Below, one piece after another: positions 1 to 39,941 of a stretch of DNA of 39,941 bases (the first letter of the stretch is position 1; the number at the start of each line of letters is the position of its first letter). The DNA comes from Bdellovibrionota bacterium FG-1 (GTDB lineage: Bacteria > Bdellovibrionota > UBA1018). A program made the translations under genes and the position numbers. The stretch spans positions 1 to 39,941 of the forward strand of contig JBBCAW010000140.1 in the NCBI GenBank assembly GCA_051382295.1. The letters run 5' to 3'. Under the pieces are notes generated by a model that had not been told where the DNA came from, ran no database searches, and was given only the letters and a program-made list of their open reading frames with translations.

Positions 1-127
1 GTATCATTTCGAACTTTACTGGGACTTGGAACTCTCCGGCCTGGATTAACCTATCGAGAAGTCTACAGCGTTGCGCGCAGCGCGAAATCTTCAAAAACAT
101 CAATTAAGTGACAACCGGATAAGCAGG

Positions 128-536
128 GAATAATATTACAGCTTTTCGACCGGATTGGATTCCATTCTTCAGCTATAGGGGCGCAACCCGGGCATGCAAA
201 TTAGACGAAATTCCCATGGATTTCGTCCGGTGTTTTCTCGGATTTTTCTGGGTCTGCGAAAAATTGCCGAGGAGTGTGGTTCGCGCCCCTCATTTTTCGA
301 AGTGATTTTGGCTGCCGAAATCGCACGCAGATCCTGAAGAGTAGGACTTCGCAACTGCGGACATTTGCGCCGTATCCATGTCGGAACCCAAATATCAGGA
401 TCGCTCATATTGTCGCACATTTTTTGCAAAAGTTATCGATTTTGAACCCGAAAATAAGTAATTCAAAAGTTAAAATGCCTCTACGATTGAGCGTAGTTAT
501 TCAATAGTGGTGTAAAAAACTGGGACGAAAAACAAA
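128..536. repeat. 409-bp inverted repeat, left copy (partner 2258-2666)
   Basis: Reverse complement of 2258-2666. Ends checked by eye: GAATAATATTACAGC...GGGACGAAAAACAAA, paired coordinates sum to 2794. Identical mirrored ORFs 169..429/2365..2625 and 274..507/2287..2520 confirm identity. Confidence 0.97.
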
Positions 537-737
537 TCGATGTCGGAAATGAGTGACCATTCTTTCCTAGCGTGATTCCGTCCGGGCGCGGCACTCAGGA
601 ATGGTCCATGATTACGACCCTTTCCGTACACCCTGCCTTTTTGAGTCAGCGTTTCCGGCCACGGTGGGTTTGGTGGCAGCGATTCAGTCTAGTAGCTGGT
701 TTGGCTCGGCCCAAAGGAAGACACTGCCAAAACACCC

Positions 738-1079
738 TTACTGATGCATCGTGGGCTGATCTGAGGGGTTCCCATCAAACTGAGCAAGTTCACTAGCCAT
801 TTTGGCGTGGATGTAGCCCGCAAATGAGCCATCGCCGTGCTTGATGATTTCTTTCAAAAGTTCAATTGAGGGCTGGGTAAGTGCGGTCCGCTCTTTCTCA
901 TAAAGCAACTGAGTGAGCGTCGAAGCCGTGATGTCATTTTTGGTCACGTTGCAAATGACTTTCACATCCCGACCTGCCTTAAGCATCCTGCCCACATCGT
1001 TGAGCGTGACGTAGGCGGATTCGGCCATGTCGTAAAGTTTTCGATTGGTATAACGCTTAATGATTTTAGTTTCGGTCAT
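738..1079 (-). CDS. PhaR-type (PHB_acc_N) polyhydroxyalkanoate synthesis regulator DNA-binding domain protein
   Basis: IIKRYTNRKLYD...YVTLNDV...DVKVICNVTKNDITASTLTQLLYE matches the PhaR N-terminal signature. ATG at 1079 follows GAAGGG. Confidence 0.88.
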   Translation of the reverse strand: MTETKIIKRYTNRKLYDMAESAYVTLNDVGRMLKAGRDVKVICNVTKNDITASTLTQLLYEKERTALTQPSIELLKEIIKHGDGSFAGYIHAKMASELAQFDGNPSDQPTMHQ

Positions 1080-1392
1080 AAGTACGCCCTTCACTGTAGG
1101 CGGCTCTTATCCGTCAACCCCTTACGCGCTGCAAGTTTTTATAGGATTGGAAATAAAATCCCTGGAACAACCCATGCCACACCGCATGAACTTGGGACAG
1201 CAAGGACGAAGGGAGTTATCAACCCCCGAGAAACTCTTGTCCTATTGACGAGATCCTCGTTGCCGACAAAGCCCACATCAAACAGGGGCGCTGGTTGATG
1301 TGGCGGCGAAGATCGTGCCAATTTTTAAAGTGGGGAAGGTTCTTAAGGAGCTTGTGGCCGGCACTGAAGCTTCATTAAAGGCCAGAATACCC

Positions 1393-1432
1393 AAAAAATA
1401 ACCGCCCGAGCCGTCAATAGCATCAGGCGGTT
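1393..1432 (-). terminator. Intrinsic terminator downstream of the histone-like peptide gene
   Basis: Minus strand AACCGCCTGA...TCGGGCGGTT stem followed by ATTTTTT, 8 nt after the stop codon. Confidence 0.75.
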
Positions 1433-1440
1433 TCACGGAA

Positions 1441-1518
1441 TTACTTTTTTTTCGCAGTCTTTTTCTTTGCGACCGTCTTCTTTGCAGCCTTTTTTGCAAC
1501 TTTCTTTTTCGTAGCCAT
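1441..1518 (-). CDS. 25-aa Lys/Ala-rich histone H1-like basic peptide (MATKKKVAKKAAKKTVAKKKTAKKK)
   Basis: Translated by hand because it is below the ORF-track cutoff. Strong SD GGAGAGGGGG 7 nt before ATG, TAA stop, own terminator. Confidence 0.8.
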   Translation of the reverse strand: MATKKKVAKKAAKKTVAKKKTAKKK

Positions 1519-1674
1519 GTTGGTTCCCCCTCTCCATAAAATCCGGGCACTTGGCTCGGTACTCATCCTTGACCCAAGCGAAAAACCTTAAACGCAAATG
1601 ATTGGAGACACAAATTCTTTTTGAGCGGCGTGGACGGTGGATGCCGTTCGGAATGTGGGATATGCAGTCTCCAG

Positions 1675-2061
1675 ATGGTGACCAAGAAAAAGAAATCCAA
1701 GCCGAGACCCAAGAAAACCAAAAGTATTTCCAAGCCCAAACCTTGGGTCGAATGGAAAGATGTCAAAACGGTCGAAGAGTGCGAAGAAGCCGCTACGATG
1801 GATGCCTACGGCGAATCCGAGCAAGCTTCGGGATGGCTGACTTGCTTGGAGGAGATTCTCGAAGGCGTTGAGCAAGTGCTTTTTATGGGGAACCCAGTGA
1901 AGTTTACGGGTCTGGATTTATCCGGAGATATAGTCGTGGTAGCGGTCATCGGCAGGCAGGGAAAAATCGCCAAAGTCTCCCTAGATTCAATCGAGCTGAT
2001 CAAGCCGACCAAAGCTCAAGCCCTTTGGCTCAAAGCCTATGTTCAATGTGGGGGGTGCTGA
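1675..2061 (+). CDS. CcbP-like (calcium-binding protein family) protein with a basic N-terminal tail
   Basis: DAYGESEQASGWLTCLEE...KVSLDSIE...WLKAY resembles the CcbP family pattern. Start chosen at ATG 1675 within ORF 1621..2061. Confidence 0.6.
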   Translation: MVTKKKKSKPRPKKTKSISKPKPWVEWKDVKTVEECEEAATMDAYGESEQASGWLTCLEEILEGVEQVLFMGNPVKFTGLDLSGDIVVVAVIGRQGKIAKVSLDSIELIKPTKAQALWLKAYVQCGGC

Positions 2062-2257
2062 ACCCCGATTGTCCAGTTTCCCCCGCCTATCCCTGGATCT
2101 GGGTTTTGAGGACAAACGGGATAAAAACAGAGAACGCGCAGGCAAAAATCCAATTGTTAAGGGGCCTCCGTCATCAAACCTCGTAAAGTCGCCCAAAGGG
2201 CGTTTAGGGTGGCCGGAAAGACAGGCGGGAGCTAGAGCCCCCCGCCGTCATCAGGGT

Positions 2258-2666
2258 TTTGTTTTTCGTCCCAGTTTTTTACACCACTATTGAATAACTA
2301 CGCTCAATCGTAGAGGCATTTTAACTTTTGAATTACTTATTTTCGGGTTCAAAATCGATAACTTTTGCAAAAAATGTGCGACAATATGAGCGATCCTGAT
2401 ATTTGGGTTCCGACATGGATACGGCGCAAATGTCCGCAGTTGCGAAGTCCTACTCTTCAGGATCTGCGTGCGATTTCGGCAGCCAAAATCACTTCGAAAA
2501 ATGAGGGGCGCGAACCACACTCCTCGGCAATTTTTCGCAGACCCAGAAAAATCCGAGAAAACACCGGACGAAATCCATGGGAATTTCGTCTAATTTGCAT
2601 GCCCGGGTTGCGCCCCTATAGCTGAAGAATGGAATCCAATCCGGTCGAAAAGCTGTAATATTATTC
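2258..2666. repeat. 409-bp inverted repeat, right copy (partner 128-536)
   Basis: Reverse complement of 128-536. Confidence 0.97.
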
Positions 2667-2720
2667 ATTCGAATTTAAAATAAAACTTAATGAATCCTTG
2701 CACTAAGGCTACTTGCTTAT

Positions 2721-2789
2721 TTTAGTGTGGTATTCAAAGCAACTTTAGTGTGGTATTCAAAGCAACTTTAGTGTGGTATTCAAAGCAAC
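2721..2789 (+). repeat. 3 x 23-bp perfect tandem repeat TTTAGTGTGGTATTCAAAGCAAC
   Basis: Units at 2721-2743, 2744-2766 and 2767-2789 with no spacers, 31 bp upstream of the 2821 ATG. Confidence 0.97.
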
Positions 2790-2820
2790 TAATGTTAAAA
2801 TTTGAGGACCTGGGGGAATC

Positions 2821-3771
2821 ATGAAATCTTCATTCACTTTTCTTTTTCTTAGCCTTTCTTTGGCTTTGGCAGGTGAATCGCATGCAGCGACTTGCACGAT
2901 CAGCCCCTCCGCAACCCTAGTTACGGTGAGATGTCCTTGCCCCCAAGTGCAAGTCACATGTGAAGGAAAGACCGGCTTTATATTTCTCCTCGACATTCCA
3001 CAGGACAAAAGATCTGCGGGCGCAACATTTACCGTGAGGAACTCTGCGAAAGACCCGTTAAACTTGTATGCCACTCAGGAAGAAACTTGGTTTGATCAAA
3101 ACCAAATAATTTCCACATTTTCTTCAAACGCCAGTAGCAGTGCTAACGCCGGTGATCCAGTCTGCGAATACGACGGCAATGTTAAACTCATCAAGGGATC
3201 CAATTTTACAAATGACTCCGGCGTTTCCTGTGGAGAAGTCAAAGTTTGTATCGCAAAAGTGAAATGTAAAGTTGGTGCAGACACGAAAAACGGAGCCGTG
3301 TCCTGTGCTGCAAACTTGGATGGCACGTGCCCCTCGGTGGGAAAGTGTCAGAAAGACGGCAACTTTACGACCAGCGCTTTACCTTTTAAAGATCCCCACC
3401 TTCCTGTAATTTCCGAAAAAGGACCTGCACCAGGAAAAGACTTAGATTGTGCATACGAACAGCTGTCTTTATTTAAGGGTAAGACGCCTGGATGCGGTTC
3501 CTTCACATTCTGCACTGGACGTGCTTTATGCGCAAAAAATGACCCAGCTGTGATCCGTGGAGTTAATTTTTCGGTTGTCCATGCAGTCGTTGGATGCCGG
3601 CAAATTACCAGCTCAGGTGGAGCCAATCCAGATTCTCAAGGCTGCCCGCGAGACACTAACGCTTGTGCGGATGATCCTACCTTTTCTCTAGTAACCGCGA
3701 AGATATCTGACACAGGAAACTCGCTTGGCAACGGAGGTAGTGGGGGCGGAAATTCTGGTGAAGCCCGCTAA
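2821..3771 (+). CDS. Secreted cysteine-rich protein with two 7-Cys modules
   Basis: Signal peptide (MKSSFTFLFLSLSLALAGESHA), 18 Cys, Gly-rich tail, SD GGGGGA. Confidence 0.85.
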   Translation: MKSSFTFLFLSLSLALAGESHAATCTISPSATLVTVRCPCPQVQVTCEGKTGFIFLLDIPQDKRSAGATFTVRNSAKDPLNLYATQEETWFDQNQIISTFSSNASSSANAGDPVCEYDGNVKLIKGSNFTNDSGVSCGEVKVCIAKVKCKVGADTKNGAVSCAANLDGTCPSVGKCQKDGNFTTSALPFKDPHLPVISEKGPAPGKDLDCAYEQLSLFKGKTPGCGSFTFCTGRALCAKNDPAVIRGVNFSVVHAVVGCRQITSSGGANPDSQGCPRDTNACADDPTFSLVTAKISDTGNSLGNGGSGGGNSGEAR

Positions 3772-3803
3772 TACATTGATTTTCTGGAGGAGAATTACTT
3801 CAA

Positions 3804-4103
3804 ATGATTAAGGCATCCATTATCGCTTTTTTTTTCGGCCTAATCGGAACCTCGTTCACTTCATTTGCAGGAATGCAAAATGAAGTAATCATTCGAGGAA
3901 CAGTGCAGGGCTTCACTGGGTCGCAAATTGAATTATTAGACCATGGAAAATTAGTTACCGTACCACGCGACTCCTTTAAAGGGGATCTTCGCGAGGGTCA
4001 ACAGATTCAAGTCGAAGCTCCACTCAGTGAAGTGCATTCAAGCCCTAGTGAAAGACTGAAATATCTAAAAAGTAAAAACATGGATTTAAAAAAATCACGA
4101 TAG
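3804..4103 (+). CDS. Small exported protein, possibly a beta-barrel/OB-like fold
   Basis: SD GGAGGAG, signal peptide ending SFA, beta-rich IIRGTVQGF...GQQIQVE pattern. Confidence 0.75.
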   Translation: MIKASIIAFFFGLIGTSFTSFAGMQNEVIIRGTVQGFTGSQIELLDHGKLVTVPRDSFKGDLREGQQIQVEAPLSEVHSSPSERLKYLKSKNMDLKKSR

Positions 4104-4483
4104 CTCAACGAGCCAGCCTCATTTTTTTGCTTTTTCAGCATTTTCTCTCGATTCAACCATATGGTACCTCCGCTTAGGTCGGAGCGTGATCCTGTGCGAT
4201 CACTTGCTGCTGTTTGCTCCAACTTTTGGAGTGCAGGTCAGATAGGGTTCGTGACCGTCAGTCGAAAGGTTTGCAAGTATTCCTGAGGCCGTCAGCGGTC
4301 CCGACTCCCGCCGTCGATCAAGGCTGCGCGCGAGGCCGTGGCCGAAAAGGCGCTCTCCTAATGCCGTGAGGTATTGCGACCTCTGCCAGACATCACTCGT
4401 AGGGCGTAGATGGCGGGAAATCGACATCCATTCCCTTGATGACCACCAATCGAAGTGAGGGTATCCTATTTTTAGTTGGAACT

Positions 4484-5263
4484 ATGCGTTTGAAAAAAAA
4501 TATAAATTACCTTTTGTCAATATTGGCCGCCCTGCTCTTTATCGGCGCCTGCGCTTCGATGAAGACGGCAAGGAAAGATGTCGCGACCCTATCACGGAAT
4601 CCCGCTTCTGTATCATGTATTGGTCCGGAGAGCGCCACGCAATTTGCCATTTATCTTCAGGGTCAGGACAGTGATCCGCCTTCGCAACAGGAATTGGGCA
4701 ATCGTCAAAATTTGTCGAACCTCGCGAAAGCTTTAAATGTTCGAATAGCTTTGCCTCGTGCCACTCAGCATTGCCCCAATAAGCCCGACTTGCTGTGTTG
4801 GGGGTGGGAATTCAACAAGCAGACCGCTTTGGACTCAATTTCAACAATAAACGCTGCAGCTGCAGCATGCTTTCCAAACGCAGATAGAATGGGGATCATA
4901 GGCTTCTCAAGTGGTGGCTATCTCTCAAATCAGATTTTTCAAAACTGTCTTGGGTTCCAAACAGTTCCGATCACAAAGTGGTTTGTAAATGCGGGAAGCA
5001 CCTTCGGATCCTGGTCATCTAGCGATGGATCAAATAACTATTCACGATGTGGTCCTCTGGTTCTCATTGCGGGCAGGCAGGACCAATTTAATTTTGATCC
5101 TAAAAACGCATACTTTGACTTTCTAAAATCCCATGGCGCGGATGTAGCTCTGCAGCTCTTTGATGGGGGGCACATTCTTCCAGATGAGCCATTAATAACG
5201 GCGGTGAACTGGGCACTGAAAGAAGTCAACGCGGGGGTCGATCAACAGCCCCAGCTCAAATGA
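4484..5263 (+). CDS. Alpha/beta-hydrolase (esterase-like) lipoprotein
   Basis: Lipobox FIGA-C, nucleophile motif GFSSGG, acid in AGRQD, His in FDGGH. ATG 4484 lies within ORF 4436..5263. Confidence 0.82.
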   Translation: MRLKKNINYLLSILAALLFIGACASMKTARKDVATLSRNPASVSCIGPESATQFAIYLQGQDSDPPSQQELGNRQNLSNLAKALNVRIALPRATQHCPNKPDLLCWGWEFNKQTALDSISTINAAAAACFPNADRMGIIGFSSGGYLSNQIFQNCLGFQTVPITKWFVNAGSTFGSWSSSDGSNNYSRCGPLVLIAGRQDQFNFDPKNAYFDFLKSHGADVALQLFDGGHILPDEPLITAVNWALKEVNAGVDQQPQLK

Positions 5264-5528
5264 CGGTCACTCAAGTGATCACTTAAGACTTGGTTAACGA
5301 TGGTCGCGTCGCCGCAAAGGCATGCGCAGCCCGGCCCCCTTTTTTGTCGATGGCCACTTAGGTGGCGGATCGTGGAGAGATCTTTTTTTCCCTGCAACTA
5401 TTACGGTGGGAGGGTGCCACCGTTACCATCGCTTTTGGGGAATAGAGAGGGTCGTCCAATGACCTTCTCTTTCCCCACGAGTGGGATTCATTTAATATTC
5501 ACTTTTCAAAGACCGCCCCTCTGAACAA

Positions 5529-7469
5529 TCAAGTCGAGGGATGTTTAACCAAGAACAATTCTTTCGGAAACTGCTTCCCGATGACGCCACGAATATAGTC
5601 GGGCGTATAAATCTCGGTTTTTGCTTTTCCGGTGGTGATGTAGAGGTCCGAATACCCTTTGGCATGGAGCCTTGCCGCTACATCCACCCCGGATTCCCCG
5701 GCGCCGAGAATGCAATCGATGAATATCGGAGTATTAAACGAGACGCTCGACGCTTGTGTCTTCCATTCTTCGAACGAGGCCACAGCCATTAGGGTCAAGC
5801 CGTTCTCTCTTGCCTTTAGAGTCCAAAGACTTCGAATGGATGCATCGTCGTCGATAAGAACCAGGCACGGCGTGGGCCTGCCGTCGATCACGCGGGTCGC
5901 CCCACTGGAATTCGGCAGAACGACCAATTCGGCGGGGGGCGGCGGCACCACCTCAGGCAGCAAAATCTGAATGGAGGTACCTTTCCCAACCTTTGATTCA
6001 ATCGAGAAAGTTCCGCCCCAGGACTCAAACGCCGACTTGGCTCCAAAGAGTCTCAGGCCCACGCCATTAACCCTTCCGTGGGTCTCCCCAGGCCTGCCCA
6101 AGCGTGGCAAAATGTCGGCTGGGATTCCGCGTCCCGTATCCGAGATCACGAGCCTGACCTGCCTGGCCTGCTTTGACACATGAAGGATGATCAAGCCGGC
6201 TCCATCAATAGCGTCGGCGGCGTTGTCGATCAGGTTGGATAAACTACGCTGAAACGCCTGGGGGTCAGCACTCACCCAAGCCTGATCGGCTTCGCCGTCC
6301 CAACGGGCTTCGATTTTAAGGTTGCCGCGTTTCGCGTATGCCGAACGTTTCCCTGTCACAGCCCTGTCAATAGAACCTTTGATTGCGGTCGGAACCGGGG
6401 AGGTCCAAAGAGGATTGCCTTGAAGAAGGGTCGAAATCGCACCGGGTTTAATGGGCTGAAGAAGGCTTTCGGCGATGCCATGAACACAATCAATGGCGTC
6501 CCGCACCTGCAAGAAAATTTCTTTTGGCAGAGTTTGAGACATGTTTTCTTCAAAATCCCGGAGGACTGCGAGCGGTTTCCGAATATCATGCGCCATGTGG
6601 GCTGCGAGGCCCACGAAAAGATGCGCGAGGCGGCTTTCCTCAAGTACCTTTTGCTGTGTCAAAATCGTTTCGTGGAGCTGAACGAGGGATTGCCTCAATG
6701 TCTTGATTTCCCGAATCGACGTCGAGTCTTTCAATGACTTCACTCGTTCCAGGGTCGACTGAGCGGCAATGGGGTCCAGGGCGGATTGCTGAATAGCTCG
6801 GGTCATCGCCTCGATGGGGGCGGCCATTCTTCTTGAAAAAAAGGTGGCAGCCATTCCCGATGCAATGGCCAAAAAGGCAAATAACCAAACTCCGATCCAG
6901 AGGGCTGACGCCCTGGACGCTCGAAGAATTTGATCTTTCGGAAGTACGACAAAAAGCGTCCCAATTTGCTTGGCAGTGGAGTGTTCCACCAAAGGAAACT
7001 GAAATAGGCTCAGCCGTTCCCCCGTGCCAATGTTCTTGTTTTTCGAAAGGACAAGAGATGACTTCGCAACAAAGTCCATCGCCCCATCCCCGTGTGCCCG
7101 CCGTTCCGCCCAAGTTGGCTCTCCGGCGTAACAACACGACACTTCTACCGCAAGGCCAGTCGCATCACTGCGTCCAATGATTTTTCCGCCGGGATCTGTG
7201 ACGTAAGCGTAAGAAATGGGGAGGGTCTCCACCAATCGCGCAAGTTCGTCCTCAACATAAACAAGATTGTTTCGCCCGACGGAGATCGAGATAGCGTCCT
7301 TTGATACCAACTCGGCAACTGATCGAGTCACGCGCTCGGCTGCTTGAAGGTCCCGCCCACTCTGAATCCAATACGCAAAATAGCTCAATACCCCTGCGAG
7401 AGGGATCGCGGCGACTAGCAGCCAGAGCATCAGATGCGTTCGAAATCCGTGGTCGCGACCTACCTTCAT
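5529..7469 (-). CDS. Membrane-bound hybrid sensor histidine kinase with C-terminal receiver domain
   Basis: Two TM segments flank a periplasmic domain. H-box AHDIRKPL, N-box NLIDNA, G1 DTGRGI, G2 GVGLRL, receiver LIDDD...FID...TTG...GK. Confidence 0.93.
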   Translation of the reverse strand: MKVGRDHGFRTHLMLWLLVAAIPLAGVLSYFAYWIQSGRDLQAAERVTRSVAELVSKDAISISVGRNNLVYVEDELARLVETLPISYAYVTDPGGKIIGRSDATGLAVEVSCCYAGEPTWAERRAHGDGAMDFVAKSSLVLSKNKNIGTGERLSLFQFPLVEHSTAKQIGTLFVVLPKDQILRASRASALWIGVWLFAFLAIASGMAATFFSRRMAAPIEAMTRAIQQSALDPIAAQSTLERVKSLKDSTSIREIKTLRQSLVQLHETILTQQKVLEESRLAHLFVGLAAHMAHDIRKPLAVLRDFEENMSQTLPKEIFLQVRDAIDCVHGIAESLLQPIKPGAISTLLQGNPLWTSPVPTAIKGSIDRAVTGKRSAYAKRGNLKIEARWDGEADQAWVSADPQAFQRSLSNLIDNAADAIDGAGLIILHVSKQARQVRLVISDTGRGIPADILPRLGRPGETHGRVNGVGLRLFGAKSAFESWGGTFSIESKVGKGTSIQILLPEVVPPPPAELVVLPNSSGATRVIDGRPTPCLVLIDDDASIRSLWTLKARENGLTLMAVASFEEWKTQASSVSFNTPIFIDCILGAGESGVDVAARLHAKGYSDLYITTGKAKTEIYTPDYIRGVIGKQFPKELFLVKHPST

Positions 7470-8437
7470 TTCTCGGTCCCTTCGATCCCCTCGATTTTAT
7501 AGATGAGGGGCACGTAGTCATGGACTTCAGGATTTGCGCCGTCACTGGCCTTCACGGCCACTGACTCCCGCCTAACCAAAAGAAAGGGCCCTCCGCATTG
7601 GACTGGAAATCCAGCGTCTCCCCGAGCAGCAAGCAAAAGATAGCGGCCCTCTTTGATGTCCTCAGAGGAGACGTTAACCGCCCTACCAGAAAGGGATAAA
7701 AAGCGAACTGGCGCCGTCATTTTGTGACCCCGCGATACCAGGAACCTGTTCACCGAAATGCTATAAACCTTTGGACATTCGTATTTTTCGTAAGAAAAAG
7801 TCGGAAGAGGCGTCATTCGAATAGGCGGGGATTGGGCAGCCAATCCCGAAATGACGGCTTGATCCTTATCCCACAAAATTGAATTGGGAAGTCTTCCGAC
7901 GACGAGTGCCTTAACATACCAAGCCCAAAATGCGGCCTTCTTGGCATAAATTTCGGCGATAGGGTGATCACCTGGCTCAGTCGGATAGACCACTTGTTGA
8001 CCACCGCGTTGTTTGATTAATGGTTTACCATTTTCATGAAAAGCGAGAAGTGCGCGATGATTCCGAATCAATTCGGCCGGAATCATCGAAACATAGTCAT
8101 CAACGCCAATCGCACAAACCCAACCTGCACGGGGTAAGTTATGAGCCCTAAGCAGATGCTTCAATTCAATCCCCTCGTATTGAAACACCTGATGCTCCGG
8201 GTTGAGTTGGCGATGAGGAGGTGTTGACTTGAGAGCGACCCATTTTTTGCTAAGATTTGCGACGTCCAGGTGCTCGACAAATATTTTGCCCGACTTGATT
8301 CCAACCACAATGACTGGCTCTGGCACCACCGACGGCTGCGGCACAGAGCTTCCATTGCTCGCAAGGGCATATTCCCCGGCCTGGGCCCAGGCCGACAACG
8401 CGCCAATGAGTAATAGAGCCAATCCGCGTTTTTTCAT
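7466..8437 (-). CDS. Periplasmic protein with molybdopterin-dependent oxidoreductase-like domain(s)
   Basis: Signal peptide ending AQA. YEGIELKHLL...AIGVDDYVSMIP...LLAFHENGKPL...RGG...VVYP...WAWYVKAL, with a degenerate second copy ending GGPFLLV. Overlaps both neighbours by 4 nt. Confidence 0.7.
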   Translation of the reverse strand: MKKRGLALLLIGALSAWAQAGEYALASNGSSVPQPSVVPEPVIVVGIKSGKIFVEHLDVANLSKKWVALKSTPPHRQLNPEHQVFQYEGIELKHLLRAHNLPRAGWVCAIGVDDYVSMIPAELIRNHRALLAFHENGKPLIKQRGGQQVVYPTEPGDHPIAEIYAKKAAFWAWYVKALVVGRLPNSILWDKDQAVISGLAAQSPPIRMTPLPTFSYEKYECPKVYSISVNRFLVSRGHKMTAPVRFLSLSGRAVNVSSEDIKEGRYLLLAARGDAGFPVQCGGPFLLVRRESVAVKASDGANPEVHDYVPLIYKIEGIEGTEK

Positions 8438-9240
8438 GTGTTTTCCTTAACGCCCCCTTTGCCGCCTAATTGAATAATCATGCCAGGCTCAAGGCTGAAC
8501 CAGCGGGGGTCTTTTCGATTTAACGCTCGGATTCGGCGGTGAACCGCTGACACCTCATTGCGGGCGTGATGAGTGACTCCGATCATTTGGATGGCAGTCG
8601 TTGGTGCCCATTCTTCAAGCCGTTTCAAATCCGCATGAACAGGAATATCGGTTTTTACTGTATAGATTTCCTGCAAAAGAAAGCCGACGTCTGAAACCAA
8701 AGCGCAGGTCGCATCCGTAATTTGCCCGTCACCGCTCACCGCAAAGGATCGGATACCCTTCCCGGTAAAGTCGACCCTCAGAGTATAATTCAAAACAGAG
8801 TGCGTTGTTTTCGCTGCCGTGACCCGAAGTGACTCCAACTGAACCCCAGCGGTATCGGAAATTTCGACAAACTCAAGCGGGAAGGATAGCCGAGCCAAGA
8901 GCCCGGGATACCCCAACTCGATCAGTTTTCGAATGTGCCGCTCACCACCCCGGCCGGCAACAATTTGGAGGGGCTTCTCGCGCCGCTCTTCCCAGTAACG
9001 ACAGATCAGCGGAACAATACCAAAAACGTGGTCAGCATGGAGGTGGGTCAGGCAGATCGTATCAATCTCTTTGTGGAGATCCAACCGCCAAAGGCGCTCT
9101 GGGATCTGATACCCGCAGTCAAAGAGTAGAGTTGGAATCCCTTTTCCATGCAAAAGGTAGGAGGCATTTCCGAGGCCCGAACTAAGGGCTTCCCCTGTGC
9201 CGATAACACAAATCTCAGGTCTGGCGGGCTTTGGTTTCAC
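8434..9240 (-). CDS. MBL-fold metallo-hydrolase (RNase Z/phosphodiesterase-like)
   Basis: IGTG, LFDCG, THLHADH, TTH, SGD, VH and THH motifs. GTG at 9240 follows GGAGG; the ORF track extends to 9390. Confidence 0.9.
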   Translation of the reverse strand: MKPKPARPEICVIGTGEALSSGLGNASYLLHGKGIPTLLFDCGYQIPERLWRLDLHKEIDTICLTHLHADHVFGIVPLICRYWEERREKPLQIVAGRGGERHIRKLIELGYPGLLARLSFPLEFVEISDTAGVQLESLRVTAAKTTHSVLNYTLRVDFTGKGIRSFAVSGDGQITDATCALVSDVGFLLQEIYTVKTDIPVHADLKRLEEWAPTTAIQMIGVTHHARNEVSAVHRRIRALNRKDPRWFSLEPGMIIQLGGKGGVKENT

Positions 9241-9460
9241 GGATGACCTCCAAAAGTTTTTCGGAAAGTTTTGCCAATTGAGAAATAGCGGCTTCGATTT
9301 TCTGACTTCCGGCCGTTTGAAGCTGAAGAAGGTCGGGTGTTGCAGGCTTACCCTCCCAGAGGGTCTCAAATGACCCTTGCATACAAGCAAGGCCCGAGCG
9401 CATTTCGTGCCTGATGCTACTCACTTGATTTTCGATCTCGGTAAGACTGATTGCCTTCAT
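9215..9460 (-). CDS. Stand-alone HisKA/DHp-like microprotein (81 aa)
   Basis: SSIRHEMRSGLACMQG resembles an H-box and is followed by a second amphipathic helix. SD GAGGGG. Fills the gap between the activator and the MBL gene. Confidence 0.62.
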   Translation of the reverse strand: MKAISLTEIENQVSSIRHEMRSGLACMQGSFETLWEGKPATPDLLQLQTAGSQKIEAAISQLAKLSEKLLEVIRETKARQT

Positions 9461-9471
9461 CGGATTTCCCC

Positions 9472-11040
9472 TCATTCAGCTGACTCCGTGCTTGGCTGGG
9501 ATGCCTTTCGAAGTTGTCTCTGTGACATTCCCAGTTCCTTTAACCTCATGCTCACAAATCCCTCAGAAACTTCCAGTGCTTTTGCGATCTCGGAATTCTT
9601 AGAAAACTTCTTCCGAGCATCCAACACCACTCGGCGGGCAATTGCCTCAACAAACTTTGAAAACCCCTGGAACTCCGCGTGACCAACTACGTCGAGTGGG
9701 CGACTCATAATCTCAGGGAGCGTTAAAGAGTTCTCAAGGCCCTGTATTTCTCGAAGCTGGACCTTCTGGGTCTTCAGCATCTTCTTCCATTGTGAAAGGA
9801 TCGGTACATCATTCTTGTCGCGATCACTCATGAGTAATAACTGTACCAGTTGATTCTCGATTCCGCGAAGATTTCCATCCGGAATATTGTCCATGAGATA
9901 TTGAATGAATCCATTCGGGATGTCATCAAAATGAACGTAAATACCGGCTAAGTCGCAGCACTTTGGCAAAACCGATCTCACAATTTCCGGAATATCCTCT
10001 CTTCGCTCCGTAAGGGACGGCACATGAATCGTGATGACTGATATTCGATAAAATAGATCCTCTCTGAATTTTTTTTCTCGTATGAGTTGTTGGAGATCTT
10101 TGTTTGTCGCGCAGATGAGGCGAAAATGACTGCGCCTGATTTGGGAACTTCCCACCCGGCGGAACTCCTTCTTATCTAATACTGTCAGCAATTTTGCCTG
10201 AAGATCCAAGGATGCGTCGCCAATTTCATCAAGAAATAAAGTCCCTCCATCTGCCGCCTCGACCAATCCAATCTTGCTATCCACCGCACCGGTGAATGCA
10301 CCTCTGTCATGTCCAAAAAGCTCACGCTCGGCGAGATTCTCCGGAACCGCCGACATATTGAGCTGTACGAAGGAGCCATTTTGTTTCAGATGTTGTTGCC
10401 GGAGGTTGTGACCAATGAGGGCCGCCACCGACTTACCTGTTCCGGACTCTCCGAGCATTAAGGCTGCGGCGTCTGACTTCGATATCACATCCACCTGCCT
10501 GCGTAGTCCCTGGATGGCTTCAGAGCTTCCTGGAAAATCCAAGCCCTTGCTTTCTTGCTGGCCGCGCTGGACGGCTAAACGGGTCGACATCAATACGAGA
10601 CTAGAATATCGAACGGCGTTTTTGAGCTGTTCAAGCAATAAATCTTTTCCATCTCCTTTAAGGACGTACCCGAATGCCCCGTTACGCATGGCTTGAACAA
10701 TATTTTGGCGGTTGTCATTTCCGGTAAGCATGAGAATTTGCGCATTCGGGCGGATCAACAAAAGCTCCGGAATGCTCGCGATACCGTCATGACGAGGATC
10801 TTCTTTGTCCTTCCCGAGGTCTTTGTCCAATACGATGACATGGACATCAGTTTTTAGGAGAACTTGAATCGCCTCAGCGATTCCACTGCACTCCATGAAA
10901 TGAAACCCCTGAGCCTGAATCGCATCCAGGCAGCGTGTCCTAAAGAGCAGTCTGTCCGCCTCCTGGTCATCCACCAAGAGGATTACCGGTCCAAGGACCT
11001 TGTCACAAGGTTGTTGATCGAATGCGGAATTCAAGTCCAT
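9472..11040 (-). CDS. Sigma-54-dependent NtrC-family response regulator (REC-AAA+-Fis HTH)
   Basis: LVDDQ...VLDKDL receiver, [40 protein letters not shown]-terminal HTH. ATG 11040 follows GAGG. Confidence 0.96.
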
Positions 11041-11292
11041 GGGCGCCACCTCATGACTCGTAGCGTAACTAATTTTATTTTACATAGCAATAGAATACTT
11101 TATGGCTAAAAATCTACGTTTTCGTAAAAGCCGATAAAAACACTCTTTTCTTCATGTGTGTGAAGAAATTTCTTTGCAGTTTTGAAATACGAAGTAAAAA
11201 AATCCCTTCTCGTTGACATGGCTGGTTTCAATAAATGTTATTTATGTAAACAAAACGTGACCATGCCGGTTTCTAGACCTCAAGTCCAATTT

Positions 11293-11309
11293 CCGGCACG
11301 AATCCTGAT
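11293..11309 (+). promoter_or_regulatory. Candidate sigma-54 (-24/-12) promoter for the transfer region
   Basis: CCGGCACGAATCCTGAT versus consensus TGGCACG-N4-TTGC, with GA at -12 instead of GC. Lies 56 bp before the 11365 ATG. Palindromes upstream at ~11115-11126, 11151-11164 and 11163-11174. Confidence 0.5.
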
Positions 11310-11364
11310 AAGGGCTTCCCACAATCGATGGAACACGCCATCGAAAAAATGAAGGAGTCCGATC

Positions 11365-11709
11365 ATGCAATTAGATACTTTTAATAAAATCCTGGGAGTC
11401 AGAACCCCCGTGGAAGTCTTCAGATGCTGCCCTCGCTGCAAATGTCCCCGTCTGTTTGACTTTGAAGGAGAGGTCTTCTGTCAGCGATGTTCGTGGACCA
11501 GCATAGACATTCACGCGGAGGTCCTCGCGGATGTCCAGTTACGTCGGCAGCAAGAACGGGCTGACAGTGCGTCAAATAGTGACCCCTTCGGAGCGGTCCA
11601 CCTCACTGACGGTCGAGCAACCACCCCTCACCGTAAGCGACTGTCTTCGCCGAGACGCCCTATCCAATCTAACCCAAGTATCAGGGTATCCCACCTCGAT
11701 ATCGCTTAA
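11365..11709 (+). CDS. Small zinc-ribbon protein
   Basis: CPRC-x12-CQRC; SD AAGGAG. Confidence 0.75.
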   Translation: MQLDTFNKILGVRTPVEVFRCCPRCKCPRLFDFEGEVFCQRCSWTSIDIHAEVLADVQLRRQQERADSASNSDPFGAVHLTDGRATTPHRKRLSSPRRPIQSNPSIRVSHLDIA

Positions 11710-11735
11710 ACAGGCCACAAAACGGAGAACGAACC

Positions 11736-11987
11736 ATGAACGAAGTACAAATGATCAGCGGTAAGGTTATTTCAATTAAACCCATTAAATGGCTCCAGTT
11801 GAAAGTAGCGTGTTCAATCATCGTAGCCGCCGCAAGGAGTAGTTTTAAAGCGATTGGCACTCAGCTCAGGGTGCTTGGAGTGAAATGGCGAGAAGAGGCA
11901 TTAAGGGGGGCCGAGATTGAGCGAGCCCTGGCGCGCGAAAAAGTGAGACTCCACGAACGATTCCCCTTTCGTGGGTATGGTCATTAA
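11736..11987 (+). CDS. Hypothetical protein (ICE leading region)
   Basis: SD GGAGA, collinear with neighbours. Confidence 0.65.
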   Translation: MNEVQMISGKVISIKPIKWLQLKVACSIIVAAARSSFKAIGTQLRVLGVKWREEALRGAEIERALAREKVRLHERFPFRGYGH

Positions 11988-12016
11988 ACACGGGAATAAC
12001 ACGAGGAGGGACTGAC

Positions 12017-12178
12017 TTGCTGAATAACGAATGGAAGGCGATCAAGGAACGGTTTTACAGACTCATCGGGAGCCTAAGCGTCGAAGAGATTATGTCTAAC
12101 CCGCCCCTGATCGAGAAGATCAAAACGGTATCAGGCCTACTCCTCGCATTGACGAGTGGCCAGAAAGGAAGAGCGTAA
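12017..12178 (+). CDS. 53-aa hypothetical protein (MLNNEWKAIKERFYRLIG...)
   Basis: Translated by hand. SD GAGGAGG before TTG; stop lies 2 nt before the next ATG. Confidence 0.6.
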   Translation: MLNNEWKAIKERFYRLIGSLSVEEIMSNPPLIEKIKTVSGLLLALTSGQKGRA

Positions 12179-12180
12179 TC

Positions 12181-12369
12181 ATGTTGGATGACCAAGCGCC
12201 ATTTTTGATTTTAATGTGCCTTTGCGTAGCGACTTATTTTGGAATGAGCCTGGCAGGTGTCAAAGAGCGACGTTCTCAACGTAAGGCATCAGAGGGTGAT
12301 GAGATGAGACTTTGTTTTACCAAACTAAAAAGGAGCAAGGAGGTTACCGATGTCGATTCACAAGCTTGA
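12181..12369 (+). CDS. Small single-TM hypothetical protein
   Basis: Hydrophobic N-terminus, tightly packed in the operon. Confidence 0.5.
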   Translation: MLDDQAPFLILMCLCVATYFGMSLAGVKERRSQRKASEGDEMRLCFTKLKRSKEVTDVDSQA

Positions 12370-12550
12370 ACGCGAGTTTTCAGACCTTTGCACGAAAATA
12401 TCGTTCAGGGAATTGGAACTAAATCCCGAAATAGAGCGTGAGTTGGGCGTGATCAAGCGAATGATCATGAAAGCAAAGTCCCGATTAAGAGATGCCGAAA
12501 AAAGGTCGGCGGCTCGGGTTGCCAAGCGGGCCCAGAGTGTCTTTGGTTAG
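12350..12550 (+). CDS. Small coiled-coil hypothetical protein
   Basis: SD AAGGAGGT, helical charged sequence. Confidence 0.7.
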   Translation: MSIHKLEREFSDLCTKISFRELELNPEIERELGVIKRMIMKAKSRLRDAEKRSAARVAKRAQSVFG

Positions 12551-12633
12551 TCCTGATACATTAAAAGAGGGTGATTTATGAGTTCCTGTGAGCCGTTTGT
12601 GCTCCGTCTTTGCGATGAAAATGGAGTTATTTT

Positions 12634-12984
12634 ATGGATTTCTCGAATCGAACCTATCATGAGGTTCTGCGTGGAGCGCGCGCGGGCCTTCCCGATGGGA
12701 ATTGTAAGCAATACATGGCGGGCTATGCACTCCGATTTGAAGGGGTGGGCTACTACGTACTTAAGCTTTGGTTTCAGCAGGAACGAAGTTATTTCATTCA
12801 AAAAAATCAGGAAGATGACGACACTTATTGCGTCTACAGTCGAAAGGTACTGGAAGGTGATGGCCAAGTCCGTTTCCTGAATCCGGTGGGTTACGCAAAA
12901 ATGACCCAAAACCAAGAGTCGCTTGAAATCGTGCTGCCCGATCTCCCTCGCCGCTACTACATGAGCTTGTTCGCCAAGCCCTAG
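12634..12984 (+). CDS. Hypothetical protein with a duplicated aromatic beta module (AGYA...YVLKL / VGYA...LEIVL), possibly ssDNA-binding
   Basis: SD GGAG. Internal two-fold similarity is loosely reminiscent of DUF736. Confidence 0.6.
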   Translation: MDFSNRTYHEVLRGARAGLPDGNCKQYMAGYALRFEGVGYYVLKLWFQQERSYFIQKNQEDDDTYCVYSRKVLEGDGQVRFLNPVGYAKMTQNQESLEIVLPDLPRRYYMSLFAKP

Positions 12985-13076
12985 CCAATCCAACAGAAGT
13001 TTCCCCGCCTTATGATGCGGCCCTGAGCTACTGTCCCAAATTTCTTGGGCGCCAACCTCTTTTTGGGAGGCGTTAG

Positions 13077-13358
13077 ATGAATCGAAATTGTTGGCTCTTA
13101 CTCGGAGTCGTGGCCGGAATTGGCCTTGCGATACCCACGATGGGTTACTGCTCCGTTGAGTCCTCACTTGAAAATGTTCAATCGAAGCTTGAAGTCCTGC
13201 TCCCGGTGCTTGCCACCTTGGGCCTTGGGTTTGCTGGCGTGTCGTTTCTCCTGGGTAGCCCCAATGCTCGCGGACACCTGATTCTGGCGATCATTGGTGC
13301 CGTCGTGGGATTTGGTGCCACGAGCATCATGGGCTTCATTCGACAAATCGTCCGCTGA
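13077..13358 (+). CDS. TrbC/VirB2-family pilin
   Basis: Leader plus two hydrophobic helices ending IIGAVVGFGATSI. First T4SS gene; SD GGAGG. Confidence 0.85.
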   Translation: MNRNCWLLLGVVAGIGLAIPTMGYCSVESSLENVQSKLEVLLPVLATLGLGFAGVSFLLGSPNARGHLILAIIGAVVGFGATSIMGFIRQIVR

Positions 13359-13442
13359 ACTGAAATGGAAGGGGCGGTCCAGTGCCAACCATTAGGGCGG
13401 CCGGGGCCGCCACCCTTTCTTGAACTTTATAGGAGGTCTCTT

Positions 13443-13781
13443 ATGTTCGACCCAGTCAGTTTACGATCAACGGCGGTCAGTCGTTGCCTTGAGAAAAAAC
13501 TTTTATTTTTTGGATTCGAGCTACCCGACGTTCTCATCATTTTTATTTTCCTATCGGCGCTCAATCTCGCGTTTGGCCGGACCCATTATCGCGTGGTGTT
13601 GGTGTGGGTCCCGGCGCTTGCGCTTGCCGGGGCGCTACGGGGCGCCAAACGAGGAAAACCCGATGATTTTCTGATTCATTGGGCGCGTTTTCATATCGGT
13701 CCACGGGCTCTCTACGCATTTTATCAACCGACCGTTCGTATCAATACGCGCGGAAAACTGATCTTGGAGGTTAAATTATGA
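13443..13781 (+). CDS. VirB3/TraL-like membrane protein
   Basis: LFFGFELPD, two TMs, KRGKPDDFLIH. SD AGGAGG; ATGA overlap with virB4. Confidence 0.75.
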   Translation: MFDPVSLRSTAVSRCLEKKLLFFGFELPDVLIIFIFLSALNLAFGRTHYRVVLVWVPALALAGALRGAKRGKPDDFLIHWARFHIGPRALYAFYQPTVRINTRGKLILEVKL

Positions 13782-16195
13782 CTGCCACTCTTGCTGATTA
13801 TCTTGAAGTCTGGGGTTTTGAAGCAGATTTTTCTCTTTTTTCTGATTCGTCGTTAGGATTTGGTCTGGAACTGCACCCACTAGACGTAAGCTGCTGGCAC
13901 AATGAGCGGATCAACGGACTCTCTGAACGGTTAGCGCAATTCCTAAACGCCCTGCCGGCAGGGGTCGATTGTCAGTTTGTGCAGGAGATCCGCGCAGGAA
14001 ACGCTGAGTTGATCGAGGCCCACAAGAAGCTTGCTGAGGGTTCCGGTAGTGCAGCTGGCATGGCTATTTGTGAGGGGCGCATCGAAAAGATTCGGCGCCT
14101 GGATTCTGAGGGCCGCGTGCCCTACCACGGCCTCAAACTTTATGTCCGACGCCCCGCCGATAATGCACTTCTTTCCAAACCCACATTCCTATCGGCCCCC
14201 AAAAAATTTCAGGTCCAAGCGCAGACGAGATTGGAGCGGGATCTAGAAGCAGCACGAAGACTGAGAGAAACCATCGAGCAGGGGTTGCGCGCCTTGGGTA
14301 TCCAAACCCGACCACTCACACCGGACGAAATCTATCATGAACTTTACCGGTCTTGGAATCCTACTCGCGCCATTGATGCCCCCCAATACGACCCGGAGGA
14401 CGTGCGCTCGTCCGTGATGTTGAGTGACGTTGAGATTTCGGAGGTCGGGTTTTCGATCGCGGGCTCCCATCACCGGGTGATTTCGCTCAAAATGCTTCCT
14501 GATCAGACTTTTGGGGCGATGGCCGCCGCTCTACGAGAGCTACCGTTTGATTCGCGCCTTCATCTTTCCATTCATCTCCCCAATCAAACAAAGGAGATCG
14601 AGTCGCTTCAGATGCAGCGGCGGCTTGCTTATTCAATGGCGCGCAGGAAAAAGTCAGGAGTTTCGGATCTCGATAGTGAGGCCAAGTTTCAGGATCTCGA
14701 AACTCTCCTTGAGCAAATGATCGCCACTGGCGAAAAGGTGTTTCACGTTTCGACCAATGTCATCTTGCGATCCACTTCGATCCGGGAGTTGGAGGATCAG
14801 GTGGCCGAGACGCTTCGGGTGCTGCGGGACCTGGGGGGTGCCGAGGGGCTGGTTGAATCCATCGCGGCATTTCCGATCTTTTCGGCCCTCAGCATCCCCA
14901 ATGCTCGCGCTAAAGAACGAGCCAAGCGGGTCAAGACCTCAAACCTGTGTGATCTACTCCCGGTCTATGGGCCATGGCGGGGGTATTCGAAACCGTCGAT
15001 TTTGTTGCGCACTCGGCAAGGGAGCCTTTTTTCGTTTGACCCCTTTGCCCCGGAGCTTGCCAGTAGTAATCAACTGGTCAGCGGTGGGGCTGGGTCCGGC
15101 AAAAGCTTTTTGACGAATATTCTGCTGCTTCAAATCCTCAATGAAAATCCTAAAATCTATTTCGTTGATATCGGGGGCTCCTACAAGAAGCTGTGTGAAA
15201 ATCTAAAAGGTCAGTACCTTCCGCTTGGCGTCGGCGCGGGGCTTGCCTTCAATCCATTCGATTTGGCCGAAGGAGAATCCCATCCTTCCCCCCAGAAGAT
15301 CAAATTCTTGGTGGGTTTGATCGAACTCATGACCAAGGATGACGAATTAGCCAGGCTCCCGAAGCTGGAACGAGCCGAGATCGAGGACGCCATTGCACGC
15401 CTCTATAAGACGAACGCCAACCCCAGACTCTCGCACCTACGCGCAGCGCTTCTCGAACATACTGAGCCTGAAATCCGGAAATATGGACGAATTCTCGGTC
15501 CTTGGTGCGGTGAAACACCGTTCGGTCAGTTCGTTGATCGCGACACGAATATCGCACTCCATCGGCCAATCGTAGCCTTTGATTTGAAGGGCATGGAGTC
15601 CTACCCCGACCTGCAAGCGGTCTGCCTCTACATCATTACCGATTTTGTATGGCGCGAAATTCAAAAAGATCGCAGCCAAATGAAATTTCTGGTTTTCGAT
15701 GAGTGCTGGAAGCTTCTGAAGAATGACGCCGGGCTGGCATTTATCGAGGAGGTGTTCAGAACGTTCCGAAAGTACAATGCTTCGGCCATTGCCATCTCTC
15801 AGGATATTGACGACTTCGCCAAATCCAAGATCGCAGGAGCAATCCTGCCTAATTGCGCCATCAAGTGGGTATTGATGCAGCAGAGCAGCGACCCGATCCG
15901 AATTAAGGATGCATTGGACTTGAATGAAAACGAAATGGGACTTATCAAATCCTTGAAACAAGACCGGGGCTTGTACTCAGAGGCATTCTTGATTGCCCAA
16001 AAAGAACGCATCGTTGCCGTCATTGAGTCCACGCCGCTTGAATACTGGATTGCAACGACTGATCCCAAGGATCTGGGAAAAATTGAGGACGAAAGTAGAA
16101 ATGAACCCGACACGGACCCCGTGGAAATCCTCAAACGACTGGCAGAAAAGTATCCGCGCGGTGTGGCCACCTCGAACCAGGCGGAGACCAGATGA
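13778..16195 (+). CDS. virB4: VirB4/TraC-family conjugative ATPase
   Basis: GGAGSGKS Walker A, VDIGGSY, FNPF, FLVFDECW Walker B, RTFRKYN, ISQDIDD. Confidence 0.96.
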   Translation: MTATLADYLEVWGFEADFSLFSDSSLGFGLELHPLDVSCWHNERINGLSERLAQFLNALPAGVDCQFVQEIRAGNAELIEAHKKLAEGSGSAAGMAICEGRIEKIRRLDSEGRVPYHGLKLYVRRPADNALLSKPTFLSAPKKFQVQAQTRLERDLEAARRLRETIEQGLRALGIQTRPLTPDEIYHELYRSWNPTRAIDAPQYDPEDVRSSVMLSDVEISEVGFSIAGSHHRVISLKMLPDQTFGAMAAALRELPFDSRLHLSIHLPNQTKEIESLQMQRRLAYSMARRKKSGVSDLDSEAKFQDLETLLEQMIATGEKVFHVSTNVILRSTSIRELEDQVAETLRVLRDLGGAEGLVESIAAFPIFSALSIPNARAKERAKRVKTSNLCDLLPVYGPWRGYSKPSILLRTRQGSLFSFDPFAPELASSNQLVSGGAGSGKSFLTNILLLQILNENPKIYFVDIGGSYKKLCENLKGQYLPLGVGAGLAFNPFDLAEGESHPSPQKIKFLVGLIELMTKDDELARLPKLERAEIEDAIARLYKTNANPRLSHLRAALLEHTEPEIRKYGRILGPWCGETPFGQFVDRDTNIALHRPIVAFDLKGMESYPDLQAVCLYIITDFVWREIQKDRSQMKFLVFDECWKLLKNDAGLAFIEEVFRTFRKYNASAIAISQDIDDFAKSKIAGAILPNCAIKWVLMQQSSDPIRIKDALDLNENEMGLIKSLKQDRGLYSEAFLIAQKERIVAVIESTPLEYWIATTDPKDLGKIEDESRNEPDTDPVEILKRLAEKYPRGVATSNQAETR

Positions 16196-16884
16196 AACGG
16201 CCCCTCGTTGCCCTTCTGATGACGGTCAGTATCATTCTATACCCCAGCGAACTGGCGCAAGCCGATTTGTTTGGCGGGGACGTGGCGGTTTTGGTGAATA
16301 TCCTGGCAAATGCCCTTCAACAGCTTTCACAGCTGCGAGCCATTGTGGGAACAGGAAATGATACGCTCGGAGTTTTAAGAGAGGTGAATCGCGGCATTAA
16401 CGACTCGCTTCAGCTCTATAAGACTATTAACCCAAACGCGGACCCCGGCATGTTTCGAGAATGGTCAAATGCCCCTGCGGCCTTTCACGGAGTGACGGAT
16501 CTCTATGGCACAGTCGTCCCATCCAAGGACTCCCGCATTCAGACGAGTACGGACCAGAGTGTGGCCGAGGCCGTTGCGCTCAATAACTCAATTTACACCT
16601 ATACGCGGGATGTCGATGACATCGGTGAGCAAATCAAGAGCTACAGCCACACCGTTTCACCCGGTGGTGCCCAGAAACTCACGGCGGAAAGCATGGGGGT
16701 CATGCTTCATGTCATGAATACGAGCCTTCGCGCCCAGGCGACCAGCCTAAAGATCCAAGCTGAGGTGCTTGCTTTGCAGAATCACAAAGACAAAGAGGCT
16801 AGTCGAGAGACGACCGAAGCCAGTGAGTCGCTTAAGGCCGCAGTTCAAGGTGAATCCCCAAAATTTGAGATGCCGCGCTTCTAA
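16192..16884 (+). CDS. VirB5/TrbJ-like exported T4SS protein
   Basis: Signal peptide, DVAVLVNILANALQQL helix, position after virB4. Confidence 0.65.
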   Translation: MKRPLVALLMTVSIILYPSELAQADLFGGDVAVLVNILANALQQLSQLRAIVGTGNDTLGVLREVNRGINDSLQLYKTINPNADPGMFREWSNAPAAFHGVTDLYGTVVPSKDSRIQTSTDQSVAEAVALNNSIYTYTRDVDDIGEQIKSYSHTVSPGGAQKLTAESMGVMLHVMNTSLRAQATSLKIQAEVLALQNHKDKEASRETTEASESLKAAVQGESPKFEMPRF

Positions 16885-16917
16885 ACCGAAGCCCAATTTT
16901 TAGGAACCGAGGAATTC

Positions 16918-18066
16918 ATGCACGATCTTTCGTGGCTATCATCCGAAGCCAAGCAGATCCATGCGCTGTTTGAACAAGTATTCTACGGCCTCACGCTCGT
17001 ACTCCTCCTCATCGGGGTGGTAACTGAGTTCTTCAAAATGCCGCTAGGGGGAATGCCTCAGTTCTCGCAGCTGGTGGGGCGTCTCTTGATAGCAACCCTG
17101 CTGCTCGTAACCTATTCCGAGGTCAGCAACACAATTGCAGATTTTGGGGACGCGGTATCCAATCAAATCGGATCACTCAACAGCATCAAGCTCGTATTGT
17201 CCCGTTACTACGACAAACTTTTCCAGTTTCAGATGTCTTGGACCTCAATCAAAGACTCCATTTTAATGTTGATTTCGTTTGTAACGTTTTTTCTGCTCTA
17301 TATTTCGGTCTACATCGCGGACGCGGCCATCACCTATGCATGGGTATTGCTTTATGTATTTTCACCACTTCTGATCGCGCTCTTCATCTTGCCGGTGACC
17401 AGTGGCGCAACCAAAGCGCTCTACCGGACCCTTTTTGAGGTGATCGCTTGGAAAATCGTCTGGTCAGTTTTGGCGACCTTGCTTTGGAGTTCAGCTCTTT
17501 CGCAAATCAATCAGCCACAGAGCAAAATCAACTTTATCACGGCGGTATCCCTCAATCTGATCTTGGCAGGCTCCCTTTTGCTGACGCCACTTGTGGTTAA
17601 CGCACTGGCCGGCTCGGGACTGGCGAGCCTGGCTGCCCAAACCGCAGGCATCGCCGCCGGGGCTGCTGCGTTCAACCCTGGTCAACTGATGGCTCAGATG
17701 AGCAAAAGACCGCCGAATCGTGGGCCTGGCGGTTCCCCTCTGGGTGGTGGCGGCCCTTCACCGGCAACTCAGTTTGGATCGGGGTTTCAAGAAAAGTATG
17801 GCGAACGAAGAAATGCGCCACCCCAGGCGAGGCCGACTCCAACGCCGATGTCCAAGTCGGTTCCTAAGTCCGTTCCTAAGTCCGTTCCTAAATCAGTGGC
17901 CCCGGTAAATCAGGAGAAACAACGGGCGGCGTCCGTGACATTTAAGGCCGCGACGGCAAAATACACCCCTCCTGCCAACCGTTCTCAGTACAAAAAACAG
18001 CCCGTTCAACGGGAGTTATTCAACGAGTCCCGGAAGCCTGATGGCTCAAAGTCTAAAGGAGATTGA
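16918..18066 (+). CDS. VirB6/TrbL-like polytopic membrane protein
   Basis: Five to six TMs, SPLLIALFILP motif, low-complexity cytoplasmic tail. Confidence 0.8.
   Translation: MHDLSWLSSEAKQIHALFEQVFYGLTLVLLLIGVVTEFFKMPLGGMPQFSQLVGRLLIATLLLVTYSEVSNTIADFGDAVSNQIGSLNSIKLVLSRYYDKLFQFQMSWTSIKDSILMLISFVTFFLLYISVYIADAAITYAWVLLYVFSPLLIALFILPVTSGATKALYRTLFEVIAWKIVWSVLATLLWSSALSQINQPQSKINFITAVSLNLILAGSLLLTPLVVNALAGSGLASLAAQTAGIAAGAAAFNPGQLMAQMSKRPPNRGPGGSPLGGGGPSPATQFGSGFQEKYGERRNAPPQARPTPTPMSKSVPKSVPKSVPKSVAPVNQEKQRAASVTFKAATAKYTPPANRSQYKKQPVQRELFNESRKPDGSKSKGD
17854..17901 (+). repeat. 12-bp tandem repeat encoding (KSVP)3-KSVA
   Basis: AAGTCGGTTCCT AAGTCCGTTCCT AAGTCCGTTCCT AAATCAGTGGCC. Confidence 0.9.
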
Positions 18067-18071
18067 TATTT

Positions 18072-18629
18072 ATGCGTTTTACCGTGGCTTGGGCTCATGT
18101 CATTTCTGAAAATCTGGCGTTGAAGATTGCTCTGGGTTGTCTTTCGCTGGTTCTCGTTGGCCTCTCTATCACTGTGGTTTCACTTTCCACACGAAAACCG
18201 CTCTTAATTGAACGGGCTTGTTTCTCGCGTGCGATTGCCATCGCTAGCGGTGAACGGTCCCCTTCCGAAATCGAAGTTTTTGTGCGGGAAGCGGTTGCCA
18301 TGCGCTTTGATTCGATGGCCCAGGTTAAACCTGGCTTCCTGTCGGCGGACGAAGAAAGGTACCGTGGCCAGGAGCAATTGGACCTCAAAAAGCATGACCT
18401 TTCAGAGCGCATATTGGTCAACGCGGTGGAGATTCATGGCGAAAAGATCACGGTGGATTCTGATCGCCTGTTTAGCGTGGGGGCCGTGCGCTCGGCGCTT
18501 CCATTCCCGTTGACCCTAACCCTTGGGTCTGTCGGCCGCAGCGAAGGAAATCCTTACGGGCTCATTCTTCTCCAATCGGCGGCCCAAGTGCCGCCGCCGA
18601 ATCAACCTCAGGGAGGTGGTGGCAAATGA
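18072..18629 (+). CDS. VirB8/TraE-like bitopic protein
   Basis: N-terminal TM; C-terminal RSEGNPYGL is the VirB8-type NPxG motif. Confidence 0.75.
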   Translation: MRFTVAWAHVISENLALKIALGCLSLVLVGLSITVVSLSTRKPLLIERACFSRAIAIASGERSPSEIEVFVREAVAMRFDSMAQVKPGFLSADEERYRGQEQLDLKKHDLSERILVNAVEIHGEKITVDSDRLFSVGAVRSALPFPLTLTLGSVGRSEGNPYGLILLQSAAQVPPPNQPQGGGGK

Positions 18630-19078
18630 GATCCCCTCAAGACGTGGATTTGAATTTTTGGGCTATGTTTGTGTTCACCGCAGCATTAGTTGCGTTTCTC
18701 GCCGGAAGGGTTCAGGCTCGCGTCGCCTCTCAAAGTCAGCCGGCCGCTGTTGATGATCATTGTGTGGTGCGGCTGGATAATCGAAGTGTGGCCTATGTCG
18801 CGATTGCATCGGACGGGACCGTGCTCGAATTTCCGACCAAACCCACGAAGGTGATTTTGGGTCGTAAAGCGTCTTTCGGAATCGAGTACGTCGAATCAGA
18901 CTTGGCGATCTCGCCGTTTTCGTTATCATCGCGGTCTCACCTTTTCGTCTATCTGGAGGGGCGACGATTCACGTTTGACCTTTCGACCATCGCAAGTGGC
19001 GGCTGCTCTGTCATTGCCGTGCGCGATTCAAAAGACAATCAAGTTTCCGTGGACGGATTTTTCCGTCCCAAGAACTGA
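18626..19078 (+). CDS. Short VirB9/TraK-like periplasmic protein
   Basis: GTVLEFP...VILG...LAISP...SHLFVY...RFTFDL pattern, located between virB8 and virB10. Confidence 0.65.
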   Translation: MRSPQDVDLNFWAMFVFTAALVAFLAGRVQARVASQSQPAAVDDHCVVRLDNRSVAYVAIASDGTVLEFPTKPTKVILGRKASFGIEYVESDLAISPFSLSSRSHLFVYLEGRRFTFDLSTIASGGCSVIAVRDSKDNQVSVDGFFRPKN

Positions 19079-19096
19079 GTTCCAAGGGGTTTCACC

Positions 19097-19993
19097 ATGA
19101 ATGTTGATCCAGTCGTTGAGATCACGACCGAACCTGGGTTAAATCGGCAGTTTGGGAGACATTGGCGTTCTTACCAGAACTCCCCCTATGGAATATCCAA
19201 CTCATTGGCGATGGCTTCTGGTGTGGCGTTGGTGGTCACCGTCAGCGTCATCGTTTTCACTGGAAATCCCAAGAAAAGTCAGTCTGATCAAACCAGTAAA
19301 TTTCTTGGGATCGAAGTCCCTCGCGGACAGTCCCAAGCAGAAATGCTTATCATCCCACGGTTTGACCCCATGACTTTTCCGAGCCCCACGGCCAAAGCAA
19401 ACGCTGGCCCACGATCAGCAGTGCGTCTTTTCGGGCCTCAGGTCGTCAGTCGTCCAAGAAATGTACAGATTCCTCCTGGATCAATGGTGGAGGCTATTTT
19501 GATTTCAGGTGCGTCCGACGGACCAGTCAAGGCCGAACTCAAAGGGCCATTGATTGTTGGAGGTGAAACACTGCTTGAGGTCGGCACTGTACTCATGGGC
19601 ACCGGCCAGTCCGGCGACGATCGGCTCATGATCCATTTTCGGAAGGCGATCTTTCGAGACGGTACGATGGCAAAGATTGAGGCGCAGGCCGCAGATCACT
19701 CTGACAAAATTCCGGGAATCAGGGGTTCACATGTTGGATACCGGGCACTCAAACTCGCCGCCGGGGTGGGGCTCAGCTTTGCGGGCGGTTTGTCGCAAGG
19801 GCTTCAAGATACGCAGGGTCAAGCGGGCGCTGTGGTCGCACCGCCGTCGATGAAGAACGCACTCTTAAATGGTGCCGCCCACGCGACCCTAGAAGAGGGC
19901 CAAGAGATGATGAACGACTACAGGAACGAGAAGCCCGTTATAACTGTGGAAGCCGGGACACTCGTGACCGTGCTTTTTGTCGATAACGGCTGA
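19097..19993 (+). CDS. VirB10/TrbI-family protein
   Basis: TM and Pro-rich linker, IPPGSMVEAIL, GTVLMG, GIRG, PVITVEAGTLVTVLF. Confidence 0.9.
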   Translation: MNVDPVVEITTEPGLNRQFGRHWRSYQNSPYGISNSLAMASGVALVVTVSVIVFTGNPKKSQSDQTSKFLGIEVPRGQSQAEMLIIPRFDPMTFPSPTAKANAGPRSAVRLFGPQVVSRPRNVQIPPGSMVEAILISGASDGPVKAELKGPLIVGGETLLEVGTVLMGTGQSGDDRLMIHFRKAIFRDGTMAKIEAQAADHSDKIPGIRGSHVGYRALKLAAGVGLSFAGGLSQGLQDTQGQAGAVVAPPSMKNALLNGAAHATLEEGQEMMNDYRNEKPVITVEAGTLVTVLFVDNG

Positions 19994-20058
19994 GTGACAG
20001 CATGATTCCTAAGTCCCCGCGCCCGTTTAGGGCCCCCCTTCAGTTGAGGAGTTAATTT

Positions 20059-21621
20059 ATGGGTGATACTTCTGCGGTCCATAAAGAAGAGTGGGATTTA
20101 TCCGGCCTGGTCCGTTTGGGCATTTTCATCAAAGAATTTGGAATCGAATTTTGGAGGGGGGTTACGACAAAAACGCTGCCTTGGCCCATTTGTTGCGGCA
20201 TCGGTGTCGTTTTCTCGACAATCTTCACTCTTCGATATGACGCCTATGCATGGCGGTTTATCGGTATGGCCAAAGGTTACCCTTTTCATCCCTTATTGTA
20301 TTGGACCTATGTAACGATCTACGTCAGCAGCGGCTTCTGGATTTGGACGATAGGCCGAGTGTTCTCTCGTCGCGAACTGGTGAAAACGCTTTCCAGCGCT
20401 TTTCATAATGCGGGCCTCCTGACACGCACAGGACGGTTCCCCGGTTTTGTCTCCGACGAAAAACTCGATACCCACATGCGAAAGCTCGTGGTAACAGCCG
20501 TGGGGCTCCCAGAATCCGAGTTCAAAAAGGCCAGGCCCAGCTTAGAAGCTGCTTTACAAGTCTTTATCGATCAGATCAAGTCGCGGGTCGAGCGAGGAAC
20601 TGTCGAGCTGCTCTATGCCTACATGCCGCTTCTCGATCATATTGATTATGACCCTCTCATGAAAGTCGCCCCGTTGACATTCATGGTGGGAATGACACGA
20701 TCCAAGCCACTGCTCATCTCTTTACGAGAGGTGCCCCATATTCTGGCCGGTGGCTACACGAATTCAGGAAAGTCAGCATTTGTACGCCAATTGCTCATGA
20801 CGCTCACGTTAAATAATCCCGACGTCGAATTCACCCTCATTGATCTAAAGAGTGGGCTTGAACTGGGGATCTTTGACGGTATGCCAAACGTCAGACTCTA
20901 CATCACGCCCGCCGAGGCAATTAAAGCACTTCAGTACGTAGAGGCGCAGCTTGAAAAACGGATGGGGCTATTAAGAGCCAATCGGGCGAATGACTTTGAT
21001 GCTTTCTATCGAATCCCCGAGGAGAAACGGAAATATACGGCCGAGTGGCCTAAGGGGAAAGTCCTTGTCCGTCACGTCCTGACTATCGACGAAGCAGCTG
21101 AGCTTTTTATGGCCAGCGGAACCCTTGCAGCAAAGGATGCTCAAGTTGCGCGCCGTCTCACCGCAAAGATCGCAGCCCTAGGGCGTGCCGTTGGCATTCA
21201 TCTCATTATCGCGACCCAACGTCCTGATCGCAATGCCGTGGACCCGCTCATTAAGAGCAATCTCCAAGGACGACTCTGTTTTCAAATGTCGGACAATGCT
21301 TCGAGCATGACGATTCTGGATTCGGTTCGGGCCGCTGATCCTCCACCCACAAAAGGTCGGGCTATTTGGCGATCAGGTTTTGATCTCATCGAAGTCCAAG
21401 TACCTTGGCTCGATCGCGACGCGATGGCACTGCTTCTTGAACCCTTTAAGAAAAAGGGTGAGGCAGTTGGGTCAACTGCCAACGGGACAGACCAAAGCCA
21501 CACTCAAGTGAGTGCAGCATCCAAAATTGACGATGGCGTTGAAAAATCGACCGGCATTGTGACGACCCATAAAAAATTGGAAGTAGCATTGCTTTCTGAA
21601 GAAAACGGAGGCACTGAATGA
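20059..21621 (+). CDS. FtsK/SpoIIIE-family DNA translocase (TcpA-like coupling protein)
   Basis: N-terminal TMs, PHILAGGYTNSGKS, IDLKSGLE, IDEAAEL, GRAVGIHLIIATQRP. Confidence 0.93.
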   Translation: MGDTSAVHKEEWDLSGLVRLGIFIKEFGIEFWRGVTTKTLPWPICCGIGVVFSTIFTLRYDAYAWRFIGMAKGYPFHPLLYWTYVTIYVSSGFWIWTIGRVFSRRELVKTLSSAFHNAGLLTRTGRFPGFVSDEKLDTHMRKLVVTAVGLPESEFKKARPSLEAALQVFIDQIKSRVERGTVELLYAYMPLLDHIDYDPLMKVAPLTFMVGMTRSKPLLISLREVPHILAGGYTNSGKSAFVRQLLMTLTLNNPDVEFTLIDLKSGLELGIFDGMPNVRLYITPAEAIKALQYVEAQLEKRMGLLRANRANDFDAFYRIPEEKRKYTAEWPKGKVLVRHVLTIDEAAELFMASGTLAAKDAQVARRLTAKIAALGRAVGIHLIIATQRPDRNAVDPLIKSNLQGRLCFQMSDNASSMTILDSVRAADPPPTKGRAIWRSGFDLIEVQVPWLDRDAMALLLEPFKKKGEAVGSTANGTDQSHTQVSAASKIDDGVEKSTGIVTTHKKLEVALLSEENGGTE

Positions 21622-22592
21622 GCGAACCGATCTATCTGTCCAAAGAAATCGGCGTTCCTTTGCTTAAATTTATTTGGAAATGGAAAGTTGTATCAACAGC
21701 CGGAATCTCGCTTCGATTCCTATCTCATATGAAGTTTCCTACCGCGCCCTATGACTATTTACGAAAACTCAGGGAGGCGCATTATATCGTCTCAACGTCG
21801 GCCGGAGAACAAGGACGGGGGTATCTTTGGACTTTGGACCGTGCGGGATTTGAGGCCATTCGGCCAAGTCTGCCGGAACTCAGAGAGGTGGGTTACAAGG
21901 CCGAGTATCGTGAACACGATTGGCTCGTGAGTGCGTTTCACCTGGGTGAATGGCTTGTCCAAAGCCCCGCAGGGGTTCAGACATTTTCAGAGCAATTGCT
22001 CAGACGCCTTGAACCGGAGCATTATCCCGCCTGGGTTCCCAAAGATCGAGGCCACCGCCCGGACGGCTATTGGCACCGGATGGACAAAGGTACGATTCGC
22101 ACAATCGCCCTTGAGCTGGAACTCAATCGCAAGAAAGCCACTGCATATCAAGGTGTCGGAAGTTTTTACGGAGAGTCAGCCCAAGTCGGACGCGTGCTCT
22201 GGGTTGTGCCAGCTCTTTCTGATGCTGTGTTTATCCAGAACAATTTGAACAAGGGTCCTGGCAGTCGGTCTGACATTCATAGCTTCGTGATGCTTGACTC
22301 GTTTTTAAAAGACGGCTGGTCTGGATTGATTACTCAGGGGCCAGGAAAGGGTCTTTCAGTTGAGAGCTTTCTCTCGAAGGCACTCGGAGTTTCGCCAGAA
22401 GCTTCCGCGACGCCCACACGAATCCGTGGCGTCACGATGGCGCTTTTGAATACTCGATTGAAACGAATCCAGTCAGCACCTTACGGGCTCGGGCGCGAAG
22501 GGCAGTTTTCCAGACAGACTACCGCTAACGCTATAGTCTCCCTCGCTCCGCATGAAACCCGTCTCAACGTCAAACCGGAGGTTTCACGATGA
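21618..22592 (+). CDS. Replication-relaxation (MOBC-like, PD-(D/E)xK) putative relaxase
   Basis: N-terminal wHTH-like region, EHD, HRPDG...IALELEL..K...Y, VLWV. ATGA-coupled to the FtsK gene. Confidence 0.72.
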   Translation: MSEPIYLSKEIGVPLLKFIWKWKVVSTAGISLRFLSHMKFPTAPYDYLRKLREAHYIVSTSAGEQGRGYLWTLDRAGFEAIRPSLPELREVGYKAEYREHDWLVSAFHLGEWLVQSPAGVQTFSEQLLRRLEPEHYPAWVPKDRGHRPDGYWHRMDKGTIRTIALELELNRKKATAYQGVGSFYGESAQVGRVLWVVPALSDAVFIQNNLNKGPGSRSDIHSFVMLDSFLKDGWSGLITQGPGKGLSVESFLSKALGVSPEASATPTRIRGVTMALLNTRLKRIQSAPYGLGREGQFSRQTTANAIVSLAPHETRLNVKPEVSR

Positions 22593-22978
22593 TCCGTATC
22601 TCATGCTCTCGGGCTATTGCCCTCGTACTCCTTACGTCGTCTTGTGCAACCGCACCTCAAAGTATTCTTCTCGGTGCAAGTAGCGGCGCTGTAGTCGGTG
22701 GTGCTGCTGGTCTTGCAATCCGCCACAATGCAACCGGAACTGCGATTGGCGCAGCAACCGGCGCACTCGCGGGCGGCTTGATTGGCTGGCTTTTACATCA
22801 CGATAAACCATCGGGCCAGTCATCCAATCCCCAAGACGCGGAGAAGTATCCATTTCTCACCCGTCCCGAAGTTCGGACCCTTTGGGTACCGGACTCGGTC
22901 GAGGGCAATCGCTACATCGAAAGACATCGCGTGTTCATCATCGATAAAAATAGCTCATGGAGTAAAGACAATGACTGA
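22589..22978 (+). CDS. TraV-like lipoprotein with glycine zipper
   Basis: Lipobox LTSS-C, GAxxGA repeats, PEVRTLWVPD...HRVFII...W tail resembling TraV. Confidence 0.7.
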   Translation: MIRISCSRAIALVLLTSSCATAPQSILLGASSGAVVGGAAGLAIRHNATGTAIGAATGALAGGLIGWLLHHDKPSGQSSNPQDAEKYPFLTRPEVRTLWVPDSVEGNRYIERHRVFIIDKNSSWSKDND

Positions 22979-23459
22979 AACCTTCACTAAACCCGCCGCT
23001 GAACTCATCAAAGACACCAAGCCGAGAAATACGTTTCCAGATCGCCTTACAGTCATTCCGTCCAATCTCGAAAAGATCGGGCGGCTGGTTAACCAGCTCA
23101 CTTCGAGTTGTCCAGGCGTCGAGGTGAGTCGGAAGGACATTTTGAATTGGATCGTTGAAAAGATTCCCGAGGAGCTGAGTGCCGCCGATATCAAGGATCT
23201 TTCAGGCCGATTTTATGACGAGGAGCGATTTCTGAAGTTTGCATTAGAGGAGGTTCGGGCAGCCAAGGCGCGAGGAGAAAAGCGAACCCTTGAGGACATA
23301 TTGCAGAATATGCCCCAGGCAGGGACGGCTGTCACGCGACGCCCGCGCAAGCCGAAAATTGAAGCCCTCATCAAAAGTGAGCAGGACTTATCCGAACTTT
23401 CGCCGAAGGGTAGCGTTAAGGCCGTTTCAGGAGGTTCAGGAAATGCGCCGGCTCAATAA
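22971..23459 (+). CDS. Hypothetical protein, possibly an RHH-like relaxosome accessory factor
   Basis: ATG 22971 follows GGAG. DRLTV strand plus two helices (VSRKDILNWIVE). Confidence 0.65.
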   Translation: MTETFTKPAAELIKDTKPRNTFPDRLTVIPSNLEKIGRLVNQLTSSCPGVEVSRKDILNWIVEKIPEELSAADIKDLSGRFYDEERFLKFALEEVRAAKARGEKRTLEDILQNMPQAGTAVTRRPRKPKIEALIKSEQDLSELSPKGSVKAVSGGSGNAPAQ

Positions 23460-23826
23460 TGCGAACCATGCGATAGGATTTGAGCGGGAGCAGGTGTTGA
23501 CGGTCGCCAGTTACAAGGTACCGAGCGCGACCGGCAAGCGCGGTTTCGAGCACGAGGTTGTCCGGGTGATTATGGGGAATTACCTTGATCGTCCCCTTGG
23601 CCTCGTAAAGGTCCGCCACTTGAAGAATCCGATGGATGAGTCTCTTGGTGTTGGTGCGGCCAAAGCCAAGTTTCTCAATCAAGTTCCGCTCGATCTCTTC
23701 CAAAATTTGTTGCGAGGCGACGACTTCAAATCGCTGGTTCAGCGCTGCCGTGACAATGGCGGCTGGTGGTCCGCCAAAAAGGACGCCGCTAATCCAGACA
23801 TTGGTGTCAACACAGGTTTTAAGCAT
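23416..23826 (-). CDS. PIN-domain toxin (VapC-like)
   Basis: VDTNVWISG...ILEE...PDNLVLETA...LVTGDRQHLL. Confidence 0.93.
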   Translation of the reverse strand: MLKTCVDTNVWISGVLFGGPPAAIVTAALNQRFEVVASQQILEEIERNLIEKLGFGRTNTKRLIHRILQVADLYEAKGTIKVIPHNHPDNLVLETALAGRARYLVTGDRQHLLPLKSYRMVRIIEPAHFLNLLKRP

Positions 23827-23836
23827 GACTTGAGGA

Positions 23837-24106
23837 TTACCGGCGACTCGCCCGTTTAGGTTCCCGCTTCATCTCTAGCCGGGTTTCTTGAGCGAGGCGA
23901 ATCACATCTTCCGGGTTAAGTTTGCGCTTTTTGACAACTTTACGGCCCTCAGCTCTAACCAGTGCCAAGTCGCGGCTAGTCATGTACTGGCGAAACGCTT
24001 CGCGGAGCACTTCGGAAACAGTCCTGCGCTCGTTTTTGGCGATCTTTAAAACTTCCTTTTCCATGTCAGGCGGCAGGGACAGTGAAATGACTTTAGCTGT
24101 TCTCAT
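23837..24106 (-). CDS. CopG/RHH antitoxin
   Basis: VISLSLPP...AKNERRTVSEVLREAFRQY. ATG 24106 follows GGAGAG. Confidence 0.9.
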   Translation of the reverse strand: MRTAKVISLSLPPDMEKEVLKIAKNERRTVSEVLREAFRQYMTSRDLALVRAEGRKVVKKRKLNPEDVIRLAQETRLEMKREPKRASRR

Positions 24107-24130
24107 AATAAAAACTCTCCGTTCATAACA

Positions 24131-24160
24131 ATCATAACAGTAATAACCATTTTCTGTCAA
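24131..24160 (-). promoter_or_regulatory. Sigma-70 promoter of the RHH-PIN operon with overlapping direct repeats
   Basis: TTGACA-18-TATGAT with extended TG. TCATAACA/TCATAACA/TAATAAC repeats at 24123-24147 are the likely operator. Confidence 0.7.
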
Positions 24161-24243
24161 GTATCACAGTCCCACGGCAACTACCCTAAGAAGAGCTTCC
24201 GCCGCCAACCTCTGGCGCTTTTCCAGAAATGGGGATATAGAGG

Positions 24244-24477
24244 ATGAACCAAGCACGAATTGCTTTAACAACGGATGCTGTGCTCTTTGATAAATTAAAG
24301 TTTTTAACCTCGAAAGAGGCCGCGTTTTTGCTGCGGACGTCGGAAGGCCAGATTCGTAATCTGGTCTGGAGCGGAAGGCTTAGGGCCCTTCGCTACGGAA
24401 ACCGACTCCGCTTTCTCAGGTCTGACGTGGAAAAAGTCCTGAAGCCTACCTTTGAAGGAGGCAGTTATGGGAGTTAA
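24244..24477 (+). CDS. xis: Excisionase-family HTH protein
   Basis: FLTSKEAAFLLRTSEGQIRNLVWSGRLRALRYGNRLRFLRSDV; overlaps the integrase start. Confidence 0.88.
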   Translation: MNQARIALTTDAVLFDKLKFLTSKEAAFLLRTSEGQIRNLVWSGRLRALRYGNRLRFLRSDVEKVLKPTFEGGSYGS

Positions 24478-25621
24478 GTCTTACGTTGGAAAAAATGGTG
24501 AAACGCTTTGGCAGGTATTTGCATATGCGCGCGGACAAATGAATTCTGGGATCAAGGTCGAAAAGACCAAGACCGGATTCGCCAATGAGCGAGAAGCTCA
24601 GCGCATGTTCAAAGAACTCCAAAGGGAGTGCGAACGCGATGTCCTCAACAGAGAATCGCAAGGCTCGTCGTGGGGCGCAGTACTGGAGGCATGGTCAAAG
24701 AGCTTGCAAAACGAAAAGCTCGAAGATGCTACCCGGGTCGATTATATCGCCGCCGCTTACAACTATACTGCGAATTGGATCAAGCGACCGGCCGCCGACA
24801 TCACGTCGGTGGATGTTCGGGAACTTTTCACCCAACTCAAGGCACAGGGCCGGACGTATGAATTCATCAAGCGGATGAAAAACATGCTCAACCGGATTTT
24901 CCTGTTTGGTATGGAGCGGAGGCTCATCAAAGGTGCGGGGGATCGAACCCCGGTCTTTGGTGTTCAGATCGGTAGACCCGAGGAGAAGAAACCGGAGATC
25001 CTGACAATCGTGGAGATCCGGCACCTGCTCCAAGCAGCTCGGCAGTTGAACAGTGAGTGGTATTTTCACTGGTCTCTGGCCCTGCTCACCGGCATGCGAA
25101 ACGGCGAACTTTATGCGCTTCTCTGGACTGATGTGGATTTCGAAAGTAACACCATTTTGGTCAATAAAACCTACGATAGCCGCTTCAATGTCATCAAAGA
25201 CAAAACCAAGGGCGGCTATTGGCGAGTGGTTCCAATTTCAAAACAGTTACGAACGACCCTACTTGAGTTGAAGTCTCAAGCTAACGGACGCCCAACTGTT
25301 CTCCCCCGGCCACGCGAGTGGCAACGAGGGAGCCAGGCACAAGAACTGCGGAAGTTCTGCCTCGGAATCGGAATCCCCTCGGTACGGTTTCATACGTTGC
25401 GAGCTTGCTTCGCAACACAGTTGATCAGAAGTGGGGTGCCACCCATCCAGATTCAAAAGGTCTGTGGGTGGAAGGATCTCAAAACCATGCAACGCTATAT
25501 TCGTATGGCGGGGATTGAGATCGATGGGGCCACCGAAGCGCTGGACCTGCTGCCTGAATCGGCCATCATGGCCAGGGCAGCGGACCAGCTCGATGGCCCC
25601 GAAACCGCATCAGTCGAATAG
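24467..25621 (+). CDS. int: Tyrosine recombinase/integrase
   Basis: TGMRNGE (R), TK (K), FHTLR (HxxR), CGW (W), TMQRY (Y). SD AAGGAGG. Confidence 0.96.
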   Translation: MGVKSYVGKNGETLWQVFAYARGQMNSGIKVEKTKTGFANEREAQRMFKELQRECERDVLNRESQGSSWGAVLEAWSKSLQNEKLEDATRVDYIAAAYNYTANWIKRPAADITSVDVRELFTQLKAQGRTYEFIKRMKNMLNRIFLFGMERRLIKGAGDRTPVFGVQIGRPEEKKPEILTIVEIRHLLQAARQLNSEWYFHWSLALLTGMRNGELYALLWTDVDFESNTILVNKTYDSRFNVIKDKTKGGYWRVVPISKQLRTTLLELKSQANGRPTVLPRPREWQRGSQAQELRKFCLGIGIPSVRFHTLRACFATQLIRSGVPPIQIQKVCGWKDLKTMQRYIRMAGIEIDGATEALDLLPESAIMARAADQLDGPETASVE

Positions 25622-25767
25622 CAAGTGATGCTGCGACAAGTTAATTTGAGCTTGTCGGAGTTTTGTCTGAGTGTAGAGGTGAAACCTTTGATTTACGGTG
25701 GGTTAAGTCGATTTGCGACGTACCGACCAGATGCTAAACTCCCCAGCTCCCGAACCGATAAGACAAG

Positions 25768-26040
25768 GTGAACGTTCGACGCCCTTTTTATGCAATCGCA
25801 CTCCTCCTCGTCCTTGGGACGGCGATGGCTCGCGCGGAAATCGACGCCCCGCTGGTGCACCTCGAAAAAGTCGCCACCGATTTTGCAAAAACCGTGGTGA
25901 GCAAAGTCAAAACTGCGCGGGTGCTCGTGGCCGACTACGAACTTCTCAAAAGAGATTTTCCCGAACTCCGCCGTTATGGCTCTAACGAAACCGCCAAGAT
26001 CGATGAGTGGCTCTTGACCCACGCAGGCTACATTGCCACT
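25768..26040 (+). pseudogene. 5' fragment of an exported protein gene, possibly SelO/MchC-like, apparently truncated
   Basis: Signal peptide then ARVLVADYELLKRDFPEL...IDEWLL..AGYI. Beyond ~26040 the frame runs through tRNA-like and transposase-leader DNA. Confidence 0.45.
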
Positions 26041-26041
26041 T

Positions 26042-26066
26042 TGGTGGACCTTTGTGGGATCGAACC
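26042..26066 (-). other. Orphan tRNA/tmRNA 3'-end fragment (att-like junction)
   Basis: Minus strand GGTTCGATCCCACAAAGGTCCACCA gives T-loop, 3' T-stem, acceptor strand and CCA. No 5' half found. Confidence 0.65.
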
Positions 26067-26218
26067 CCTGTCATCTTTATTGCCATGGGGGTCGCCAATG
26101 AGTGTAGTTCTTCACGTAATCAAAAAAATCCATATCATTTCAAATGGATACGCTCCGTTCGATCTTACGGTAAAAACGACCCCCGGTTTGACGAAATTTC
26201 GGCAGAGTAACTGAAGCC

Positions 26219-27574
26219 ATGAAACCAAATGGCAAACGTAGAGCGTCATGCAAACGCGGCAATTATCGTGAACATGACCCGTGGGTAAAAGACTTGGTCG
26301 CCCTGAGCGGAAAATGGAACCTTTTTCCAGATTCAGAGATCCCGCGTACTACCGCTCAATCCTGGATTAAAAAGGGATACCAGGGGCTCGACGCGAAGCT
26401 TCAATCCTTTGCTGAGCATTACTTGGATATGGATCGACAGCTTGCGCAATTGAAAAATAATGAGTTCCTTTTCAATGCCCGGATCAAGCTCATCACCGAA
26501 GCACAAGGGGCTTTTGGTGTTGAGATGAACACTAAAAAAATCCACTCTAAGAAAATCCGCGCAAAGATCCTTTCGTTGATCGAGCAGGCCATCCGAGACA
26601 AGGTTCCGCGGGCCGTTTGCCTATCGACACTGGGGCTCAGCCTATCACGCTATAAACGTTGGCGGCGTGAAGATAAAAGATGCCTGGCTACGCCCACTCG
26701 AACCTGCATGAAGCTCAGTGCATCAGCCCTGACACCAAAAGAAATATATACGATGCGCTACTATGTTACCTCAAAAAATTTCGCCCATTTTCCGATCAAG
26801 TCTCTTTGTTACTTTGCGAAGAGGCAAAAAAAATTATCATGCGCCTATTCGACCTGGTTGAAATATGTCAATGCATTGAATTGGAGACGGCCAAATCAGA
26901 AGCCAAAAAAAATCAGGCGAAAGAGAGGTGTTCGCGCCGCTCGTGCAAACGAAATCTGGCACCTGGATGTGAGTGTCATTGTATTGCCTGATCAAAGCAA
27001 AGTTTATATTCAGGCGGTTTTGGATAATTATTCACGATATGTCCTGGCGTGGAATGTCAGCAGAGAAAATAAAGGTATCAAAACGACTAAGCTGCTCATC
27101 AAGGCACTTCGGCAAAGTTATGCAGTACGTGGATTGAAAGTTCCTAATACTTACGTCGACGGCGGTACTGAAAATAACAATGAAGACGTGGAGACCCTCG
27201 TTCATTTGAAGTTGATTCAAAAAACAATTGCCCAAGTAGAGGTCGTTTTTTCAAACTCGATGATTGAACGCTTATTCCTCTCGCTAAAACACAATCACCT
27301 TTATCACCGGCCTCTACGCAATGTTAAAGGGGTTAAGCGGGAGGTCGACTTTTACCTTTCGGAGCATAACAACCGCATGCCGCACAGTGCGTTCACCGGT
27401 GAGACACCAAAAGAACGTTACCTCAATATGTGGGGTGATACCCATCGGCTCCAACTTAAAATTCATCATGAAGCGGCGAGGAAGCTTAGACTCACAGACA
27501 ACAAGCTCATTTTTTGCCAGGAATGTGGGCCAACTCCGGCCGACCGCAGATCAGATCAAGATCTTGTCCAATAA
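26219..27574 (+). CDS. DDE (rve) integrase/transposase, IS3/IS481-like
   Basis: NEIWHLD...VLDNYSRYVLAW...VDGGTEN...NSMIERLFLSLK...HNNRMPHSAF.GETP. Confidence 0.93.
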   Translation: MKPNGKRRASCKRGNYREHDPWVKDLVALSGKWNLFPDSEIPRTTAQSWIKKGYQGLDAKLQSFAEHYLDMDRQLAQLKNNEFLFNARIKLITEAQGAFGVEMNTKKIHSKKIRAKILSLIEQAIRDKVPRAVCLSTLGLSLSRYKRWRREDKRCLATPTRTCMKLSASALTPKEIYTMRYYVTSKNFAHFPIKSLCYFAKRQKKLSCAYSTWLKYVNALNWRRPNQKPKKIRRKRGVRAARANEIWHLDVSVIVLPDQSKVYIQAVLDNYSRYVLAWNVSRENKGIKTTKLLIKALRQSYAVRGLKVPNTYVDGGTENNNEDVETLVHLKLIQKTIAQVEVVFSNSMIERLFLSLKHNHLYHRPLRNVKGVKREVDFYLSEHNNRMPHSAFTGETPKERYLNMWGDTHRLQLKIHHEAARKLRLTDNKLIFCQECGPTPADRRSDQDLVQ

Positions 27575-27737
27575 GTCCTCACAAAAAAACCCGATAATCC
27601 AAGTTGAAAACCTTCGACAGCCGCTTGGCTTCGATTTTTCTCACCGTGCGGCGTCCCGTTTCGATTTGAGAGAGATTTGATTGAGTCAGGACCGCAGGTT
27701 CGCGCGAAACTCGATCCACAAGGGCAGATTCACCGAC

Positions 27738-28058
27738 TTAAGAAGCCCTCTTTTCATCTTCCCTGGCTTCGATTGAAAGACGAAGCCCCATAGCCGCCAA
27801 AAGAGACCGCAGGGTGGTGAGCTTCGGGTTTCCTGAGGTCGATAGCGCTTTGTAAAGGCTCTCGCGCCCTAGTTGTGCTCTGTCAGCAATGTCGCCCATT
27901 CCATGAGCTTTGGCGACGTCCCGAAGCGCAATGAGGAATAGCTCCTCGGCATCTTCGGTGTCGTCGTCTAAGTGGGCATTGAGATAGGCTGCGGCTTCTT
28001 CCGGTTTTTTTAGATCCTCGACGAGGTCCTTTTCATAATTTCGAGTTCGCTTTGGCAT
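27738..28058 (-). CDS. Addiction-module antidote protein (HTH, HI1420-like)
   Basis: AAAYLNA...ALRDVAKAHGM..IA...LGRESLYKALS..GNPKLTTL. SD GAGGTG. Confidence 0.92.
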   Translation of the reverse strand: MPKRTRNYEKDLVEDLKKPEEAAAYLNAHLDDDTEDAEELFLIALRDVAKAHGMGDIADRAQLGRESLYKALSTSGNPKLTTLRSLLAAMGLRLSIEAREDEKRAS

Positions 28059-28072
28059 ATCGATCACCTCTT

Positions 28073-28411
28073 TTAATTCGACTCCTCAGTCAAATAGTCT
28101 TTCCAGTACTCTTGTGCCTTTGTTATGTCGCGAGTTTGAGTGCCCTTGTCTCCGCCACAAAGCAAAACCACAATTCGATCACCTTCGTTTCCATAATAGA
28201 CCCGGTACCCAGGCCCAAAATCAATCTTCAGCTCCCAAACTCCCTGTCCCACATGCCGATTGTTTCCAAGATTTCCGATTCGAACTCGGTTGAGTCTTTT
28301 TCGAATAATCGCTCGTGCTTGAAGATCTTTCAGTTCATGAAGCCAATTTAAAAAAGGGCACTCACCGGTTACCGTCTCATATTCGAGTAATTCCTTTGGT
28401 GTCGGCTCCAT
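28073..28411 (-). CDS. RelE/ParE-family toxin (HigB/HI1419-like)
   Basis: GNLG...VGQGVWELKIDFGPGYRVYY...VLLCGGDK.TQ.RDI. Confidence 0.94.
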   Translation of the reverse strand: MEPTPKELLEYETVTGECPFLNWLHELKDLQARAIIRKRLNRVRIGNLGNNRHVGQGVWELKIDFGPGYRVYYGNEGDRIVVLLCGGDKGTQTRDITKAQEYWKDYLTEESN

Positions 28412-28416
28412 AATCA

Positions 28417-28445
28417 ATTGTATCTCCTAGGATACAGATTGTCAA
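28417..28445 (-). promoter_or_regulatory. Sigma-70 promoter and palindromic operator of the toxin-antidote operon
   Basis: TTGACA-17-TACAAT; inverted repeat TGTATC-N6-GATACA at 28419-28436. Confidence 0.82.
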
Positions 28446-28514
28446 ACCCGCTTTTTTCTGTATGAAATAATTGCATTTTTTGTCCTTTCAAACGTTGATG
28501 TTTACTTTTTTGGA

Positions 28515-29660
28515 TCACGCCCGTCGCTCCTCCCACCAAGCCGAAACCGCAAGCCCTCGAATCGCGTTGCCACAACCTCGGAGAGCCGGATAACGAGCCG
28601 CCACGGCCTCGATCCAGCTTTCTCGCTCAGCTTCGCCCCGAAACGCAGCCTCGAAGGCCTGCTCTCGTTCAAGTGCCTGGAGGTCCTCCTGCAATTTTTG
28701 GAGTTCTCCCTGTTGGCGGATCTCTGCCCTGGTTTGTTCGAGTTGCTCTTTTTGTTGCTTTTGCTCAGCCTGAAATTTCACTGACTTAAGCACCTCGGGC
28801 ATCGCTTTGGCTAAATACCCCATCGGAGAATGACAAGGCTCCCCTGAGTGAGGAAGTCCGCTCGTTGATAGAAAATCGAACGCAAGTTCGATTTCCGGAT
28901 CGTGGTAGTCTTGCCTTAATTCTAAAAAGCTTGCCCATTCGCTCTCCCTCTTTCGGACCGGCTTCAGAGATTCAAAATAGGTTTTCAAGTTTTCTGAAAT
29001 TTCCTGAGAGAGAGAGTTCTTGTTTTCTTGTTTTATTATATTTCTTTTTTCTCCCTCATTTTGAGGGACCTGTTGCCTCAAATTGAGGGAGGTGCTACCT
29101 CGTTTTGAGGGAGCTCCCACATCATTCTGAGGTACCTCAAATTGAGGCACCTTATTTTGAGCATCCTCGTTTTGAGGTTCCTTATTTTGAGGTGGCTCAC
29201 CTCGGCCTAGAAGGTTTTGCACCCACCAAATATTGCCGCGCTCAAAATCCACCCGCACCCGTCGAATCATCCCTGCTTCAACTAAGGACGACAGAATGCG
29301 CGAGACCGACGCCGAGGAGACTCCTGTGTTTCGACTCAGGTAACTCACCGATGCTCGAACCTCGCCGTTGCTATTTGGAAAACGCCAGGCCTGGGTATTC
29401 ATCCAAAGAAACACCCTAAAGCCATCTCCCGAGAGCGCCATGACTTGCGGGTTTTGAAGGGCCCCATGGGAGAGCGCAAAATAACCTTGATTGAAAGCTC
29501 CCTCTTTTTGAGGTTCCTTATTTTGAGGTGCCTCATTTTGAGGGAGCTTGGGTTGCGCACATATTGGCGGAGAAAAACCCAAATTTCTCGGAATCCGCAT
29601 CGGTTCGGCAACGTTCATCGCTTTTAAAGCGTCTTTAAGCTCGATTCTTGGCTTACTCAT
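28515..29660 (-). CDS. wHTH replication-initiator-like protein with internal iteron-like repeats
   Basis: YFALSH...LSGDGFRVFLWM...ASVSYLSRNTGVSSASVSRILSSLVEAGMIRR wHTH, PQNE-repeat linker, C-terminal SPMGYL domain. Layout resembles lambda-O/DnaD-type initiators. Confidence 0.7.
   Translation of the reverse strand: MSKPRIELKDALKAMNVAEPMRIPRNLGFSPPICAQPKLPQNEAPQNKEPQKEGAFNQGYFALSHGALQNPQVMALSGDGFRVFLWMNTQAWRFPNSNGEVRASVSYLSRNTGVSSASVSRILSSLVEAGMIRRVRVDFERGNIWWVQNLLGRGEPPQNKEPQNEDAQNKVPQFEVPQNDVGAPSKRGSTSLNLRQQVPQNEGEKRNIIKQENKNSLSQEISENLKTYFESLKPVRKRESEWASFLELRQDYHDPEIELAFDFLSTSGLPHSGEPCHSPMGYLAKAMPEVLKSVKFQAEQKQQKEQLEQTRAEIRQQGELQKLQEDLQALEREQAFEAAFRGEAERESWIEAVAARYPALRGCGNAIRGLAVSAWWEERRA
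29054..29192. repeat. Eight 13-bp palindromic repeats, consensus CCTCAWWWTGAGG
   Basis: Starts 29054, 29076, 29098, 29120 (22-bp period), then 29135, 29150, 29165, 29180 (15-bp period). Confidence 0.93.
29501..29543. repeat. Three more 13-bp palindromic repeats
   Basis: CCTCTTTTTGAGG 29501, CCTTATTTTGAGG 29516, CCTCATTTTGAGG 29531 (15-bp period). Confidence 0.93.
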
Positions 29661-30480
29661 GGGCCACCCCCGCGCTCACCAGTTGAAGCCTGGGAGAGGC
29701 TTCTTGTGCAGGCTTGAGGCGCTCAAGAATCTCTTTGGCCAGACTCAGGTAATCGAGTGCGCCGGAACTCTCGGGGGCATGTTGAAAGATCGTGCGTCCC
29801 AAGGCTGGGGCCTCCCTGAGTCTGACCGAGCGGCGAATTCGAGTTTCAAAAACTTGGCTTCCCAATGACGCAACTAGCTCGTCACGAATTTCTTCAGACA
29901 TTCGGGTTTGATCAAAAAGTGTCAGTAAAACCCCCAAAATCTTGAGTTCTGGGTTGTACCCTTGTTGAATTTCCTCGAGTTCAGCAAGGAGCTTTTTGAA
30001 TCCCGCCAGTCCGTAGAAGCTCGAGTCCACCGGAACCAAAACCCAATCGGAGGCATTGAAAGCCGAATTCATAAGTGGGCCAAATCCTGGCGCGTTATCA
30101 ATCAGGATAATGTCATAGATTGGCTTCAGGCGCTTGATTCGCTGGGCTAGGCGCAGCTCGCTGTTGGTCATCCCTGGCATTTCTCTTTCCAATGCGGCCA
30201 AAAGGGGCGTGGCGGGGATCAGATCCATTCCTGAACCCCGGTATATTGCGGCGGATTCGGGCAAAGTTTTGTTTCGCAAAAGATCCGCGATCGAAGTGTG
30301 GATTTGATCGAGTTGGATGCCCACCCCTTGGGTAGCATTTCCTTGTGGGTCTAAATCGATCATCAGGACCCGTAATCCCTGCGCGGCAAGGGCTTGAGCA
30401 AGATTGACGGTGGTCGTCGTTTTTCCGACGCCTCCTTTTTGGTTGGTGATCGCGATGACTGCGCTCTGAGGTAAATTCAT
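29653..30480 (-). CDS. parA: ParA/Soj-family ATPase
   Basis: NQKGGVGKTTT, IDLDPQGNAT, YDIILIDNAP, IRRSVRLREAP. ATG 30480 follows GGAGAG. Confidence 0.96.
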   Translation of the reverse strand: MNLPQSAVIAITNQKGGVGKTTTTVNLAQALAAQGLRVLMIDLDPQGNATQGVGIQLDQIHTSIADLLRNKTLPESAAIYRGSGMDLIPATPLLAALEREMPGMTNSELRLAQRIKRLKPIYDIILIDNAPGFGPLMNSAFNASDWVLVPVDSSFYGLAGFKKLLAELEEIQQGYNPELKILGVLLTLFDQTRMSEEIRDELVASLGSQVFETRIRRSVRLREAPALGRTIFQHAPESSGALDYLSLAKEILERLKPAQEASPRLQLVSAGVAHE

Positions 30481-30534
30481 TTTTCTCTCCATTCGTGGAT
30501 TGACATGACCGGCACATCTCTTTAAGAATGGAGA

Positions 30535-30663
30535 GGTGCCCGCCAGGAATCGCAATGCGACTCCGGTGGTGGTTTGAGAATCAGCGGCCTATCCGCCAAG
30601 AAAAGACGCTGACTCGATTGGAAAAATTTAAGACGCCCGGAGATGACCCTCCGGGCTTTTTTT
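30535..30663 (+). ncRNA. Putative ~125-nt counter-transcribed antisense RNA to the parA-rep leader
   Basis: TTGACA at 30500-30505 with a weak -10 (AAGAAT 30524-30529), internal hairpins at 30545-30563 and 30581-30612, and a strong terminator. No gene on this strand needs that terminator. Confidence 0.55.
30635..30663 (+). terminator. Intrinsic terminator
   Basis: GCCCGGAG-ATGACC-CTCCGGGC-TTTTTTT. Confidence 0.88.
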
Positions 30664-30968
30664 ATTTATGGGGGAGGCATTGACTTCCTCCTCTTGTTGG
30701 TCGTTAATTCAGGCCTGGAATTGGATTGGCTTGCCGCCGTGGGCTCGCAGGATTGCGTAGCATTAGCGTAGCAAGGGATTCCGGACGTATTCAGAAAGAT
30801 AAGGAATTTTCTAGCGAGTTCTTGCGAGATTTGGAGAAGGTCTGAATGAGTAAAACCGGTACTTTCATCATGAAATTCAGCGGTTGCCCCTCTAATGGGG
30901 GAAGCACTACGGATGCGAAGGTCAGATAAAAAGGTATCAGGTTACTTCTTGATGCCCACCGCGTTAAG

Positions 30969-31871
30969 ATGACCAATCTTACGATGATAATCACTCAGCA
31001 AATGACGCAACCCGAACCCCTCATAGGCCGCGAAGACGAGCTACTCCATGTGCGAGCCTGCCTTCGCGCCCGCCGCAATGTCCTGCTCGAGGGTCCCGTT
31101 GGAGTGGGCAAAACCCAGCTCGCTTTGGCCGTTACGAAGGAAATGAACGTCCCCATTTTTCGAGTGGATGGGGATAGTCGATACTCCGAGCAAAAACTCG
31201 CCGGTTGGTTTGATCCGCCCGCGGTCATTCAAAAAGGCTTCACCGCCGCTGCTTTTATGGAAGGTCCTCTCGTCGAAGCGATGAGAAAAGGCGGCGTGCT
31301 ATTTATCAATGAGCTCAATCGCCTGCCCGAAGGTGTTCAGAACATTTTGCTGCCTGCTATCGATGAGCGGATGATTATCATCCCGCGACTCGGCGAAATT
31401 CGGGCCGCAGATGGCTTCTTAGTCATTGCCACTCAAAATCCCAAAGAATTTGTCGCGACCTCACATCTCAGTGAGGCCATCTTGGATCGCTTTGAGTTGG
31501 TGACGTTGGATTACCAATCCGAAGCCGACGAAATTAAAATCGTGTCGCAACAACTCAGTCGCGAGACTCTGGCGGCTGAGCTAACAAGGCTGGTCGTCGC
31601 ATCCGTCCACCTGGTCCGTGCCACACGGGTTGATCCCAGGATCAGACGAGGCGCTTCCATTCGCGCAGCTATCGCGATAGCCAAAATTGCGCGCGTGTTG
31701 ATGGAAGACGGACTTTCTTTCGATCCAGCCTTTGCCAAAGCCGCGCTATTGGCTCTTCCGACCCGAATCGAAATGGAGCGCGAAAACAGCGAATCCTCCG
31801 CCCATGCTGAAATAACTGCACTTCTGAGCCAAATGGCCCAAGAGGCCCTAAAAAAAAAGCCCCTCACCTAA
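30969..31871 (+). CDS. MoxR/CoxD-like AAA+ ATPase (frame-0 product)
   Basis: LEGPVGVGKT, LFINELNR, IATQNP, LSEAILDRF, GASIR. Confidence 0.93.
   Translation: MTNLTMIITQQMTQPEPLIGREDELLHVRACLRARRNVLLEGPVGVGKTQLALAVTKEMNVPIFRVDGDSRYSEQKLAGWFDPPAVIQKGFTAAAFMEGPLVEAMRKGGVLFINELNRLPEGVQNILLPAIDERMIIIPRLGEIRAADGFLVIATQNPKEFVATSHLSEAILDRFELVTLDYQSEADEIKIVSQQLSRETLAAELTRLVVASVHLVRATRVDPRIRRGASIRAAIAIAKIARVLMEDGLSFDPAFAKAALLALPTRIEMERENSESSAHAEITALLSQMAQEALKKKPLT
31850..31859 (+). other. A9G slippery site (A_AAA_AAG), candidate -1 frameshift or transcriptional slippage
   Basis: CTA AAA AAA AAG CCC CTC ACC TAA. The -1 frame is open from here through 32815. Confidence 0.7.
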
Positions 31872-32815
31872 CAACGCGCCCACCTCCTACTGTTGAACTT
31901 CCGCCTGAAGCCTTTGGACATTCCGGTGCCGGATTTGAGGATGACGAGGAAGTAGATGCCCTGGAGCTGGCCTCTGCGAGTGCCTGGGATGTGGCCACAC
32001 GATATCACGAATTCAGGAAACTCCCGGTTTTCAAAAAGCAGCGCAGACAAATCCGACACCTCGCCGCCCATGAAATCATTCTACGAGCTCAATCTATTCT
32101 AGGCTCAGTCGTGCATCCCATGGAACAGCGACTAGCCCCCCTCAGTGAAGTTCCCCAGGATGCGCAGAGTTTAGATTTGGATATTGACGAGACCATTGAA
32201 AACGCCCCTCTCAGCGTGACGGGTTCTCTACCTCTCACTGAGCAAGACATCTGGATGAGCTACCAAACGCATCGTAAGCAATCGGTGATTCTCACGGTGG
32301 ACACGAGCCTGTCCATGACTGGCGAAAAACTGGCTTTAACTGCGGTGGCCTTAGCAGTGGTATTGCTCGAGTTCCCCAATGACCCTCTGGGCATCATAGC
32401 CTTCGAAAATGAAGCAAAAGTGATCAAACGGCCCGAAGAGCGCCTTTCGCTTCAAAGTCTGATCGAGAGACTCTTAGATGTTCCCGCACAAGGATATACC
32501 CATCTTGAAGATGGGTTGAAAGCCGCGCTCAAGCAACTTCAAAGCATGATGGGCGGACGAACTGGCCACCCCCCCTCCACAATATTGCTGACCGACGGAA
32601 AATACACAGGTGGACGGGATCCGGCCTATCTGGCCCCCCGATTTCCCCATCTCGTTGTCCTCAAAATGGGGACAGAACACTCTAGTCTCGACCTCTGCCG
32701 CGAACTCGCTCAAAAGGGGCACGGCGCACTGCGTGAGGTTGGAAATTTGGAGGCACTTCCCCTGGTCATGTACGGCGTGGTCAAAGAGCTTTTGCGCGGC
32801 CGTGGGTTGTCGTGA
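31859..32815 (+). CDS. Pro/acidic linker plus von Willebrand factor A domain (-1 frame continuation; ORF track starts it at 31991)
   Basis: LDIDETIE, MIDAS DTSLS, GYT, LLTDG. Upstream in-frame linker APHLTTRPPPTVELPPEAFGHSGAGFEDDEEVDALE. Confidence 0.85.
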   Translation, partial: APHLTTRPPPTVELPPEAFGHSGAGFEDDEEVDALELASASAWDVATRYHEFRKLPVFKKQRRQIRHLAAHEIILRAQSILGSVVHPMEQRLAPLSEVPQDAQSLDLDIDETIENAPLSVTGSLPLTEQDIWMSYQTHRKQSVILTVDTSLSMTGEKLALTAVALAVVLLEFPNDPLGIIAFENEAKVIKRPEERLSLQSLIERLLDVPAQGYTHLEDGLKAALKQLQSMMGGRTGHPPSTILLTDGKYTGGRDPAYLAPRFPHLVVLKMGTEHSSLDLCRELAQKGHGALREVGNLEALPLVMYGVVKELLRGRGLS

Positions 32816-32881
32816 AAATAGGGTTGAACTGGGAGAGGGCTCCCTATAAAACTAAAGGAACTCAAGATAACCCAGGGGAAC

Positions 32882-33091
32882 GTGACGATGCGCGATAATT
32901 ACAAGCTTCAAGGTGCAAAAACTCGGATGGATTTCGAGGTCGAGAAAGACGTCGCCGAAACCTTCAGTGCAATGGAAAAATATACAGGTCTCACCGTTTC
33001 AGAATTGGCCAACACTGCGATGAAACGATTCATTGTTCATCATATGGATTTTTTACCACCTAAAAACAGTGCCCCCATTCATCAGGGATAA
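32882..33091 (+). CDS. Small RHH-like DNA-binding protein
   Basis: RMDFEVEKDVAETFSAMEKYTGLTVSELANTAMKRFI strand-helix-helix pattern; SD GGGGA. Confidence 0.7.
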   Translation: MTMRDNYKLQGAKTRMDFEVEKDVAETFSAMEKYTGLTVSELANTAMKRFIVHHMDFLPPKNSAPIHQG

Positions 33092-33097
33092 ACCCGC

Positions 33098-33901
33098 CTA
33101 CGGGGTGGGGTCCTTCACAGGTGTCGCTAGGGGTGCCGCTACAGGTATCACTGTCTTGATCGGCTGAGGAAGTACCGTTGGCATAGCTGGAGGGCTATCG
33201 TCGATGGCTTGTACCGTTAACTTTGGATTGCTCGTGACCAAAAGGGTAACCGACTGAAGCGAGGTTTCGATCCATTGCCAATCCTCAGAGCCCAATGACG
33301 AAATCGAGAGCTTCAAAGTTGTGTCGTTGATACGCACGCAATCCGTGGTCAAGGCTTCAAGCTCCTGCGCCTGAAGCAGGGTAGCCGAAGTGGCAAGCCC
33401 GAGATACATGCGACATGAATCGGGAGCCAAACCCGAATAGTGAATGAGAAGAGCTTTTTTTGCCTTAAAACTCTCAAATTCTTCCTGGTGCGAGTCCGGC
33501 GACAAGGTGATTTTTTGATCCGCAGGCAACACCTCGACATCGTCGCTATAGGCAATAAAGTCTTCCACCTTCACTGCAACACCGAGCAGGCGCGAAACCT
33601 TAAGCACCACCGGCGGCATGGTCGGCAAGACCACGGGAGAAGCCGGACTTTCTGCCTGTGTGCTCGCTTGACCAGTAGGAGGAGAAGATAGATTTTGCGA
33701 GCTAACGGCCCCCAGACCGGCGCTATCGCTGCTCGACTGGCCCGATGAGCTAGGGACTGATGGGACACTGCCGCGGGTCCTAAATTTGTCTAAACTAGGG
33801 GCCAAAGGGCCACAGCGTACCACCGTTAAGGATAGCGCCGCGCAGGCGGTAATCACGATTGGAATTCTAAAACTGCAATAAAATCTGTATAAACGAGCCA
33901 T
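33098..33901 (-). CDS. Hypothetical exported protein, probably a lipoprotein
   Basis: Basic N-terminus, hydrophobic stretch, VVR-CG, Ser/Pro-rich linker. Confidence 0.72.
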   Translation of the reverse strand: MARLYRFYCSFRIPIVITACAALSLTVVRCGPLAPSLDKFRTRGSVPSVPSSSGQSSSDSAGLGAVSSQNLSSPPTGQASTQAESPASPVVLPTMPPVVLKVSRLLGVAVKVEDFIAYSDDVEVLPADQKITLSPDSHQEEFESFKAKKALLIHYSGLAPDSCRMYLGLATSATLLQAQELEALTTDCVRINDTTLKLSISSLGSEDWQWIETSLQSVTLLVTSNPKLTVQAIDDSPPAMPTVLPQPIKTVIPVAAPLATPVKDPTP

Positions 33902-33917
33902 AGCGGAGCTGCATTAG

Positions 33918-33934
33918 TCCAAGGTTCGTGCCAA
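33918..33934 (-). promoter_or_regulatory. Candidate sigma-54 promoter
   Basis: TTGGCACGAACCTTGGA: perfect -24 element, TTGG for TTGC at -12. Very close to the annotated ATG. Confidence 0.45.
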
Positions 33935-34067
33935 CGCACTCTGACCAGACCGGTGCAAAACCGCCCCAAGGATTGAGTACTGTTAAAGGCCACCCACCCC
34001 AATCACATCAGCGGTTGTTCAACCTGAGGTGTTTAAGGTTTATACAGTTGCAAACAGAATAACCAGA

Positions 34068-35456
34068 TCAACGACCTTGTTTGATGACCGCAGGCTTTTC
34101 ACGCTGAGCAAGCAACTCTTGGAACATCATCGCTAGAAAACGCCCCGCGACTTCATCAGAACCCATCTTTTCCAGTGCATCTCTCCAAGGCTGACTGAGT
34201 AAATCCTTCGCACGCTCCAAGGTTTTGGCATCTTGCGCGTGAAAATGTTCTAAAGCTTTAGCTACTTTGCGAGACGCGATTTCTTTCCGACTCGGAACCC
34301 GGCCCTCGGACATGCGGCGCTTGGTCATCCGCTCAATCCGGGGAATAAGGCTTCGATTGCTTGGCGTGACCAAGCTCATCGCATATCCCGTCTTGCCGCT
34401 CCGGGCGGTCCGGCCAATCCGATGAACATAGTTATCTAGCTCACGCGGGATTGAGTAATTCACGACGTGGGTAATATCCTTAACGTCTAGTCCCCGTGAA
34501 GCAACGTCCGTACAAACGAGGAGATTCACGTTTCGATCACGAAATCCCTGCATCGTACGCTCGCGCGCGCTCTGGTCCATATCGCCATGGAGGCAATCGG
34601 CCCTATAACCCTGATTAATCAAATACTGAGTGAGATCATTGACCAAGTGTTTGGTTTGGCAAAAAATCAGGCCGTAGAAATCATCTGCGCCCTCAATCAG
34701 TTTACAGAGGATCTCAGGCTTATTCGATTCTTGAGTCACATAATAAAGCTGCTCAACCCCTTCGGCGAGCATTTCTGTACGATTGACTTGAACCTGTTTT
34801 GGATCACGAAGGTACTCGTCGGCGACTTTACGGACTTCTCGCCCCATAGTGGCGGAAAAAAGCCAAATATTCGAAGAATCTTCAGGAACATTTTTAAGAA
34901 TGGTCTCTAACTCATCCTTAAAACCCATCGAAATCATCTCATCGGCTTCGTCCAAGACAACGGTCTGCAAGTTATCCAAGCACAACCTTCCGCGCTCAAT
35001 ATGCTCAACCATACGCCCCGGAGTCCCTACCACGACAGGAATCCCCTGCTTCAGGCCAGCAAGCTGTTCGCCATAGCCGGACCCACCGTAAATAGGAAGC
35101 GCCCTAACACCCTTATGTTTACCTAAAAGATTGATTTGCCCGGCCACCTGAAGCGCAAGCTCGCGGGTGGGACAAAGAATCAACGCTTGTACGGCGCGTT
35201 TTTTTAGATCAATTTTCTCCAAAAGCGGAATCCCAAACGCGGCGGTCTTGCCAGTACCGGTGGCGGCGAGTCCCAGAAAGTCCGTGGGCTCTCCTAAAAG
35301 GATTGGAAGCGCCTGGGCTTGGATAGGACTTGGCGTTTTATAGCCAAGCTCATGGACAGCACGTAAAATTAGGGGACTGAGGCCGAGCTCGTTGAAGGAC
35401 TGCAAAAGTTTCTCGTTTCTGTGTAAAATTCTTTGAGGCGATTGGGGGAGTACCAT
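34068..35456 (-). CDS. DEAD-box ATP-dependent RNA helicase (DeaD/CshA-like)
   Basis: Q motif, ATGTGKT, PTRELA, TPGR, DEAD, SAT, HRIGRTAR. True start may be TTG at 35405. Confidence 0.97.
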   Translation of the reverse strand: MVLPQSPQRILHRNEKLLQSFNELGLSPLILRAVHELGYKTPSPIQAQALPILLGEPTDFLGLAATGTGKTAAFGIPLLEKIDLKKRAVQALILCPTRELALQVAGQINLLGKHKGVRALPIYGGSGYGEQLAGLKQGIPVVVGTPGRMVEHIERGRLCLDNLQTVVLDEADEMISMGFKDELETILKNVPEDSSNIWLFSATMGREVRKVADEYLRDPKQVQVNRTEMLAEGVEQLYYVTQESNKPEILCKLIEGADDFYGLIFCQTKHLVNDLTQYLINQGYRADCLHGDMDQSARERTMQGFRDRNVNLLVCTDVASRGLDVKDITHVVNYSIPRELDNYVHRIGRTARSGKTGYAMSLVTPSNRSLIPRIERMTKRRMSEGRVPSRKEIASRKVAKALEHFHAQDAKTLERAKDLLSQPWRDALEKMGSDEVAGRFLAMMFQELLAQREKPAVIKQGR

Positions 35457-35487
35457 ACTTTTTTATATAAGGGTACCTGAATTATAG

Positions 35488-36006
35488 CTAGCCGCAGGCA
35501 ATACGATCCGAAGCCATTCGGAGTTCCCTGACAATCTCCAAAACGATCAAAAAAACCCCGAGGATGATACATAGGTCCGCCAAATTAAACGGCTGATAGA
35601 CTGCTCCCAGGCGAATTTTAAAGGTGTCGGTCACATAATAAGACCGCCAATGGTCAATCAAATTGGAGACTCCCCCGGCGAGCAATAGAGCCAGGCCCCA
35701 CCGCTCCAGCCCGGAACGGCCAAAGCCACGAAAAAAGTACAGGGTAACCAAATACCCCGCTAATAGAACAGTCGGAAGATAACGGATATAGGGGTCAATT
35801 TCACCTGGATCGAGACTCGCAAAGCCGTGCCAGATCAGGCCGGGGTTCGGGATCCGCGCCCAGTGAAGCCACTGAAGACCAAAAATGGGCTCGGACTGGT
35901 TGGGCACAAAATGGACAGCACTCCAAGCCTTGAGGAGTTGATCAGCCGCGACCGCCAAGAGGCCCGCGATGATTGGACCGACTTTGCCAGGTTTATTTGT
36001 AACCAT
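35488..36006 (-). CDS. lspA: Signal peptidase II (LspA) paralogue, divergent
   Basis: DQLLK, NPG, GGVSNLID, VTD, FNLAD with both catalytic Asp present. ATG 36006 overlaps the upstream stop. Confidence 0.85.
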   Translation of the reverse strand: MVTNKPGKVGPIIAGLLAVAADQLLKAWSAVHFVPNQSEPIFGLQWLHWARIPNPGLIWHGFASLDPGEIDPYIRYLPTVLLAGYLVTLYFFRGFGRSGLERWGLALLLAGGVSNLIDHWRSYYVTDTFKIRLGAVYQPFNLADLCIILGVFLIVLEIVRELRMASDRIACG

Positions 36007-37309
36007 CCGTAGTCGTATTGTACATGCCGCAAGTCCCTGCATGTCCAGTGACCGCTCCCGTTGAGGCTGCGGAACAAAGGCCAAAAATATTTTCGGGATC
36101 GACAATCCGAACCAAGGAAATATTCGCCGCCGTCACGGCAGAACTTCCACTACCCCCGGTATAAGTGTAACCCAAATAGGCAGGCGTCGCGGCCGAATCT
36201 GCGATGCACTTAACAGTCGCAGTGCTACCCACCTCTTGAAACATGCCGTTGAAAACATTAATCCCAGATGAATTGCAGGCCGTTGCATCGAGGCAAGCAG
36301 CGGTAGCGGGGGCCTGGATTTTACCGGTACCCGTGGTATCCACTGTTCCAAAAAAGACAATCCCACTGGTAACAGGGGCTCCATCCGGGGCCCCGGTAAT
36401 ACTCACATCACTTTGCCCTGTGCACATCGCCGTCAAAAATCCGCTCCCGGGGTTTCCTCCCGGGTATTGGCTTGCCTGGACCGAAAGGAGGCTTTTGTCT
36501 GAACCAAAAAGAAGGCTCACATCAGCCGCTCCGCTACTGCTCGCCGAGGCCAAATGAATCGCGGCCCCTGGTTTGCCTACGGTGACTTGAAGCATGGGAA
36601 CCCCTGAAATCTGTCCCGTATCCGAATCGAGCGCAACTCCATGATAGAGATCGACCATTAAATAGAGTTCAATCGAGACCGTTGCCGTTGAAGTAGACGT
36701 CGCGGAAGGCGACGGACTGGGACTCGGGCTTGGACTTGGGCTGGGCGTCACCTTTCCACTCGAGGTATAAATGAGGTCTCCCGTTTTGCAGTCTGCCTGA
36801 TTCGTATCGGTCACGCAAAGGGGGGTGGGAAAGTAGGCACTGGTGCAACCCGCCGCGCTTGTGTAATCGGTCGTGATTGCGACGGGGGGCTGGGTTGAAC
36901 TCACCGAACCCGCAGAATTATCTATTTTGGTCGTATAAACGGTTGCACCGGAGGCGATGGCGGTCACGCCGGTACCGCTGGAACCCTCAAAAACAGCGCT
37001 ATCTAACTTGATCTTCACCTTCGAACTCATACAAACGCCTAATGACATATAGCGCCCGAAGGGAATCGAAATGTTTTTGAGCTGAGTTCCAGCAAAATCG
37101 GCGTCAGACCGTTTGAAGATATTTGAGAAACTATCGGTCACTAACGCATAATTGGTCCCCGCGACTGACTTAATGGATACGCTGGTGAAATTGAAGGTAA
37201 GCTCCGTCGGCGTGACAAAACCAGTAATATGGGCCGCGCTCGCGGTCGAGGCGTTCAAGCCAGCAAAAAGACTCATCGTCCAAAACAAATTTTGTGTGGT
37301 CACGTTCAT
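35993..37309 (-). CDS. Secreted Ser/Thr/Gly/Cys-rich protein with a Pro-Ser repeat linker
   Basis: Signal peptide ending ASA, TPSPSPSPSPSPSPS, multiple Cys. Confidence 0.85.
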   Translation of the reverse strand: MNVTTQNLFWTMSLFAGLNASTASAAHITGFVTPTELTFNFTSVSIKSVAGTNYALVTDSFSNIFKRSDADFAGTQLKNISIPFGRYMSLGVCMSSKVKIKLDSAVFEGSSGTGVTAIASGATVYTTKIDNSAGSVSSTQPPVAITTDYTSAAGCTSAYFPTPLCVTDTNQADCKTGDLIYTSSGKVTPSPSPSPSPSPSPSATSTSTATVSIELYLMVDLYHGVALDSDTGQISGVPMLQVTVGKPGAAIHLASASSSGAADVSLLFGSDKSLLSVQASQYPGGNPGSGFLTAMCTGQSDVSITGAPDGAPVTSGIVFFGTVDTTGTGKIQAPATAACLDATACNSSGINVFNGMFQEVGSTATVKCIADSAATPAYLGYTYTGGSGSSAVTAANISLVRIVDPENIFGLCSAASTGAVTGHAGTCGMYNTTTDGYK

Positions 37310-37446
37310 TAGAACTTTCCACCATTCAAAGTTCCGGTAACAGCTTGGCCGCTGGATGGGGTGGTGACTCCACAGCGAAGCAAGGAGGCGGCTACCACCA
37401 AAGTGAGGACGATAAAAAAAATCAAACCCAGCCCATTCTTACGCAT
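37309..37446 (-). CDS. 45-aa micro-lipoprotein-like peptide (MRKNGLGLIFFIVLTLVVAASLLRCGVTTPSSGQAVTGTLNGGKF)
   Basis: Translated by hand. SD GAGGGGG; TAATG overlap with the next gene; signal peptide followed by Cys. Confidence 0.75.
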   Translation of the reverse strand: MRKNGLGLIFFIVLTLVVAASLLRCGVTTPSSGQAVTGTLNGGKF

Positions 37447-37505
37447 GAAATCCCCCTCGAATCTAATAAATGCCGCGAATAGGATTTATTCTAGAATGGT
37501 CTGAG

Positions 37506-38462
37506 TTATTTGTACATAAAAGGCGACCGAGGAGGGAGTGTCGAAGAATTGTCGCATTCAGAGACATTGGCAACGGGGATGTCTGTGATTACTGAGGTCT
37601 CCTCAAACGTATACATAACCGCGCCATTGTCATCGGCCAAAAGTCCGACGTTATTGTTCCAACCAGGCCCTTCAAAGAGCCAATTCAGGCTCGACCAAAG
37701 CATTCTTCCCGTTGTCGAATTAAATAAGAATTTTACTCCCTGCAACGGATGGGGCCGCGACGGCGCCCCGTACCTTGGATCTTTCGCGATTTGATTGAAT
37801 TCGGTGAGTCGATCCGCAGCACTGTTGGTTTTTTGACTGCGACAGGCCACCTTACAACCATCGAATTGAACCCGGGCTTGAGGCGCCAAGACACAGGTGA
37901 GACCTGCATCAAAAAGCACCTGACTCACCGGAACGAAAACCCCGGTCGCATCACTGATACCCTTGAACTTCAAAACCCCTTGAGCGCCATGACTGGAAAT
38001 CAACAGATGCCGGACCACACCACAACGCTGAACAATTTGGCCAAAAAATTTCTCTAACTCTTCGAGCGTGGGAAGCCTTCGCGCAATCACCGAATCCCCA
38101 AATCCCAACTTGGTCCATGGATGAGTCTCTTTGAGATTATCCACGGTGGCTTGACTGATTCCATCATCTAGCGAGAGGAAAACATCGACTTCGTGGAAGC
38201 GCGGGCAAGTAGAGTTTGAATCGCTGAGCACCGAACAGACGGACGACTGAATGGGTAGGATTCCATCCGATGCCAAATAGGTAATTGGAATATTTTTAGC
38301 GTCATCTGGCGCACGCTCACCATGGAAGCCTTGATGAACAAACTGATCGTTATTCAAAAGAGGGATCAGGGAGTCGTTTAAATCGGCCAGAGCCCGTTGT
38401 TGGGGCATGAGAAGAAGCGCGGAAAAAATAATAGCAGAACTAATGCGATTTTCAGTGATCAT
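37506..38462 (-). CDS. Secreted protein with a caspase/C80-like His-Cys motif pair (DUF4347-like)
   Basis: Signal peptide ending ALA; HLLISSHGAQG...VQFDGCKVA. Confidence 0.6.
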   Translation of the reverse strand: MITENRISSAIIFSALLLMPQQRALADLNDSLIPLLNNDQFVHQGFHGERAPDDAKNIPITYLASDGILPIQSSVCSVLSDSNSTCPRFHEVDVFLSLDDGISQATVDNLKETHPWTKLGFGDSVIARRLPTLEELEKFFGQIVQRCGVVRHLLISSHGAQGVLKFKGISDATGVFVPVSQVLFDAGLTCVLAPQARVQFDGCKVACRSQKTNSAADRLTEFNQIAKDPRYGAPSRPHPLQGVKFLFNSTTGRMLWSSLNWLFEGPGWNNNVGLLADDNGAVMYTFEETSVITDIPVANVSECDNSSTLPPRSPFMYK

Positions 38463-38734
38463 GGTCTCAATTCCATAAACAGGAATGAATTCAATAATTA
38501 TACCACGCCGACGTCGATAGAGCTTTTTCGCTAGTTTCTGATGTTATTACGAATAGCTATGTATCGTTTGGCTGTATTATTTTCGATATAGGGCGGCCTA
38601 CTAAAATGACCAAGAACTGGTCAGGTGTAATGTTCCATTTTGAAAATCTCCGTGGAGTACGATCGAAACTAAATCAGACAAAATCGTTGCGCTTATTGCG
38701 CCGGAAGTGCCTTTTGACACCAAAAGACTCCTAT

Positions 38735-39941
38735 CTACCCCAAATGCGGAACCCTACCCCCGCGCTCAGCAAAAGCGCCTTTCGCAATTGCCTGCGCGGT
38801 TTCGTAACCTGCATCGGCATGACGAACGATGCCCATCCCCGGATCAGAATTAAGCACGCGCGTGAGGCGCCAATCCGCGTCGGCGGTTCCATCAGCCACC
38901 ACGACCATCCCTGCGTGAATCGAATACCCAATTCCTACGCCACCGCCGTGATGCACACTTACCCACGAAGCGCCATTAACGGCATTGATCATAGCATTCA
39001 AGATGGGCCAATCCGCAACCGCGTCCGAGCCATCCTTCATGCCCTCGGTTTCGCGATTAGGGGAGGCGACTGATCCGCAATCCAGATGATCGCGGCCAAT
39101 TACAATAGGAGCTTTGACTTTGCCCTTCCGAACGAGCTCGTTAAAAAGCAATCCCGCTTTTTCGCGCTGTCCATAACCCAACCAGCAAATTCGAGCAGGT
39201 AGTCCCTGAAACTGGATGCGCTCTTCGGCCATAGCCAACCAACGGGCGAGCCCGTGATCTTCCGGAAAAAGCTCAAGCAGCGCTTGATCAGTGACTCGAA
39301 TGTCACTCGGATCTCCCGAAAGCGCGACCCAACGAAACGGTCCCCGACCCTCGCAAAACTGCGGACGAATATATAAGGGCACAAAACCCTGAAAATCGAA
39401 GGCATTTTTCACGCCGGCTTTAACCGCCTGGGCGCGAATATTATTTCCGTAGTCAAAGACGTGCGCGCCACGTTTTTTAAATTCGAGCATCGCCTCAACG
39501 TGACGGCCCATCGAAGCAATCGAGCGCTCGATGTATTGTTGGGGATTGCTCTGCCGAAGGGCGAGTGCCGCTTCGAGCGACAGCCCCGCGGGCACATAAC
39601 CGTTGAGTTCATCGTGGGCGCTCGTTTGATCCGTTACCAGATCAGGCATAAAGCCACGACCCAGAAGCTGCCAAAGAACCTCGGCAGCATTGCCAACTAA
39701 ACCGATGCTCACCGCTTTTTTTGTGCGCTTGGCGGATTCAATGCGCTTAAGCGCATCTTCGAGGTCCGTAGCCATTTCGTCGAGGTAACGCGTTTCGAGC
39801 CGTCGCTGCGCACGAGTGGGATCGACTTCGATATTCAAAGAAATCGCACCGGCCATCGAGGCAGCCAATGGCTGCGCTCCGCCCATCCCCCCCAAGCCCG
39901 CCGTCAAAATCACTCGCCCACCGAGGTCACCACCGAAGTGG
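38735..39941 (-). CDS. hutU: Urocanate hydratase, 5' end outside the window
   Basis: [54 protein letters not shown]. Confidence 0.98.

Follow-up and report, generated by a model that had tools for sequence, protein, structure and literature searches.

The window considered here, the whole 39,941-nucleotide stretch of DNA from Bdellovibrionota bacterium FG-1, includes five minus-strand genes (5529-11040) that lie next to plus-strand genes for a type IV secretion apparatus. The five genes form one tightly coupled operon in which three junctions are ATGA overlaps, and the start codon of the MBL-fold hydrolase gene falls within the end of a small histidine-bearing ORF. This operon had been proposed in a preliminary description of the sequence and was borne out by the overlapping starts and stops at its gene junctions and by Pfam assignment of its domains.

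Two of the genes encode readily recognized signaling proteins, both as previously claimed. The gene at 9472-11040 specifies an NtrC-type sigma-54 enhancer-binding protein with a receiver, a Sigma54_activat AAA domain in which GAFTGA and the Walker A and B motifs are intact, and a helix-turn-helix-like C-terminus; this last region has no HTH_8 match at E 0.01, and NtrC-family models align to residue ~510. A quick tree places the activator in a 99%-supported clade of eight element-borne activators, and GAFTGA-like loops are kept by the activators of most related loci. The gene at 5529-7469 encodes a hybrid sensor kinase with two membrane segments flanking a periplasmic domain, an H-box, an HATPase domain, and a C-terminal receiver-like domain. 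The WX7E motif of DcpA-type periplasmic domains was not found after its first membrane segment, and a homologue search with the sensor region returned only the kinase itself.

The small ORF (9215-9475, minus strand) encodes a histidine-bearing helical protein that is a candidate phosphotransfer protein or modulator. It had been called a DHp microprotein, and DHp-like it appears to be, though its HisKA match (E 1.8e-4, 21.9 bits) lies under the 26.9-bit cut-off; none of the window proteins matches the Hpt family of Pfam. A similar small ORF is found 3' of the activator in eight related divergent cassettes. None of seven such ORFs tested matches HisKA, and the small-ORF profile, whose seed included two unrelated lipocalin-like proteins, finds the window ORF only at E 0.014 in its leave-one-out form. 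A universal phosphorelay role for this protein is unsupported, as receiver-tailed kinases also occur in cassettes that have no such ORF.

The periplasmic protein encoded at 7466-8437 (minus strand) had been described as molybdopterin-oxidoreductase-like. It does contain an Oxidored_molyb domain (Pfam, E 9.5e-7) and, judged by eye, a secretion signal at its N-terminus. However, four of its five PDB matches are PruR-family structures (the best, 7kos, at E 8.5e-4), and the SUOX-like domain has no Mo-binding cysteine, so that a catalytic molybdo-enzyme was rejected and the protein is better read as a predicted PruR-like pterin binder. A D-x-Y motif and a tryptophan are invariant in all six aligned sequences; compared with the PruR pocket residues Asn102, Tyr104, and Trp160, the Tyr and Trp are kept and Asp replaces Asn. 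The Pro-Trp motif of PruR (69-70) gives way to Pro-Pro or Pro-His, and at 323 residues in two domains, the second an extra C-terminal one, the protein is not of single-domain PruR size. A single-sequence structure prediction yielded no usable model (pLDDT 36). The MBL-fold hydrolase is present as claimed (8434-9240, minus strand; 268 residues from a GTG start). It is of the RNase Z / Apyc1 phosphodiesterase type by Pfam and PDB matches, its closest solved relatives being the hydrolases Apyc1 and RNase Z, and has the metal-binding His motif and no signal peptide, but it scores under all curated NCBIfam cut-offs (69.5 of 293 bits for RNase Z, 32.5 of 50 for Apyc1).

A sigma-54-like promoter, GG-N10-GA, lies on the plus strand at 11294-11309 with a predicted start near 11320, and is the only match to its pattern between the activator gene and virB4. 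The site has three mismatches to the consensus, and because the window holds 181 such matches against 167.6 expected, it is by itself at chance level. The -24/-12 element of the preliminary description thus draws its support from comparison with related elements, and its -12 pair reads GA rather than GC. GA occupies the equivalent place in loci L070, L062, and others. Where conservation of GG-N10-GC ahead of the zinc-ribbon gene had been anticipated, the -24 box is found in all eight loci with this leader subfamily, 126-154 nt before the zinc ribbon, but the -12 pair is GC in only two (GA in three, GT in two, TC in one). A sigma-70 reading of the TTGACA at 11213 was rejected for want of a matching -10 box, and a sigma-70 scan found no plus-strand promoter within 10900-13500. 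The host has rpoN, about 25 activator genes, and an excess of canonical sigma-54 sites at spacing 10 (32, against about 9 at other spacings). Many related elements have sigma-54-like boxes whose spacing is unusual (7-9 or 19-20).

Candidate activator sites at 11147-11193 comprise an inverted repeat with 8-bp arms (11147-11168) and two related half-site pairs (11173-11193). Their position, 127-173 bp ahead of the predicted start, agrees with the 120-180 bp given earlier, but the best palindrome was equalled in 26 of 300 shuffles and is not significant alone. Similar TTY(R)-N5-7-YRAA pairs lie ahead of promoters in related cassettes, and the window's palindrome spectrum is unlike that of any relative (similarity <=0.08 among the nine closest activators).

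The transfer region, about 12 kb of co-oriented genes as the preliminary description had it, extends from 11365 to ~23860 on the plus strand. Its first gene (11365-11709) encodes a zinc-ribbon protein recognized from its Cys pattern, with no family match, and the same pattern is found at the equivalent position in 34 loci. Small leader genes follow (11736-12984), including a 116-residue gene conserved in 39 loci, and then a VirB2-like pilin gene (13077-13358; Pfam TrbC at E 6.5e-5, below cut-off) with a terminator-like hairpin on its 3' side (13396-13411). From virB3 on the genes are tightly packed with overlapping ends. The type IV secretion genes (13365-19993) comprise a VirB3-like gene, virB4 (13778-16195), four genes without a family match, and virB10 (19097-19993); the VirB4 and VirB10 labels come from Pfam, while VirB3, B5, B6, B8, and B9 are labels by position only. 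Beyond them lie an FtsK-type ATPase that may serve as coupling protein (20059-21621) and a candidate relaxase (21618-22592). The latter, a Replic_Relax-like protein, is a weak call: it has an atlas score of 0.96 to clusters in which 17-19% of members carry PF13814, and it matches nothing in Pfam or NCBIfam. An excisionase-like HTH_17 gene and a tyrosine integrase gene (24244-25621, plus strand) come next, and no intergenic sigma-54-like site was found ahead of them. Divergent from this pair is a CopG-type ribbon-helix-helix gene (~23960-24106, minus strand), a candidate repressor that was not found in seven sibling loci or contigs. The claim that the element has no CI-like repressor therefore stands for the CI/XRE family, which among the 51 window proteins is represented only by a toxin-antitoxin antidote, and is tempered by this CopG-type candidate.

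An integrase, an excisionase-like gene, a VirB4 mating machine, and an FtsK-type ATPase are hallmarks of integrative and conjugative elements (ICEs). No attachment repeat longer than 13 bp turned up between the flanks searched, so the ends of the element were not found, and Rfam and tRNA scans of the window gave no match. VirB4 matches occur in 111 of 401 genomes of the phylum, and the best plasmid-borne matches listed are 22-29% identical.

Comparison with related elements puts the operon in a wider setting. Of 43 related elements, 37 have a sigma-54 activator gene in the 10 kb upstream of VirB4 and 40 have a kinase gene within 11 kb; for the activator, the host base rate is 5.5% of 10-kb windows. 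The activator association persists after thinning to below 70% VirB4 identity (24/29) and among more distant elements (15/19, within 13 kb upstream); locus L113 of genome G424 (VirB4 38-40%), with no activator in 5.7 kb upstream, stands outside all of these counts. The exact five-gene set, however, was not found on any other element compared, and the MBL, binder, and small ORF have no tblastn match (E 1e-4) in the other first-set VirB4 loci. The expected co-occurrence of operon and VirB4 clade thus applies to the activator and kinase layout and not to the operon itself. Lack of the operon in related ICEs, named beforehand as a refutation, holds in the literal sense, but only because other genes occupy the equivalent places in relatives. 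The binder slot varies, and so does the enzyme slot, which is taken by YcaO in 17 of the 43 loci and elsewhere by radical SAM, desaturase, DUF4135, methyltransferase, or FAD enzymes. Judged from such sequence comparisons, the cassette layout is a family trait, and the circuit in the window is one version of a design shared across the family.

The promoter pattern, which was written after the site lists of both sets were known and is therefore not fully blind, was found in 27 of 47 activator-bearing loci when the strand of the transfer genes is read (opposite strand, 6; expectation, 2.4), with some of the 20 others lost through ORF masking. Distant loci with an activator match it in 12 of 15 cases (none on the other strand; 0.6 expected), and the four without an activator in none. 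The pattern also turns up in 6 of the 12 first-set loci that show no activator in the stretch available, which is 8 kb for one of them, the sibling element C115 of the same genome, and 17 kb for another, L013. Because the activator gene is divergent in 19 elements and co-oriented in 18, the promoter site is not simply the cassette's own.

Palindrome spectra follow activator identity in the thinned set of 19 (r 0.27, p 0.0004) and still do so when VirB4 is controlled for (r 0.26, p 0.0006). Activator identity and VirB4 identity are themselves uncorrelated (r 0.06, p 0.34), and three control regions show no palindrome-activator correlation. These Mantel tests used promoter positions chosen by eye; the kin among the loci are not independent samples, and linkage by itself also leads neighbouring sequences to covary. 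Parts of the cassette recur elsewhere as well. Binder and kinase genes are paired in five genomes, and the kinases beside PruR-like genes in G424, G197, G045, and G021 have the same sensor domain (the G424 kinase is 34% identical over residues 9-500). In G424, G045, and G021 the pair is accompanied by neither MBL nor activator nor transfer genes, whereas the MBL-binder-kinase triad recurs in G197, adjoining a small gene known from two related elements; no VirB4 of the present clade was found in G197. Of 11 other MBL matches, 10 are without the cassette, and viral contigs yielded no relative of VirB4 or the binder. We propose that these cassettes, palindromes included, are swapped as whole units of binder, enzyme, kinase, and activator while the transfer backbone stays conserved.

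The broader idea, that an element-borne sigma-54 circuit licenses transfer, has strong comparative support from the co-occurrence counts, from a promoter conserved in its orientation, and from the covariation of palindromes and activator. Our reading of the window, to which we would assign a probability of about 0.62, is that the cassette of a likely conjugative element connects a predicted pterin binder through a kinase and a sigma-54 activator to the transfer promoter. The PruR-like protein, given its PDB matches and kept pocket residues, would bind a small pterin-type ligand in the periplasm and contact the periplasmic domain of the kinase, a contact suggested by the joint travel of the two genes in five genomes and by the way PruR acts on DcpA. 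The activator's receiver would then be phosphorylated, the small His protein serving either to relay the phosphate or to restrain its flow, and the activator, bound to the palindromes, would drive sigma-54 polymerase at 11294-11309, so that the zinc-ribbon, leader, and transfer genes are transcribed. The hydrolase had been cast as signal-degrading, a role that needs changing: since it has no signal peptide and sits in its relatives' slot for biosynthetic enzymes, this cytoplasmic phosphodiesterase may make or tailor the ligand rather than destroy it. Exchange of cassettes would give each element its own signal, and the ligand may turn transfer either on or off.

The role of the enzyme is also where the closest competing explanation departs from ours. 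It shares the sigma-54 output but has the ligand come from outside, for example as pterins of prey or neighbours, with the MBL enzyme destroying ligand or second messenger, so that the circuit senses surroundings rather than carrier density. The hydrolytic relatives of the enzyme and its absence from three of the five genomes with the binder-kinase pair fit this version, as do reports that bacteria excrete pterins and that some of those with PruR may detect pterins of foreign origin (PMC13259868). The missing signal peptide and the biosynthetic occupants of the same slot speak against it, and we consider it possible but the weaker bet. Another alternative confines the activator to a short leader unit, from zinc ribbon to pilin, the zinc-ribbon protein or another leader protein being the true master of the transfer and excision genes and the cassette acting on them indirectly, much as SetCD-type master activators act in other ICEs (PMC5812530). 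The hairpin behind virB2, which has a similar counterpart in C115, would suit such a unit, as would the lack of a site before the excisionase-integrase pair and the zinc ribbon at its head in 34 loci. Yet the genes from virB3 on are packed end to end, the zinc ribbon matches no known family, and many loci without it keep the promoter, which makes this arrangement unlikely.

A further explanation treats the cassette as an accessory passenger that controls its own expression or that of host genes, with host activators or some other factor acting at the transfer promoter. The promoters kept in half of the first-set elements with no activator in view, the binder-kinase pairs found off such elements, and the many host activators all favor it. 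We think it quite unlikely in view of the co-occurrence figures far above the base rate, the absence of the site from all four distant activator-less elements, and palindromes that follow the local activator even in loci whose cassette is oriented towards the transfer genes. Finally, the type IV system might secrete proteins and move no DNA, the element being a domesticated island; no curated relaxase family, VirB11, or VirD4 match was found in the window, nor were attachment sites. Siblings nevertheless keep the integrase, excisionase-like gene, FtsK-type ATPase, and Replic_Relax-like gene in order, and the VirB4 matches are patchy, frequently come in twos within a genome, and show 79% identity between families, so that we regard this as highly improbable.

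To our knowledge, conjugation under signal control has been described in only a few model systems, and in each of these the chemistry is fixed. In the present family a single backbone, found across a phylum, appears to be fitted with interchangeable sensing cassettes that share a sigma-54 output, in effect a natural library of orphan ligand-receptor pairs. Such cassettes would allow a direct test of pterins as cell-to-cell signals, posed as an open question in a pterin review, and they bear on gene flow in predatory bacteria, which have been proposed as living antibiotics. A bolder and rather unlikely reading is that one family of conjugative elements, spread through the phylum in predatory bacteria, uses plug-in chemical languages via the binder-kinase-activator chain (modified peptides, lipids, and amino-acid-like ligands, with a self-made pterin derivative here), firing deliberately weakened sigma-54 promoters, many of them odd-spaced. 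Distances of 7-9 or 19-20 bases between -24 and -12 are thought unusable, and off-spacing promoters, if working, would surprise sigma-54 specialists. Were this reading true, a pterin would be shown to act as an autoinducer and sigma-54 to gate conjugation, each for the first time, and sigma-54 promoters would be used in a new way.

In overall architecture the cassette recalls the LuxP-LuxQ-LuxU-LuxO system of Vibrio, in which a periplasmic binder, a hybrid kinase, a small His protein (HPt), and a sigma-54 activator act on small RNAs. The same four component types are present in the window, but the binder fold is SUOX-like, the small protein is DHp-like rather than HPt, the circuit is element-borne, and its target would be the transfer operon. 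The activator is not a LuxO orthologue, scoring 217.5 bits on the NCBIfam LuxO model, far below its cut-off of 800.

Among ICEs, RapI/PhrI-ImmR of ICEBs1, TraR/QseM of ICEMlSymR7A, and SetR/SetCD of SXT (PMC5812530) are similar in that an element-encoded signal circuit decides the timing of excision and transfer. In the parts of that review consulted, their described control includes neither sigma-54 nor a membrane kinase, and rpoN appears solely in a reference title; sensing chemistry that is swapped between elements sets the present family apart. A literature search that left most subscription journals outside its reach found nothing on sigma-54-gated conjugation, this element family, or such spacings.

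The closest parallel on the sensing side is with PruR-DcpA and the PruR-DTB class of Agrobacterium; Dataset S1 of the PruR paper may list such binder-kinase pairs. There, as here, a Cys-less periplasmic SUOX-fold protein is encoded just before a sensor with two membrane segments. The pocket Tyr and Trp are shared, and Asp in place of Asn102 is reported in a review for two PruR groups (PMC11194511, PMC13259868). PruR, unlike the window binder, is only ~150 residues long, with no second domain, and has the Pro-Trp motif; the window kinase, with no WX7E, has no detected likeness to DcpA; and the adjacent enzyme is an MBL-fold protein, not a pteridine reductase. A kinase output is reported for 23% of PruR pairs (PMC11194511, PMC13259868), and in the window the predicted output is a sigma-54 activator encoded by a mobile element.

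The window is a complete contig of a 4.4 Mb genome that carries rpoN, and it is organized around two divergent gene runs roughly 320 bp apart. The minus-strand run (5529-11040) is a cassette of five genes, encoding a sigma-54 activator, a small helical, His-bearing protein, an MBL-fold hydrolase (MBL), a periplasmic SUOX-like protein and a hybrid kinase; gene ends overlap the starts that follow them, in keeping with the tightly coupled operon put forward in the preliminary description. The plus-strand run encodes, in order, a zinc ribbon, small leader genes, pilin, VirB4, VirB10, an FtsK-type ATPase, a Replic_Relax-like protein, xis and a tyrosine integrase.

A perfect inverted repeat of 409 bp (128-536 and 2258-2666) encloses two genes, one for a PHB regulator and one for a 146-aa protein, copies of which occur on other contigs at 92-93% identity; the segment is either invertible or an assembly artefact. 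Three exact copies of a 23-bp tandem repeat (2721-2790) sit directly 5' of a gene at 2821 whose Cys-rich, 316-aa product looks secreted. Positions 30904-30926 match a 23-bp portion of the tRNA-Arg(ACG) gene on another contig (C83), and a 21-23-bp motif at 30753-30775 is present also 3' of two tRNAs; these probably mark the distal boundary of a larger island housing the VirB4 element. Between 27738 and 30555 lie a toxin-antitoxin pair, a replication-like HTH gene accompanied by repeats of 15 and 22 bp, and a ParA gene, whose homologues elsewhere in the genome adjoin tRNA-Gln, tRNA-Cys and tmRNA. A minus-strand sigma-54 site one mismatch from consensus (33918-33933) stands directly 5' of a 267-aa gene (33098-33901).

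VirB4 (E 1e-100) has matches in 111 of the 401 genomes of the phylum. Upstream DNA was gathered for all except four of the other genomes' matches with at least 45% identity, for 8 matches at 35-38%, and for 14 loci out of two collection scans, giving a first set of 76 loci that includes the window and a sibling element on contig C115 of the same genome, with 15 removed as duplicates or as having no upstream DNA. Among the 43 loci with at least 10 kb of upstream DNA (window left out), an activator lies within 10 kb upstream of VirB4 in 37 and a kinase within 11 kb in 40; after thinning, the activator is found in 24/29. Two of the six remaining loci have an activator at 13-15 kb and one has a fragment, while L013, L051 and L063 have none across 12-17 kb; the C115 sibling has none in the 8 kb up to the contig end. 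A distant set of 20 loci (VirB4 33-36%), picked for long contigs, left 19 usable, 15 with an activator within 13 kb. The base rate is 5.5% of random 10-kb host windows, and the co-occurrence with this VirB4 clade that had been proposed for the operon holds for a sigma-54 activator. The leaders of the four activator-less distant loci contain sigma-70-region-4-like HTH genes, which are present in several activator-bearing loci too. In L097, L101, L104 and L107, all distant and activator-less, such leader genes come together with a divergent gene encoding about 368 aa, perhaps a second control mode.

The site ahead of the transfer genes, earlier read as GG-N10-GC, is actually GG-N10-GA (11294-11309), with three consensus mismatches; such sites number 181 in the window against 167.6 by chance, and the promoter, taken alone, proves nothing. 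The TTGACA at 11213, named as a possible competing promoter, has no -10 box. The predicted promoter is conserved among relatives. All 8 loci with the window's leader subfamily have the -24 box at a distance of 126-154 nt from the zinc ribbon, on its 5' side (131 in the window), and their -12 dinucleotide is GA, GC, GT or TC. The promoter pattern occurs, intergenic and on the transfer strand, in 27/47 activator-bearing loci (opposite strand 6; 2.4 expected) and in 6/12 first-set loci with no visible activator. It occurs in 12/15 distant activator-bearing loci (opposite strand 0; 0.6 expected) and 0/4 distant loci lacking an activator, a set that is not fully blind because the pattern was composed once both site lists were known.

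Loci of the other zinc-ribbon subfamily carry near-perfect -24/-12 boxes at a spacing of 19-20 or 7-9, not 10. The 23 with a picked promoter divide into 14 at 19-20 and 7 at 7-9, with the last two at 10 and 11; a strict scan at 19-20 returns 17 sites on the transfer strand versus 1 opposite. On the host chromosome the spacing peaks at 10. Sigma-54 is not known to tolerate a change of spacing. Off-spacing boxes, which are linked with one zinc-ribbon subfamily and have on their 3' side an AT-rich tract and a purine-rich start that is conserved, were seen in the C115 leader, L010, L013, L015, L020, L024, L036, L037, L039, L041, L057, L060, L071 and L073; in L006, L018, L019, L021, L022, L029 and L049; and near 2029 on contig C24. 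A tandem pair of -24 boxes is present in L041 and L092.

The best palindrome of the window is equalled in 26/300 shuffles, and the window's dyad spectrum is like no relative's. Dyad spectra of the upstream 230 bp were compared over 33 loci that have a full activator and a promoter picked by hand; they correlate more strongly with the identity of the activator (r 0.51) than with that of VirB4 (r 0.25). Thinned to 19, the values are 0.27 (p 0.0004; 0.26 given VirB4) and 0.12, and three control regions gave nothing significant. The palindromes thus appear to follow the activator, with linkage as a partial alternative. L010 and L057 have a common dyad despite oppositely pointing cassettes, and a dyad of L049 recurs in L026 and L030, at 47% VirB4 identity.

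The cassette is swappable between elements. At 23 of the 43 loci the binder is a family-5 solute-binding protein, and at 10 it is of the LivK type; 17 have YcaO-like genes, and further enzyme slots hold radical SAM, desaturase plus EamA exporter, DUF4135, methyltransferase, FAD enzyme or nitroreductase genes. Of the activators, 19 are divergent and 18 co-oriented; their identity is uncoupled from that of VirB4 in thinned loci (r 0.06), and the cassette on the nearest backbone (79-80%) is unrelated and co-oriented. No other first-set locus has a match to the MBL, the binder or the small ORF of the window. In a quick tree of 33 activators the window's belongs to a clade of 8 (99% SH-aLRT), all divergent; next to each comes a small ORF that bears His at the H-box position, or a fusion that begins with such an ORF. 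L053, outside the tree, also has the small His ORF. Seven related small His ORFs tested gave no HisKA match. Upstream in L012, L027 and L068, a reverse transcriptase and an Avd-like gene lie inside the elements, resembling a diversity-generating retroelement. LivK-type cassettes in L027, L028, L031, L032, L064, L065 and L067 accompany a conserved leader protein of 330-450 aa, which has no Pfam match.

We favour, at a probability of about 0.62, direct control of the transfer genes by the cassette: ligand binding would engage the kinase, phosphotransfer would reach the activator, and transcription would start from the sigma-54 site ahead of the transfer genes. What is observed is the gene anatomy, the co-occurrence, the conservation of the site and the covariation; each step of binding, phosphotransfer and transcription is inferred. 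Control by way of a leader protein seems unlikely. The recurrence of the activator and the covariation of dyads with it speak against the cassette being cargo, which we consider slightly less likely still. That the type IV system is non-conjugative has a very slim chance. Under direct or leader-protein control, a pterin ligand falls a little short of an even bet, and a self-made signal is a more tentative proposition.

The MBL resembles RNase Z and Apyc1 phosphodiesterases, missing every cut-off, and has no signal peptide; at 10 of its 11 matches elsewhere the cassette is absent. Slot logic favours a predicted signal-making role, and hydrolase kinship the signal-degrading one of the preliminary description. 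The supposed molybdopterin-oxidoreductase-like protein is SUOX-like, and four of its five PDB matches are structures of the PruR family, periplasmic pterin binders. The PruR literature gives Asn102, Tyr104 and Trp160 as the pocket residues; in six aligned relatives Tyr and Trp are kept and Asn becomes Asp. A binder gene precedes a kinase of the same sensor domain in four other genomes. In one (G197) an MBL comes before the binder and, farther upstream, a small gene known on two related elements; the 2.5-kb contig holds nothing else, and VirB4 of the window's clade was not found in this genome. In G424, G045 and G021 the pair lies without transfer genes. L077 (8866-10304) and L078 (7536-8974) have two short-chain dehydrogenase genes, candidate pteridine reductases, divergent from a PruR-like gene and kinase.

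Signal-gated ICE transfer is known, as PMC5812530 describes. PruR-kinase pairs are likewise already known, and the window's binder is predicted to work as PruR does, yet to fall outside the PruR-DcpA/DTB class, because it lacks the Pro-Trp motif and has an extra domain, and its partner kinase lacks WX7E. Literature searches, limited in journal coverage, returned no paper uniting a signal-gated ICE, a PruR-kinase pair and a LuxPQ-like chain on a conjugative element. LuxPQ-LuxU-LuxO is a chain of the same type as that predicted for the window's cassette.

Follow-up and report, generated by a model that had tools for sequence, protein, structure and literature searches.

The leader of the parA-rep operon of Bdellovibrionota bacterium FG-1 carries an anti-Shine-Dalgarno sequence (anti-SD) with two competing pairing partners. 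Opposite it stand a conserved promoter and terminator, the likely source of a small antisense RNA. We propose that this countertranscript RNA (ctRNA) of ~128 nt frees the anti-SD from its hairpin, so that it pairs into a helix in which the parA ribosome-binding site is buried, a reading to which we give about an even chance (0.5). The leader and ctRNA together are a real, conserved and undescribed family, probably a new one of the well-known copy-number control kind. The element that carries them is an integrated conjugative island beside tRNA or tmRNA genes, not a plasmid.

Here we describe the leader in the window (the whole stretch of DNA analysed, 39,941 nt, contig JBBCAW010000140.1 of assembly GCA_051382295.1) and in its homologues. 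Every sequence feature named in an earlier sequence-only reading of the window was recovered in place and is conserved in homologues.

The parA-rep operon

The operon consists of parA followed by rep, without parB, and is preceded by a leader of ~210 nt (Table 1). ParA matches the Pfam families AAA_31 (E = 4.5e-49) and CbiA (E = 1.5e-30) and, under the cut-off of the model, NCBIfam ParA_partition (E = 4.3e-37). Its N-terminus carries KGGVGKT, a case of the deviant Walker A motif KGGxGK[ST] of ParA/Soj ATPases, and no N-terminal DNA-binding domain was found in its 275 aa by Pfam. Profile comparison with PHROGs groups Rep with the O-like/DnaD-like initiators (best match PHROG 678, "replication initiation O-like", E = 5.3e-13, with five other replication-initiator PHROGs at E <= 1e-5). 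In Pfam, the 381-aa Rep has helix-turn-helix matches only, below cut-off, and no match to RepA_N; RP-C (RepC family) scores E = 0.0026 and 18.0 bits, under its cut-off of 24.4. In the window the rep ATG precedes the end of the parA stop codon by 8 nt, and rep start and parA stop overlap in 35 of 36 complete copies.

Table 1. Features of the parA-rep control region in the window (positions of the whole stretch)
Feature	Position	Strand	Details
rep-like replication initiator gene	28515..29660	-	381 aa, winged helix-turn-helix
parA, partition ATPase gene	29653..30480	-	275 aa, first gene of the operon; ATG at 30480; Pfam, NCBIfam
SD region GAATGGAGAG	30485..30494	-	GGAG at 30490-30487; 3' partner of the anti-SD
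Antisense promoter	30500..30529	+	-35 TTGACA 30500-30505, 18 nt spacer, -10 AAGAAT 30524-30529
HP4, trapping hairpin	30511..30540	-	GGCACCTCTC / loop CATTCTTAAA / GAGATGTGCC; MFE fold, covariation
Anti-SD CTCTCCATTC	30526..30535	-	5' half in HP4 stem, 3' half in HP4 loop
Predicted antisense RNA (ctRNA), ~128 nt	30536..30663	+	5' tail, complements of HP3 and HP2, terminator
HP3	30543..30566	-	CCGGAGTCGC / ATT / GCGATTCC-T-GG; covariation
HP2	30578..30615	-	Apical loop CUUGGCGG; UUGGCG at 30599-30594
Intrinsic terminator of the antisense RNA	30635..30663	+	Stem 30635-30656, then T run TTTTTTTATT
Mini-ORF with its SD	30666..30693	-	ATG CCT CCC CCA TAA (MPPP*) 30680-30666; SD GAGGAGG 30693-30687; translation inferred

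The predicted antisense transcription unit

The promoter opposite the leader, placed by the sequence-only reading at TTGACA (30500), matches the consensus at 10 of 12 positions. A promoter scan of a 701-nt region returned two promoter-like sites, neither of them on the minus strand, compared with 0.6 +/- 0.7 in shuffles, and the antisense promoter was the sole sigma-70-like promoter from the scan in three loci (the window and two paralogous ones). Across 55 copies the -35 box is TTGACA in 48, the -10 box follows xAxxxT (A at position 2, T at position 6, variable middle) in 54, and the spacer measures 18 nt in 41 copies and 17 nt in the other 14 (55/55 together). This promoter lies between anti-SD and SD, within the sense transcription unit.

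From the usual promoter spacing, the antisense RNA is predicted to start at ~30535-30537. Its 3' end is likewise predicted, from the intrinsic terminator, whose stem in the window has eight pairs (seven of them G-C). Of 54 testable copies, 53 have a terminator hairpin followed by a T run, ~125 nt from the promoter; promoter and terminator alike hold up as the sequence-only reading described them. Across the copies the terminator hairpins contain 79 G.U pairs when folded as antisense RNA and 29 as sense RNA, with a mean advantage of 2.5 kcal/mol in stability for the antisense fold, and the T run stands on the antisense strand only. In line with the structured RNA claimed between the two elements, the 131-nt plus-strand stretch from promoter to terminator has a predicted folding energy of -47.2 kcal/mol (z = -2.73; 1 of 200 shuffles as stable).

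In all copies the predicted 5' end of the antisense RNA stops precisely at the anti-SD, since the 3' half of the anti-SD is overlapped by the -10 box. This 3' half is the complement of most of that box, and anti-SD position x6 (30530) is C or T in 55/55 copies.

A small protein made from the plus-strand RNA was considered and rejected. The 51-aa ORF of the window (30528-30683) begins upstream of the predicted RNA start and has no match in Pfam. Across 54 copies the longest ORF within the predicted antisense RNA ranges from <10 to 47 aa, with a median of 23, and therefore no ORF of constant length is kept.

Covariation and the strand under selection

The 55 aligned copies are mutually related and mostly from metagenome-assembled genomes. 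Three hairpins of the leader (HP2, HP3 and HP4) covary strongly across them: in an alignment (A4) made with a sense-strand model of the HP2-4 structure, and so biased towards pairs and G.U, 86.6% of 1658 hairpin cells are paired versus 70.9% in shuffles, and both sides have changed in 248 cells versus 74 +/- 7 in shuffles and 35-74 in slid controls. HP3 is paired in 94.6% of cells with both-side changes in 10/10 pairs, and HP4 in 88.4% with such changes in 9/10.

Counts of G.U versus A.C assign the terminator to the antisense strand, and HP3 (57 G.U versus 13 A.C), HP4 (71 versus 14) and the anti-SD:SD helix (51 versus 15) to the mRNA, with HP2 (57 versus 42) assigned to both.

The sense-strand bias of HP3, HP4 and anti-SD:SD would also be expected if there were no functional antisense RNA and the motifs served the sense RNA as a protein- or ribosome-binding leader, perhaps an attenuator using the SD-preceded mini-ORF described below, with TTGACA/AAGAAT as a by-product. 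We consider this improbable: the terminator is better on the antisense strand by the counts given above, the sense strand has no terminator-like site in the three loci scanned, the -10 pattern with its fixed A2 and T6 and variable middle is promoter-like rather than loop-like, and HP2 is equally good on both strands.

The anti-SD:SD helix is formed by CTCTCCATTC (30535-30526) and GAATGGAGAG (30494-30485), a perfect 10-nt inverted repeat on the minus strand with 31 nt between the arms, which confirms the complementarity reported by the sequence-only reading. In mononucleotide shuffling of the 186-nt leader, an in-register 10-nt complement to the SD 10-mer arose only 7 times in 20,000. Covariation of this helix is modest. 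Over its 10 pairs in the 55 copies, 87.3% of cells are paired versus 86.2% in shuffles (a level reached by 23/500), both sides have changed in 12 cells versus 5.6 +/- 2.0 (0/500 shuffles as many), and the covariation score is 0.175 versus 0.152 (1/500). The double changes fall in only 5/10 pairs, and the double compensatory cases are TATTC/GAATAGAG, CCTCCATTT/AAATGGAGG, CATCT/AGATG and CTTCATTC/GAATGAAG. Both arms are conserved for other reasons (one as the SD itself, the other as the -10 box on the opposite strand); the GAAU 5' of the SD is conserved without other evident reason. Covariation in homologous leaders, proposed as a check by the sequence-only reading, is thus favourable, in that HP4 covaries and anti-SD:SD is kept with G.U pairs and a small number of double compensatory changes.

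Autoregulation at inverted repeats is common in partition operons, and a repeat that is perfect in the window could be a DNA operator for a dimeric repressor (ParA, Rep or another protein), with arms 41 bp apart centre to centre, transcription shut off and RNA pairing incidental. This is very unlikely, given that the arms drift asymmetrically in homologues and that the 51 mRNA-strand G.U cells, set against 15 A.C, break DNA symmetry. The arms also stand on either side of the antisense promoter, any possible sense promoter would be upstream of them, and Pfam, as noted, shows no N-terminal DNA-binding domain in the 275-aa ParA.

Folding of the leader

The hairpin proposed by the sequence-only reading as the alternative trap for the anti-SD, HP4, has nine Watson-Crick pairs and one C.U mismatch and lies within the minimum free energy (MFE) fold of the leader. 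When the part covered by the antisense RNA is masked, the anti-SD:SD helix is the MFE fold in 15/16 leaders (16 of 18 were counted, two mis-parsed leaders being left out), and it is already the MFE fold in 6/16 free full leaders. The median unpaired probability of the SD across 54 copies goes from 0.26 unmasked to 0.00 masked; it drops by >= 0.3 in 12 copies and rises by >= 0.3 in 0/54. Unmasked, it exceeds 0.5 in only 6/54 copies, and in the window the two competing folds of the leader are 0.2 kcal/mol apart. The SD is thus predicted to be largely paired even without antisense RNA, and therefore a clean on/off switch is unsupported by equilibrium folding, which gives no clear "on" state. The earlier claim that the ctRNA shifts the leader into an SD-occluded fold is partly supported: masking drives the SD into the helix in silico, and the modelling does not bear out a leader that is open beforehand.

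The same numbers suit an account in which the antisense RNA represses parA-rep by duplex-triggered cleavage and decay of the leader, or by interference between converging polymerases, with anti-SD:SD as a constitutive, antisense-independent damper of parA translation. An SD that is mostly paired when unmasked and a helix that is the MFE fold in some free leaders speak for this account, as do the conserved antisense promoter and terminator and the promoter position inside the sense unit, between anti-SD and SD. We regard it as possible but distinctly less than probable. HP4 competes for the same nucleotides, covaries and has mRNA-strand G.U pairs, which is hard to explain if anti-SD:SD is permanent, the predicted antisense 5' end is placed exactly at the anti-SD in all copies, and masking never raises SD accessibility.

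Proposed mechanism

In the preferred reading, refolding of the leader by the antisense RNA, the sense RNA would start upstream of 30693 and fold co-transcriptionally into HP2, HP3 and HP4. HP4 would occupy the CUCUC of the anti-SD and leave GGAG free, so that ParA is translated. Rep is proposed to be translated by coupling to ParA because the rep start overlaps the parA stop. The antisense RNA is predicted to make first contact ("kissing") at the HP2 loop UUGGCG and would then zip through HP3. Its predicted 5' end abuts the anti-SD, and therefore binding would open the trapping hairpin at its base only: the antisense 5' tail GUGCC would oust the identical HP4 3' arm from GGCAC, and the released CUCUCCAUUC would pair with GAAUGGAGAG, causing initiation to drop. 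The antisense gene dose would grow with the copy number of the element, giving negative feedback on replication of the excised island. That both RNAs are made, that they pair, and that pairing switches the leader in this direction with an effect on copy number are what we infer from the conserved features, the covariation and the strand bias.

Conservation and distribution

A leader covariance model built from 19 copies gave 61 matches in 37/116 genomes of the order, covering 8/12 families, and the copies almost always lie directly upstream of parA-rep. In 42/55 aligned copies the leader is directly followed by a ParA ORF with the Walker A motif (KGGVGKT). Four more copies have a Rep homologue directly after the leader, without parA (E = 1e-83, 1e-33, 7e-17 and 7e-12). 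The leader directly before rep in these four, together with the rep/parA overlap, fits control of the initiator. The copy-number control claimed by the sequence-only reading would act on an integrated conjugative island in place of a plasmid.

The window genome has four leader copies with four different HP2 loops. Divergence of the loops driven by incompatibility was considered and rejected, with identical HP2 loops in 5/28 within-genome pairs and 202/1457 between-genome pairs and no difference in loop identity between the two sets.

A search of a plasmid database (blastn, distant mode) gave short matches to parA-coding sequence only and none to the leader, and a genome-contig search with the Rep protein as query gave no related locus. 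Rfam cmscan of 29500-31500 (both strands, E <= 10) gave seven weak matches, none to a countertranscript family (ctRNA_p42d, ctRNA_pND324, ctRNA_pT181, ctRNA_pGA1, CopA and RNAI). Those over the leader region, MicC (22.6 bits versus 90) and Thr_leader (21.5 versus 55), fall on the terminator.

The upstream mini-ORF and the sense promoter

The Pro-Pro-stop mini-ORF ends ~185-190 nt upstream of the parA ATG, and an SD-preceded ORF of <= 12 aa ending in Pro-Pro-stop is found in 15/51 copies. It is evidence for a sense RNA start that lies further upstream than the antisense region. In a consensus scan of the window and the two paralogous loci, no promoter with >= 9/12 matches was found upstream on the parA strand. 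By eye, some copies have a candidate sense promoter, TCGACA-N16-(T/G/A)AGATT, in an inverted repeat ~150 nt upstream of the terminator; this candidate scores under the scan threshold and is missing from the window. A sense-direction attenuator at the terminator hairpin was also considered and rejected, the three loci having no sense-strand terminator-like site.

The mini-ORF might be a second, translational input, in which a slowly terminating ribosome is parked against the hairpin at the edge of the target, an idea we hold to be unlikely. The hairpin would then be the antisense terminator on one strand and the 5' edge of the antisense target on the other, and ribosome pausing (depending on elongation factor P or release factors) would decide whether the leader is open to the antisense RNA or read through.

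Comparison with known systems

RNAI of pSK41, from staphylococcal RepA_N replicons, is outlined in PMC5703833 as a countertranscript whose complement lies in the rep mRNA leader, far ahead of the start codon. On binding it is proposed to bring about a stem-loop in which the ribosome-binding site is sequestered. As far as that account goes, the logic proposed here is alike (antisense-induced occlusion of the ribosome-binding site). The two have no sequence relation, and the present system differs in its O-like/DnaD-like initiator, which is not RepA_N, in having parA as the first regulated gene with rep overlapping its stop, and in residing in an integrated conjugative island of a Bdellovibrionota host.

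Alternative leader pairings with a "pre-emptor" that is disabled by antisense binding are outlined for pT181 RNAI and pIP501 RNAIII (PMC5703833). This logic is shared, and so is the position of the SD in the induced helix. The induced helix of pT181 and pIP501 is a terminator and acts on transcription, whereas no U run follows the anti-SD:SD helix and, in three loci, the sense strand has no terminator-like site.

The repABC ctRNA of Rhizobium etli p42d is summarized in PMC3155836 as an antisense RNA within the operon that decides use of the initiator SD by refolding. Partition ATPase and initiator share one operon in p42d, as here; in the repA-repB-repC operon the antisense gene is located between repB and repC and targets repC alone, whereas here it lies upstream of parA and parB is absent. 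Rep matches the RepC family only under cut-off, and the Rfam ctRNA models do not match.

On the rep-sense strand of R64, ~125 nt upstream of rep, CUUGGCGG lies at the apex of a long hairpin, the same 8-mer as the HP2 loop of the window. Across the 55 copies, TTGGCG is present at the HP2 apex in 20 and CGCCAA in none. The I-complex mRNA target stem-loop is said, by the title of a 1998 paper by Asano et al. (J Biol Chem 273:11826), to have 5'-UUGGCG-3' in its loop. A UUGGCG loop on the mRNA strand is thus shared with Inc RNA/stem-loop I (ColIb-P9, R64) and CopA/CopT (IncFII), and this likeness is a shared loop motif, not homology. I-complex and IncFII control involves a loop-to-SD pseudoknot and the translational coupling of rep to a leader peptide (repY/tap). 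Here, in contrast, no leader peptide coupled to rep stands beside the SD, the only conserved mini-ORF being far upstream, and the initiator family differs. Inspection of the alignment gave no consistent or covarying pseudoknot partner for the HP2 loop near the SD. An IncI-type pseudoknot joining the HP2 loop to the SD flank was likewise rejected on inspection, as the CCGCCA found after HP4 in some copies does not track the loop sequence.

Significance

In plasmids of enterobacteria, Firmicutes and rhizobia, the control of initiator synthesis by antisense RNA is textbook knowledge. Titles and abstract openings returned by a literature search describe no such control in Bdellovibrionota or in integrated conjugative islands of this type. 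With at least 61 copies in 37 genomes, good covariation and no Rfam model, the leader is a ready-made RNA family. It is a case of partition and replication genes throttled jointly from one leader, and a compact, portable repressor module. Its natural variants can serve to study the avoidance of cross-talk between co-resident elements of the same family. If functional, the Pro-Pro-stop mini-ORF would be the more unusual part of the control region, and such an input, if true, would tie replication of the island to the translational state of its predatory host cell.

The leader and its predicted antisense transcription unit

On the minus (mRNA) strand, the leader before parA reads GGCACCTCTCCATTCTTAAAGAGATGTGCC GGTCA TGTCAA TCCAC GAATGGAGAG AAAA ATG. 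A repeat search recovers the Shine-Dalgarno (SD) region and the anti-SD as inverted-repeat arms of 10 nt each, 100% complementary and 31 nt apart, and when the 186-nt leader was mononucleotide-shuffled 20,000 times, only 7 shuffles contained a 10-nt stretch complementary in register to the SD 10-mer. The competing hairpin HP4 contains nine Watson-Crick pairs and one C.U mismatch, and is part of the minimum-free-energy folds of 101-nt and 241-nt leaders alike. A promoter and a terminator were both located by scan on the plus strand, and three hairpins are predicted in the stretch that they enclose (-47.2 kcal/mol, z = -2.73). The sequence-only reading, which had described a perfectly complementary anti-SD, its alternative trapping in a hairpin and a structured plus-strand RNA delimited by a TTGACA promoter and a terminator, is confirmed in these observations.

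Features of the parA-rep leader, its operon and surroundings
Feature	Position	Strand	Basis or description
SD	30485-30494	minus	inverted-repeat arm
Anti-SD	30526-30535	minus	inverted-repeat arm
HP4	30540-30511	minus	hairpin trapping the anti-SD
HP3	30543-30566	minus	hairpin
HP2	30578-30615	minus	predicted first-contact hairpin
Antisense promoter	30500-30529	plus	TTGACA-18-AAGAAT; consensus scan, 10/12 matches
Antisense terminator	30635-30656	plus	scan; 8 pairs, 7 G-C, then T7
Antisense RNA (predicted)	30536-30663	plus	~128 nt
Mini-ORF MPPP-stop	30680-30666 (with SD, 30666-30693)	minus	strong SD (GAGGAGG); sequence, same place in related loci
parA	start 30480	minus	ParA ATPase; AAA_31, E = 4.5e-49
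rep	28515-29660	minus	overlaps the 3' end of parA (stop codon included) by 8 nt; winged helix-turn-helix
HigB-like (Gp49) and HigA-like (dnstrm_HI1420) pair	27738-28417		just downstream of rep
rve-family transposase	26219-27574		just downstream of rep
Tyrosine integrase	24452-25621
Direct repeat	30755-30773		TGCTACGC-TAA-TGCTACGC (mRNA strand); ~90 nt upstream of terminator
Rep homologue directly after leader, no parA	L013:1565-2620; L071:533-1537; L075:534-1538; L076:2-1000		related loci

A scan of the minus strand found no promoter-like site between 30300 and 31000, and no sense promoter for parA was identified in the window or in two paralogous loci. Indirect arguments suggest that the sense RNA covers the anti-SD region, namely the sense-strand G.U bias of HP3 and HP4 (see below) and the strong SD and mini-ORF that stand just upstream of the terminator. 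In the window, 2 nt separate the end of the mini-ORF from the A run of the terminator hairpin. Of 51 copies, 15 have an SD-preceded ORF of at most 12 aa that closes with Pro-Pro-stop no more than 30 nt from the A run, usually 2-4 nt short of it (e.g. MPPKHKPP, MTSLDFKPP and MDPP); on the other strand, one short ORF in 105 does so. Other mini-ORFs are as short as M-stop or MT-stop. The mini-ORF may encode a stalling leader peptide.

Spread and conservation of the unit

BLAST with the 201-nt leader found two more copies in the window's own genome, and matches in 13 of 75 genomes of the family (E <= 0.01) and in 15 of 116 genomes of the order (E <= 1e-4). A covariance model built from 19 copies, with HP2, HP3 and HP4 supplied as structure, gave 61 matches in 37 of the 116 genomes and 8 of 12 families; a divergent copy found by BLAST (L021) misses its E <= 0.001. 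Aligned to the model were 55 of the 61, omitting a near-duplicate (G099), one truncated at the edge of its contig (G110:C365) and the four with the weakest match. The genomes whose contigs have the leader motif are mostly metagenome-assembled (14/16) and are assigned to Bdellovibrionota, Oligoflexia and Bacteriovoracaceae. The leader defines a conserved family. Exact motif matches also occur on two contigs (L081 and L085) binned one each as Pyrinomonadaceae and Candidatus Aerophobetes, which could reflect mis-binning or element transfer beyond Bdellovibrionota. The window's genome carries four of the covariance-model matches (contigs C140, C143, C52 and C60), with four different HP2 hexaloops (UUGGCG, UUAUCA, UUAGCA and UUGGCA).

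The -35 element is TTGACA in 48 of the 55 aligned copies (otherwise TTGACG in 3, TTGACT in 2, TTGAAC or TTGAAG in 2). With a spacer of 17-18 nt, the best -10 carries A as its second and T as its sixth base in 54 copies (AAGAAT in 31). Of 54 testable copies, 53 have a hairpin of -8 kcal/mol or lower that runs straight into four or more T. Because the covariance model itself rewards these motifs, the search accounts for part of their conservation. The alignment columns of -10 positions 2 and 6 are invariant in 55/55 and 54/55 copies and the three positions between them vary, which is the signature of a -10 box. We consider the antisense RNA to be real with a probability of about 0.85.

Covariation and the strand under selection

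Across HP2, HP3 and HP4, 86.6% of 1658 cells (one pair position in one copy) are paired, compared with 70.9% in shuffles, percentages that lean towards the structure because the alignment was fitted to it. Cells changed on both sides number 248, against 74 +/- 7 in shuffles and 35-74 with the partner slid by 1-3 columns, and double changes occur at 30 of 31 pairs (21.7 +/- 1.7 in shuffles); the check for covariation in homologous leaders proposed in the sequence-only reading is thereby borne out. RNAalifold, run on an unfitted MAFFT alignment of 18 sequences, recovered HP3, HP4 and the terminator hairpin; compensation is seen at 21 of their 29 pairs. HP2 forms in every one of 18 singly folded copies, with differing stem sequences.

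To assign structures to strands, cells pairing on the mRNA strand alone (G.U) were counted and compared with cells pairing on the other strand alone (A.C). The counts are 57 and 13 for HP3, 71 and 14 for HP4, 51 and 15 for the anti-SD:SD helix, and 57 and 42 for HP2. The terminator hairpin has 79 G.U pairs as an antisense fold and 29 as a sense fold, the antisense fold is better by 2.5 kcal/mol on average, and the T run is found only on the antisense strand. On these counts the terminator serves an antisense transcript, HP3, HP4 and the SD helix serve the mRNA, and HP2 serves both, as expected of a hairpin where two complementary RNAs first meet.

The anti-SD:SD helix

In the homologues, the anti-SD:SD helix gives a modest covariation signal. 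The paired fraction (87.3% of 529 cells) is close to that of shuffles (86.2%), which is high because both helix arms are conserved. Cells changed on both sides number 12 compared with 5.6 +/- 2.0 (reached by 0/500 shuffles), and the covariation score is 0.175 compared with 0.152 (1/500); double changes occur at 5 of 10 pairs (52/500). Deviations at the two central C-G pairs are nearly all U.G (10 and 16 cells), plus two U-A. Individual copies have changed in a coordinated way: TATTC goes with GAATAGAG, the SD itself then being AGAG, CCTCCATTT with AAATGGAGG, CATCT with AGATG, and CTTCATTC with GAATGAAG. Conservation of the helix alone proves little, since its 3' arm includes the SD, and the anti-SD is, in its 3' half, complementary to the antisense -10 box. 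Position 30530 of the anti-SD is a pyrimidine in 55/55 copies, though it lies inside the HP4 loop and outside the -10 hexamer. The best single argument for the helix is the GAAU 5' of the SD, conserved without other evident reason. Overall, the antisense gene and the two alternative folds are well supported by comparative evidence.

The operon and its genomic setting

The label 'parA-rep' is a fair one, given the ParA ATPase match and the likeness of the next ORF to phage and plasmid replication-initiator families (phrog_678 'replication initiation O-like', E = 5.3e-13; five more with E <= 1e-5); searches of NCBIfam and PDB sequences with Rep added nothing. A ParA ORF with KGGVGKT directly follows the leader in 42 of the 55 aligned copies, and where ParA is complete (36 copies), 35 have a following ORF whose start precedes the end of the parA stop codon by 8 nt (25 copies) or 4 nt (10 copies). 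Another long ORF follows the leader in five copies: in four it is a Rep homologue without parA (E = 1e-83, 1e-33, 7e-17 and 7e-12), and the fifth has no significant likeness to Rep (E = 0.48). The first residues of the L013 ORF still resemble the ParA N-terminus, suggesting that parA was deleted there. In L019, L060, L007 (which contains a run of N), L073, L006 and L063, a truncated or frameshifted parA of 26-93 aa stands behind the leader; these look like decaying module copies that keep the leader.

The window is a complete 39.9-kb contig of a 4.44-Mb assembly in 158 contigs. Its ends carry housekeeping genes (urocanase, DEAD-box helicase, signal peptidase II and sigma-54 activator), and its middle carries type IV secretion genes, an FtsK-like ATPase, the tyrosine integrase, an IS transposase and a HigBA-like pair, then rep and parA. 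The carrier of parA-rep is an integrated conjugative island rather than a plasmid. Of 20 related loci scanned, 13 (L002, L003, L007, L010, L011, L013, L014, L020, L027, L030, L033, L034 and L047) have a tRNA (Gln, His, Asn, Arg) or tmRNA gene in the same orientation as the leader and about 200-300 nt upstream of it; no tRNA gene was found in the window itself. The parA-rep module lies on the edge of elements that have integrated at tRNA/tmRNA genes. Among the upstream regions of relatives (L009, L021, L022 and L025), some have TGCTACRC pairs similar to the window's direct repeat and others have instead three CCTAC/CCTAT motifs ~11 nt apart and an inverted repeat TTTCCCG...CGGGAA. The upstream repeats and CCTAC/CCTAT motifs could be iterons or operators.

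Relation to known antisense systems and the proposed switch

In pSK41, as outlined in PMC5703833, RNAI binds the leader and is proposed thereby to induce a stem-loop in which the ribosome-binding site is hidden; the same account describes pre-emptor logic in the pT181 leader; the proposed leader switch shares its logic with both. As in repABC, a partition ATPase and an initiator would be under one antisense RNA, whereas the repABC antisense gene is placed before repC, not before repA, in the account of PMC3155836. The IncI1 plasmid R64 has, on its rep-sense strand, a target stem-loop whose apex is the 8-mer CUUGGCGG, identical to the HP2 loop of the window. This 8-mer contains the 5'-UUGGCG-3' motif that appears in the title of Asano et al. 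1998; UUGGCG is in the HP2 loop of 20 of 55 copies and its complement in none. Other defining features of these families are missing here: the RepA_N initiator of pSK41, the repA-repB-repC operon with a RepC initiator, and the rep-coupled leader peptide and loop-to-SD pseudoknot of the I-complex plasmids (the pseudoknot judged by inspection). The leader region has no match among Rfam models. The unit therefore looks like a new family working like known ones.

The antisense RNA is predicted to start 7 nt past the -10, at G30535-30537, so that its 5' end would lie opposite GGCAC at the base of HP4 and not quite reach the anti-SD. Overlap of the -10 with the anti-SD fixes this geometry in all copies. 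Full leaders were refolded with the antisense-covered part made unavailable (masking). Of 16 correctly parsed leaders, 15 adopt the anti-SD:SD helix as their minimum-free-energy fold when masked; unmasked, the 16 have HP4 in 9, the anti-SD:SD helix already in 6 and neither in 1. In the local region of 54 copies, masking lowers the median probability of GGAG being unpaired from 0.26 to 0.00; the masked value is below 0.2 in 44, and the probability drops by at least 0.3 in 12 and rises by 0.3 in none. The direction of the predicted change is right for a switch, but the 'on' state is unclear at equilibrium, as unmasked GGAG exceeds 0.5 unpaired in only 6 of 54 copies, and in the window the two leader states are 0.2 kcal/mol apart. 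Masking in silico gives the shift into an SD-occluded fold put forward in the sequence-only reading, but the SD is predicted to be mostly paired beforehand as well. The model would therefore need HP4 to form first, during transcription, which is plausible, the 3' arm of HP4 being transcribed ahead of the SD. We put the specific anti-SD switch at even odds; by such a switch, the antisense RNA would provide copy-number control of the excised island.

Follow-up and report, generated by a model that had tools for sequence, protein, structure and literature searches.

Two adjacent reading frames in the window (the entire 39,941-nucleotide stretch of DNA analysed), which encode a MoxR-type AAA+ ATPase and a vWA protein, very probably constitute one gene with programmed recoding, as judged from comparison with their relatives. 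The short product is the 300-residue ATPase, encoded at 30969–31871 on the + strand (with alternative ATG codons at 30984 and 31002). A −1 shift near the end of this frame is predicted to give a second product of 297+318=615 residues, in agreement with the sizes of about 300 and 615 residues proposed in an earlier note on this DNA.

The ATPase frame ends with CTA AAA AAA AAG CCC CTC ACC TAA, the stop codon lying at 31869–31871. The putative slip site A9G (31850–31859, + strand) consists of nine A's at 31850–31858 followed by G at 31859, and contains two in-frame heptamers, A_AAA_AAA (31850–31856) and A_AAA_AAG (31853–31859). The SD-like sequence AGAGG (31841–31845, + strand; −5.8 kcal/mol) ends 7 nt ahead of A_AAA_AAG; in Escherichia coli dnaX the SD-to-slip-site spacing is roughly 10 nt. 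Bounded by stops at 31808 and 32813, the −1 frame is open for 334 codons (31811–32815, + strand) and encodes a linker, a helical segment, a beta-hairpin extension and the vWA domain. In translation the linker (31859–31990, + strand) is Pro-rich and then acidic, and it carries a conserved PPE motif. Both the A9G and the AGAGG described in the earlier note were found in the sequence, the −1 frame is free of stops from the A-run into the vWA frame, and the linker reads as that note gave it.

The 4.44-Mb genome contains 71 runs of nine or more A's on its two strands, and only the one at the window junction connects a long upstream frame with a long shifted frame. Outside the junction, the two frames of 79 orthologous loci, 143,447 nt in total, contain a single such run. 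Because it is the sole frame-joining run of the 71 and because runs of this length are so rare elsewhere in the orthologous frames, the junction run exceeds chance expectation.

We then compared the junction among relatives. The vWA half was present in 34 of 41 related genomes and, in a phylum-wide set of 301 genomes, in 98, of which about 89 matched closely. The lineage of the named records is Bdellovibrionota, and more copies were found in Thermoplasmatota and in one Myxococcota record. A first set of 109 loci contained 83 distinct ones, 79 with both genes and four at contig ends that lacked the ATPase. Another 44 distinct split loci came from a second set of 74, the remainder of which comprised 28 duplicates, one fused locus (L111) and one without a vWA match. 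Together these gave 123 distinct split loci, the window included, with identities to the window proteins of 47–71% for the ATPase and 26–68% for the vWA half.

The vWA frame lay at −1 in 121 of the 123 split loci and at +1 in two, and 120 carried A9–A11 at the junction (nine A's in 62, ten in 54, eleven in 4, and six, seven and eight in one each), although these counts overstate independence because the loci are kin. Both +1 cases are explained by a single base in their sequences: the run of L049 is A9 and its −1 frame is open, a second indel lying further downstream, and the run of L177 is A8. In each of the 121 −1 loci the run is flanked by the upstream stop of the −1 frame on one side and by the stop of the ATPase on the other. 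Since these two stops are at most 25 nt apart in 30 loci, the shift event is pinned to the run. The ATPase stop follows the run within 4 nt in 78 of the 123 loci and within 11 nt in 107. All 121 loci have an open −1 frame downstream of the junction, as the selection required. An equally long upstream stretch of this frame is open in 12 loci, and for the remaining two frames the counts are 0 and 2. The comparison strongly supports the earlier proposal of one gene giving a short ATPase and an ATPase-linker-vWA protein through a conserved −1 event, and no orthologues organized as separate genes without an A-run were seen among the nucleotide loci examined.

A homopolymer assembly error, with a simple A10 fusion as the true gene, is exceedingly improbable. 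Contigs of one listed DNA run (0.09 share) stop short of covering the junction and fused relatives are common, but the same −1 break recurs in 121 loci from separate assemblies, with A9 and A10 alike. In addition, an identical 300-residue ATPase, with the same end, is encoded on a 12,633-bp Logan contig from a second assembly, for which the same reads may have been used.

The Thermoplasmatota loci L102–L107 and L109 have GAA AAA AAA ACG in common (A9, −1), a candidate archaeal recoding site. They lie beside a beta-CASP nuclease and a gene of the isocitrate/isopropylmalate dehydrogenase family, and in L103 and L104 another MoxR-like ATPase immediately precedes them. When 201 Thermoplasmatota genomes were surveyed at E 1e-15, the only match was the query genome itself.

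Alternatively, the two frames could be separate overlapping genes, the vWA protein starting at its own codon through translational coupling and the A-run merely encoding a basic KKK tail. The annotated vWA start, GTG at 31991–31993 (+ strand), is the Val codon of a conserved W-D-V/I-A motif. Among 69 loci this position held GTG in just 25, TTG in one and other Val, Ile or Leu codons in 43, and the GTG is likely not a start. The window has no ATG, GTG or TTG in the −1 frame between 31811 and 31990, and 12 of 78 loci, the window among them, have none ahead of the conserved W motif. Some ATG, GTG or TTG does follow the run in 65 of the 78, which would make internal initiation possible in places, and the ATPase C-terminus is KK-x in most loci. 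However, these lysines are encoded almost solely by A's in one unbroken run, 121 of 123 loci have a −1 offset, and 70 of 86 loci are without a start bearing an SD of −5 kcal/mol or stronger. A PPE or APE linker motif was present in 66 of the 86 loci with a placeable W motif (35 loci were omitted because theirs was not placeable), and in 29 it lies upstream of any start. Separate genes are accordingly a very unlikely description of this locus.

Naturally fused relatives were also found. With one of these as the query we retrieved 80 metagenome loci, of which 2 were duplicates, 8 were cut short and 70 were complete. The complete loci comprised 61 fused in frame and 9 split, a ratio that is biased because a fused query favours fused matches. 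All nine split loci were −1 at A7–A10, and 44 of the 61 fused loci had no A5 run at the junction. Both domains were present in 63 of the best 150 cluster representatives, and 17 of the 37 ATPase-only matches with a complete C-terminal match had KK in their last 16 residues. A quick tree built from 92 selected ATPase domains shows 8 switches between split and fused, at least five of them forced by well-supported branches.

Some fusions retain traces of the run. L111 (2749–4722, − strand) is an in-frame fusion with an A8 run and L187 (near 1246) one with an A9 run, each followed by early stops in both shifted frames, and P0123 is fused with KKK at the junction. All three may be one-base errors or sites of reversed polarity, which would be long by default and short by slip. 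Together with L177 (A8, +1) they are the few loci one base off that would fit phase variation, in which DNA replication slippage toggles cells between ON (fused) and OFF (split). This reading is highly improbable: the 124 genome-derived loci are −1 in 121, +1 in 2 and fused in 1 with no mixture of states, and the vWA half, at 26–68% identity, has kept its MIDAS intact across the split lineages.

As to how the −1 frame is reached, we lean slightly towards recoding led by RNA-polymerase slippage. RNA polymerase would stutter on the A9 run and add one A in part of the transcripts; unslipped messages would give the 300-residue ATPase by ordinary translation, and slipped messages the 615-residue ATPase-linker-vWA fusion. 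A ribosomal −1 shift on A_AAA_AAG probably contributes in some lineages. Slippage is favoured over a dnaX-type ribosomal shift because the length of the run is kept while its phase and 3′ base vary: all three phases occur across loci, and the run is followed by G in 91 of the 123, by C in 22 and by T in 10. The in-frame A_AAA_AAG, which the earlier note compared with E. coli dnaX, is present in the window and in 76 of 123 loci overall, but it is absent from 45 of the 120 runs of nine or more A's and therefore appears dispensable. The comparison did not support AGAGG, the SD-like sequence of the same note, as a stimulator. A strong SD-like window (−5 kcal/mol or lower) was found upstream in 28% of 72 bacterial loci versus 26% of 576 control windows, with mean SD energies of −3.7 versus −3.1. 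No conserved downstream hairpin was found in the 72 loci (mean folding z of −0.26 versus −0.37), and in the window itself the sequence downstream of the run folds weakly (−8 to −9 kcal/mol over 70 nt).

Slippage by bacterial RNA polymerase is efficient at 9 A/T (Atkins 2016, PMC5009743), and runs of at least this length, as in Thermus dnaX, occur in 120 of 123 loci. The genome encodes both tRNA-Lys(CUU) and tRNA-Lys(UUU), and the presence of two Lys tRNAs has been linked to slippage in Thermus dnaX (Atkins 2016, PMC5009743). For chelatase cassettes with A7, A9 and A11, shifting of 10, 40 and 63% was measured (Antonov 2013, PMC3711429).

There is an appreciable, if minority, chance that the ribosome leads instead and makes the same two products by programmed −1 frameshifting on A_AAA_AAG or A_AAA_AAA with no conserved stimulator. 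The 76 loci with an in-frame A_AAA_AAG are consistent with this, as are the 78 loci whose run ends at most 4 nt from the stop and a tested chelatase cassette with an identical run-codon-stop layout (Antonov 2013 supplement, PMC3711429). The chlD event is moreover termed translational by Kuznetsov 2022 (PMC9227772). In L035 (near 5785) A_AAA_AAG (A6G) stands alone at the junction and the frame is still −1, which suggests a ribosomal route at least there; L035 is a candidate for a purely ribosomal version. Both L035 and the 76 A_AAA_AAG loci oppose a slippage-only reading. On the other hand, 6–7 A's would suffice for the ribosome, yet 120 of 123 loci keep nine or more, and neither an SD nor a stem is conserved. 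The tRNA-Lys(CUU) in the genome also argues against a ribosomal lead, and pure sliding of the ribosome, robust from A11, is weak at A9 and A10 (Koutmou 2015, PMC4363877). An in-frame A_AAA_AAA lies within each A9 run as well, so that the two routes are inseparable by sequence alone; both would lead to an identical 615-residue product.

The MoxR-type assignment of the ATPase made earlier was borne out. Pfam AAA_5 (5.8e-22) and AAA_3 both scored above cut-off, and a Walker A motif, GPVGVGKT (31092–31115, + strand), is the same in 105 of 123 loci. The Walker B motif LFINE (31299–31313, + strand) departs from the canonical hhhhDE, with N replacing D and the Glu kept; NE is found in 118 of 123 loci, as part of NELNR, and is a trait of the family. 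The alignment consensus of more distant fused relatives has EE at this pair. Given the D-to-N change, the ATPase activity of the NE protein is putative. The vWA half matches Pfam VWA_2 (1.2e-11) and has the MIDAS motif DxSxS (DTSLS; 32300–32314, + strand), invariant in two alignments (A1 and A6), with the MIDAS Thr and Asp also present. Its AlphaFold model (pLDDT 94.5) includes the hairpin extension, and in a fold search the NorD VWA domain and the Rea1 MIDAS domain ranked first over about 270 columns, with an rmsd of 8–12 Å that is high over the extension.

The best NCBIfam match of the ATPase was GvpN (82 bits versus a cut-off of 266.8), and its best bacterial PDB sequence matches were NorQ and CbbQ, midasin scoring higher through its repeated domains. 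A model of a fused relative consists of a NorQ-like ATPase and a vWA domain joined by a disordered stretch, and its fold matched NorQ and CbbQ with target TM scores of 0.80–0.85. The family is NorQ/CbbQ/GvpN-like MoxR AAA+/VWA. GvpN, NorQ and CbbQ proper were rejected on the sub-threshold GvpN score and because the recurrent neighbours include no gvp, nor or cbb clusters. A ChlD/ChlI-type ATPase was likewise rejected (TIGR02031, 32.7 of 499.55 bits; TIGR02442, 30.5 and 35 of 779.45). The earlier label 'CoxD-type' was not clearly borne out, the best matches being NorQ, CbbQ and GvpN. VWA_CoxE did not match the window protein and matched 46 of 56 fused relatives at E 0.001, and no cox or molybdoenzyme genes were found among the recurrent neighbours.

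This gene design, an ATPase and an ATPase-vWA protein made from one gene by a −1 event on poly-A, is known from frameshifted chlD (Antonov 2013, PMC3711429; Kuznetsov 2022, PMC9227772; an archaeal review, PMC8211752). As here, the chlD genes described in the first two of these sources have an AAA+ domain, a Pro/acidic linker and a vWA domain split by −1 on a poly-A run, with a stop immediately behind the run; in other species they are fused in frame, and they occur in both bacteria and archaea. In contrast to chlD, the present genes belong to a different AAA+ family, and ChlD/Co-chelatase profiles score 30–35 bits against cut-offs of 500–779. ChlH/CobN (PF02514) was not found in this genome (97.7% complete; the control matched in 5 of 14), though Kuznetsov 2022 (PMC9227772) also describes some chlD genomes without it. 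The downstream hairpin that the same source gives as usual for chlD is not conserved here.

A second precedent is dnaX, in which one AAA+ gene gives short and long subunits of one ring, as we propose here. Thermus thermophilus dnaX uses transcriptional slippage on nine A's, a run also found here, and E. coli dnaX uses a ribosomal −1 shift on A_AAA_AAG, which most of the present loci share. Neither the SD nor the stem-loop of E. coli dnaX is conserved in the present loci. Both dnaX genes make the long form by default, whereas here it needs the shift; the two-ORF dnaX cluster of Antonov 2013 (PMC3711429) likewise needs a shift for its long form. A search of the open literature found no paper on recoding in the MoxR family, although Supplementary file 1 of Antonov 2013, which lay outside the search, may list such a cluster. 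The trick has so far been described for chelatase genes rather than for a MoxR-type family, and the present gene is a deeply conserved recoding candidate.

The closest known machines suggest what the two products might do. Among bacterial proteins, both halves match NorQ/NorD and CbbQ/CbbO best in sequence and fold, and share with them an intact MIDAS and a hairpin extension ahead of the vWA core. In contrast to the present gene, these machines are encoded by two separate genes, their adaptor has a large N-terminal domain and their Walker B is DE. CbbQO is a 6:1 complex, CbbQ6O1 (PMC5437159), and in NorQ/NorD the NorD N-terminal domain is anchored on one NorQ while the vWA finger turns in the pore (PMC13036017). 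By analogy, the short and long products described here would co-assemble into a remodelling ring of this kind, in which most subunits would be short and one or few would bear a vWA/MIDAS adaptor tethered by the linker. The minority fusion product would, we infer, supply the single adaptor on a covalent tether to an ATPase subunit.

A possible client is suggested by the gene neighbourhood. In relatives the gene sits behind kdd-kamD-kamE, with kamE at most 400 nt upstream in 77 of the 111 loci with enough flank, and 23 of 24 kamD-positive genomes have the ATPase/vWA pair. Lysine 5,6-aminomutase undergoes suicide inactivation (PMC3958899), so a reactivase role for the pair is plausible where this enzyme occurs. 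KamB/KamC is a reactivase of lysine 5,6-aminomutase (NCBIfam NF052386), and relatives of the pair lie directly behind kamE; by our searches the pair belongs to an unrelated fold family. No KamB/KamC paper was found in the literature search. KamB was found in none of 41 genomes, a result that says nothing firm because no control genome matched either. Reactivation of lysine 5,6-aminomutase cannot be the pair's sole role, because kamD was unmatched in 11 of 34 pair-bearing genomes, including this one (in which kamDE was not found), and in five of five archaeal and Myxococcota genomes with the gene, a search in which no control genome matched. Methylmalonyl-CoA mutase was rejected as a common client since its distribution departs from that of the pair (34 of 41 genomes): genome G005 has the pair without the mutase and G039 the mutase without the pair.

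In the window, a mobile island (13077–30555) occupies the place of the leuDH-kdd-kamD-kamE genes of relatives. It contains transfer genes, integrase-like and transposase-like ORFs, toxin-antitoxin-like pairs, an HTH replication-like ORF and ParA, several of these being labelled by eye. A strong terminator-like hairpin with a T-run (30635–30665, + strand) lies about 300 nt upstream of the ATPase. A dispersed repeat of about 40 bp (30928–30968) ends right at the ATPase start codon; the genome has 14 copies including this one, five of them on contig C62, and similar pieces occur in contigs of run X1. Downstream of the vWA frame a small ORF of 67 residues (32888–33091, + strand; tblastn match at 32888) belongs to a cluster found in 58 of 86 loci and has a paralogue on contig C112. 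It had no family match, nor did a homologue match in NCBIfam; our guess is that it resembles a ribbon-helix-helix regulator.

A more far-reaching picture is possible but doubtful as a whole. An unnamed MoxR branch with an NE Walker B would tune a poly-A slip to produce a ring of about five short ATPases and one subunit with a covalently leashed vWA adaptor, the leash replacing the N-terminal anchor that NorD uses to twist its client. Bacteria and archaea would together have gained or lost this switch at least five times, and the ring of most Bdellovibrionota would reactivate B12-dependent lysine 5,6-aminomutase in the place of KamB/KamC.

If the recoding reading is true, a further cellular gene family would need recoding, across a bacterial phylum and in some archaea, and its genes are annotated everywhere as two, with a false vWA start. 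The chlD trick would then extend to MoxR chaperones. Fused, −1 split and one-base variants adjoin on the tree; with this natural series one could ask why AAA+/vWA machines should require their subunits in unequal numbers. A short cassette would allow a direct test between slippage and ribosomal shifting, the archaeal A9 site included.
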